Assembly: GCA_051294375.1 (NCBI GenBank)
Contig: CM119266.1
Location: 23,752,146-23,816,145 of the forward strand
Origin: Paraspadella gotoi
Lineage: Eukaryota > Animalia > Chaetognatha
DNA length: 64,000 nt
Direction: 5' to 3'
The translations under genes and the position numbers were made by a program. Below, in pieces: positions 1 to 64,000 of this stretch (positions are counted from its first letter, which is position 1; every line of letters starts with the position of its first letter). The notes under the pieces are model-generated. The model was given only the letters and a program-made list of their open reading frames with translations, was not told the DNA's origin and did not search any database.

Positions 1-707
1 AATTTTCCCGCCAGACTCTCTTCGTCCGACGCCCGTTTCCCCCGAAACTCGAATTTCTTCATAATTTATTTTGTTTACAAATAAATGACGCATTTGCGCT
101 TCCGGAAAATTTGAGGAGCTGTCTTGTGGAGGCATGAAAATAAACTTTGCCCGAATTCAAAACTAAGTTTTTATTCTTTAGGGTCCGTTCAGAAATGTTA
201 TCTCTTTATTGCGTAACAATCCTAGGTCTTAAAAACATCTAAACTCAAATAGCAAATCCAAAGTCAGGGGCAATATAGCTTATTTATTAAATGAATTGAT
301 ACTTTTTATATTGGTTGCACCAATTTTATAACCCAAAATAATGATTGAATTTTGGCGCAAGCTGTCTTGAAATTATTACTCCTCTCAAAAAATAGACGAT
401 CGAATGAATTGAGGGTTTTTTTCCGGTATCGAGATTTTTCGAGTTTTTGGAGAGGCTCGTCGAAACGAGGCCGACGAGAAACCTTTACCATATCTCTTTT
501 CATGTTATTAGCGGCATTAAATTTCTATGCCAAGAATAGAGAGAGAGAGGAGAGAGAGAGACGCAGAAGAACGAGAGAGCAAGAGAGAGAGAGAGAGAGA
601 GAGAGGCGAAGACAGTAGAGGTAGGAGGAGTCCGAAATAGAATCGGAGTGATTTGACTGTTCAACCGGCGCTGGACCTCTTGTGATTTAGAGAGAGAGAG
701 GAGAGAG

Positions 708-744
<37 letters not shown>

Positions 745-1709
745 GCCGTAAATTGGCGAGATTCTATTGCGGGTGTTTGTGACGTTGAAAATCGCGACGT
801 GATTCATGATTGTTACAGAAGGCAGGGTCTGATTTATTTTAATAAAGGTTCGGACTATTGTTGGCATCGGACCCTTTCAGTATAGTTAAAAGTTAAGACT
901 ACGTTATAGAATAGAACATTATTTAATCTTTCGGCTCAAGTAAAAAGGGTTGTAATTCGCTATCATTTTTTTGCAAGTTGATCATTTTCAATTAAGCGAG
1001 TTGAAAGAAGTTACATTTATAGACGTTCAGGTAATTAGAGTTACAGTAATTTTTTTTCACATAAACTTTTCCGTCAGTCGTGTTCAAAAAAGAAAACAAA
1101 TATAACGAAAGCAAAGCTAGCAGATGAATTACAAATACTTGATGATATCGTTGATGAGAAATATAAAAATAATAAACCAATTATTTTTCTAATAAAATGT
1201 TGCTCATATTATGACATAAAATCGACCAAATTGCTTGAGAACTGTATCCCCTTAATTTTAGCTTCTTTCACCTTTGCTTTCACAGTCTGTGTCGTCCTTT
1301 TAATCGATATCGTGATGATTAGAACCAAAGTATTTTCTCATGTCCTCTTTTTTTCTCTGTTTCTTTTACTGGTCACTTTCGCCCTCACCATTAAAGACTC
1401 TTCGGTCTCACGGGTTTAAAAGCGGCGACGAAATATATCGATCCAAAGGCGAAAATCTCCCAGCCCAAACTTACCTTCGCATTTGTCGTTCGGAACTTCG
1501 CACGAGTCGCCAATCGCTCATAAAGCAAACGTCAAGGCAAATCTGCACAAATTCCCAATTCAAAAAATAGTACAATTTAATTTCAAAGTAGCGCTTTAAA
1601 CGATTCAACGTTTCACTATCTCTCCGTTTAAATTTTATAATAAAAACAAACAAAAAAAAACAAAACCGAATCGTTCCTCTTTCAACTTTCGTTTTCCCCC
1701 CAACGAAAC

Positions 1710-4700
1710 ATGGACGTTGTCCAAGTCGCCCGAGACTTCCCTCCCGCCCAATACATCGCCGCCGTCGATGGCTTCCGCTCCGATTCATCTTCCTCCGGTC
1801 GTGACTCTGTCTCCCCCTCTCCGGGATCCTCTCCCGACTCTTCTACCGATTCCTCCCTCTCTTCTCTCTCTTCTCCCTCTCTCAACCCCCGACGCGCCAC
1901 CAAGCTCTTCCTCGGCGGTCTCAACCGGGTCACGACATCTCGCAACGTCTACGATTACTTCTCGGCGTTCGGCGGCGTCCGCCAAGCCGTCGTCAAGGAG
2001 GATGCTGCCACGAAGAAGTCGAGAGGCTTCGGGTTCGTCGAATTTGCCAGCGTCGATTCCGTGCAACGGGTCTTCGAGTCCGCGCCGCACTTTTTGCAGG
2101 TTCTGGGGGATCTTTTTCTGATTGGGGCAATGTTTGAAGGTTGAAATGTGGCTTTATCATAGCTCTATTTGATAACAATTTTTCCTGAACATTTTATAAC
2201 AAATATTCAAATATGATTTTTGCCCAAATTGTTTTACAAATTTTTCTCTCACTTCAGCTTAAATGCAGCAGTTTATTCAATTGATTCTTATGTATTTGAA
2301 TTTGAAAACTCCAGGACAAAATGATCACCTGCCGCGTGGCTCTCCCTCGAGGCGACTCTGAGCTCCGCCCGGCCAAACCTCGAAAGCTCTTCATCGGAGG
2401 ACTTCCTCAAGGCGTCCACGAATCGGAAGTCCGCGCCGCTTTCGAGCCTTTCGGCATTGTGGAGTCCGTGCAGATCATGTACGACCCGAGTTCCATCCCC
2501 ACCCCAGACGCTCCGCAGCGACACCGCGGTTTCGCCTTTCTTCTTTTCGTCGAGGGCGACGACGCGGAGCGCGTCGTGCAGCGGCGCTACTTTTTCGTCG
2601 CCGATCGGCTCGTGGAGGCCAAGCCGGCGGCTCCACGAGACGCTACTGGGTTCGTGAATTATAAGTTACGATTAGTAACCCTTTATTCATTAATTTAATT
2701 ATTGATTTAATTCATTTTATTATTAATTAAGACTTTTAAAAAAATTCAAAGAGGCACTCCTTATTCTATTATAATTTCTTAACATTTAAACGCAAAAAAA
2801 AAAAACCCAAACTAATTCAAGGATCAGTGCGACTCCGCCTACCTTCTCCATCAACTCGACCCTCCTCGTTTCCGATCTTCCCCATCACATTGACGAATAC
2901 AGCCTCTACAGCATTTTCGGCGCCTTCGGTCGCGTCGAGGAGGTCAAGGTGCTGCGCGACGACCCCGAAGCGACGGGCACGCGCCATCGCGGCTACGCCC
3001 TCATCACTTACGCCCGCGCCGAAGATGCATTGGCGCTGAGGAAGAGAAAAGAGCCTCTGTTGGTGGAGGATCGAACGGTGGCGCTGAGATTCGCCGAGGA
3101 GCCAAAGGTGGTGGGAATTGGTGATTTATATGGATAATATTTGACAGATTTATTTATACCTAATTTAAGTAAATGCGTCTAATCAAATTTGATTCAGTTT
3201 ATTTTAATTTAATTGCGTCTCAAGATCTGAAAAGAAAACAGAGCAAACAAATAATTACGGGAATGGTTGCAGAAATATCTTATGTCAACAATAAACGTGA
3301 ACAAGAAAAGAAAATAAAAAAGAAAAAGAGATCGGGAGACTAAGTCAAGATTGTACATTATTTATTGTTTTGGCCACTCGAATTGACTTCAACCATGAAG
3401 ATGACCTTAGCCACAAAGATGACGAGGATCACAAAATTGTCCATGAATTTAAAAAATATGTATTCTACGGTAATAAGGCATTATTGTTAAAAATTACGTG
3501 AATTCTATTCTTTAACTTCCTTCTCCCCCTAGGACGTGGAAGCGTCCCTCGAAGCCATGAAGACTCGTTCCTCTTCCTTCTCTTCCGACCGGAATTCTTT
3601 CTCTTCCGCCGACGACGCTTTCCACAGCGACGACGACCTCTGCGATTGTCCCTTCTGCGGGAACGACGCTTCCCGCTGCTGCTCCGACGACTGCACGCGA
3701 CCTTTGCCTACGACGCCGCCGCAATTCAACGGACCCGTTCCCGTGCAGCCAGGGCGACCGCCAAATCCATCGCCTCCTTACCTTTATCCACAACACGAAC
3801 CTCTTCAGTCTTATCGGGTATCTCTCCCTCATTTATCGCCCTTTTGTCCGCCGGCGTCGCCTTTCTCCTCTCGGCCAAACACCCCGGCGTACTTTGGCCC
3901 TCCTATCCCGGTCAACCCTATTCCAACTTGTGCCATCCCTTGTCCGTCCTTAACGCCGCGGCCAGGCTTAGTTCCCCGTAATTCCACGCTGCCCGCCAAC
4001 CCACCCTTGATCGATTTGCCGCCCCGGTTGTCCGAGCGTGCCCCCGCCCCTCCAAATTGCACCGTCCACCCTCACGTAGTCGGTCCGGTGCCCGCCGCCG
4101 TCGACCCTTCTCTACATCTCCACAACCACTGGCTGAAGATGTACGAGATGTGGCGTCGGGAGCAGGAATGGCGACGACAGCAAGAGTGGCTGCAGGAGCA
4201 CGATAGTCGGCGACACATGGAGGTCATGCGTCGGCAGGAGAAGCTTCGCCAGGAGCAGGAAAAGCGTCAGAAGAGAGAACAAGATTTCCAGACGAACCTT
4301 CGCAGTTTATTCTCCATGCTCGACACGCCGGTGCCGGCCGCGTCATCGTCGCCTTCGTCTCCACCGTCGTCGCTGTCTTCGGCGACGAACATCCACATTC
4401 AAACTGTGGTGCTGCCTATGGAGGACGGTCAGGCGTTGCTGTCATCCCTTGACGCCGCCAAAGTGGAATTGCCACCGCCATGTGACTTCCAGGGAGCGTC
4501 AACTATGGCAGAATCTCCGCTACAGCTGCCGACGCTGGACGAAACGCAGATGGTGCTTTCCACCTTGGAGAGAGGCGTGGGTGAGGAAAACTGCGACCAA
4601 ACCGAAGTCGTCGGTCCCGTCGAGTCGCCCGTCCGCTCGGAATCCTGCAAGAGCGAAGAGAAGCCGTCTCTCTTCGAAATCTTCCAATCCAGCGACGAAG

Positions 4701-4738
4701 GGCTCTCTTCCCAATCCGCCAACGAGATTGAGACCTGA
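1710..4738 (+). CDS. RNA-binding protein with three RRM domains (Musashi/DAZAP1/hnRNP A/B-like N-terminus) and a long Pro-rich/coiled-coil C-terminal tail, about 738 aa, 4 exons
   Basis: Exons 1710-2099, 2315-2649, 2822-3107 and 3533-4738 join in frame through GT..AG introns (phases 0, 2, 0). RNP2/RNP1 pairs: KLFLGGL/RGFGFVEF, KLFIGGL/RGFAFLLF, TLLVSDL/RGYALITY. Exons are GC-rich and introns AT-rich. Confidence 0.88.
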
Positions 4739-6320
4739 GAAGCGATCGAGAGATAATTTTGCCTCGCCGTGATTCTTTTAACCCGTTTTAATTGCGTTGT
4801 CTTGCAATTTACAAGACAGAATCAGTCATTTTTACCACTCATTGTTTTTAATTAATTTGCTCTCGTGTCTCTCTAATCAATATTACGTGATATTCCGAGA
4901 TGGCCTCACTCTTTCGTTTTATTTAATTCACCTTGTACTATCAAATCAATTTTAACAACTTTCTCGAGACCGAATGTGATCGAAATGTATTAGTTATATT
5001 TTTAGCGTGTTCAACTTTTTTAATTCATGAATTTTAGTTTTTATTCCTCACGAATTCTTTTCGCGTTAGCTCAAGTATTTTCTTCGGAAATTAAACTCGG
5101 AAGCTTTTAATTCATCGTATTTAAATATAAACCTAAAAAAAGTAGGAAAAAAATTGAGAGCAACTCTCGCATGGGGTTTGTGCCTCTGGCCGAGCCTTCC
5201 TCGATAATGATTATGGTCATACCGGAGGATCTTCTTTATGACATCCTGCGAGTTTTATGGTGGTCCCAACAAAAAAAAAATCAACGCGTCCCATTCCCTT
5301 TTTCTTTTATTCTCTCTTTCTCCCAACGAACGCTGTCCGACCGAAAGAGGGAAGGTCTCTCTCTCTCTCTCTCTCTCCACAAAGGGAAACGACTTCATCA
5401 AAAGTCTCGATTCGCCCCGAGAACGAAAATAATATTTTTATCTTTTTTTTTTTGTTCCTTCGAAGTTGATGACCGACGCTGACGAGTCCCGCCTTCTCAT
5501 TTCCTGTCCTCGTTAACGTCAGCGTCTTTGTTCTCGTCCCCGTCATCTTTTGGGCTTCGACGACAACTAATCCCGGAGAGAGAGAGAGAGAGAGAAAGAG
5601 CGAAATAAAAAATCGCGTGACCCGGGAATCCAGAGTAAGTCCTTCCACTTTTTTGATTGAAAGGAAAAAAATTCTGGCTCCATATCGCACTATGCATGAC
5701 TCTGGTTTACGTATTTTCAGATAATGTTAATAAGAGAAAATTTGTTTTGAAACGTTAGTGAGCAGTTTATATTGTCAGTCCCTTTTTTGTATTTTGTTAC
5801 GTCTTTTTTTTTCGAAGCTTCTCGCAAGAAACATTAGATGGCAGCAGCGACCACTGATGGCTGCGCCGTCGGATCAGAACGCCCCCCGGCAAAATGGATC
5901 GACCAAAAATTGGAACAGTCGAGAAAGATCGAGCTAGTTCGAAAACAATCTTATCTTATTGTCATTCAAAACTTCTTAATTAGTAAAGTCGCATATCTTA
6001 GTCAAAGTTATAAAGACTAGTTATAAATTATTCTATTATATATATAATATATATATATTATATATTATATATATATCTGTTTGGATTTATCGTATTTTCC
6101 GGTTAAGGATTGTGAGACCATCGTTCTAAAAATCCCCAATCTGCTTAAAAATATACAGAATACGCCTTTCTAGTGAAGATCGAGGCTTTTACTATCTCTA
6201 AAATATTTTTATGCTAATTTTTTTTCTCATGAGAACAGCGTTTTTTGTTTTAATTTTTTTTCCTGACGCTGAAATCTACCCTGAGGTTTGTTTTTCTCAG
6301 TCACCATCTATTTTCCTCCG

Positions 6321-6364
<44 letters not shown>

Positions 6365-6902
6365 ATTTCTTGATCTTTTCTCCTGACTTTTCTCGCCCTC
6401 GTTCTGTCCTTCCGCCCCATTTCACGTCTTCATTCCAATTTCCCGCTTTTTCGAATATCAAAAGCAGCGCCGGCGTCCTCTTCGTCGTCTTTTCCGGCGT
6501 TGTCGTCGTCGTCGTCGTCCGTCACGTCTTCTTTCGAATTTGTTTTATTGTGCCGTCCTTTGTAATCCACGTTTATATCTTAGAGATTTTTATAATACGT
6601 CTCTTATATTTCTAAATCAGTACCTTGTGCAACGCCTTTAGTTCTGGAAAAATGTTTACTTTTCAACGCATCAATTATTAAAAATTCGTCGCAAAATTCT
6701 CGCTTATTTTTCAATTTTCATAACAATGCTGATCATGGCACCTTTTTCTCAAAAACTACAATATGCTAATGAGTTTAAGAAACTTTCGCGAGCGAAGCTC
6801 TTTTTTTTTTCCTCTTTAAACTATAAAACTGTTATGATGATGAAGACGACGTCGGTGATGACGCCGACGAACCTCACCAGAACGACTGATTTCTTTTCAG
6901 GG

Positions 6903-6951
<49 letters not shown>

Positions 6952-7822
6952 CTTTCTCTTTCCCACTTTTGGTTCGAGTCAATGGTTTGTGAAAAGCAAA
7001 TGGTCTTCTCGCCTCCACGGCTCCGAAGGGCGAGAGGAGGGGTGTTGGAAAGAGAGTGGCGAAAGCGGTGAATCGGAGGTGGCAGTGAAAAAGGGTGTTG
7101 TCTGGAAAATGATGTTGTAGTAGTTAAATATTTTGGGAGTGGGTGCTGTCGGTGTCATCAGTAAAAATATTACGATAGCCGTTGTCGTTTACAACGTATA
7201 TGTTATCCTAGTGTCAAGTTCTTCCCGCGACTACAGTCCAGCAGTGGTTCTCGGCTGTGGTGTCGTCGCGAGAGACTGAGTCCGCGACGTTGTCAAAGGT
7301 GCGTTCTGAGGCGGACGAGACTAGCGGGACTCAAAGACGAAATCAGGAAAGAACGATCTCTCGTTTTTGTATTGAACAACGAAAGATCCAAATGAGACGA
7401 CGACTGGGTTATGAAATATAATAAATATATATGAAATAGAATTGTAAAAGTTATAAAAGTTATAAAAGACTATGTTACTATGTTACTATGTACGTAGCTC
7501 AGGAATGAGAAACATAAACAAAGAAACGAAGAGATTTTTTTTTTATAAAATAAACTATTAAAAAAAATTATGTGATAAATCGTCTATTTGAACCTTAAAA
7601 ATTTCAATCGGTGAATTATTTCATAATTCGGCGCTAAAACTTCGAGAAAAGAGCAACGCTTCTCTCGCCGCCTTCGATTTACGCGTTTTTTAAAGCTCCT
7701 AACAAATTTGTTAAAATCTCGTAAAACCCGAACGGAGAGTCGTAATCTTGTCAGAACAGAGGAAAGAAGGAGGAGACCATTTTTTCGTTTGGCGTTTTAA
7801 CTACGCACTAACGCGGCAACTT

Positions 7823-7894
<72 letters not shown>

Positions 7895-10660
7895 GGGGTG
7901 GAGCAGAAAAGGAAGGAGAGAGAACGAGAAGAATGGAAGGACACGTGCGTAAAAAGCGAAGAACATCTCGTTAAGGCCTGGGATCACTGGCCAAAGTTAT
8001 AATTAGGGATTAAATTAAAGCTTGTATGTCGGAAAGTGGAGGTCCAGGTTGATCTGAAGTATCACTTATCTTCTCTTCCGAATCCATTGCTGTTTTTCGA
8101 ATTTTATAATACTATATAGAATAAAAGAACCTTTCGGAAGGAGTTGCGAGGCCCAAACGGTAAGGGTTTTTTATGAAATTTACATAAATTTATTGAGGAC
8201 AAGTGGTCCAATTCTATGGAGAGGGATTTTTCAAATTCACTTATCTTCATAGGAAAAAAAAAAGGGAATAAAAAATTTTAGATTAAATTCTAATATTCTT
8301 GAAAACTAGTAACATTTTTCCAAAATCCCTCTCATAGAATTTCTCCCACCTTTTCCATTACTATTAAAAAATAATTTTAGTTTATTTTTATTTCAAACCG
8401 TTTTTAGCTCCAACTCTTTTTGTTATTTATTTTTTATTTTTTATTTTTTTTCTGTAGATTTTACAGAACTGAAAGTCGAGCAAAGAACTCTTTAAAATCG
8501 ATACGTTTTCCAAATCTTTTTCATTTTCTGTTTAAATGATGGCTTTTACCGATCTTAAAGTTTTATCAAATTTTTGACAATTTTTTTATTACAACAAATT
8601 GGCTGTGGCTGGGGAAAGAGTCAGTAAACAAGGAGGAATGCTGCAATAGTGTTTATTATTTTTTTTCTCAGTCTTCGGTCAAGCTTTATGCCAGTTTTGA
8701 AGCATTGGGAACAGAAATAATTTCATAAGCAGAGCATCGAGGATGGTCCGTCTGTGGAATCTGTAGCAGTTCTATGCACCATTGGGTTGTTTTTCAAAGT
8801 GGACCCAAACTTCATTTTGCCAGTGGACGATGTTCTTTGAATTTACAATTTTACAATTTTTAATCATTTTTTTTGTAATAAAATGATAATAGACATCCTG
8901 ATATAAGCGTTCTGCCTCTCTCTCTACTAAACGTTTATGTTTCATCATTAATTGATTCTATAACATAATTGGAATGACTTTGGTTAGTTGTTAGTTTACC
9001 ACTGAGGTAGGTGCTGTTAATGAAAAAAAAAATAAAAAAATTGCGTTTAAAAAGGACTTACTGTTGGATTGAATTTTTAAGTTTACTGATAAAAAAATTG
9101 CCGATTTTTAGTTGCCTCTTGAAGCTGAAACCTTATCAAATTTTAGATTTTTTTTTTTTTGAAACGTGAGGGAATACACTTCACTTCTCTNNNNNNNNNN
9201 NNNNNNNNNNNNNNNGAGAGAGAGAGAGAGAGGGTTAATGACCGACGAGAAGTCCTTTCCTCGATTTAAGTGATAAAAGTCGCGGAGTCTGAGATTAAAA
9301 ACGAATATAAATTGAAAGGCGGCGAATAAAAAAAANNNNNNNNNNNNNNNNNNNNNNNNNNNNNNNNNNNNNNNNNNNNNNNNNNNNNNNNNNNNNNNNN
9401 NNNNNNNNNNNNNNNNNNNNNNNNNNNNNNNNNNNNNNNNNNNNNNNNNNNNNNNNNNNNNNNNNNNNNNNNNNNNNNNNNNNNNNNNNNNNNNNNNNNN
9501 NNNNNNNNNNNNNNNNNNNNNNNNNNNNNNNNNNNNNNNNNNNNNNNNNNNNNNNNNNNNNNNNNNNNNNNNNNNNNNNNNNNNNNNNNNNNNNNNNNNN
9601 NNNNNNNNNNNNNNNNNNNNNNNNNNNNNNNNNNNNNNNNNNNNNNNNNNNNNAAAAAAATTATTAAATTAAGACTCCGAGAGGGCCAATAATTTTTTAA
9701 AAGTTTAAGACAGAGCTGCAACTGTGTATTTCTGTTTTCATTTCGTAACCACGCTTACCTTTTATCTTAATAGTTTAAGCTACTCTGAACAAGTGAGAGA
9801 GAGGAGAGGAGAGGAGAGAGAAGAGGAGGGGGGGAGACGAGTAGAGAAGACGAGAGAGGAGACGGGAGGGGGAGGAGGAGGAGAGGAGAGAGGAGAGGGA
9901 CGAGACGGAAGGACGAGAGCACGGGGAGAGAGAGGGCATTGACAAAAAATTAACCGTCTCATATACTGAAAAAGTTAGCCTTCATGCTTCATCTATGGGA
10001 GACGAAGGAAGCGTTGCCAAAGTTGAACGTGGAGCGCGCGGTGTGAGGTTGAGAGCAGATTTAATTGGAAGGGGGGGTTTTTTTATCGGCCGGGTGGCAG
10101 GAATTCTCTGATATTTGACCCGAAAGCCGAGCGCTGACACGCGAAAAATGGGCGGAGGAAGAGAGAGAGAGAGAGAGAAGAGAGAGAAGAGAGAGAGACG
10201 AGAGACGAGAGGAGACGGAGAGAGAGGGGGAAGAGAGAGAGAGAGGAGGATGAGAAAGCACGACAGAAAGCCGGAAAGCACGAGACTCTCAGCGCACGCT
10301 CGCACATAACGACTTCTCATTGCTTTCCATCGCAGGTTCGCGCCCTTTTCCTCCTCTCCTTTGGGGGGGGGGGATTGTGAATGGAAGCCTGAAAAAAGAA
10401 AGAAGAGAACAACTGAGAAATTTCGAGGGGTAGAAAATTTGAGAGATATTGACCGGCAAGTCAATTTTATGTGAGTGTGAAAATGGGTATAACAATTTAT
10501 GAATATTTGTTTTAAAAATATGTAAAATTTTACGAAATATATGTAATAATAAAGTATAATATTTTACTATTAAAAATACGAAACAAAAATCTTTTTTTAC
10601 GCGTGAAAGGAAGCGCCTGTTGTTGTTGGGTGATACCGTTATTACTCCACTCCATTTGTT

Positions 10661-10700
<40 letters not shown>

Positions 10701-11227
10701 CATAAAACCCGCAATAGTAATTTTCTAAATTGTTGTTTTATGCAACAGAAAATTACTCACTCTCTCCCAGTGGAGCGGCGATGACAACCATTCTCTCGAC
10801 GCGATGACGGAGAAACGATGAGGGAAAAACTTTGTTATTAAACTTTTTTTCTCTACATTTTTTTAATATAACTTTTCTGATCGCGAATCGTTGAGGGTTA
10901 GCGGTTGTTCCGAGAAAAAAAAAAGTTTAAGTAATAGTCATTGGGAGAGTGTGTTTTCGTTTCAGCTTCTCTCTTGATTTTATAACATCTTTAAAAAATC
11001 TCAAACAAAATTATTTAGGACATTATGTTTTAAAATAACAAAACCTAATTTAAATTTTCAACTCGAATGAAATAAAAAAGAAATTCAATTTATTTCATGA
11101 AAAAAAAAGAGGCGTCGCATCGGTTCTAAAAAGTTGCGAGGCGAAAAACTCGCTGGAATTGCCTCATTCGTCTAAATTCCAATAAATTTGGGGAGAGAGG
11201 GAGAGAGAGAGAGAGAGGAGGACGGAT

Positions 11228-11267
<40 letters not shown>

Positions 11268-11598
11268 AATTTCAATTTGTTTCCCCAAATAGAGAATGGG
11301 GAAGAATCTCAAAGGTTTGCCGCATCGTTAGATGCAACCGGGTTAGGTGATACAATTACGAAGGATTAATTCTTTAACTTCACTCTATAGAATTACAAAG
11401 TCTTCCGAATGCTAAAGTGACAGATGAAACAGATGCAGGACTTAGTATATTTTAAACGACCTACTCACTGCTTTTCTCAAAAAACGGGAAAAAAAAGAAT
11501 GGTACTTGGATTAAGATGAAATTTATTCACCTCACCTCGTTCATTCATATTTGATTTTCCCTTGTATCGACCCGAAACACTGTTCGACCCCTTTTCCC

Positions 11599-13557
11599 TC
11601 AACCACTCTCTTCCCACTTCCGGGTCACTTTGTTCCAACCCCTCGTCCGCCGGCGCAGCCCCCTCGAGAACACGATGCCCGGCTCCGCGTTGCCCGGAAG
11701 CGGATGATTCCCTGGGAACTTGCGCTGCTGCTTCAACACCTTGGCGTCGTCCACTTCCTTCATCGGAATGCCGAACTGAATCAACAACCCGGGGATGTCG
11801 AGAGTGGCCCGTCGGCCGTCCGACCGAGGCGGCGCGTTCCGCCCGCCCGGTGCATTGGAGATATTGACATTCTCCGAGTGGGAAATGTGGGTTAAAGATT
11901 CTTGCGAGTCATTTGACTGCAATTTAACGAAGGAAGCTGGAAGAGGTTCTTCCCTCGAGAGTATCCGCCTACTGGGTTTGATGTCGATAGATCCAGCGCT
12001 CTCGCTGTCTTCGCTCCCCTTGCGTCGGTTCGCGTTGTCTTCCACAGTCAGCGATTGCTTCGGCTTTTCGTCGCTCTCCAACAAAGGCGCCCAGCTGACG
12101 ATCCTCTTGCCGTCCAATCTCAAGGATCTTTTGGGCGATATACGCGGCGCCAACCCATCGGCATCGTCGGCGCTACGTAACGTGCCTTCCTCGAGGTGTT
12201 GGCTAAGGGATGGAATCGGAGTGTCCGAGACGGAGTGAGATTGTGATTGCAAAATGCCCTCGACCGCGGAGCCGGCCGCCGCTCCGGACTCCTTCCCTGA
12301 GCTTTTCGCCGCTGCTCTGTTGTCAGTCTCGAGAGCGTCACGGAAATTTTTGGAGGATCCCTTTGCATTCTCGTCAATGATACTGAAAAAGGTTTCGCGG
12401 GGCTCGGCGTTTGTGGCGGTGCCGGCGCCCGTCGCTTCTTTTTTATTTTCGACGAGGACGCTCTGCAATGGGTGGGTGAGAAGGTACTGTTCCTGGAGCG
12501 GCCTCTGATAGAAATAGGGTTTGGCGCTGTGGGCTTTGACGTGGACCTTAAATTGAAGGTAGAACTGTTTATAAAAATTTCTTGTAAAATACATGCTCAT
12601 TCATTTTCATGACGGGTAAATAAACCAATTTTATAATATTTAAATATTCAGAATTCATTGTTCTTTAGTTTTCAATCTCACTTGCGCCTCGACGTCGTTT
12701 AAAACGCCCACAGGGCGACGCCAGAGTCTTTGCTTCGGGTAGACGACGATGTAATTGTTTCTCATGTCGTTCTGCGTGAATCCGCATCTGAGCGGAAAAT
12801 AGGTGTTGTTGATGTAGATGTTTATGGAATTGATACGATCAATATAAAAATTATCCATTCAAGTGACGATGACAACAACAACAACAAACGATCAAAACAC
12901 GGACAACGACGATCAAGTTCACTGCCCGTTATTCGACCACCTGACCTTGGGTCACCTCACTCACTGAACATTGACCATTGTTTTCGCCCCTGACTTTGGA
13001 CAGGCTTTACTTTGTTAATTTGCCTGACTTTGTTACATCTTTATTCAAGATAATTATTCTTTTATAGCTTTCGTCAAATACTATACGTACTACCATCCCC
13101 ACTATAATAGATAAAGGACGATTCAAAAGTAGCCTCAGCAACCGTTTAATCTAACTAAAACACTTAATACGAATTTTTTACAAAATTTACAACAACGTCT
13201 TTGACAAAACTCGGTCGAGACCTGGCGAGGGCTTCGGCCTTGTCGTTCCCAAGGACGGGATAAGGATAAACGATCCTCATGGCTCCCGGTTTTGGTTCTC
13301 CGACGAAACCAGAGTTGGGAAGGATCATCCCGCCTCCCCATTGGTGAATCTGCCGGTAGTGAAAGTACGCTGAGGACGATCGATGAGGAGCGTGAGAGAG
13401 GGAGAGAAAGAGAGGGAGAGAGATTGACTTTCCTCACCAACAAATCCTGATCTTTGACGCTGCTGCCATACATGTAGGCGACATCTCTGAGCGGACGGTT
13501 CTCCTGCCGCTCGCGCTGCAGCGTCCGCAGCGACTTTCGCGGGCCTTTGCGCTGCAT
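11599..13557 (-). CDS. Uncharacterised 4-exon protein, about 435-440 aa
   Basis: Exons 13557-13438, 13349-13222, 12787-12682 and 12564 (or 12546)-11599 join in frame with GT..AG boundaries (phases 0, 2, 0): MQRKGPRK..DQDLL|IHQWGGG..EALAR|CGFTQND..DVEAQ|..VHVKAHS... The last exon is a GC-rich open frame of about 1 kb. No domain recognised; the termini are uncertain. Confidence 0.65.
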
Positions 13558-14250
13558 CTCCCGCGGTAGTGGGCGCGTATGAGGAGTTTTGGGGGGGATG
13601 TTCCAGCGAACGGAAGGAGAGAGTCGGATTGGAGGGGGAGAGGGCGTCGACCGAGCGAATCAGTCGGTCAGTCGGTCCCTCGAAGCTAAATCTATTCGAT
13701 CTTCTAACTCGATTTGAATCCCTACACGCGATTATTTATTTCAATTTTTAAAGGCTAAACGCAACTGAAGATCATTCCACTAAATACATTTGAAGTCGTA
13801 ACTAGATTCGCCTACAATCATATTTGCATATTTTACTTAAGTTTATTTTCCGAATAACCAATTTAAATTAATTCGCTATACATAACTGACAATTTTTTTG
13901 ACATGAATTTAAAACTAACATTTGGTTACTTTAACTCTTGGAGCTCCTCGATAAATATAAGTTTATCTCGATATCTCAGAGATCATGTTGGATAAGTAAT
14001 TGGTTCGAGTATAAAATCTATAAATCAATTAAATTTTTTTGCAATGCGACGGTGACAACTATTTAAAATAATGATTCATAAATGTTTTAGAATCCCTAAT
14101 CAGATTATTATAAACATCTTTTAAATGTGAGTTGTGTCGAAAAATCTTATCGAAATTTTCTAAATTTTCGGGAGAAACACAGGGAGTGAGCTTGAGATAG
14201 AGAAAAAACAAGAGAGAGAGGAGAGAGATGAGGAGAGAGAGAGAGAGAAT

Positions 14251-14301
<51 letters not shown>

Positions 14302-14395
14302 GAGAGTTGATTTTACTTGTGTCGACCACGGTGTTCCCTTTTGATCCCTCTTTTGGAAGTCCAAAACCCATTCTTTTTCATCGCTAGTCAGATAA

Positions 14396-14426
<31 letters not shown>

Positions 14427-14794
14427 GTGACGACGACACTTTTAAAAACAAAATCCCTGGGCACGAAAGGATCTACTTCTAATTAGACACAATTTGAGCC
14501 TATTTAAAAGAGACTGTATACTTTCTATGTTGGCTGCTGAGCGAAACATTTAAAAAGTTGGATATTTCAAGACGGACTTTTATTCTTGAAATACATGTGG
14601 CCATAAATATGCAAGAAAACAAAAACAATGATTGATTATATCAATGATGTACCACATTTTCAACGACGCCGCAGGAAAGAATTTTGTTTACAATAAAAAA
14701 CATAAAAACGAAATGAATTTTTTTTTCATTTTTTTTTCTTTGGGGCCAAGAGAAAAAAAACATAGAGAGCTGTAGAGAAGAGGAGAGAGAGAGA

Positions 14795-14850
<56 letters not shown>

Positions 14851-17078
14851 GCAGAGAGAGAGAGAGAGGAGAGAGAGAGAAACAAAAAAGAAAAAAAACC
14901 AAATCGGCACGCAGATTGTAAATGACTATGATTCTTTTCCTGGGTAAAACATTACAATTGAAAAGAAAAAAAGATCCATTCGAAAAAGTGTAAAGGGGGG
15001 GGGCGGAGGCCAAGAAGGAAACTTTCCCGAAAAGTAATTGGAAAAGAAGATGAAAAAAATGAAATTTGGTCTTATGAAGATTCTTTTTAAAAAGAAACTA
15101 ACGGTTGCATTTTCTATTTGATCCGGTCAAATTCCTTTCTCTTTTTCTACCCTCGTCCGATCCATGATAATATATCATGAAATCGGTCAATGGTAATCAA
15201 CCCGTATTTACACATACTGATAGCTCCTCACCATATTAACGCTACAACCGATTTATTCTTTTTTATTGAATAGGATGGCACAAGTCAGCAATCGAGTTTG
15301 TAAAATACCTCTATTGTTTTCAAAGGGGCGAAAGGCTTTTTTTTTCGTAATAAACGCAAAAACTAAATTGTGATTCGCAAAAAAAAAAACAACAACAACA
15401 AAAAAAGAAAGAGAGAGAGAGAGAGAAATAGACTAATGACTACAAAAATGATCTCATACCCCACGGGTAAAGATAATCACAGTTTTGAAAAAAACTATCG
15501 GAGAGAAAATCAGGGCATCGTAGCAACAACTAAAGAAAAAAAAAATTAAAGGGAGACCTCGAAACTTAAAATTTTGATACGTAATAAATGTGTGATTTTA
15601 ATCGAAATTAAACGGCGCCTCGTGAAACGGGTTCACCGTCGTAGACATAATGTAATTCGTTCAAATTTACATTCGTTCGTTGGAAAACGTAAATATACAT
15701 TGATCGCAACCAGTTTAACGAGACTTAAAGGTTTGACATTGCTGAAAGGTTGACCCTGATGACAGCTAAGATATTGTTAAGTACCTCGATCAAATAAGAC
15801 CACTAGAGTTGTGTAATGGTATAGTAGATGTTATACAAGTATTATTTGAATAACAAGATAAAGAGACCTTCTTTCGAACAACGTTAAAAATCAATTTTTT
15901 TAATCAGCTACCATGACTAGAGTTGTTTTATTTTGCGTTTATTTTCTCGTGGTTTTTTTGAGAAAGAGTCCTAGAGGGAAAAAAAAAGTTTTTTGAGAAA
16001 AACTTCAAACGCGTACTTATCAACTTACAGGTGACAAATTTAAGGGCCTATTATCCCCCCGGCCCGTTACTATTTATACAATTTTAGCCCAAATAACATT
16101 TTAATTTTAAACGTTGGTCTCCGTCAATAGAGTACTGTTTAAATTGTCAAAAGTTACAATTAGACTAAAAATCTGGTGTGAAATTATTTTTTTTTACAGC
16201 TTCACGGATGAAATGAAGAAAGATTTCGATACAAGCAATGGATTGAACATGGATGCTTACAAACAAAGACAGCGGCAAAAAGGGAAAAAAAAAGAAGAGA
16301 GAGGGAGATATGCAATATTTTACCAACAACAAATAATAGACTATGACCTCTTTTTTTTATCATTCGTTTAAACTGTAATATATCGTATCAAATAAGTCTG
16401 ATATCAAATTCTGATATCACATTTCGTTGCACAGGGAGATGATATGAATGTGTAGTCCGTATTTCCTTTCCTGCTTCGCGCAATCACTCAATGCGACATT
16501 TAAAGTAACATTATTTTTTCACTCTGATTTAAAAAAAAAAAAAAAATTCACCGCGAAGCAGAAAGATGTACGGAACGTTCACACCGTTTTCATTTTGTTT
16601 TTACTATGGCACTACCTGTAGCAAGAAAAAAAACCGACGGCGCTAGAACGCAAACCAAACGCTATGCAGCGCCATCGGCGGACAGAGAGAAGAAAAAAAC
16701 TAGGCGCTAGAGGTAGCATCATGTGACTCTCCCAAATACCACGTGAAGGGGTAAGGAAGAAATTTGTTTGTTTGTTTGTTTTTTTTTTATACCTCGAACT
16801 TTTGCGAAGGGGAATTGATTAGACGATTGCGCAAGACTTTTGTTTCGTAATTTATTTGTTTAAAGAGAGTGAGAGTGAGAGAGGAGGAGAGGGATGGTCG
16901 GTGGGAGAGATAAAGAGAGAAAAAAAAGAGATAGAGAGAAGAAATAAAAGAATGAGGACCCAAAAAAAAATAAATAAATGCGTAAAAAATAAAAATAAAT
17001 AAGCACATGCGTCGTTCCTTTGCTCCGAGCGTCTTCGCGAGAGCGTGAGTTTTCAGCCCGGACCGGAAGTAGGCGCGG

Positions 17079-17150
<72 letters not shown>

Positions 17151-17426
17151 AAAAGAGAAAATTGCACTGCGATTTGTTAAAATGATTGTGGCAAAGAAGA
17201 TAAGAGAAAGTAAATAGTAAAAAAAAAGTAATAGAAAAATAGAGAAAGAAGATTATGGGGACGAGGGAATGAGAAAATGGGGATGAGAATGAAAGAGACA
17301 GAGAGATTGAGAGATTAGAGAGCGAAGATGGCCGAGATTTTTTGGGGGGAGGGCGATGCGGGAGAGAGGGGGGGGTCGTTACGGAGCGCGAGAGCTAGAG
17401 GGCGCGAGCACACACGCAAACGGGCG

Positions 17427-17798
<372 letters not shown>

Positions 17799-18347
17799 CT
17801 ATTCAATCCTATTCACTCTTTATCATTAAAAAAAAATCTAACATTGGCTCGACGAGACAGGATAGCGTCTGGATAATTTATGTTATGTAAAATTATGTTG
17901 ATAGACATTTTAAAAGTAAGCTAAAGATGATAAGCAGTATCTGAGATCGATGCAATGCCCCAACTTTCGGTCTACATTTAGCGCTGATGCCACTATTATA
18001 TTTTTCGCTCAAATCAAGCACCCGCTCCCGAAATACCCTACATCGAAAGAAGGAACGAATTCTAAATCCAGATCCTCGCGACAGACGCGACGGAAAAGGA
18101 AATCTCCCCCCCCCCCTTCCGCCCCCCGTATCCTTTTCTCCTCCTCCTTTTCCGCCGATTTCGGGGTCGGGAAATTCGGGTCGCTGCCAAAGGATTTGGT
18201 GGCCCGTGATTTTTCTATGGGCTTCCGCGAGATTCTATGTGATTCTATGGGGCCGCCTTTCGGGGCCCCATGGGGACGCGAAGTTACGCGCGTTCAACCG
18301 CGTGATCGTCCGCGTCGGGTGCTGAGAGGGGGGCGAAGGGAGGTGGA

Positions 18348-18454
<107 letters not shown>

Positions 18455-19257
18455 AGGATAGGCTTGAGTGTCTTAGTAAGATTGCACCAATTTTTTTCTC
18501 AGCCATTATACGATACCTCGATAAAACCGTATCACAAACTTTGTATCGACTTGAGCAATTTGTTGTTTATCTATCCTTCATATTTTGTATTTTTAACCTC
18601 ATACAAAAACCTGGTTGTCTCTTTCCATCAAATCAAATCCCCTCTCTCTTTTTAGACGTTTTATGCGCCTATGATGGTCTTCTGTTTTTGCCGAGCGGAA
18701 GTCTCCCTCTCCCTCTGTCTCTCTCTCTCTCTCGTCTGTGTTGTGGGATATTTTGGGAGCGCCTCTGGGCGGCTTTGGCGGCGCCACGGGTCCCAGGAGC
18801 GCCGTTCGAAAAAGATTACAAAGGAGTTCAAAGGCGCTCCTTCAGAGGGCGGAGCGGGCGGCGACGGAGGGCGGGGGACGGGCGGCCGAACAACGCTGTC
18901 GCCCGCGCGCAGTCTTTTTGACGGGCGCGGGATGAGGGGGCGGAACGGGAGAGAAACACAAAACGAAACAGAAAACAAAAGAATGGATGGAGAGAAAAGG
19001 AGAGGATATGTCAGGAAAGAACTTTCATTTTAATATTAATAAGTTCAAATTTAAAACAAATATTGCCAGTTTAAATGTCAAAATTTTGAAAATTTTGAAA
19101 ATTTTAAAGAAGAAATTAATTTGATAGGGTAAAATAAAAAACTCTATTTTATTAGTTGTTGAATTTTAAATTTTTCGAATTTAGTCGTCCTAAAAAAATT
19201 CTCAAAAATTATTTTTTCATTCATACTGTCAATTGTTCTCTCTCTCTCGAGCCCCCC

Positions 19258-19392
<135 letters not shown>

Positions 19393-20634
19393 GATATAGA
19401 CAATCATCAAACTGCAGCGTTGAAAAGGGGCGCAGTCGTTTTCCTCTTCCCTCTTCCTCCTCCCCTTGGCTAAGCTGGTGCAGTTTCCTCCTCATCCGCC
19501 GATTCCCCCCTCCGCCTCGTTTCTTTTTCCCGCCCGTTCTCTCTCTCTCTCTCGCTCTCGCTCTCTCGCTCTTTCCGCACCGGGCATAAATAACGGGGTT
19601 TACGATCGCACTTGATGTTTAACTGGGCTTTTATCGCCGGTTATTGTACCATTTCCCCACTACTTACAGCAACGTTACTGCGGGAAAAACAAAATCAGCT
19701 GTTTCTTGCCCCGTCTACGGTCCGGACGGACCCGCGATTTGTTTCCAAAGATTGAGAGAGAGAGAAAGAGGGAGAACAAAAAAAAAAGGAGAGAAAAGTG
19801 GAGAAATATAAAAGGAGAGATATTAAAAATATTACTAACTTCTATCAAAACAAAGAAATAAAAGAGAATGTGAATAGTCAAATCTCGCCAATTGTTTTCA
19901 TTTTTACGTAATTTCCGACGCAATATGTAAAAGATTAGTGAAACCAAAAACCAGGAGACAATAATACGTCCAGATAAATATTGCGGCATGTTTTTTTTTT
20001 TTTACAATTACTTAAGCAGTTGCACTTTTAAGGGAGCGACTCCGCAGCAAAAAAATTAATTTATATATACAGCACGGTAAAGAGCCAATGTAATTCAGAT
20101 GCAATGAATGCAATAAACAACAGAATCGCGACCATCTATTCTCCTCAAAGCCTTCGGTCTTCATCGACACACAGTGGCATTCCAGTTCTTCGCGACGCCC
20201 GATAGAGGTCACTCGAGTTCCGAGCGCCGACGACGAGATGGGGTCGAACTCCGGAACCGGAAACGCGAGCGGAAAAAGAATAAATTCTTGGCCGGTGAGA
20301 AGAAGAGCGGAAAAGAGAATGGAAGAGAAGTGAAATTAAAGAGTGGAAGCGGTGAGAAAGGAAGACTAAGCGAATTTAGCGATTGTGTTGAGATAAGGGG
20401 AGTGAGAGTAGTGAGAGGATGGAGTAAAAGTGGCCAGAAAAGTGGAGATAAAACTGTGAAAAAAGAAAAGTGGGAAACGAAAACTGCGATTCGTGAGACA
20501 CGTTTTACCACCACCACCAAATCACGATAGAGGTTATAACAACTTTTGCGAAATATGAAACATACACGATCACCAGGGCATTGCGAATTTGGCTAGGAAA
20601 CTGAGCCAGGAGTGCTGGGTCGGTGATGACAAAA

Positions 20635-20677
<43 letters not shown>

Positions 20678-22777
20678 AAGGGGAGAAGAACAGATGCTCA
20701 TCGATTTTCTTTATGGAGTGAGATGGAAGCGCAGCGTCTTAATGTGATTCACGGCCGACGAGAACATAACCGGATTTCGATATCCATCGGGATATCGACT
20801 CTCTTCTCTTTGCAAAAGGATAGACTCTTTCTTTCTTTTCTTTTTCTCTTTCTTTCTTCTTTTTTCTGTCTTCCTCGCTTTTTTGTCTCTTTTTTATATT
20901 TTATTCTTTCGCCGTTTTATTTGTCTGTTCATACTTCCTTCTTTTTTTTTGGCTTCCTATTTTTTTCTTTTTTTGTTAAAAAAAGCCTATAATACTAATG
21001 TTTATTAATACCCAACACTTGAAGTAAAGTCGATCGGAGAGACACAAAAATTAATACACGCAAATTTTATTATTTTGCCGTCACTTTGATTACTAATAGA
21101 TTAGATCTTTTGGGATTCCTGCAGCTGTTGCATCTCGTGAGGTCCAAATATTTTTATAGTGAAAATAATTTTCTGATATATTTAGACAAATACATGAATT
21201 TTCCATCTCTCTCTCTCTCTCTCTCTCTCTCGAAGATACTCGACACCTGAATTTATGATACGTAATAAATGTGTGATTTAATCGAAATTAAACGGCGCCT
21301 CGTGAAAAACGGGTTCACCGTCGTAGACATAATGTAGGATTCGTTCAAAATTTACATTCGCTCGTTGGGAAGACGTAAATATGCATTGATTCGCAACCAG
21401 TTTAACGAGACTTAAAGGTTTGACATTGCTGAAAGTTGACCTGATGACAGCTAAGATATTGTTAAGTACCTCGATCAAATAAGACCACTAGAGTTGTGTA
21501 AATGGTATAGTAGATGTTATACAAGTATTATTTGAATAAACAAGATAAAGAGACCTTCTTTGAACAACGTTAAAAATCAATTTTTTTAATCAGCTACCTT
21601 GACTAGAGTTGTTTTATTTTGCGTTTATTTTCTCGTGGTTTCTTTTGAGAAAGAGTCCTAGAGGGAAAAAAAAAAGTTTTTTGAGAAAATTCAAACGCGT
21701 ACTTATCAACTTACAGGTGACAAATTTAAGGCCTATTACCCCCCGGCCCGTTACTATTTATCAATTTTAGCCCAAATAACATTTTAATTTTAAACGTTGG
21801 TTCCGTCAATAGAGTACTGTTTAAATGTCAAAAGTACAATTAACTAAAAATCTGGTGTGAAATTATTTTTTTTTACAGCTTACGGATGAAATGAAGAAAG
21901 ATTTCGATACAAGCAATGGATTGATCATGGATGCTTACAAAACAAAGACAGCGTCAAAAAGGGAAAAAAAAGAAGAGAGAGGGAGATATGCAATATTTTA
22001 CCAACAACAAATAATAGACTATGACCTCTTTTTTTTTATCATTCGTTTAAACTGTAATATATCGTATCAAATAAGTCTGATATCAAATTCTGATATCACA
22101 TTTTCGTTGCACAGGGAGATGATATGAATGTGTATCCGTATTTCCTTTCCTCTTCGCGCAATCACTCAATGCGACATTTAAGTAACATTATTTTTTCACT
22201 CTGATTTAAAAAAAAAAAAAAATTCACCGCGAAGCAGAAAGATGTACGGAACGTTCACAGACAGCGCGTTTTCATTTTGTTTTTTACTATGGCACTACTG
22301 TAGCAAAAAAAAAAAACCGACGGCGCTAGAACGCAACCAAACGCTATGCAGCGCCATCGGCGGACAGAGAGAAGAAAAAAACTAGCGCTAGAGGTAAGCA
22401 TCATGTGACTCTCCCAAATACCACGTGAAGGGGTAAGGAAAAATTTGTTTGTTTGTTTTGTTTTTTTTTATACCTCGAACTTTTGCGAAGGGGAATTGAT
22501 TAGACGATTGCGCAAGACTTTTGTTTCGTAATTTATTTGTTTAAAGAGAGTGAGAGTGAGAGAGGAGGAAGGATGGTCGGTGGAGAGATAAAGAGAGAAA
22601 AAAAAGAGATAGAGAGAAGAAATAAAAGAATGAGGACCCAAAAAAAAAAATAAATAAATGCGTAAAAATAAAAATAAATAAGCACATGCGTCGTTCCTTT
22701 GCTCCGAGCGTCTTCGCGAGAGCGTGAGTTTTCAGCCCGGACCGGAAGTAGGCGCGGCCAGAGAGAGAGAGAGAGAG

Positions 22778-22850
<73 letters not shown>

Positions 22851-23127
22851 TAGAAAAAGAGAAAATTGCACTGCGATTTGTTAAAATGATGTGGGCAAAG
22901 AAGATAAGAGAAAGGTAAATAGTAAAAAAAAAGTAATAGAAAAATAGAGAAAGAAGATTATGGGGACGAGGGAATGAGAAAAATGGGGATGAGAATGAAA
23001 GAGACAGAGAGATTGAGAGATTAGAGAGCGAAGATGGCCGAGATTTTTTGGGGGGAGGGCGATGCGGGAGAGAGGGGGGGTCTTACGGAGCGCGGAGCTA
23101 GAGGCGCGAGCACACACGCAACGGGCG

Positions 23128-23443
23128 TCAACCTCGCAGCAGACGCCGTCGGCAGACCCCGGCGAACTGTCGAGTTTTGTGCATGGCGTCCTTCCGCCGC
23201 CGCCGCCGCCCGTGCCGCCGCCCCCGTCAACCTTGAGTCCTCGATCTTCTGCTTTTCTTCTCTCCTTCATCCTGCGGTTCTGGAACCAGATCTTGATCTG
23301 TCTTCGGTGAGGCAGAGGGCGTGCGCACATCTCGATGCGCCGCGCCGCGTCAGGTACGGTTGAAGTGGAATTCCTTCTCCAATTCCAGCGTCTGATAGCG
23401 CGTGTAGGTCTGGCGCCCGCGTTTTCGCGGCGGAGTTCAACGC
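23128..23443 (-). pseudogene. Frameshifted duplicate of the Hox homeobox exon (probably an assembly artefact)
   Basis: Nearly identical to 17427-17746 but with many 1-bp indels; [13 protein letters not shown] survives in one frame. It lies inside the duplicated block 21240-27475. Confidence 0.7.
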
Positions 23444-24041
23444 CTGCGAAGAGAGAGGGGGAGCGGAAGAAAAAGGTGATTAAATGTCATTTTCTATTCA
23501 ATCCTATTCACTCTTTATCATTAAAAAAAAATCTAACATTGGCTCGACGAGACAGGATAGCGTCTGGATAATTTATGTTATGTAAAATTATGTTGAGAGA
23601 CATTTTAAAAGTAAGCTAAGAGATGATAAGCAGTATCTGAGATCGATGCAAATGCCCCAACTTTCGGTCTACATTTAGCGCTGATGCAACTATATTATAT
23701 TTTTCGCTCAAATCAAGCACCCCGCTCCCGAAATACCCTACATCGAAAGAAGGAACGAATTCTAAATCCAGATCCTCGCGACAGACGCGACGGAAAAGGA
23801 AATCTCCCCCCCCTTCCGCCCCCCGTATCCTTTTCTCTCCCTCTTTTCCGCCGATTTCGGGGTCGGCAAATTCGGGTCGCTGCCAAAGGATTTGGTGGCC
23901 CGTGATTTTTCTATGGGCTCCGCGAGATTCTATGTGATTCTATGGGGCCGCTTTCGGGGCCCCATGGGGACGCGAAGTTACGCGCGTTCAAACCGCGTGA
24001 TCGTCCGCGTCGGGTGCTGAGAGGGGGCGAAGGGAGGTGGA

Positions 24042-24108
<67 letters not shown>

Positions 24109-24908
24109 AGGCCTGAGTGTCTAGTAAGATTGCACACAATTTTTTTCTCAGCCATTATACGATACCTCGATAAAACCGTATCACAAACTTTGTATCGACT
24201 TGAGCAATTTGTTGTTTATCTATCCTTCATATTTTGTATTTTTAACCTCAATACAAAAACCTGGTTGTCTCTTCCATCAAATCAAATCCCTCTCTCTTTT
24301 TAGACGTTTTATGCGCCTATGATGGTCTTCTGTTTTTGCCGAGCGGAAGTCTCCCTCTCCCTCTGTCTCTCTCTTCTCTCTCGTCTGTGTTGTGGGATAT
24401 TTTGGGAGCGCCTCTGGCGGCTTTGGCGGCGCCACGGGTCCCAGGAGCGCCGTTCGAAAAAGATTACAAAGGAGTTCAAAGGCGCTCCTTCAGAGGGCGG
24501 AGCGGGCGGCGACGGAGGGCGGGGACGGGCGGCCGAACAACGCTGTCGCCCGCGCGCAGTCTGTTTTGACAGGCGCGGATGGGAGGGGGCGGAACGGGAG
24601 AGAAACACAAAACGAAACAGACAAACAAGAATGGATGGAGAAGAAAGGAGAGGAGATAGTCAGGAAAGAACTTTCATTTTAATATTAATAAGTTCAAATT
24701 TAAAACAAATATTGCCAGTTTAAATGTCAAAATTTTGAAAATTTTGAAAATTTTAAAGAAGAAATTAAATTTGATAGGTAAAATAAAAAACTCTATTTAT
24801 TAGTTGTTGAATTTTAAATTTTTCTGAATTTAGTCGTCCTTAAAAAAATTCTCAAAAATTATTTTTTCATTCATACTGTCAATTGTTCTCTCTCTCCTCG
24901 AGCCCCCA

Positions 24909-24965
<57 letters not shown>

Positions 24966-27544
24966 CTCCTCTCTCTCTCTTCTCCATTTTTTTCGGGGTT
25001 TGGGCTGCCTCAGCATAGCCCTTTGATCTCCTTTCTTCTTTTTGAACTGAATCCCTATGCATTCCCCTTTTGGACGAACAGAGACCGAAAATTTCGAAGC
25101 TTTCAAGGCGAAAGAATTTTTTTTTCTAGCGCCGTGACTCTCTCTCTCTCTCATCTCTCTCTCTCATCTCTCTGTCTCTCTCTCTCTCTCTCTATGCTCT
25201 TCCTCTCTTCCGGTCTCTCTCCTCTCTCGTTCGGTACTTCTCTCTCTCTCGTCTTCTGGCTCTCTGCTCCTGCTCTCTCGCCCCTCCTCTCTCTCCTCTC
25301 TCTCTCTCATTTCACAACTTTTTCTTTTTTTGTGTTCTTTTATATTCAAGACTCCTTTATTTTCACAAGTTCAGTATATACAGTATAAGTAATTACCCTT
25401 AGGGACTTTTTTGAAACAGCGGTTCTTTTCTCACGCAGGCCTCTTTTCACGCACACGAGGCAAAAAGCTAAAGAACCACGCCGAAATTTCGTTTCACAGA
25501 AGAATAACATTTTGACATTTGGGATAAACAGACTGTTAGAAACAGTCTCTCTCTCTCTCTCTCTCTGCTCCTCTCTCTCTCTCTTCTCTCTCTCTCTCTG
25601 CTCTCTCTCTCTCTCTCTCTCTCACTCCGATATAGACAATCATCAAACTGCGAGCGTTTGAAAGAAGGGCGCAGAGTCGTTTTCCTCTTCCCTCTTCCTC
25701 CTCCCCGTTGGCTAAGCTGGTAGCAGTTTCCTCGCTCATCCGTCCGATTCCCCCCTCTCGGCCTCGTTTTCTTTTTCCGCGCCCTTTCTCTCTCTCTCTC
25801 TCGCTCTCGCTCTCCTCGCTCTTCCGCACGGGCATAAATAACGGGGTTTACGATCGCAGCATTGAAAGTTTAACTGGGCTTTTATCGCCGGTTATTAGTA
25901 CCATTTCCCCACTACTTACAGCAACGTTACTGCGGGAAAAAACAAAATCAGCTGTTTCTTGCCCCGTCTACGGTCCGGACGGACCCGCAGATTTGTTTCC
26001 CAAAGATTGAGAGAGAGAGAAAGAGGGAGAACAAAAAAAAAAGGAGAGAAAAGTGGAGAAATATAAAAGGAGACGATATTAAACATATTACTAACTTCTA
26101 TCAAAACAAAGAAATAAAAGAGAATGTGAATAGTCAAATCTGCGCCAAATTGTTTTCATTTTTAGGTAATTTCCGACGCAATATGTAAAAGATTAGTGTA
26201 AACGCAAAAACCAGGAACAATAATACGTCCAGATAAATATTGCGGCATTTTTTTTTTTTTTTACAATTACTTAAGCAGTTGCACTTTTAAGGGAGCGACT
26301 CCAGCAGCAAAAAAATTAATTTATATGATACAGCACGGTAAGAGCCAATGTAATTCAATGCAATGAATGCAATAAACAACAGAATCGCGACCATCTATTC
26401 TCCTCAAAGCCTTCGTCTTCATCGACACACAGTGGCATTCCAGTTCTCGCGGACCCCGATAGAGGTCACTCGAGTTCCGAGCGCCGACGACGAGATGGGG
26501 TCGACCTCCGGAACCGGAAACGCGAGCGGAAAAAGAATAAATTCTTGGCCGGTGAGAAGAAGAGCGGAAAAGAAGAATGGAAGAGAAGTGAAATTAAAGA
26601 GTGGAAGCGGTGAGAAAGGAAGACTAAGCGAACTTTAGCGATTGTGTTTGAGATAAGGGGAGTGAAGAGTAGTGAGAGGATGGAGTAAAAGTGGCCCAGA
26701 AAAGTGGAGATAAAACTGTGAAAAAAAGAAAGTGGGAACGAAAACTGCGATTCGTAAGACACGTTTTAAACCACCACCACCAAATCACGATAGAGGTTAT
26801 AACAATTTTGCGAAATATGAAACATAACGATCACCAGGGGCATTGCGAATTTGGCTAGGAAACTGACGCCAGGAGTGCTTGGGTCGTGATGACAAACAAG
26901 ACGACACGCACGACGACGAGACGACGACGACGAAAGAGGGAGAGAACGAGATGCTCATCGATTTTCTTTATGGAGTGAGATGGAAGCGCAGCGTCTTAAT
27001 GTGATTCACGGCCGACGAGAAAATACCGGATTTCGATATCCATCGGGATATCGACTCTCTTCTCTTTGCAAAAAGATAGACTCTTTCTTTCTTTTCTTTT
27101 TCTCTTTCTTTCTTCTTTTTTTGTCTTCCTCGCTTTTTTGTCTCTTTTTATTATTTTATTCTCGCCGTTTTATTTGTCTGTTCATACTTCCTTCTTTTTT
27201 TTGGCTTCCTATTTTTTCTTTTTTTGTTAAAAAAAGCCTATAATAGCTAATGTTTTATAATACCCAACACACTTGAAGTAAAGTCGATCGGAGAGACACA
27301 AAAATTAATACACGCAAATTTTATTATTTTGCCGTCACTTTGATTACTAATAAGATTAGATCTTTTGGGATTCCTGCGAGCTGTTGCATCTCGTGAGGTC
27401 CAAATATTTTTATAGTGAAAATAATTTTCTGATATATTAGAAAAATACATGAATTTTCCATCTCTCTCTCTCTCTCTCGTCTCTCTCTCTCTCTCTCTCT
27501 CTCCTCTCTTCTCTTCTCTCTTCTCTCTCTCTCTCTCTCTCTCA

Positions 27545-27741
27545 TTTGCAATCAGCGTGACATTTACACGACCAAAAAGGCGGGGAAAAAAGGCTAATAA
27601 AATGAAACAACTTTTTTTCTCTCGCGTATATCTGGATACAGGAAATGATTAATCGCCTTTGAAAAAGCTGCGATTGATAAAGCCGCATTCGGTTATTAGC
27701 AAATTTGATGCGAGAAAAAAGGAAAAAAAGTCGAAACTGGC

Positions 27742-27775
<34 letters not shown>

Positions 27776-27844
27776 AGAGAGAGAGAGAGGAGAGAGAGAG
27801 AGAGAAGAGAGTGAGAGGANNNNNNNNNNNNNNNNNNNNNNNNN

Positions 27845-27907
<63 letters not shown>

Positions 27908-28057
27908 TTGCAATCAAGCGGTGACATTTACACGACCAAAAGGCGGGCGAAAAAAGGCTAATAAAAAATGAAACAACTTTTTTTTCTCTCGCGTATATCT
28001 GGATACAGGAAATGATTAATCGCCTTTGAAAAAGCTGCGATTGATAAAGCCGCATTG
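27545..28057. repeat. Short direct repeat (about 150 bp) on either side of the 25-N gap at 27820-27844
   Basis: tttgcaatca..gataaagccgcatt occurs at about 27545-27689 and again at about 27907-28056. Confidence 0.85.
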
Positions 28058-28684
28058 GCCTCGTAGAGAGAGAAAGAGAACGAAAGAGAAAGAGAAAGAG
28101 AGAGAAAGAAAGTAGCTGATTTATGAGAAATGCGCTACAGTGGAACACGATTTCGAACGGGTTCAATTTCATATTTTTTTTCGCCTGATGAACACGAAAC
28201 TTTGATGAAAGATAGAAAAAAAACATTGTCTAACTGTTCAAATATAAAATACGAGAATGACGCCATAATAAAATATAAAAGTGACGAGGAAACTGACTAA
28301 GAGTCTCATTTTCGGCGGAGAAGCATAAAAAAAAAAACAAATTGAAAAATTATTTATGTAACTCAAAAAAAGCGTTAAAATTGATTATTTATGTTGTTCA
28401 AATATAGGTATTTACTAATTACTATCAGGGCGTTTTGAAAGTGGATTCAACTGTAATTTTAGCGATGTAATGCAATGTAGCGTCGTAACGATAACAAGTC
28501 TCAAGGTTTGCCTAACGATGTCAAGAGTGCGACGACGACGACGACGACGACGATGAAGTCAGGCTCGCAATTAGAGGCCGAGAATCGATTAGCGCCATCG
28601 CCTCGAGGCTCTGATGATGGAATTCGATATCACGTGACTTCCGGTGAGACGGATATTATGTGTCCGCGTCGGCGTTCTAGTTTC

Positions 28685-28825
<141 letters not shown>

Positions 28826-29039
28826 GCAAGATGGCGTCGTGAGGTCATGCGCCTGTGAGAAATACGATTAAAAATGGAAAAAAGCCAGAGAGAAGGAGAT
28901 GAAGGAGAGAGCGGAATAGAGAGAGAGAGAGAGAGAAATGGTTTTTGAGAAGGGAAAAAAAAACGATTCAGTATGAAAAAAGTATGAGGAAAGGAATAAA
29001 GAAAAAAAAGAGAATAGGCTGTAACGTAAAAAAATAAAA

Positions 29040-29092
29040 AAGAAAGAAAGAAAGAAAGATAGAAAGAAAGAAAGAAAGAATGAAAGAAACAT

Positions 29093-29163
<71 letters not shown>

Positions 29164-29190
29164 AAGAAAGAAAGAAGGAAAGAAAGAAAA
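29040..29190. repeat. (AAAG)n tetranucleotide microsatellite
   Basis: Long AAAG run with occasional GATA/GAAT variants. Confidence 0.9.
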
Positions 29191-30120
29191 AAAAACTAAT
29201 GAAAAAAGTAAAAAACAAAAAAACACATGTGCCAAAAAAATGAAAGAAGATGCAAGACTGTTTCTCTACTTCAGTCGTTGCTCCAAAAATTCGATTTTCA
29301 TCAACAGAGAAAAAAAATGAGGTCCGCACCATAAACTTCACAGCCAATTTGAGAAATGATCCTATCGTTAAGTCGAATGAACAAAACGACCTCCTTCCCG
29401 CCAATAACGAATCCCCAAAATTGAAAAAAACTGAAAAAAAAAAGTTAAATGAAACAAAAACAAAAGTTTAAATTTAAAAAAAAAGTGTGGATCGTAAACT
29501 TTCATCGCTAACAGATACGAGGCGACCCTCCCACGGACAGGGATCGATCGCGGGGGCGGTCCATTTCGAACGCTGCCTCGGTTTTCCAAGGAGCGGATTA
29601 TTGTGAGAGGATGGGGGGGAGTTAGGTCTGGTGAGGAGGTGAGTTCGAGGCGGAAGAGGTAGGGAAGAGTAAAGAAGAATGGCAAGGAAAGAGCCGATGA
29701 GATTAAACATTGAAACAAGTTTCGTTATTTTTAGTTTTCTTTTAATAATCGAATACAGGCGAACAGACAGAACGAGACAGCGACCGATTGACAAAACAAC
29801 CGACGAGAAACAAATTAGACAATAGAAATCGAGGGTTAAAAAGCTCTGTGGTTCTTAATTATCTAAAGGAACAGAGATTAAACTTAATCTGGACGCGACG
29901 GCTGACAGAAAAAAGAGAATATTGCGTTGGGTTTGTTTTTTTCCAAAATCCCTTGACGGATGATTTGAAATTAGAAAGACGATCCCGAAGAGCGTCGTCG
30001 GTGGTCTCGAAGACCGACGAAAAAAAGAAGAGGTTGTTAAAGTCGAACACTCTGTAGTTTATCGCGCCGGTCAACTCGTTCGCATTGTAACCACGAGAGA
30101 GAGAGAGAGAGAGAGACGAG

Positions 30121-30190
<70 letters not shown>

Positions 30191-30911
30191 TGCTGAATTC
30201 ATAACTATTTTCCCCCCAAGTACATTACGAACGACGCGAAACTCTCTCGAGGACGTTTAAGGTTCAAGGTCGATTATAGACAAATTTGTTTACATCTCGC
30301 TGCCGACAAAAAAAAAATCGAATTATTTTAGAGCTTTTTCGACACAGTTTGTATGAAAAGTTACAAACGTGAATTCTCTAATACTTTAAAATATCAGTTT
30401 TACTTCTTTTATTAGTTTTTTAACTTGAATGAATAGATTATTTCTCTCTTACAGTTCGGGGGGAAAAATATTTAAAAAGAACGAAAGTAAACGTTAACTT
30501 CTCAGTAGTAAATATTCAGTCTTCGCAATTTGTTTTATAAATAATAACAATCTCCGAATTCGTAGCCTTTATAAAAACAAAACCTCCCAAAGAGCGAAAG
30601 CATCGCGCGGCCTCCATAAAGATCCGCTCCCGACGAAACACCAACAAAGAGAATATGGGGAGAGAGAGGCTCATTAAACCTCATGAGTGAAGTTTATGCG
30701 ACCAGAGCGAGAGAGAGAGCGAGAGAGATGGAGAGAGCAAGAGAGAGAGAGAGAGAGAGGGTCCGACCCATTGACGCTATCCCTGTCCCCCGGCGAGTTT
30801 ATGTATTTTTCACTCCCTCGCCATTGCCTTTCTGCCAATTCTTTTTTTTTTTTAAACTTCCCCCTCTCTCTATTCACCCCCTTAAAAAAAATTTAAAAAA
30901 GTTTGAATCAC

Positions 30912-31890
30912 CTGCGAGGCTCATCCAAGGATAAAAAGGGGTGGGCGGACCCTGGGACTGTTGGTGGCCGTTGTAGTTGCACTGGGAGGAGATGTTGTGC
31001 ACGGGGCTGTGCCCGTTGGGATCCTGTTGTTGGGACACTGGGTGCCCCTGTTGGAAACCGTCGTGAGAAAGGCCGACGGCCCCGAGACCCTGGTTTTGAT
31101 GAGATGAGTACGAGTTGCCCAGCACGGGGCTGTGTTGCCCGCCGTGGGGCGGCGTTTGATTCGGGTGGGGCGACCACCGATTCGGGTGTCCTTGCACCGT
31201 TGGTTGCTGCTGCTGTTGCTGCTGCTGCTGGTGGTGAGAGTACGGGTGTCCGGCCGCCTGACCTATGTGACCGGGGATGGCGCCTCCGTAAGTGTCTCCG
31301 CATAGCGTCATTTTCCCGTAGTCGTTTTCGTTGGGCGTTCCAGGCGCGCCGGTGGCGCCGGGAGGTTGGTACGCGGAATAGTCGGCGCCGTGGGCCGCGG
31401 CGCCGCCCATGGAACCGACGCTCGGACAGCGCGGGGAAGAGGCGACGGCGGCGGCCGAGGCGGACAACGCCGCGCCGTGGCAAGAGTACGAGGACGGCGC
31501 CGAGTTTTGGTTCATCGCCGGGTGATGTTGTGGTTGCTGCTGTTGTTGTTGTGGATGGTGCTGCTGAGGTCCGGCGTTCCCCCAACCGTTCGTCGTCGGG
31601 TACTTGTGACCGGCGCCGCCGCCAGCCCCGCCGCCGCCGCCGTTGACCACGTCGGCGGGCAGGCCGGGCGTGTGGGATTGATGTGGAGGCGTCGACTGTT
31701 GTGGGTGCTGTTGCTGGGAGGAGAGGGGCTGATTTTGATGGAGGGGCTGAGAGTGGGGCGTGGGTTGAGGATAGCCGCATGGACCGTAGGCGTTGGAGCT
31801 GTGGTGGTTCAGCGAGGTGGGGTAGCCGTTGTCCAGGACGGGAGTGTCGCCACCCCGCGACAGGATCGTCTCCACGTTGTAAGTAGTCAT
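30912..31890 (-). CDS. Central Hox gene (Ubx/Lox2/abd-A-like), exon 1: N-terminus with hexapeptide
   Basis: ORF MTTYNVETIL..., rich in Q/H/G/P/A, ending PPTPFYPWMSLAG at the donor GCAG|GTGATT (phase 1). Splicing to 17746 gives [21 protein letters not shown], 432 aa in total. Confidence 0.93.
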
Positions 31891-32294
31891 TTTATCAACA
31901 CTCCCTAGTAATATTTGATGAGAACCGAGTTAACTTTTTCAGAGACACTTTCAATAATATTCGTTTTTTGTAAATTTTATTAAAAGAATATTTAAGAAAA
32001 TTCGCAGTTTGTTTTTCTTTCGTTATCGAGGTATTATTTTTGTTTTTCCCGCCATGAGTCAAAAAAAAGAGAGAGAGAGCGTTAGGAGAAAAGTTTTTTT
32101 TTTAAGTCGTCGTTTTTCCAGTTTGTTTTATTTTATTTCTCAAGTTTCTTCTTTATTTTTTCCTTCTGTTTTTATCGATAAGATTTCGATCGGTAAAAAA
32201 AAAGAAGTCATTCGGCGGACGACGTCTTTTTCTTCTTCTTCCTCGTCTTCGTTCTCCGCTTGATTTGCGACTTTCACGGGGAAAGCAATGCACT

Positions 32295-32372
32295 GCTCAT
32301 TGGGAGACATATACGTTTAATTAAACAATCAAACTGTCACATTCGTCGTGAAAAATTCGCGGACCAATCAGC
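32295..32372 (-). promoter_or_regulatory. Candidate Hox proximal promoter or autoregulatory element
   Basis: About 400-480 bp upstream of the Hox ATG: two CCAAT boxes (32299-32303, 32364-32368) flank minus-strand TGACAG-TT-TGATTG-T-TTAATTAA (Meis/Hth, Pbx/Exd and homeodomain-type sites). Motif evidence only. Confidence 0.4.
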
Positions 32373-32626
32373 GACGGGCTGTGGGACGCGTCTCCGGTCG
32401 CGTCTCTCGTTGCGTGGACCCCGTTCCTCTCTCTCTCGGCCATTGCGTGCTACGAGGACGAGGGGGAAGAGGGAAGAGGGGGAAAGAGGAGGAGGAAGAG
32501 GAGGAGGACGAGGAAGAGAGGAAGGATAGTCGTCTGTGTTACACGAGGGCCCCTCTCGTCAGCAGCGTCAGGATAGGGACGAGAGGAAGAAGAAGAAATA
32601 TATCGAGCCGTTTTTTTTCCAAAAAC

Positions 32627-32756
<130 letters not shown>

Positions 32757-32819
32757 TATTCCTCCGCCGATTCTTCTCATGCAATCTTTGAAAGGAAGGA
32801 AACGGCGTTCTCCGCAGCC

Positions 32820-33260
32820 GTTGCTGCAGTCGCCGTTGCTGAAAAGATTGTTTGGGATTCGCTTCTGCGGCTGGAGCTGTGCTTCCTTTGGCGATAACGG
32901 CTGCAGGAGTGAGAAAGAGAGAAATAGAAAGCGAGAAAAGTGGTGAGAAAGGAAAGTAAGAGATGGAAAGGGAAGCAGGAAAGAAAAGGAAAGTGAAAAT
33001 AGAGAAAGAGAGAAAAAGAGAGAGAAAGAGAANNNNNNNNNNNNNNNNNNNNNNNNNTTTGCTGCAGTCGCCGTTGCTGAAAAGATTGTTTGGGATTCGC
33101 TTCTGCGGCTGGAGCTGGGCTTCCTTTGGCGATAACGGCTGCAGGAGTGAGAAAGAGAGAAATAGAAAGCGAGAAAAGTGGTGAAAAGGAAAGTAAGAGA
33201 TGGAAAGGGAAGCAGGAAAGAAAAGAAAGTGAAAATAGAGAAAGAGAGAAAAAGAGAGAG
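32820..33260. repeat. Short direct repeat (about 200 bp) on either side of the 25-N gap at 33033-33057
   Basis: ttgctgcagtcgccgttgctgaaaag..gagagaaaaagagag occurs at about 32821-33030 and again at about 33059-33260. Confidence 0.85.
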
Positions 33261-33267
33261 AGAGAGA

Positions 33268-33338
<71 letters not shown>

Positions 33339-33641
33339 TGAGCTGAAAGATCCGCGCGCGGAGGAGGCGCTGCAGCGATATATACGATGATATTAAGATG
33401 ATGGTTATTATCGGGCAGGATGGGGCAGTAAAACGATGATGGTTGTTGATGTCAATTTGCTGATATTTCATTCGGGTATAAAAAGGAGGAAGTGAAAAAC
33501 GACGACGACGCAGACGAGATAAAACGAGAGAGAGACGGAGTGTGAAGAAAGAAAAAAAAAAAGGAGAAGGGGAAAAAAGAAACAGGCGCAGCAAATCTTC
33601 CGTTTCCCTCTCTCTCTCTCTCTCTCTCTCTCTCCTTCTCT

Positions 33642-33683
<42 letters not shown>

Positions 33684-34790
33684 TCTCTTCCGCGCCGCGC
33701 CGCTCGCGCTCTTTAAGGAGAGCGGTGACGTAATAATGGTCAAATAAATAAGCGGAAATGACGCCAAGTTCTTCGAAGCTGATCTTAAGGACATTTGCTT
33801 GGACAAGCGGAGCGACAACTTCTTTCCCCAGTCCGCTGATTGACGACCAGAGAAAGAAAACACTCCGCTTTTTTTTTCGCTTCTCACACTTGTCGATGAG
33901 AGAGAGAGAAAGAAAAAAAAAAGAGAAACGATTAAAGAAAGAAATAAAAGAATGGAAAAAAAATGAAAGGGTAAGAAAAAAGGAAAGAAGGTAAGAAAAG
34001 AAGAAAAGGTCATTTTTACAAACTTTTAACAACTCGATTGCTAATAAATTTGTTTATTTGTTTACAAACGACAGGTTTTTATTCCCCCCCAAAAACGGAA
34101 ATGTTTCGACTCTAGTTTTTTGAGTCTTCATCAGAGCATGATAAAAACCAGTTGTTTGTAAACCAAAAAAAAACTTTGTTTTCTCTCTTTGTAAAAACTC
34201 AACGAAAAGAAAGTCTTAACAAAATAAATAGATGAAAGTCAAGTTTTAATATCAAGTTTTTCAAATCATACTTAAAATTCCGAGGAGCTGTGAGTCAAAT
34301 TTCTTAGTAAAAAATTTAAAAAAAAGACTTTTTCAAAAAGTCGGCTTCGTGTCCACCATGATTATCAATTCCGAGGTTCGTTGGCCCCGAGTCTTTTTTT
34401 TATTTTCGATGGCACCGATCGCAGCGACGTCGAGCGAGAAAACGAATAAGCTTGGTCAAACTAATAGAAACAAAAGTGAAAACCTAAGTTGAGGTCGAAT
34501 TTGGCAGCGAACAATTTCGATTTATTGATCGTTTACATTTATAGATTTCACAAGCAAATGCACTCTTTAAATGTGACGAACAGATTTTTGTTATAAAATA
34601 AAAGTAGAATCAATGGTAAAAAAGACGTAATCAGTAATTGTAGTTAAAAAGAAAATTACCATGTTAACGCACGATTTTGTAGTAAACTGCTCGGGTCGCG
34701 TTTTAAGGAGACGATTCGAAAACGAGAAAATAGACAATCGTTTTTTCCTTCTTTCGCTCTATCTCTGTCTTTCTATCTTTCCTTCCTTTC

Positions 34791-34930
<140 letters not shown>

Positions 34931-36160
34931 CTATGAGAGATTGCGATATTCTTCATATACGTGCGTATAGCTCTGGCAAGAGAACCAACCCACGAGCTCG
35001 CCATCCATCGTCTTTGCCCGTAGAAGGATGAGGACGGGGAGGAGGAGGATGACATCCGTGGATTTCAATAAGGAACGAGAAGAGCGGTCTCGCGCGGACG
35101 AGCGTCAGGTTTTTTCTCTTTTCTACGATCCGATTTATTGGGAAGATTCATCATTTCCAACGGCCTCGAGCGTCCGCCGCTCCAGCCACCTCAGCTGCAG
35201 CGGCCCCTGCGGGCTCCTCCTCCTCCTCCTCATCCTTCTCTTCTGTTTGACGTGGCAGCGGTCGCAGCCGTGACGGGAAACGCGGCTGCAGCTGCCCATC
35301 GATCTCGACTCTCGAGGTGTCGCCCTTGTTCCCCTTTTTGTCGCTGCGTGCGACACGAATCCCTTTCTCTCCCCTCGGAACCCACTCAGCGTCTCGCTCT
35401 CCTTATTTCCCGCCCCAAACCAACGCGTGCATGCGCGAAGCTCACCTGCGTGCGAGAGGGTTCAAACAAGGTCTGCATGCGGAGAGTTTCTCTCTCTCTC
35501 TCTCTCTCTTGCTCTCTTCTCTTTCTTGATTGACGACGCATCTACTTATTAATAAGAATGCCGTGAAAAATTCAAATCTTTAATAAGTTTTGAATAATAA
35601 TAAGAAGATAATAAATTAAGCGCGAATTATTAAGATGTACAACGGAACATCAATCTGTTTGATTTTAGGTTTTCCTTACATCACTCTCCTTTTATAATTC
35701 TCACATTCCCGGGATGAATATTTCCAAAAATTTCCCTTTTCCTCCTTTTCCTCCCCAGCTTATTTCTCTCTCTTCTCCGACGCCTTTTCCCCTTCACAAA
35801 CTCCCTTTAAAAAAGGGGGATGGAAGGAAGGCACCAAAGGCTCTCATAAACTTCTTGGTCGTCGTCGTTATCGTCGTCGTCGTCGTCATCCGGCAGCCAA
35901 AAGCCTTCAGAAGAAGACCCTCATCATCATCGTCGACGGATTTTACGACGCCGCAGCCGACGACGACGACGACGATGGCGACGACGTCTTTACGACGCCG
36001 TTTTACGACGCCAAATCCGTTAAACGCTTGTAAAAACCACGGAAGCGGCGCCGCCCGCCCTTGCGGCGACGCCACCGCCTCCGGGTCAGGTGGGCGGGGA
36101 ACCGCGGGTCGATGAAGATGTAACCATTCAATTCGTTTAAAGAGGTATGGGAAAAGTTAG

Positions 36161-36258
<98 letters not shown>

Positions 36259-39200
36259 AAGAGAGAGAAACAATAATGAGTTTTTTTCTTAACAGTTAAC
36301 CGTTTTTTTCCTATTTTTCTTTTCTTTTCTACTCCACCCTTTTTTTTCGGTTTTTAATTTTAACGTTCGCTTCTCGTCGCGCCCCTTTCTTTCTTTCGCG
36401 CTTCAACGTTGCCTTTTGTTTATGTTTTTTTCCGCCGCTCGGATTTAACGACTTCTCCCTTTTTTCTTTGTTTTTTCCTTTTTTTTTTAGGATTTCGAGA
36501 TTTCTTAGTTTTGTATAATTCTTAATTAAAATCTCGTTTTTGAGAAAAGCCTACATCTGAATTTAATGGTAATAAAATTTATGAAATGATATTGTAGTCT
36601 TAAAACGTCATATTGCTTTCCATTTCCTCCGCCTTTTCCCATGAAGGCTTTTACCATTTCACGTCGGCCGTTCTTGAAAAAAAGAAAAAGAAAGGAGTGA
36701 GATCATAAAACTGTCACGGGACGTCACGCCGTCAGGAGCTCGGAACAAACTTGGCAGCGACAGAGAGACATTCCCTTTTGTAGGTATATAGTATAAAAAA
36801 ATTGACATTTTCTCTTGAGCTCTGAATCTTCCACAAAACTTTCCTTTCCCCTCAACTTTTTTTAGAATCTATTGTAACTAACATGTCAAGGGCATACTGC
36901 ATTATCCCAGATTTAAAAAAAAAGTATCTTTGATCCCGAATAACCGTAAATTGCTTTAATTTTTGTCAGATTTTCTCTTTTCTTTTTAAGGAAAAAGACA
37001 AGAATTGAAATGAAAAGCGTCATTCATTGCCATAATTTAAACCTTTGATTCTGTCACTTCTTTTCTTTTATTTTTTCCTTTCGCGGAAAAATTGTTTTTT
37101 TCCTTTCCGATTTAGCCTCAAGATCCTACGCTACTTTTTGTGTCACGATGATGCCTCTCATGACACGTATTTGGAAATATTATTCTTTTAAGTTACATAT
37201 ATTTCTGGTCACTGACGGTGAAAAGCGAAGACCAGTGGACTTTTTAAATATTCATAAATTTTTAAGGGTATTTACCGTAAGGATAAGAAAGAAATTAACA
37301 GAAAAAAAAAACAACGAAAAAACAAAGACAAAAACGACGCATAATGAAAATATGTTTTAATTAAAGTAAGAAAAAAAGGCTGAGGCAATTGAAGAAGAGG
37401 TGAAATGGGCACCAAAGAGTGAGAGAGAGAGAGAGAGAAGAGTCAAATATGGAAAGAAGGTATTGCAAACAAGGACAAGTCACCTAAGAGACGGGGGAGA
37501 GAGTACTAAAGAAAAAATGAGAGAATGGGAGAATGGGAGAACAGGGGATTTTAGAAATGAGAAGAGTCGGAGGAGAAATATGGGACGAGAGAAGGGAGTG
37601 GAGAAAGGAAGGAGAGAGAGCGAGACGAGATGCGACGGAGGCAATCGACACAGGACGCATTCTATCGCGATGGTCAATTAACCCTAATGTCGCCCTCAAC
37701 CCTAATTTGCATTTAGACGACGTTCCCCCCCTTCTTTCCCCGTCGGTCCTTACCCCTCTCCCCTTCCACAATGATCTTTCGGGACATTTCTGAAGATGCG
37801 TTGGAGGCGTTCCGAGTCGTTTCAGACCCCGAACCCTCCCATCCGTCCCCCCCTTTTTTTTCTTCGAGGGTCTTGAGAGGCGTTAAGCGCTATTTCGGAC
37901 GCTTCGCCCTTTTTTTTTCTTTTTTTTTGAGACGTCACCAACTGAATGTTGGCGATTTTAACTGGTTTTAATTCTGCATTTAAAATTATAAAATTATTTA
38001 TATTTTCTACTATCATTAATTTCTGTACGTGTAAAATTTAGTTTTTTTCGGTTGTTATAAAACATATCATTACAATAAAACTCGCTTATTTTTTTTAACC
38101 ATGTCTTTTTCTTTGTGCTATGTTGAACAAAAGTAAATTATCAGAATATTCTCGAAAAAATAAACACTCTTTCTCTCTCTCTTCCTCCCTCTTTCTTTCC
38201 TTTCAATTATGTCAAAAGAATCGTAATTATTTTCATGATATATCTATGTAAATCATTTTATTTCTTTTTAAACGTAGTTGTTGACTTTTGCAACAAATTT
38301 GTGTCTAATTGTTTTTCGTTTAAATTTTGTTCTTCACCGAAGCAAATTTATTTACACTCACTTTTTGTTTCTTGATCCAATGGGGATGGAGTTTTACGTA
38401 GCGACCTTCAAAGAGAAAAGGCTTTGTCATGTTTCACCGTTGATAACTAAAAAAAAGTATATTAAAAAATTTAAAAGATAAAATTATTTCTTACTGCGCT
38501 TATTAAGTTGAATTAAGCTGAATTAAGCTGAATTAAGCTGAATACCTATTAGTTATGCGTTAACTTACTTTAACAAACGGAAAAGGTACTTAAATAATCA
38601 CACTTCCGTAAAGATTTCGATCTAGCTCTCTTTTAAACTGACTGTGTGGAGAGGAAAAAAAAACGCTGAATAAGAAAACATTCGTCATCGTCGTGAAGGG
38701 AGGAGGGGATCGGAGGGGTATCATAGCCTCAAAGGGAGGAGGGAGTACGATGCTGGTAGACAAACTCTTTTTCCCCTTTTAGTCTCAACTCGTTTCCGGT
38801 TTTCTATATCGGCCCCGCGGAAAAGTGGGAACTTTACGGCCTCAACCGGTTGGCACTGCTGTGGCACCGGGGTGGAAACCCTTGGACGACCTTTTGGTGG
38901 ACTCGCCGCCTGACCCTTGGCACCTTTCGGACGAAGAGAGTCGAAAGAAGTGGGGGAGAAGGGGAGGACTGCCTAAAGTGGTCGCGGTTCGACCTTTTTT
39001 CAACGGTTTTTTTTTTTTTTTTATAGTAGGTTAACTTACGAGAAGAAAAATTCTATAGAGTAATCCCGTCGAAAATACTTTAGGCAATTTTGCTATATGA
39101 GAGCTAAACGCAGAAAACCCTGACCAAAAGGAATCATTTCCAAAATGAATGAAGAGGTCGGCACTGAGGCTTCCAGAATCTCTGACTCAAAGACAATGAG

Positions 39201-39487
39201 GTGACATATGAACATCGCTATGCTGGTATGAAATCCCGAAAACCTATAAGATTATAAAATACCAACGAAAACATCCTTCTATTTTTCTTAACGAAATTTT
39301 TTCTTTTCAGACATACGTAATAACATTAAAAAGTGTAATAAGTGTAATAAAAATTTTCAATCCTTGATTTATCAAATATAGTCAGTTCAAAAATTAACTA
39401 GTAAATTTTCTTTTACGGCATTTGACGTATCTTATCACACAATCTCTGAAAACTCAGGCTTCGAAAATATTTCTTTACGAACTCCGG

Positions 39488-39507
39488 CCAATGTTTAGTC
39501 ACGTGAC
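39488..39507 (+). promoter_or_regulatory. Candidate promoter of the 875-aa gene: CCAAT plus palindromic E-box GTCACGTGAC
   Basis: CCAAT at about 39488 and a perfect 10-bp GTCACGTGAC at 39498-39507, at the start of a GC-richer island about 470 bp upstream of the ATG. Confidence 0.35.
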
Positions 39508-39976
39508 ACTGGGCTTCACGACTGTTCGCAGCTGTTCGTAGTTGGACGCGAAAATCTCGTCTCGGTCAAGGGATTCGTTCTCCTGGCTTCTTTTTTTTTC
39601 AGTGTGAAGCGATCTGTTGAGGCCCTCGGGTTCAAGTTTGGATTTTCTCCGCCGTCTTCGCGCCCTTTTTTCGGTTTCGGTTCTCAAGAATAAGTTTCAC
39701 AGAAAAATTCAAGAAAAATTCAAGAAAAATTTTTTAACAAGATCGGACCATAAAATATTTCTGAAAATGTAATAAGATGTTTTTTAAAATGGAGATACTG
39801 AAATATTATATCAATTTTAAATCTCTAATCACTATTCTCTAATCACTTCTTACAAATTTTTATCAGACAACGTCAAAACTGGAACGATATTTAAAAATCG
39901 CGAATTTACAAAGCGTTAAAGATTCAACTGGGCCGGACTTCGCTCGAATGTGACAATTTTCTCTAAAAAAACGAAA

Positions 39977-42604
39977 ATGATTAAAGCAGCGATAAAAAAG
40001 GAGAAAATTGAATCTTCTCAACTTAAAATAAACAGTTTTTTCTCTCGAGGCAAACGGGTCGAGATCAACGAGCAGATGGGCGACGCCAGCGAGAATAATA
40101 ATAATAAGAACAATAAGAACAACAACAACAACGAAAACATAGACGGCGACGGATCTCAAGGATCTTCGGAACCTGCCGTCGAAAGTCCTCAAACCCCTCG
40201 CTCCGAGATTGCCGCAGAATCTTCCGACGCGAGCGACGAAACTCCTCGTCCGTCCGAATCGTCGCCCGTGCCGACGGCAGACTCGGAAGCGGAGCGTATT
40301 CGACAGGGCGCGCTCAATCAGCTGGCGCGACTCGAGGGCATCACCGTCGAGCAGTTGCTGGCAAAGCTGCAAAAGAAAAGGAGTGTGGCGAAGGCGTCGA
40401 CGGGGATGTCGAAGGTCGCGGGGACGAAGGAGAGAGAGACGACGGAGGAGGAGGCTGCCAAAGGTGGATCTCGAGTTCCAAGAAAAGCAGCCGCTCTCAC
40501 AGCAGCCGCCGCTGCCAAGCCGCCCGTCGACTCCTCTGCGCCACCTCGAAAAGCTGCAAAGACGTGCAGTGATCACGTGACTTCTTCCAGACTCCCGTCG
40601 AATTCACCGTCGGAGTTCAATGGCGAAGATCAGAGTCAAACCTCCAACGCTAAAACCCTAACTGTAAAAGATCTGCCCGTCAAGCAAGCAAAGAAAGCGT
40701 CTTCCTCCCTAGCACCGGCTTCCATCAAAAGAGAATCGAATTCAAATATCATCCGGAAGAAACCGAGAACGAATCCCACCAAGACAACTGCAAAGGCGAC
40801 TTTAAAAGATACGATGAAGACTACTAAGGCGAAGCTACCGACGACAACGATGCGGAAGCCTAAAGGAAGCGAGACCCTGGCAGCGATTGTCAAGAAGGAA
40901 AGAATGAGAGACTTTGTGAACGAAGAAGATGACGAAAACGACGACGAAAACGACGATATCGACGACGAAATTGACGAGGAAAACGACGACGAAGACGAAA
41001 TAAACGAGCGGCTAAAGAATCTCAAAAGCGAGAAAGTCACTCAGTCCAACGTGACTAAAAAGAAAACGAAAAAGAAGATTCCCGTAATTAAATTCGAGCC
41101 GAGATTCGTGGACGAGGGCGACGACGACATTGAGGAGGTCGTTCCGCAGAAGAGGAAACGGAAGCAGTCGCTGACGCCGGTTTCCAAGGCAACGCTGAAG
41201 AAGATGAAACGCGAGCGGAAATCGATCCAAGCTGACGCAGAGGACGAAGATGCCGCAACCGATGACTACATGGACAGCGAAATCACGCCGAAGGCACGGT
41301 CCCCGAAATCTAAGAAGAACTTGTCGGACGAGGAGCCATTAAAACTCAATCTTCTAGACGACGACTCATCCTCTAAAGCCTCGTCCACGAGAAGAAGCGT
41401 CGCGCTGACGGTGTCCATTTCTCCGGTGGATGACCGAGACTGGCGCATTTTCGGAAGCGGGTCGCCGAGAACAACTTCGGGTGCTGCAAAGAGGAAAGGG
41501 GACGATTCCAACGCCTCGTCGACTCCAAAGAGGCGGATGTCAGTTTCGTCTCAAACTATGACCCATTCCGAGAAGAAGACGAAGATGACAACGAAAACGA
41601 CGACGACCCCAAAGACAAAGAGGCCCAAGGGGAGAACGTCTCTTCCAACGAAACTCTCATCTCCGACCTTGATACCTCAGCGACGCGTCTCTTTCGCCCA
41701 ACAACGATACGATCAAACAAAGGACTGTCAAAATGACCATAACTCTATCGCCCCTCGGTCTCCGTGGGGCGCGGACGTGAAGAACAAGATGCTGCAGCTC
41801 AAAACAACGTCGACCAAATCCGCCGGCGTCCGAGGATCTCGAGGCTTCAACGATTCCACGACGCGCTGGTGGAAGAGCTACATCTTGAAGGACATCAAAT
41901 TGTACCGGTTGCCCTTTGTCAAGATTCGGAGATGCGAAGCCAAGGTCGTCGTTGAAAGTGGGCGTGGTCGATTGTCGGAAGATGAGCATGACCCGAGATC
42001 TTCCTTTGAGATGCCATCTACGAAGTTAACCGCGGCGTCGAAAAAGTCTACAAAGGCGCCCAGAAAATCGTCGCCAAAAACGACGCCGAATTCGACGAAA
42101 ACTCTGACACAGACGACGACGACGACGAAGAAAACAAAAGAACCTAGAAGTAAAATCAATTCGGCATCACTACCAAACACTTCGACGCGTCCTCGAAGAA
42201 ATGATGATGATGACTCGCCCTCCAATCGCCTTTCCGGTTCCGAGAGAATTCAATCGACTACAACAGCTCCGTTACGAGATACCGAATCAATTGCTGCTCC
42301 CGCTGCGGAACCTGCTGCCGCACCTGCTGCCGCACCTGCTGCCGCACCTGCTGCCGCAACTTCTCCGCGTCCTCCCGCACCTTCTCCCTCGCCTCCTCCA
42401 GCGTCACCACCCGAAAGCAGCGAAGACGACGACGACGACGACGACGAGCTCGAGCTTCTCCGCGTCGTTTTGTCCAAAGATCGACTCAAGGTTAAATGTC
42501 AAGTCTGCGACGAGACGCTCAAGCGATGCCGGGACTTTAACGCGGACGACGTTCTCTCTGGCGTCACGGCCCACGTCATGGAACACGCGCGGACGCTGGG
42601 GTAG
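39977..42604 (+). CDS. Intronless 875-aa Lys/Ser/Thr-rich disordered nuclear protein with an N-terminal PIP box and a C-terminal C2H2-like zinc finger
   Basis: 2.6-kb uninterrupted GC-rich ORF, first ATG at 39977. Motifs: QLKINSFF (40019-40042), an acidic DDE tract, NLS-like KRKRK, RRVSF (41681-41695), PFVKI (41912-41926) and C-x2-C-x21-H-x3-H (42497-42586). Confidence 0.85.
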   Translation: MIKAAIKKEKIESSQLKINSFFSRGKRVEINEQMGDASENNNNKNNKNNNNNENIDGDGSQGSSEPAVESPQTPRSEIAAESSDASDETPRPSESSPVPTADSEAERIRQGALNQLARLEGITVEQLLAKLQKKRSVAKASTGMSKVAGTKERETTEEEAAKGGSRVPRKAAALTAAAAAKPPVDSSAPPRKAAKTCSDHVTSSRLPSNSPSEFNGEDQSQTSNAKTLTVKDLPVKQAKKASSSLAPASIKRESNSNIIRKKPRTNPTKTTAKATLKDTMKTTKAKLPTTTMRKPKGSETLAAIVKKERMRDFVNEEDDENDDENDDIDDEIDEENDDEDEINERLKNLKSEKVTQSNVTKKKTKKKIPVIKFEPRFVDEGDDDIEEVVPQKRKRKQSLTPVSKATLKKMKRERKSIQADAEDEDAATDDYMDSEITPKARSPKSKKNLSDEEPLKLNLLDDDSSSKASSTRRSVALTVSISPVDDRDWRIFGSGSPRTTSGAAKRKGDDSNASSTPKRRMSVSSQTMTHSEKKTKMTTKTTTTPKTKRPKGRTSLPTKLSSPTLIPQRRVSFAQQRYDQTKDCQNDHNSIAPRSPWGADVKNKMLQLKTTSTKSAGVRGSRGFNDSTTRWWKSYILKDIKLYRLPFVKIRRCEAKVVVESGRGRLSEDEHDPRSSFEMPSTKLTAASKKSTKAPRKSSPKTTPNSTKTLTQTTTTTKKTKEPRSKINSASLPNTSTRPRRNDDDDSPSNRLSGSERIQSTTTAPLRDTESIAAPAAEPAAAPAAAPAAAPAAATSPRPPAPSPSPPPASPPESSEDDDDDDDELELLRVVLSKDRLKVKCQVCDETLKRCRDFNADDVLSGVTAHVMEHARTLG

Positions 42605-43280
42605 CGGGTGGGGAGAGGGAACTGACGGAACCGGATTATCTCTGACTTAAAAATATTTTTAATCTCTTCTTTATATGTTTTTAAATATCCTTCTCAAGAA
42701 ATTTTGATCCAGTCTTTCATACTCTTGCCGTAGCGTCGTTTTATTGGTTATTTTACATTTTACTTGTTACCCAATTAGTATTGGGCATTTTACCCATTAT
42801 CTCTTGAAATAAAGTGATTTTTCGGTATTTAAGATTTTACTGAATGACAGCTCCAATCTTAGTTAAAATTAACAAAACAGGTTTAGAACTGGCGGTTTCT
42901 GAAAACCAACTTCATGAAATCGTGTTTTTTGACCTTAAAAACATATAAAAATACAGCTAAGACTAATAAAGCAAAGAAACGAAATATTATAAGGTATTAC
43001 AATAATATATAAAGTTAAATTGGCAAGGTTTAACCAACGGCTTTCTTTTCTTTTTCGAGGTTTTTAAAACTTGAAAATTTTTTTAGCAAAAAAATAGAAG
43101 CCAGAACAGTGCTCCGCTGCTGTGTGATGGCTCAGCCTAACCCGACTGAGCTTAATTAAGAGACTGAACTTTTTTATGGTTCCGAAGCTGATGACTCCGA
43201 GACTCCGAGGGACGAAATTCACGTGTTTTTTTTTTCTTTTTTCAAATTTTTTTTTGGAAGAGGTGACGTAAGCGGCACAG

Positions 43281-43426
43281 GAGCAGGTGCCCTCAGAACG
43301 AACATGTGTTCGTGAGAGAGGCGTTTCTCCCGTCCTTTTTCGAAAAGGGGAAAAGAACAGAATGGAGAAAAAAAAACCTCTCCCGTTTTAAACCGACACA
43401 TGCTCGGCTCTACAGGGTAAATGCTC
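43281..43426 (-). ncRNA. mir-10: miR-10-family microRNA precursor (miR-57/miR-10/miR-993-like); predicted 5p mature 43419-43398, UACCCUGUAGAGCCGAGCAUGU
   Basis: The 5' end UACCCUGUAGA is identical to miR-10 and miR-57. It pairs with ACACAUGUUCGUUCUGAGGGCA (43309-43288) through Watson-Crick and G-U pairs with two single-base bulges and one mismatch. Basal stem GAGCA/UGCUC. It is on the same strand as the Hox gene. Confidence 0.85.
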
Positions 43427-44456
43427 GGCTGGCGAAAAAAAAATCTCTTTTCAGTTCTCGCGCTTTTTGTTTTCTTGACGTTTATTTTAGGCATTTTTCT
43501 TTGATTTCGTCGTTGTTGTTGTTGTTTTGATCGTTCGCAATGGAATTTTAAGAATGGAGACGAGCGATAAAAGGGTTAAAAAGAGAGAGAGAGAGAGGGA
43601 GAGAGAAAAATTGGATGTGAATCGAGGATTTTCGTCGACGTGGCCGTCGCCATTTTCTCATTCGTCGGCGTCGTCGTCATCGTCGTCGTCGCCTCTTTTG
43701 TCGTCGCGGTTTTTAGGGTCGCATTCCACATTTTCGCCATTCCGCAGTTGGACACCACAAGCGAGAGCGAGAGCGAGAGAGAGAAGGAGCCAGAGAGAGA
43801 GAGAGAGAGATACGACGTCGATGAGCGCGAAAACCGCATGAAGACGACCACGACGACGACGATGGCGACGATGGCGACGAGGGCGAAGTGTTGACAAGCG
43901 GAAGGCGAAGAAAAGTTCATTGGCCGTCCGCGAATTATCGGGGTGAGGAGTGAAGCTTTTTTTAGGGGAAGTGGAGTAAGTGAAGTGAAATGCGCATAGC
44001 GTGAAGATCGCGGCAGTGTGAATCTAGTTGCAAAATCAACTGTGATAGAAAGAGGGCGAGCTACGTCAGCGATGATGTTAATGAATCCAGTGGCAGGTTG
44101 TGCAACTGATATGAGTAACCACGAGATAATGGCGCCCGAAACGGGTAGAGAATACCAGATGAAAAGGAAAGGGAGGAGAGGAAAGAAAGAGAGAAAAGAA
44201 AAATAAAAGACAAATAAAGAGTAAAATTACATTAGTAAATAAAAGACTCAACGGTGTTTTAGGTCGGAAGGTGACTGGAAAATAACAAAAGGCTTGTGAA
44301 GTGAGAGAGAGAAAGGGAGAAAGAGAGACAAAGAAAGAAAGAGAGAGAGAGAGAGACGCTGTTGCATCACGACGAGAAAGAGCGTGGATTGCAGATGGAA
44401 CCAAAGGATCAGGTGTTTAGAAGAAGAATGAGAAAGAGAGGTTGGGAGAGGGGAGA

Positions 44457-44497
<41 letters not shown>

Positions 44498-45932
44498 CAG
44501 AAAGAAGGCGATGAAAAGGAGACCAGCGGAGCCCAAGAAGGAGGTCAGAACACGCCGCAGAAAAGATAGGAAAAGATAATGAGGAGAAAAGGAATAAAAT
44601 ATAAAAGGGAGCGAGAACGAAGAATACAAAAGAAAGGGGACGAAGAAAAGAAAAAAGACCCCCGGTCGGTCGTGTCCGGATAGCGTTGGAACTATCGTCG
44701 TCATCGTCGTCATCTTCGTCGTCGTCGTCATCTGGATAAATGTCATCGTCTTCTATTTTTTTTCGCTAATATTTCGATGTAATTGTTGTTAGCGTAGCAT
44801 ACATCTAAGTTTTAGTTATAGATAAATTATAGTTATTCATTTTGTCCCATTTTAAGGATGTGATCGTCGTCATGATCTTTATCGGTGTCTGCTTTTTCGT
44901 CGTCTTCGTCGTTTTCATTGTCACCTCTTCGTCATCATCGTCGTCGTCGTCATCGTTTCTGTTGGCGTCATCCTCGTCGGTTGTTGTCGACTTGCCGACG
45001 CTCGGGGGTGATTAGAGCGGCGTCGGCGGCGTCGGCGGCAGCGTCGGCGGCGTCAGAATCAGGGGCGGCGTCGGCCTTTCAGGTTCGCGCGTCTGAAAAG
45101 TGGAGGTGGGGTGAAGGGAGAGGCGTGGCGGTGACGGGGCGGTTGGGAGGGCGTCGACCGTCGGCGGGAGGCGACGAAAACACAATGCGAGGAGAGACCA
45201 AAGGAGCCAAGATTCTTTCCCCGAATTCTCTTACTTGCAAAAATATCAGCAGTGCACACCAATATACTATTCAACTTACTTAACAATCAATCGTTAAACT
45301 CGCTCAGTTATTTCCCTCCACCTCATTGAGGTCCTCACTGAGGTCCTCACTGATGTCCTCAGCCGACAACATTCTACCAATTCATTCCCCAAACTGAACC
45401 TTTAAATAAACCGCCACCCCATCACATAATATATATTAAATAATATAGGTTAGATAGTAAAGCCTTGAACATTGATATTAAAATGGTTGGACCAATTTGA
45501 TAAAATATAAAAATAGAAAATGGCGAAATGAGTAATTTTTTTTTCCAAATTTTCTAACATTCTACCATTCTCTCTCCGCTTTCTCGACTCATCCCCCTTT
45601 TCAGATTTCCCGACTTTTTCCTTCATTTTCTCACTCAATTCTTGTCTTCAGGAAGAATTACTTTTTTTTTTAGTGGCCCAACTGTAAAAGTTACAATGAT
45701 TCCTCCCACATTTCCGACTCTTGAATGTGGAGCCGATTTGTCGATTCCTCGACGTTAACGAGGCGCCCACGGACCCCCTGTCGCTCCTACCCTGGCTCAA
45801 GTCTGCCTCCCCAGGTCCCCCTACAACCTCACTCCCAGCGCCGTTCGTTCCCGCCCGCAACATTCGGTCCCCCCCCCTAAGAGACGCGGTTACCATGGTG
45901 ATCCGTGTTGAGACGAACGCCGAAAGGGGGGC

Positions 45933-45976
<44 letters not shown>

Positions 45977-46177
45977 GGATTTTGCGACGAAAAAAATTAC
46001 AAAACATTCGTGAAAAAAAACTCGCACATGTCGAAATATTAAGTATTTTAAGGTGATGATCGCATTTTTGCGCGAGTGAGACGGCTGGTTGTCTCACTCT
46101 CACTCGCTATATCTCGCTCTCAGTTCTTGCGGCGCCGCTTGTTGTCTTTCCCTCCTCACTGCTGTTGCCAGTGCAGT

Positions 46178-46273
<96 letters not shown>

Positions 46274-46668
46274 CAGCACTGGTGACGTGTGCGCTCGCAT
46301 TCCGCCTGTCGGGTGGAAGAGCAGAATGACGCGTTGAGTGGATGGAGGAGGAAGAGCGCCGGAAAGAGATGGGGAGGAGATTGAATGTAGTTGTAAACGG
46401 AATCTGCAATGAGAGCAGAGGAAAGAAAAGAAAAACATTGGGGAGGAACGAGAGCGAATAACGACCACGAGATTATGTAAGATAAATTTGTGGATGATTT
46501 AATCCGTTTATCTTCATCCGTTTGTTTTTAACTTTTTTTATAATCTTTAATGGCTTAGCAGGTTTGTTAAGATTCTTTTACCATAACTGATAAACTAGAG
46601 TTTAAAAATAAGGGGGAAAGGGAAGATAGAAAGGTGGTACAGGAGAGACGAGGGGGAGAGCAAGAGAG

Positions 46669-46750
<82 letters not shown>

Positions 46751-47807
46751 AAAGCGTCTTAAAGGTCACCCCTAAACTCTTGAGGCTGAAATGAGATAAA
46801 CTCGGCAAGAGAATGTGGTCCTGGGAAAATAACACGAGAAAGACAGAAAGATAAATGTTTTTTTTCGTGAGAGGGAAAAGAAATAGATGCAAGAGAGTGA
46901 TTAAAAAACTAGAGCATCTTACAATGCTAAATAATCCTTAAAATAAAGTTTAAAATGCTGAAGAACTAAACTTAACAACTGAAAAAAATATAAGGGGATT
47001 TATCTTTGTTTTTCGTTATTGGAGTCACCGTTTGCGATATTCTTTCTGGATTGAAGTGGTTAAATCTTTGGTTTTTCGGGGTTTTTTTTCTGGTTGCGGT
47101 TTATCCATAATTTGAACGTTTGATTTTCGACGTGGGAGACGTCCGAAAGTTCGATTAAAATAATCAGAAATAAATGGGTCGAAGATGTAATCGAATCGCA
47201 GAGATATTTTTCAGTTTAAACTTTTTTAAAAGTTCAAGTAATTCTAAAAACTTGTAAAGAACAGCATGGCCGTGTTTTGTTTAGCAAGACGATTATTTTG
47301 TACAATTGTACAAACATATACTTCCGATAAAGACGAAAAAAAAAATAAAACGAGTCTTCGCCAAAACTAACCCGAAGCATTAGAGATGAAAAAAATTAAA
47401 AAACACGCACGTACACTCAGCAAAAAAAAGGCAGAGAAAGAGAGAAAAGGCGAGAGGACCAGATTTGGAAACAGTCGAGAGAGGCGGCAGGACGCGTCTT
47501 CGCGCCTTTTTTTCGGTTTCGGTTCTCAAGAATAAGTTTCACAGAAACCACAAGAAAAATTTTTTAACAAGATCGGACCATAAAATATTTCTGAAAATGT
47601 AATAAGATGTTTTTTATTTTTAAATGGAGATACTCGAAATATTATCTCAATTTTAAATTCTAATAACTATTCTCTAATCACTTCTTACAATTTTATCAGA
47701 CAACGTCAAAACTGGAACGATATTTAAAAATCCGAATTTACAAAGCGTTAAAGATTCAACTGGGCCGGACTTCGCTCGAACGTGACAATTTTCTCTAAAA
47801 AACGAAA

Positions 47808-50443
47808 ATGATTAAAGCAGCGATAAAAAGGAGAAAATTGAATCTTCTCAACTTAAAATAAACAGTTTTTTCTCTCGAGGCAAACGGGTCGAGATCAACG
47901 AGCAGATGGGCGACGCAGCGACGAAATTAGCGAGAATAATAATAATAAAACAATAAGAACAACAACAACAACGAAAACATAGACGGCGACGGATCTCATG
48001 GATCTTCGGAACCTGCCGTCGAAAGTCCTCAAACCTCTCGCTCCGAGATTGCCGCAGAATCTTCCGACGCGAGCGACGAAACTCCTCGTCCGTCCGAATC
48101 GTCGCCCGTGCCGACGGCAGACTCGGAAGCGGAGCGTATTCGACAGGGCGCGCTCAATCAGCTGGCGCGCTCGAGGCATCACCGTCGACAGTTGCTGGCA
48201 AAGCTGCAAAAGAAAAGGAGTGTGGCGAAGGCGTCGACGGGGATGTCGAAGGTCGCGGGGACGAAGGAGAGAGAGACGACGGAGGGGAGGCTGCCAAAGG
48301 TGGATCTCGAGTTCAGAAAAGCAGCCGCTCTCACAGCAGCCGCCGCTGCCAAGCGCCCGTCGACTCCTCTGCGCCACCTCGAAAAGCTGCAAAGACGTGC
48401 AGTGATCACGTGACTTCTTCCAGACTCCCGTCGTCGGAAGCGGCGACGAATTCACCGTCGGAGTTCAATGGCGAAGATCAGAGTCAAACCTCCAACGCTA
48501 AAACCCTAACTGTAAAAGATCTGCCCGTCAAGCAAGCAAAGAAAGCGTCTTCCTCCCTAACACCGGCTTCCATCAAAAGAGAATCGAATTCAAATATCAT
48601 CCGGAAGAAACCGAGAACGAATCCACCAAGACAACTGCAAAGGCGACTTTAAAGATACGATGAAGACTACTAAGGCGAAGCTACCGACGACAACGATGCG
48701 GAAGCCTAAAGGAAGCGAGACCCTGGCAGCGATTGTCAAGAAGGAAAGAATGAGAGACTTTGTGAACGAAGAAGATGACGAAAAACGACGACGAAAACGA
48801 CGATATCGACGACGAAATTGACGAGGAAAACGACGACGAAGACGAAATAAACGAGCGGCTAAAGAATCTCAAAAGCGAGAAAGTCACTCAGTCCAACGTG
48901 ACTAAAAGAAAACGAAAAAGAAGATTCCCGTAATTAAATTCGAGCCGAGATTCGTGGACGAGGGCGACGACGACATTGAGGAGGTCGTTCCGCAGAAGAG
49001 GAAACGGAAGCAGTCGCTGACGCCGGTTTCCAAGGCAACGCTGAAGAAGATGAAACGCGAGCGGAAATCGATCCAAGCTGACGCAGAGGACGAAGATGCC
49101 GCAACCGATGACTACATGGACAGCGAAATCACGCCGAAGGCACGGTCCCCGAAATCTAAGAAGAACTTGTCGGACGAGGAGCCATTAAAACTCAATCTTC
49201 TAGACGACGACTCATCCTCTAAAGCCTCGTCCACGAGAAGAAGCGTCGCGCTGACGGTGTCCATTTCTCCGGTGGATGACCGAGACTGGCGCATTTTCGG
49301 AAGCGGGTCGCCGAGAACAACTTCGGGTGCTGCAAAGAGGAAAGGGGACGATTCCAACGCCTCGTCGACTCCAAAGAGGCGGATGTCAGTTTCGTCTCAA
49401 ACTATGACCCATTCCGAGAAGAAGACGAAGATGACACGAAAACGACGACGACCCCAAAGACAAAGAGGCCCAAGGGAGAACGTCTCTTCCAACGAAACTC
49501 TCATCTCCGACCTTGATACCTCAGCGACGCGTCTCTTTCGCCCAACAACGATACGATCAAACAAAGGACTGTCAAAATGACCATAACTCTATCGCCCCTC
49601 GGTCTCCGTGGGGCGCGGACGTGAAGAACAAGATGCTGCAGCTCAAAACAACGTCGACCAAATCCGCCGGCGTCCGAGGATCTCGAGGCTTCAACGATTC
49701 CACGACGCGCTGGTGGAAGAGCTACATCTTGAAGGACATCAAATTGTACCGGTTGCCCTTTGTCAAGATTCGGAGATGCGAAGCCAAGGTCGTCGTTGAA
49801 AGTGGGCGTGGTCGATTGTCGGAAGATGAGCATGACCCGAGATCTTCCTTTGAGATGCCATCTACGAAGTTAACCGCGGCGTCGAAAAAGTCTACAAAGG
49901 CGCCCAGAAAATCGTCGCCAAAAACGACGCCGAATTCGACGAAAACTCTGACACAGACGACGACGACGACGAAGAAAACAAAAGAACCTAGAAGTAAAAT
50001 CAATTCGGCATCACTACCAAACACTTCGACGCGTCCTCGAAGAAATGATGATGATGACTCGCCCTCCAATCGCCTTTCCGGTTCCGAGAGAATTCAATCG
50101 ACTACAACAGCTCCGTTACGAGATACCGAATCAATTGCTGCTCCCGCTGCGGAACCTGCTGCCGCACCTGCTGCCGCACCTGCTGCCGCAGCCAACTTCT
50201 CCGCGTCCTCCCGCACCTTCTCCCTCGCCTCCTCCAGCGTCACCACCCGAAAGCAGCGAAGACGACGACGACGACGACGACGACGAGCTCGAGCTTCTCC
50301 GCGTCGTTTTGTCCAAAGATCGACTCAAGGTTAAATGTCAAGTCTGCGACGAGACGCTCAAGCGATGCCGGGACTTTAACGCGGACGACGTTCTCTCTGG
50401 CGTCACGGCCCACGTCATGGAACACGCGCGGACGCTGGGGTAG
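47808..50443 (+). pseudogene. Frameshifted second copy of the 875-aa gene (probably a haplotype or long-read artefact)
   Basis: Colinear with 39977-42604 and broken into several ORF fragments by 1-bp indels. It also carries an in-frame 15-bp insertion (SEAAT, about 48431) and different Asp and Ala-Pro repeat counts. Confidence 0.7.
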
Positions 50444-51115
50444 CGGGTGGGGAGAGGGAACTGACGGAACCGGATTATCTCTGACTTAAAAATATTTTTA
50501 ATCTCTTCTTTATATGTTTTTAAATATCCTTCTCAAGAAATTTTGATCCAGTCTTTCATACTCTTGCCGTAGCGTCGTTTTATTGGTTATTTTACATTTT
50601 ACTTGTTACCCAATTAGTATTGGGCATTTTACCCATTATCTCTTGAAATAAAGTGATTTTTCGGTATTTAAGATTTTACTGAATGACAGCTCCAATCTTA
50701 GTTAAAATTAACAAACAGGTTTAGAACTGGCGGTTTCTGAAAACCAACTTCATGAAATCGTGTTTTTTGACCTTAAAAACATATAAAAATACAGCTAAGA
50801 CTAATAAAGCAAAGAAACGAAATATTATAAGGTATTACAATAATATAAGTTAAATAGGCAAGGTTTAACCAACGGCTTTCTTTTCTTTTTCGAGGTTTTT
50901 AAAACTTGAAAATTTTTTAGCAAAAAAATAGAAGCCAGAACAGTGCTCCGCTGCTGTGTGATGGCTCAGCCTAACCCGACTGAGCTTAATTAAGAGACTG
51001 AACTTTTTTATGGTTCCGAAGCTGATGACTCCGAGACTCCGAGGGACGAAATTCACGTGTTTTTTTTTTCTTTTGTCAATTTTTTTTTTTGGAAGAGGTG
51101 ACGTAAGCGGCACAG

Positions 51116-51261
51116 GAGCAGGTGCCCTCAGAACGAACATGTGTTCGTGAGAGAGGCGTTTCTCCCGTCCTTTTTCGAAAAGGGGAAAAGAACAGAATGG
51201 AGAAAAAAAAACCTCTCCCGTTTTAAACCGACACATGCTCGGCTCTACAGGGTAAATGCTC
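51116..51261 (-). ncRNA. mir-10: Second copy of the miR-10-family precursor in the duplicated block (mature 51254-51233)
   Basis: Same mature, star and inner-stem sequences as 43281-43426. It lies in duplicate block 47495-55369, so it may not be a separate locus. Confidence 0.6.
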
Positions 51262-52313
51262 GGCTGGCGAAAAAAAAATTCTTTTCAATTCTCGCGCTTT
51301 TTGTTTTCTTGACGTTATTTTAGGCATTTTTCTTTGATTTCGTCGTTGTTGTTGTTGTTTTGATCGTTCGCAATGGAATTTTAAGAATGGAGACGAGCGA
51401 TAAAAGGGTTAAAAAGAGAGAGAGAGAGAGAGGGAGAGAGAAAAATTGGATGTGAATCGAGGATTTTCGTCGACGTGGCCGTCGCCATTTTCTCATTCGT
51501 CGGCGTCGTCGTCATCGTCGTCGTCGCCTCTTTTGTCGTCGCGGTTTTTAGGTCGCATTCCACATTTTCGCCATTCCGCAGTTGGACACCACAAGCGAGA
51601 GCGAGAGCGAGAGAGAGAAAGGAGCCAGAGAGAGAGAGAGAGAGATACGACGTCGATGAGCGCGAAAACCGCATGAAGACGACCACGACGACGACGATGG
51701 GACGATGGCGACGAGGGCGAAGTGTTGACAAGCGGAAGGCGAAGAAAAGTTCATTGGCCGTCCGCGAATTATCGGGGTGAGGAGTGAAGCTTTTTTTAGG
51801 GGAAGTGGAGTAAGTGAAGTGAAATGCGCATAGCGTGAAGATCGCGGCAGTGTGAATCTAGTTGCAAAATCAACTGTGATAGAAAGAGGGCGAGCTACGT
51901 CAGCGATGATGTTAATGAATCCAGTGGCAGGTTGTGAAACTGATATGAGTAACCACGAGATAATGGCGCCCGAAACGGGTAGAAAAATACCAGATGAAAA
52001 GGAAAGGGAGGAGAGGAAAGAAAGAGAGAAAAGAAAAATAAAAGACAAATAAAGAGTAAAATTACATTAGTAAATAAAAGACTCAACGGTGTTTTAGGTC
52101 GGAAGGTGACTGGAAAATAACAAAAGGCTTGTGAAGTGAGAGAGAGAAAGGGAGAAAGAGAGACAAAGAAAGAAAGAGAGAAGAGAGACAAAGAAAGAAA
52201 GAGAGAGAGAGAGAGACGCTGTTGCATCACGACGAGAAAGAGCGTGGATTGCAGATGGAACCAAAGGATCAGGTGTTTAGAAGAAGAATGAGAAAGAGAG
52301 GTTGGGAGAGGGG

Positions 52314-52383
<70 letters not shown>

Positions 52384-53815
52384 GAGAGAGACAGAGAGAG
52401 AGCAGAAAGAAGGCGATGAAAAGGAGACCAGCGGAGCCCAAGAAGGAGGTCAGAACACGCCGCAGAAAAGATAGGAAAAGATAATGAGGAGAAAAGGAAT
52501 AAAATAAAAAAGGGAGCGAGAACGAAGAATACAAAGAAAGGGGACGAAGAAAAGAAAAAAGACCCCCGGTCGGTCGTGTCCGGATAGCGTTGGAACTATC
52601 GTCGTCATCGTCGTCATCTTCGTCGTCGTCGTCATCTGGATAAATGTCATCGTCTTCTATTTTTTTCGCTAATATTTCGATGTAATTGTTGTTAGCGTAG
52701 CATACATCTAAGTTTTAGTTATAGATAAATTATAGTTATTCATTTTGTCCCATTTTAAGGATGTGATCGTCGTCATGATCTTTATCGGTGTCTGCTTTTT
52801 CGTCGTCTTCGTCGTTTTCATTGTCACCTCTTCGTCATCATCGTCGTCCTTCGTCATCGTTTCTGTTGGCGTCATCCTCGTCGGTTGTTGTCGACTTGCC
52901 GACGCTCGGGGGTGATTAGAGCGGCGTCGGCGGCGTCGCGGCAGCGTCGGCGGCGTCAGAATCAGGGCGGCGTCGGCCTTTCAGGTTCGCGCGTCTGAAA
53001 AGTGGAGGTGGGGTGAAGGGAGAGGCGTGGCGGTGACGGGGCGGTTGGGAGGCGTCGACCGTCGGCGGGAGGCGACGAAAACACAATGCGAGGAGAGACC
53101 AAAGGAGCCAAGATTCTTTCCCGAATTCTCTTACTTGCAAAAATATCAGCAGTGCACACCAATATACTATTCAACTTACTCACAGTCAATCGTTAAACTC
53201 GCTCAGTTATTTCCCTCCACCTCATTGAGTCCTCACTGATCACGATTCTCAGCCGACACATTCACAATTCTTCCCCAAACGGAACCTTTAAATAAACCGC
53301 CACACCATCCATAATATATATTAAATAATATAGGTTAGATAGTAAAGCCTTGAACATTGATATTAAAATGGTTGGACCAATTTGATAAAATATAAAAATA
53401 GAAAATGGCGAAATGAGTAATTTTTTTTTCCAAATTTTCTAACATTCTACCATTCTCTCTCCGCTTTCTCGACTCATCCCCTTTTCAGATTTCCCGACTT
53501 TTTCCTTCATTTTCTCACTCAATTCTTGTCTTCAGGAAGAATTACTTTTTTTTTTAGTGGCCCAACTGTAAAAGTTACAATGATTCCTCCCACATTTCCG
53601 ACTCTTGAATGTGGAGCCGATTTGTCGATTCCTCGACGTTAACGGGCGCCCACGGACCCCCTGTCGCTCCTACCCTGGCTCAAGTCTGCCTCCCCAGGTC
53701 CCCCTACAACCTCACTCCCAGCGCCGTTCGTTCCCGCCCGCAACATTCGGTCCCCCCCCCTAAGAGACGCGGTTACCATGGTGATCCGTGTTGAGACGAA
53801 CGCCGAAAGGGGGGC

Positions 53816-53859
<44 letters not shown>

Positions 53860-54061
53860 GGATTTTGCGACGAAAAAAATTACAAAACATTCGTGAAAAA
53901 AAACTCGCACATGTCGAAATATTAAGTATTTTAAGGTGATGATCGCATTTTTTGCGCGAGTGAGACGGCTGGTTGTCTCACTCTCACTCGCTATATCTCG
54001 CTCTCAGTTCTTGCGGCGCCGCTTGTTGTCTTTCCCTCCTCACTGCTGTTGCCAGTGCAGT

Positions 54062-54156
<95 letters not shown>

Positions 54157-54553
54157 CAGCACTGGTGACGTGTGCGCTCGCATTCCGCCTGTCGGGTGGA
54201 AGAGCAGAATGACGCGTTGAGTGGATGGAGGAGGAAGAGCGCCGGAAAGAGATGGGGAGGAGATTGAATGTAGTTGTAAACGGAATCTGCAATGAGAGCA
54301 GAGGAAAGAAAAGAAAAACATTGGGGAGGAACGAGAGCGAATAACGACCACGAGATTATGTAAGATAAATTTGTGGATGATTTAATCCGTTTATCTTCAT
54401 CCGTTTGTTTTTAACTTTTTTTATAATCTTTAATTGGCTTAGCAGGTTTGTTAAGATTCTTTTACCATAACTGATAACTAGAGTTTAAAAATAAGGGGGA
54501 AAGGGAAGATAGAAAGGTGGTACAGGGAGAGACAAGGGGGGAGAGCAAGAGAG

Positions 54554-54635
<82 letters not shown>

Positions 54636-56635
54636 AAAGCGTCTTAAAGGTCACCCCTAAACTCTTGAGGCTGAAATGAGATAAACTCGGCAAGAGAATG
54701 TGGTCCTGGGAAAATAACACGAGAAAGACAGAAAGATAAATGTTTTTTTTCGTGAGAGGGAAAAGAAATAGATGCAAGAGAGTGATTAAAAACTAGAGCA
54801 TCTTACAATGCTAAATAATCCTTAAAATAAAGTTTAAAATGCTGAAGAACTAAACTTAACAACTGAAAAAAATATAAGGGGATTTATCTTTGTTTTTCGT
54901 TATTGGAGTCACCGTTTGCGATATTCTTTCTGGATTGAAGTGGTTAAATCTTTGGTTTTCGGGGTTTTTTTCTGGTTGCGGTTTATCCATAATTTGAACG
55001 TTTGATTTTCGACGTGGGAGACGTCCGAAAGTTCGATTAAAATAATCAGAAATAAATGGGTCGAAGATGTAATCGAATCGCAGAGATATTTTTCAGTTTA
55101 AACTTTTTTAAAAGTTCAAGTAATTCTAAAAACTTGTAAAGACAGCATGGCCGTGTTTTGTTTGCAAGACGATTATTTTGTACAATTGTACAAACATATA
55201 CTTCCGATAAAGACGAAAAAAAAAATAAAAACGAGTCTTCGCCAAAACTAACCCGAAGCATTAGAGATGAAAAAAATTAAAAAACACGCACGTACACTCA
55301 GCAAAAAAAAGGCAGAGAAAGAGAGAAAAGGCGAGAGGACCAGATTTGGAAACAGTCGAGAGAGGCGGCTGCTGCGGATGTAATAAAAATTCTGTATCGC
55401 CGCTGCTGACGCCGCGTCGATAGTTCCTGCGGCCGGCGCGGCTTTTTTTTTTTTTTTTTTTTTAGATTCGCCGCGGCGGCGGAGAGGGGAGAGCGTCGGC
55501 GGGCCGCTCCGCGTCGGCCCAGCCTTTGATCCTCGACGNNNNNNNNNNNNNNNNNNNNNNNNNAGGGCAAAAAGGGAGAGAGACGAAAAGAGGGAGAGAG
55601 GGAGGGGGGCTGGAGAAAGAGGTAAAAAGTCTGGGTGTGAAGGGAAAAGGGGGGGAAAATTCTCTCATGATCTCATCCAGACAAACTTGGCAAAAAACGC
55701 AAGGCATCTTTCATTTTGAAAAATTCACGAAAAAATAACGGATCTTTTTAAATAATTAAATATAAATCATCATTAGTTGTCGCGCTTCGTTTCTCTCATT
55801 GGATCACCCAAGAGAAGCTTTTCTTCGAATTCTAATTTTCTTTTTTGTTCTTTTTGTCGATGCGGATCGAACTGAGTAAATCCTTCTCTGGCTTTGCCTA
55901 TCGCATTATCTTTTGGGTCTCATTCTTTCCCAAACTCAACTTCTCCAATCAATTGCACTTAATCAACACGCACGGCTTAGCTTTTACATAACTCCTGAAA
56001 GGTACAACTGTTTCATATGTTGACTGTTATTTGCAGTCTCAAAAGTCACAGCGGGCTAAAACAGCCTCTTGCTTTCGATTAATGTCTGCTCGACATTCCT
56101 GACATTCCTTCTCTTCTCAGGGTATTGTCAAAATACTTTATATTATCGGTTCTGTGCAAAAATTGCTATTTTGTCTTTCCCAACTCGCCAAAAAGTCATA
56201 CCAGCTTTTTTTCTCCCTCACCCAGTCAAGCACCCATAAATCCTCGTTACCCGAAAGGTCAAAATTCTCTCCCGATTATTCTTCGAGTCGTAGTATCGGA
56301 CTGCGAATCGTCGAGTGAGTCTTTGATGCGGCTGCTCCGACCGTCCGGAGCGGCGCTGCTGCACCGGTCGGCGCGGCAGATCCCACAAAGGGCCACAAAT
56401 GCCAGTGGTATAAAGATTGCGTCGGCAATAGTAATGATAAATTGGGTGACTGAAGAGAGGTCTTTTTATGAAGCAAGGGGATAGTTTTTTTCGCAGAAGC
56501 AATGGTCCAGTTACTTTTGCTATTCTGATTTCCTGTATGGGAGGCCTTTGCATTGACAAAAACTTATCCTTTCGAAACCTGGGTCTCCTCTGATATGCAA
56601 ATTGAATTCCGAGCGAATGTAAACAAGGATTTTTA

Positions 56636-56731
<96 letters not shown>

Positions 56732-57692
56732 GACGCGTGCGACCAGGAAAGTGTCTCGTTAAACGACGCGAGGCAAAGATGCGAAAGATTGAGAACGAAG
56801 ACTTTAACGTGGTAGTTTAAATTAATTTAATCGATTAATCAATTATATTTGAGCATTAACGAAGCTTTTAACTTAAATACATATTTTGAAAGAAAAAAAA
56901 AGAAAAAATACTAACAACCACAAAAAAACAAAAAAACTTTCTCCTCCAAAAAAAAAAATTCTCTCGAAAAGGAATCAAGTGAAAAACAAGGAGAAAGCTC
57001 TCTTTCTCTTTTCGAATCGCGATACGACGCCATATTTTTGAGGCACATTTATATTCTCGCACGGACGCAAAGGATTTGATCCTCTCTAACCCGACGGGGA
57101 GATGAACAAATCGTCTCCGCTCTTATATTTTTTCTCCTTTTTTTTTCTTCTCTCTCCCTTTTATTTTTCTTCTCTCCTTCCTGGAAGCAGAAGAGGAAAA
57201 AAAAAGAAGAAAAAAATCTCGGCCTTTTTTCTCTCTTCTTTTTTTCCCTTTCTCTTTCGGGGAAAAGGGCAACTTTTTACGTCGAAAGAAAGGAGAAAGA
57301 ATAAAGGAGTAAAGAGGAATAAATCAAGAGACTCCATCCGATCCCGCTTTTCCTTTTTCTTATAGTATTTGATCTATGAGGTTTGTCGTAGAAAAACCGA
57401 TATAACTAGAATGCTTTGACGGTTCAGAGAGGGAAATTAAGGGGCCTCGCTGCTTATAAAAAAGCTCTCTTCAACAGGGTTTTATGGCGGATCGTGAAAT
57501 CTTCAGCTTGGTGTACAAAAACGAATATGACCGGCGATGTTTGTCTTACGCATTTGTTGGGAGCCGTCTTTTAATTCAAACTAAAAAGCCTAGACTTATA
57601 GTTATAATTTAGTTTGATTTTTATCAACATTAAATCAATAATGATGAGAAAAAAGCTGTGTTATAATCCTTTCTTTCGTTGTGATTATATTA

Positions 57693-57871
57693 GAGGCAAT
57701 GTTTGAATTAATTTGCAACGACGATTTATTTTTAGAGAAAAACGTACTTATTTCGGCTTAGGTACAAGTCAATTAGTTTTTAACGCTGAAGAAGGCTTGT
57801 ACCTAAGCCGAAATATGTACGTTTTTCTCTAAAAATAAATCGTTGATGCAAATTAATTCAAACTATGCCTC
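57693..57871. repeat. Foldback inverted repeat (78-bp arms, 23-nt loop); possible MITE or hairpin RNA
   Basis: Arms 57693-57770 and 57794-57871 are reverse complements with about 6 mismatches. No clear target-site duplication. Confidence 0.9.
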
Positions 57872-59932
57872 AGAGAAAAACGTTAAACGATTTTGTTAAA
57901 TTATAAAACCGATTTCAAACTTCGGACGGGACTTAGTTTCTTCGTCCGTACCACAAACCGTCCGAACTCGGAAACCTCCGTCTGAACTGAAACCCTCCGT
58001 CCGAACTCTTAACGTGAATGGAGGCGGAATCGTGAAAGTTTGATGATAAATTCCGGTCTGGAAAATGGAGGGGAAATCTGCTCGAACGCAAACCGCAATA
58101 AATCGTCGGTGCTGTCCCTTTGTAGTCGGCGGGATGCCGCCCTCGGTCAGACGACGGCGGTGGTTGGTGGATTCCAGGTGGTGGAGGTGGTCTGTGAGAC
58201 TGGAGTGGTGGTTTTAGTTGCTTCGAGTAAGGCGTTTAGGTAGTGAGGTCGAACATTTAAACATAATAGTGGTGTAGAATTCGGGTATGTGGTACTACAA
58301 CTAATAACAATATTCCACTACTGTAATAAAAATTATTTTGCCCTGGAAAAAAAAAAGAATTGAACATAAAAATAATATAATGATGTGAATAAAAAAGAAA
58401 ATTTATGTTTTTACAGACTAAAGATATAGATTGAATCGTTCAGAAGAAGTGAGTACAGTATATTTTCAGTATCTTTTTTTCTGTGGCTGTGTGGATAGCA
58501 GCGGTAGTTGCTGTGGCGTTTTCTGTGGTGGAGACAGTGGCCACTCGTCGGCTGGTCTCTCCAAAGGGAAGGACGTTGAAACATCGTCGGTTGTATATCA
58601 AACGGACGATCGAGGGANNNNNNNNNNNNNNNNNNNNNNNNNNNNNNNNNNNNNNNNNNNNNNNNNNNNNNNNNNNNNNNNNNNNNNNNNNNNNNNNNNN
58701 NNNNNNNNNNNNNNNNNNNNNNNNNNNNNNNNNNNNNNNNNNNNNNNNNNNNNNNNNNNNNNNNNNNNNNNNNNNNNNNNNNNNNNNNNNNNNNNNNNNN
58801 NNNNNNNNNNNNNNNNNNNNNNNNNCGCCGCTGCCGCCGCCGCCGCCGCTCTGCCTCAACCGTCTCTCTCATTGCCTACACCAACGCCGCTGCCGCCGCC
58901 GCCGCCGCCAGAGGCAACCGTCTGTGTCGAAGCGAGGGAGAGATGAAGAGACGGAAGTGAAGGAGGGAAAAAAAATGGGTGGAGTTGGAAACGAGGAAAT
59001 GTATTTTTCGAATGGAACGGGGTAGGTAGTAATTTGGGAAAAATTCTTCTTTCACGTTGGATTTTGGTCAAAAAGTTGGGATAGAAAGAAAAGTTTCGCT
59101 ATTTTTTGACAATAAATTTTGATGTCTTGAACGCAAGCACCGCTTTCAGTATTACTATTTAAATAATAATAAAGAAATATTTCTAAAAATCTACAACGGT
59201 GAATATATGATATTATGCTATCCCCTTTTACCTCAAATTCTAGTTCGTCCACTTCTTCACCATAATTTCGCCGTAAAAATTCCCATCACGCCGAAAGGAT
59301 GGATATTCCATCAAACGGATTTTTTTTTCTCTTTTTTTCTAAACCTGGCGTTTTAGGAGTTGGACGTGGAAACTGAAAAATCTAGAATGAGAGAAGGAGA
59401 AAATAAGAGAAGGAAATAAAATCAGAGGAAATGGAGGGAAGAAAAAAATTTGAAAAAGAAAATTAAAAAAAAAGTAAANNNNNNNNNNAAGAAAAGAAAA
59501 GAAAAGAAAAGAAAAGAGAAGTAAAGAAAAGAAGGGGAAACAGAGGAGAGACTCGCGAAATAAAACGTCCCTCTGGTGACGAAGCGACGCCTCATTGTGG
59601 NNNNNNNNNNNNNNNNNNNNNNNNNNNNNNNNNNNNNNNNNNNNNNNNNNNNNNNNNNNNNNNNNNNNNNNNNNNNNNNNNNNNNNNNNNNNNNNNNNNN
59701 NNNNNNNNNNNNNNNNNNNNNNNNNNNNNNNNNNNNNNNNNNNNNNNNNNNNNNNNNNNNGAGAGAGAGAGATAGGAGTAAGTAGAGTGAAGGAAAGAAT
59801 TTGTTGCGTTTTATGAGGACCGTTAATGGGTAGTAAAACTGCCTGGAAAACATAAGATCGTCGATGAGACTCCGTTTGAGGGAACCACGACGAGGACGAC
59901 GACAAAGACGACGAAAAGGACGACGACAACGA

Positions 59933-60075
59933 TAACGATCACAAAGACGAAGACAACGATAAGGACTAAGATTTAACGACCACAAAGACGAAGACAACGA
60001 TGACGTCTAAGATAACGACCACAAAGACGAAGACAACGATGACGACTAAGAGTTAACGACCACAAAGACGAAGAC
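59933..60075. repeat. Minisatellite, about 3.5 copies of a 39-41-bp unit
   Basis: Unit taacgaccacaaagacgaagacaacgatgacgactaagaNt, repeated head to tail with no spacers. Confidence 0.85.
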
Positions 60076-60813
60076 TGTCACCTGGTGTCACCATCTTACT
60101 CTCTTGAACAACGCAGGACCAATCCATTGACAAACGCCTAACAAGAATCCGAGAGAATGAATTGCAAAAACGATGACAACGAAGACAACAACGACGACCG
60201 CGTGACGACGACGAAGAAGACAACTTTAAAAAAGGTTAAAACGAAATGGAGAAAGGTGAAGGAAGCGAGAGAGTTAAAGGAGGTCGCTCATCTCCTTAAC
60301 TACCTCTTTCGCGTGATTGGCCTTTTTTTTTTCAACACCACCAGCGCCGCCACGCCGCCACGCCGCCTACCCACGCCCCGCGCTCGTGAAATCATCGCCG
60401 TCTAATGATAACCGTCGCGTTGGGGGCCATAACGCGATGAGAAGCGCGTGCGCCCAGGGAACGAGGGGGGNNNNNNNNNNNNNNNNNNNNNNNNNTTCTT
60501 TTTTTTTTTACTTTTTTTTTTTTTTTTTTTTTCTCTTCTTTTCTTCTTATTACTTCTTTCTTTCTTCTTTTCTTTCTCATCTTCTCCTCCACTTACTTTT
60601 TCCCATTCTTAATTACTCCCTCCGCCATACTCCCTCTTCCTACAACCTTAACACCAATTTAAGTTTATTGGCATTGTTTTACAACCTCACTTTCTTCTTC
60701 CCACCTCCATTTCTATCCCATTCTTTGAAAATATTATTTAAGGTGATTTTTTTTGCGTCGGTACCTTAAGATTTTTAACTCTTCGAATCACAGCCCTTTT
60801 CTCTTCAAACTCA

Positions 60814-61430
60814 CTTAGTTAAAATTACAACCAAAAACGAGGTTTAGCAAAACTGGCGGTTTTCTGAACAAACCAACTTCATAAGAAATCCCGTGTATAT
60901 TTGACACCTTAAAAACATACTATACACAGCTACAGAACTAATAAAACCAAGCAAAGAAACGCGAAATATTATAAGGTTATTACAATAATATACTTACAAG
61001 TTAATTGAATTTTAGGTTTTCCACCAAGGTTTAACACCAACCGGCTTTATTTTTCCTTTTTCGAAGGTTTTTAAAAACTCTGAAAATTTTTTTTAGCCTG
61101 GCGAAAAAACATTTCAAGAAGCGCAGAACAGTGCCTCCGGATGCACGTTCTGCTGGTGGTGATGGCTCAGAACCTAACCCGACTTGAGCTTAATTAATAA
61201 GAAGACTGGAACTTTTTTATGGTTCCGAAGCTGATGACTCCGAGACAGTCCGAGGGTGACGAAAAATTTCACGGTTTTTTTTTTTTTTTCTTTTGTCAAA
61301 TTTTTTTTTGGAAGAGGTGACGATCACTCCCCGTATGAGGCACCCATATCTAAGCGGGCACTACGGAGCAGGTGCCCGCGCACCTCTTAATCAGAACGAA
61401 CAATTGGGTGTTCGCTGGAGAGAGCGACGG
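60814..61430. repeat. Noisy, insertion-rich third copy of about 42858-43325 (reaches only the miRNA 3p arm)
   Basis: Shared anchors such as aactttttatggttccgaagctgatgactccgagac and ggagcaggtgccc..tcagaacgaaca, with many inserted bases, a pattern typical of an uncorrected long read. Confidence 0.8.
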
Positions 61431-62183
61431 GGTGCGCAAAAAAAAAGGATATAAAATAAAAAAAGAGAAACGTGCTCCTTTTTTGACAGTTGTAATTATC
61501 TACCGCGAATTTAACCTCCCAAAAAATTGTACCCATTCATGCCGCGAAACGTAACAAGATTGCCTTCCCCGCGCCGGGACGTTTTTACAAACTCGTATTG
61601 TTCGACGTAATTAAACCTGAATAAAAAGGCGTCGTAAATATTTTTTGCTCTCCCGACGTCAAATCTGTATCGAAAATTTTGAACAAAGAGCGAAAGAGNN
61701 NNNNNNNNNNNNNNNNNNNNNNNNNNNNNNNNNNNNNNNNNNNNNNNNNNNNNNNNNNNNNNNNNNNNNNNNNNNNNNNNNNNNNNNNNNNNNNNNNNNN
61801 NNNNNNNNNNNNNNNNNNNNNNNNNNNNNNNNNNNNNNNNNNNAGAGAGAGGCTTTCGAACCACCTGACACTTTTTCCGACATACCTACAATTAAAAGAT
61901 CAATCGCAGTTTGTACACATAAATCTTTTTTTAGCCAATTTGGAAAAAGCGACGCGTTGGGCGGAATGACAGTGAGGGGGTTTGTCGCGAGAGGACTTAT
62001 TCATTCGCGAAGTATGTTGCTGCCCAGTATTTATAAATTTGACGTTTAAATTATGTTAAATCTTTAATTATTATTTTGTTACTTTATTGGGTGTCCAATA
62101 TTGCAATGAGAAGAACCTCGTTTGTTTGGGTGAAATCCCAAAGACGACTTTGTTATGAGTAAAAGGTACCCGTCGTTGTTGTT

Positions 62184-62221
<38 letters not shown>

Positions 62222-62437
62222 TTCCCGTTGGCCCGCTTTCAGTCGTCTTTTGTTGTTGTTTTTCCCATAAAAACCTGCGGGGGAATCGGGGAAAGTCGAG
62301 TTGTTCATTTGTCCCTCGCTGTGTTTTGACTTCGCGGGAGGTAGGTGTCGCTGGCGCCTCCAGCGTCGAACCTTCGTCGTCGTCTTCTTCTTTGTCGTTT
62401 TCTGTAAAGAGAGAAAGAAGGACATAAAATGAAAAAA

Positions 62438-62819
62438 NNNNNNNNNNNNNNNNNNNNNNNNNNNNNNNNNNNNNNNNNNNNNNNNNNNNNNNNNNNNNNN
62501 NNNNNNNNNNNNNNNNNNNNNNNNNNNNNNNNNNNNNNNNNNNNNNNNNNNNNNNNNNNNNNNNNNNNNNNNNNNNNNNNNNNNNNNNNNNNNNNNNNNN
62601 NNNNNNNNNNNNNNNNNNNNNNNNNNNNNNNNNNNNNNNNNNNNNNNNNNNNNNNNNNNNNNNNNNNNNNNNNNNNNNNNNNNNNNNNNNNNNNNNNNNN
62701 NNNNNNNNNNNNNNNNNNNNNNNNNNNNNNNNNNNNNNNNNNNNNNNNNNNNNNNNNNNNNNNNNNNNNNNNNNNNNNNNNNNNNNNNNNNNNNNNNNNN
62801 NNNNNNNNNNNNNNNNNNN
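62438..62819. other. Assembly gap (largest N run); other gaps at 9191, 9336, 27820, 33033, 55539, 58618, 59479, 59601, 60471, 61699 and 63126
   Basis: N runs. Six are exactly 25 N long, which suggests a fixed placeholder inserted by gap-filling software. Confidence 0.97.
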
Positions 62820-64000
62820 AGAGAGAGAACAAGCATTTGTCACTGCCACGCCTCGACGACGAAAAAGCTCAGAAAAATAAGATGAAAGAAGAAAAAAATA
62901 GAAAAGGGCAAAGTATGACATACAATATGAACAAATGCAGGTGCTAACAGTGGGAGATACGAAAGGAGGGAAAAGAAGGAGGTGCAAGTGGAAACGCGGA
63001 TGCAAAGGCTCGTTGCATCTCAGCGACAAAGGGGCGGAGTCGTCTTTGAAGTGCTGCCCGCGTTAATTCGTCCCTTCTGTCATTTCGAGAACGCGTTCTT
63101 CGGGGCCAAGGCTGACCTCGTTTCTNNNNNNNNNNNNNNNNNNNNNNNNNACGAGTGTAACGACAAGGTGACCGGCCTACTCATAGACATGCGGCCAAAA
63201 GCAAAACTATTCCCGTCCGCACAGACGTCTGCGGAGGTCTTGTTGAGACCGATCGCGGATGACTCTAGAGAGAGAGAGAGAGAGAAGAGGAGTAGAGGGA
63301 GCAGGAGAGAGAGAGAGAGAGGAGAGAGATGAGAGAGAGAGAGGAGAACGCAAAAGAGAGAGAAATGCGAGGTCAGGCCCGTTGGCCCAAGCCGGAAAGC
63401 AAACACGCAGATTTCCTCAAGAAATGACAAGAAGGCAGGCGGGACTGATGTGGCCGCTCGCGCGCAATAAAGGCGAGAGCTCAGCGCCGGCGACGACGCG
63501 ACGGACAAACGGGATACGGCGCGTGCGCGGACGGCGGCATTGGCGGCGTCTTACAATGCGACGCCGAAATTAGAATCGGATTCTCGACGCGCGGAGGAGA
63601 ACAAGTCCGAGGACGAGGAGAAGGGAACGAATGAGAATTTAAGGGAAGTGATTCGCGTGAACTCTCGGTGAAAGGATTTAAATTGAACCTTTTAAAACAA
63701 CTATTTACAACTATTTACAACTCACTTTACAATTATTTACTATTTACTTTATACAAGTTCCGTCGATTTTATGTCATCCGTGATCTTTTATTAATCTCAC
63801 TGTATTTCGCATGTTTTCTGCCTTATCCCTCCCTGATGCTTTTTTTTCCTCAAACCTTCCTTCTCTCATCTCTTTTCCTCCATCCACCATTTTTTTTATC
63901 CTCCTTCCTTCATTTCCTTCTTTCCTCCCTTTTCCTTTTTCCTCCAACGGCGCGTTAAATCAATCGCCGCGTCAGAGAATCGCAGCAGGTGATACATTGT

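Follow-up and report, generated by a model that had tools for sequence, protein, structure and literature searches.

The window, by which we mean the whole 64,000-nt stretch of DNA that was analysed, carries on its minus strand a Mir-10-type hairpin (43440-43270) and, on that strand too, a PG8 (Lox2-like) Hox gene 11.4 kb further downstream. The first coding exon of the Hox gene (30912-31891, minus strand) is an open reading frame that ends just past the YPWM hexapeptide, and its splice phase matches that of the homeobox exon of the same gene (17427-17746, minus strand); the open reading frames of the window included no further Hox gene that was recognised. A gene whose two RRM domains lie on short exons, two in number (1644-2698, plus strand), and further open reading frames at 3533-4738 (plus strand) and 11599-12600 (minus strand) show that non-Hox genes directly follow the Hox gene. 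An 894-residue low-complexity open reading frame (39920-42604, plus strand) converges on the hairpin; it has no Pfam match and ends in a CxxC...HxxxH arrangement that by eye resembles a zinc finger, and the contigs of run X1, described below, cover this gene while skipping an intron.

The minus strand from 43440 to 43270 folds as a single long hairpin of -66.1 kcal/mol (z -4.95), and none of 200 dinucleotide shuffles of this region folded as well. The initial annotation had placed a mature arm at 43419-43398 and its partner at 43309-43288, and these arms do pair with each other: each of 1000 sampled structures contains 16 or more pairs between the arms, most arm-arm pairs have probabilities of 0.85-1.0, and the reverse-strand folding proposed as a check gives the same partner when 501 nt of context are included. 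The basal GAGCA/UGCUC helix described with them also forms (probability 0.94-1.0). The basal stem occupies 43421-43433 on its 5' strand and 43275-43284 on its 3' strand (both minus strand), the latter with a bulged U in a G-U-G at 43278-43276, and 13 nt separate its single-strand junction from the predicted 5' cut. Ranked only by energy, the hairpin does not come first among the folds of the window, so that its distinguishing mark is the sequence of the arms; a generic duplex scan of the window was too permissive to discriminate. Besides an identical copy, no second convincing Mir-10-type hairpin was found elsewhere in the 64-kb window. Ten nucleotides of the mature arm (43400-43409) are repeated exactly in the 5' flank (43421-43430), and an alternative register in which the 3p arm pairs with this upstream repeat is 10.8 kcal/mol worse. 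On the 3' side, the adjoining sequence (42858-43268) recurs with 78% identity at 60814-61322, a distance of 18 kb, suggesting a dispersed repeat.

Family identity was assessed against Table S1B of PMC12553114 (MirGeneDB 3.0 loci with their loops, 14,689 of 19,725 genes, ordered from long loops to short). The 5p arm carries the ACCCUGU core, and both comparison with the table rows by eye and alignment to four short-loop loci place it in the Mir-10 family, as first proposed. Read as 24 nt from 43420 the arm is identical to Mopalia Mir-10-P5 at 21 of 24 positions, while a start at 43419 gives 21 of 23 against Owenia Mir-10-P7 and 18 of 22 against chicken P1 (all by eye). It is distinct from all 12 Mir-10-P5 rows listed, and the arm taken as 21 nt has no exact match among the MirGeneDB table rows listed. 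By eye, the 3p arm has a core (UGUUCG...UUCUGAGGG) in common with the Mopalia P5 star; among the rows listed UGUUCG is present in 5 of 5 mollusc P5 hairpins, in none of 7 other P5 rows and in none of 4 short-loop loci from metagenomes. Since the 5p arm is equally close to annelid Mir-10-P7, it is the 3p arm that carries the assignment to P5 and with it the start at 43420. Taken together, the two arms probably find their best match in Mir-10-P5. The locus resembles the Mir-10-P5 genes of Mopalia, Lottia and Platynereis in its predicted UUACCC start, 5p arm, mollusc UGUUCG 3p core and Hox neighbourhood, and differs by three changes in the 5p arm (with Mopalia as reference) and by its loop, which is 14-20 nt in the 12 P5 rows listed versus 90 nt here. 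The annelid Mir-10-P7 genes, whose likeness in the 5p arm depends on a start at 43419, have 3p arms unlike the one found here, mostly of the CAAGCC... type, and loops of 14-23 nt (rows listed).

Mir-10-P5 is described, in the available part of PMC12257675, as a lophotrochozoan Hox-cluster paralogue whose start is shifted 1 nt in the 5' direction, and 10 of the 12 Mir-10-P5 rows listed start two bases before ACCC. The present sequence permits a UUACCC start shifted by one nucleotide. Taking the start from these rows and from the published shift, we predict a mature 5p arm of 24 nt at 43397-43420 (UUACCCUGUAGAGCCGAGCAUGUG, seed UACCCUG; ends taken from relatives), a 3p (star) arm of 22 nt at 43285-43306 (CAUGUUCGUUCUGAGGGCACCU; placed by pairing with 2-nt 3' overhangs at both ends), a Dicer-excised inter-arm region of 90 nt at 43307-43396 and a precursor of 136 nt, all on the minus strand. 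A 5' end at 43420 is more likely than the 43419 given by the initial annotation. As expected of a canonical microRNA, the predicted duplex joins two arms of 20-26 nt by at least 16 pairs with 2-nt 3' overhangs. A CNNC motif (CGUC, 43265-43268, minus strand) found by motif scan lies 17 nt past the predicted 3' cut, a spacing compatible with either register; further matches at +10, +20 and +22 make it weak when taken alone. The apical UGUG occupies positions 21-24 of the 5p arm and the bulged GUG lies within 1-2 nt of the place described for this processing motif, while neither a basal UG nor a CmR motif is present with either start. The 13-nt basal stem, the UGUG, the CNNC at +17, the star beginning with C and the unpaired first U match the propensities reported for MirGeneDB genes in the portion of PMC11701709 at hand.

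The spacer between the arms measures 88 nt by the limits of the initial annotation, in agreement with its figure; the predicted cut sites give 90 nt. Its fold contains an inner stem of three helices (43314-43384, minus strand). Helix 1 pairs GGGAGAGGU with GCCUCUCUC (43384-43376 with 43314-43322, probability 0.95-1.0), helix 2 pairs UUUCUCC with GGAGAAA (43370-43364 with 43324-43330, probability 0.6-0.9) and helix 3 joins 43359-43350 to 43331-43341 beneath an apical loop at 43349-43342. The first two had been foreseen; the apical CCUUUU/AAAAGG hairpin proposed with them is disfavoured (probability below 0.002) because its AAAAGG strand (AAAAGGACG) pairs with UGUUCUUUU at 43359-43351. As a unit, the three helices comprise about 26 predicted pairs interrupted by a 5x1 loop and a 4-nt bulge. 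The precursor is multi-stem, as it had been called, in having several helices, but in the best fold at 37 C these are stacked in one unbranched hairpin; a side hairpin of 3 bp forms in some 40% of folds (at 37 C, 413 of 1000 samples show another small hairpin loop within the spacer) and appears at 43393-43385 in the best folds at 10-25 C. This segment belongs to a largely unpaired 5'-side bulge beside the predicted Dicer site (43385-43395, minus strand; unpaired probability 0.6-1.0 at 43391-43385, 37 C), which by analogy is a candidate internal docking site for Pasha/DGCR8.

Folding gives no sign of selection on the inner stem, since the 90-nt spacer folded alone is only marginally more stable than its shuffles (53 of 1000 fold as well, z -1.8) and the arm duplex still forms in 299 of 300 trials with a shuffled spacer. 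The excised 90-nt piece is predicted to have unpaired ends of 12 nt and 7 nt, which do not look like those of a Dicer substrate. Compared with the window, the spacer has no convincing match besides the second copy, and none of the Rfam families matches it above chance. Derivation from a dispersed repeat was considered and rejected, the window matches being short T-rich words only. A direct repeat (17 of 19 positions) links the flank at 43430-43448 with the spacer at 43363-43381 at a spacing of 67 nt, and removal of 67 nt would leave a 23-nt loop. For an origin of the spacer by tandem duplication of 67 nt this is a weak hint only, with 30 of the 67 positions matching in register and comparable repeats in 13 of 197 window tiles.

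The predicted precursor of 136 nt bears out the initial description as abnormally long, at about 130 nt. It is true, as that annotation adds, that the usual length of animal precursors is 55-70 nt, with exceptions of up to >1 kb in print. A loop of about 90 nt represents a known invertebrate trait that is unusual for Mir-10: long hairpins arose repeatedly among invertebrates (PMC12553114, in the text available), and vertebrate, nematode and mollusc pre-microRNAs are reported to stay below 80 nt whereas those of arthropods, flatworms and rotifers have no clear limit (PMC11701709, in part). The cause of these limits is an open question according to the same account of MirGeneDB 3.0 (PMC11701709). 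The longest Mir-10 loop, among the first 30 of 797 places where 'Mir-10' occurs in the long-to-short table, is 59 nt (Tetranychus Mir-10-P2), a maximum valid for the curated table only, as Tables S3 and S5 of PMC12553114 (predictions for 1,414 arthropod genomes) may contain long members. The longest loops listed for other groups are 36 nt in molluscs, 91 nt in annelids (Eisenia Mir-1994), 27 nt in brachiopods, 24 nt in nemerteans and 23 nt in phoronids.

PMC12553114 characterizes extended microRNA hairpins by an inter-arm region of at least 42 nt, extensive pairing of the extension and an unpaired 5p-side bulge beside the dicing site. Here the inter-arm region is 90 nt, about 26 pairs are predicted in the extension (with a z of only -1.8 for the spacer alone), and the bulge is predicted at the expected place, where it may close into the 3-bp hairpin under cooler conditions. 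Drosophila mir-989, Daphnia mir-375, let-7 and mir-278, lepidopteran mir-12 and Eisenia Mir-1994 share with the locus conserved arms, a long inter-arm region that is paired (here by prediction), an unpaired patch beside the dicing site and a tendency to be missed by length-limited models, and mir-989 (99 nt) and Mir-1994 (91 nt) come near it in length. They differ in belonging to other families and, at the extremes of 238 nt to >1 kb, in being far longer.

On the whole it is probable that the locus, which lies upstream of the Lox2-like Hox gene, is a working Mir-10-P5-type gene of a spiralian with a loop enlarged to about 90 nt, and its processing is predicted to be canonical. Sequence and folding calculations show two arms that pair with each other, a basal stem, a long inner stem, a bulge on the 5' side and a Hox gene nearby. 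In the proposed sequence of events, Drosha/Pasha would crop a primary transcript of the minus strand at 43420 and 43285, and Pasha would dock on the bulge (43395-43385) instead of a nearby terminal loop. Dicer, measuring from the base of the 136-nt precursor, would cut at 43397 and 43306; the 90-nt piece would be discarded and the 5p arm (seed UACCCUG) would enter Argonaute to repress mRNAs, plausibly including Hox mRNAs. These cut sites, like the activity of the locus, are predictions of the model. The precedent is fly mir-989, which, with a loop of 99 nt, relies on Drosha and Pasha as well as Dicer-1 and requires both its paired extension and a 5p-side bulge near the dicing site (PMC12553114, available text). 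By analogy, canonical cutting by Drosha, Pasha and Dicer is likely for the present hairpin. The same source adds that long precursors are often poorly processed outside their own species. No seed site occurs within about 11 kb downstream of the stop codon of the neighbouring Hox gene, and a Hox target for oyster Mir-10-P5 is only a prediction in the part of PMC7488030 available.

The initial annotation had favoured relaxed or non-canonical processing, possibly with a second small RNA released by the inner stem; stepwise cutting would belong to the same reading. With about 26 predicted pairs in three helices the stem is long enough for a duplex, but these helices are broken by the 5x1 loop and the 4-nt bulge, the excised piece has long unpaired ends, and no Rfam family recognizes the spacer above chance; moreover the validated long lepidopteran mir-12 loci yield no small RNAs between their arms and mir-989 is cut canonically, so far as the accessible text of PMC12553114 goes. 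A layout like that of mir-989 needs neither non-canonical processing nor an extra inner small RNA, and we regard both proposals as very unlikely. It is somewhat easier to entertain, though still unlikely, that the hairpin is a decaying or poorly processed copy with an expanded loop (perhaps by a local 67-nt duplication) whose arms linger for lack of time or because a paralogue substitutes for it. A spacer barely more structured than its composition predicts, the missing basal UG and CmR, a 5p arm that differs from every P5 row listed and the direct repeat that ties the upstream flank to the spacer would fit such a history; yet the seed, both arms and the bulge are intact, as is the length of the basal stem, those positions of the 5p arm that have changed still pair with the 3p arm, and the repeat is of a kind common in the window.

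Handling of the transcript as a hairpin RNA by an RNAi-type Dicer to give endo-siRNAs, as for fly hp-mir-997-1, seems highly improbable. Its length is comparable to that of such hairpin RNAs (PMC12553114, in the portion seen), but the stem is heavily bulged and the conserved miR-10 arms sit in a microRNA register over a 13-nt basal stem. That the long loop is an error of assembly or sequencing in a patched, repeat-rich region is barely credible: the window does contain 12 N gaps and tandem duplications rich in single-base indels, but the spacer pairs internally and is no copy of other window sequence, and the hairpin is present a second time. This second precursor copy (51120-51255, minus strand) lies 7835 nt away within a 7.8-kb tandem duplication (39653-47488 and 47495-55369), between the two units of which there are 32 substitutions and 66 indels (49 being of a single base) while the hairpin is identical in every letter; agreement of the copies over the hairpin argues that its long loop is not a base-calling error. 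The contigs of run X1 (only guessed to derive from RNA; 45% of words present) have three early variants in common with copy 2 and then match copy 1, and they do not have the frameshifting single-base deletions of copy 2; they contain neither the hairpin nor Hox exon 1 and have no bearing on expression. This pattern of variants, together with duplicated ends that flank 25-N gaps, suggests that the assembly placed two alleles one after the other, and we infer that the second copy is likely an uncollapsed haplotype with long-read errors, a true recent duplication being the alternative. A second tandem duplication (15558-21231 and 21239-27487; 126 substitutions and 137 indels, 114 of a single base) carries a frameshifted copy of the homeobox exon at about 22900-23450 and looks like a long-read patch, not a second Hox gene.

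The suspicion that standard predictors could miss such a precursor was borne out. No Rfam family matched the window at the gathering cut-off, and the Rfam mir-10 model (RF00104, 74 positions), which represents the same family by arm sequence, did not match the locus at E up to 10 in either 2,001 or 231 bases. Among four short-loop relatives used as controls, three were matched weakly by RF00104 (19-22 bits versus a cut-off of 47.5), from which it follows that the model, besides being blind to a long loop, is weak for this P5-like paralogue. A model built from these four relatives also missed both copies of the hairpin among its 14 matches (E up to 5). Covariance models thus overlook such a gene, and it would be scored as a false loss. 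In a metagenome scan that gave 10 matches, four fold as short-loop Mir-10-P5-like hairpins in animal DNA (L001:735, L003:1019(-), L005:470(-) and L007:1019(-)) and six look like chance. None of the 10 is a long-loop relative, so that the fold has no covariation support. A literature search that covered few subscription papers found no earlier publication of the locus.

The locus appears to be a further, independent case of precursor lengthening, in a Hox-linked family whose curated members have loops of at most 59 nt (table rows listed), and it does not point to a new pathway. Because the 5'-side bulge lies where the model of an internal Pasha site predicts one, the locus can test this model outside arthropods. 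Pointers to the animal differ: it is likely a spiralian, the 3p arm is mollusc-like, and the Hox gene is unlike canonical Lox2. The Hox protein has the E in RRMKEKKE, mixes Lox2-like with Ubx/Antp-like residues, and its UbdA-like flank is only partial. Proteins P0034, P0207 and P0214, which we take to be Lox2, have the same E in RRMKEKKE and differ from the window Hox elsewhere in the homeodomain and in its flank. The only close orthologue of the homeobox exon found in protein searches is a metagenome protein (P0122) with the same homeodomain and a diverged tail; Hox exon 1 had no match in these searches, and the Hox signature was not found in the searched supplements of PMC10675955, PMC10509229 and PMC12852818. 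The available text of PMC12852818 describes PG8 genes of chaetognaths in which the UbdA-like motif is divergent, and the Hox gene could alternatively be of this chaetognath type. If the animal falls outside Lophotrochozoa proper, as a Hox gene unlike canonical Lox2 would allow, the origin of the P5 paralogue would be pushed back. It is possible, if rather doubtful, that we are dealing with a mollusc, to which the 3p arm points, and with a working Hox-linked Mir-10-P5 that has a 136-nt precursor. The locus would then break the published rule that mollusc pre-microRNAs are <80 nt (the longest mollusc loop listed being 36 nt) and would offer a way to test why precursor length is capped in some clades.

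Elsewhere in the window, an AT-rich and nearly perfect inverted repeat (57693-57871), each arm about 80 bp long, is the strongest fold for its GC content; it may represent a MITE-like element or else a hairpin RNA.
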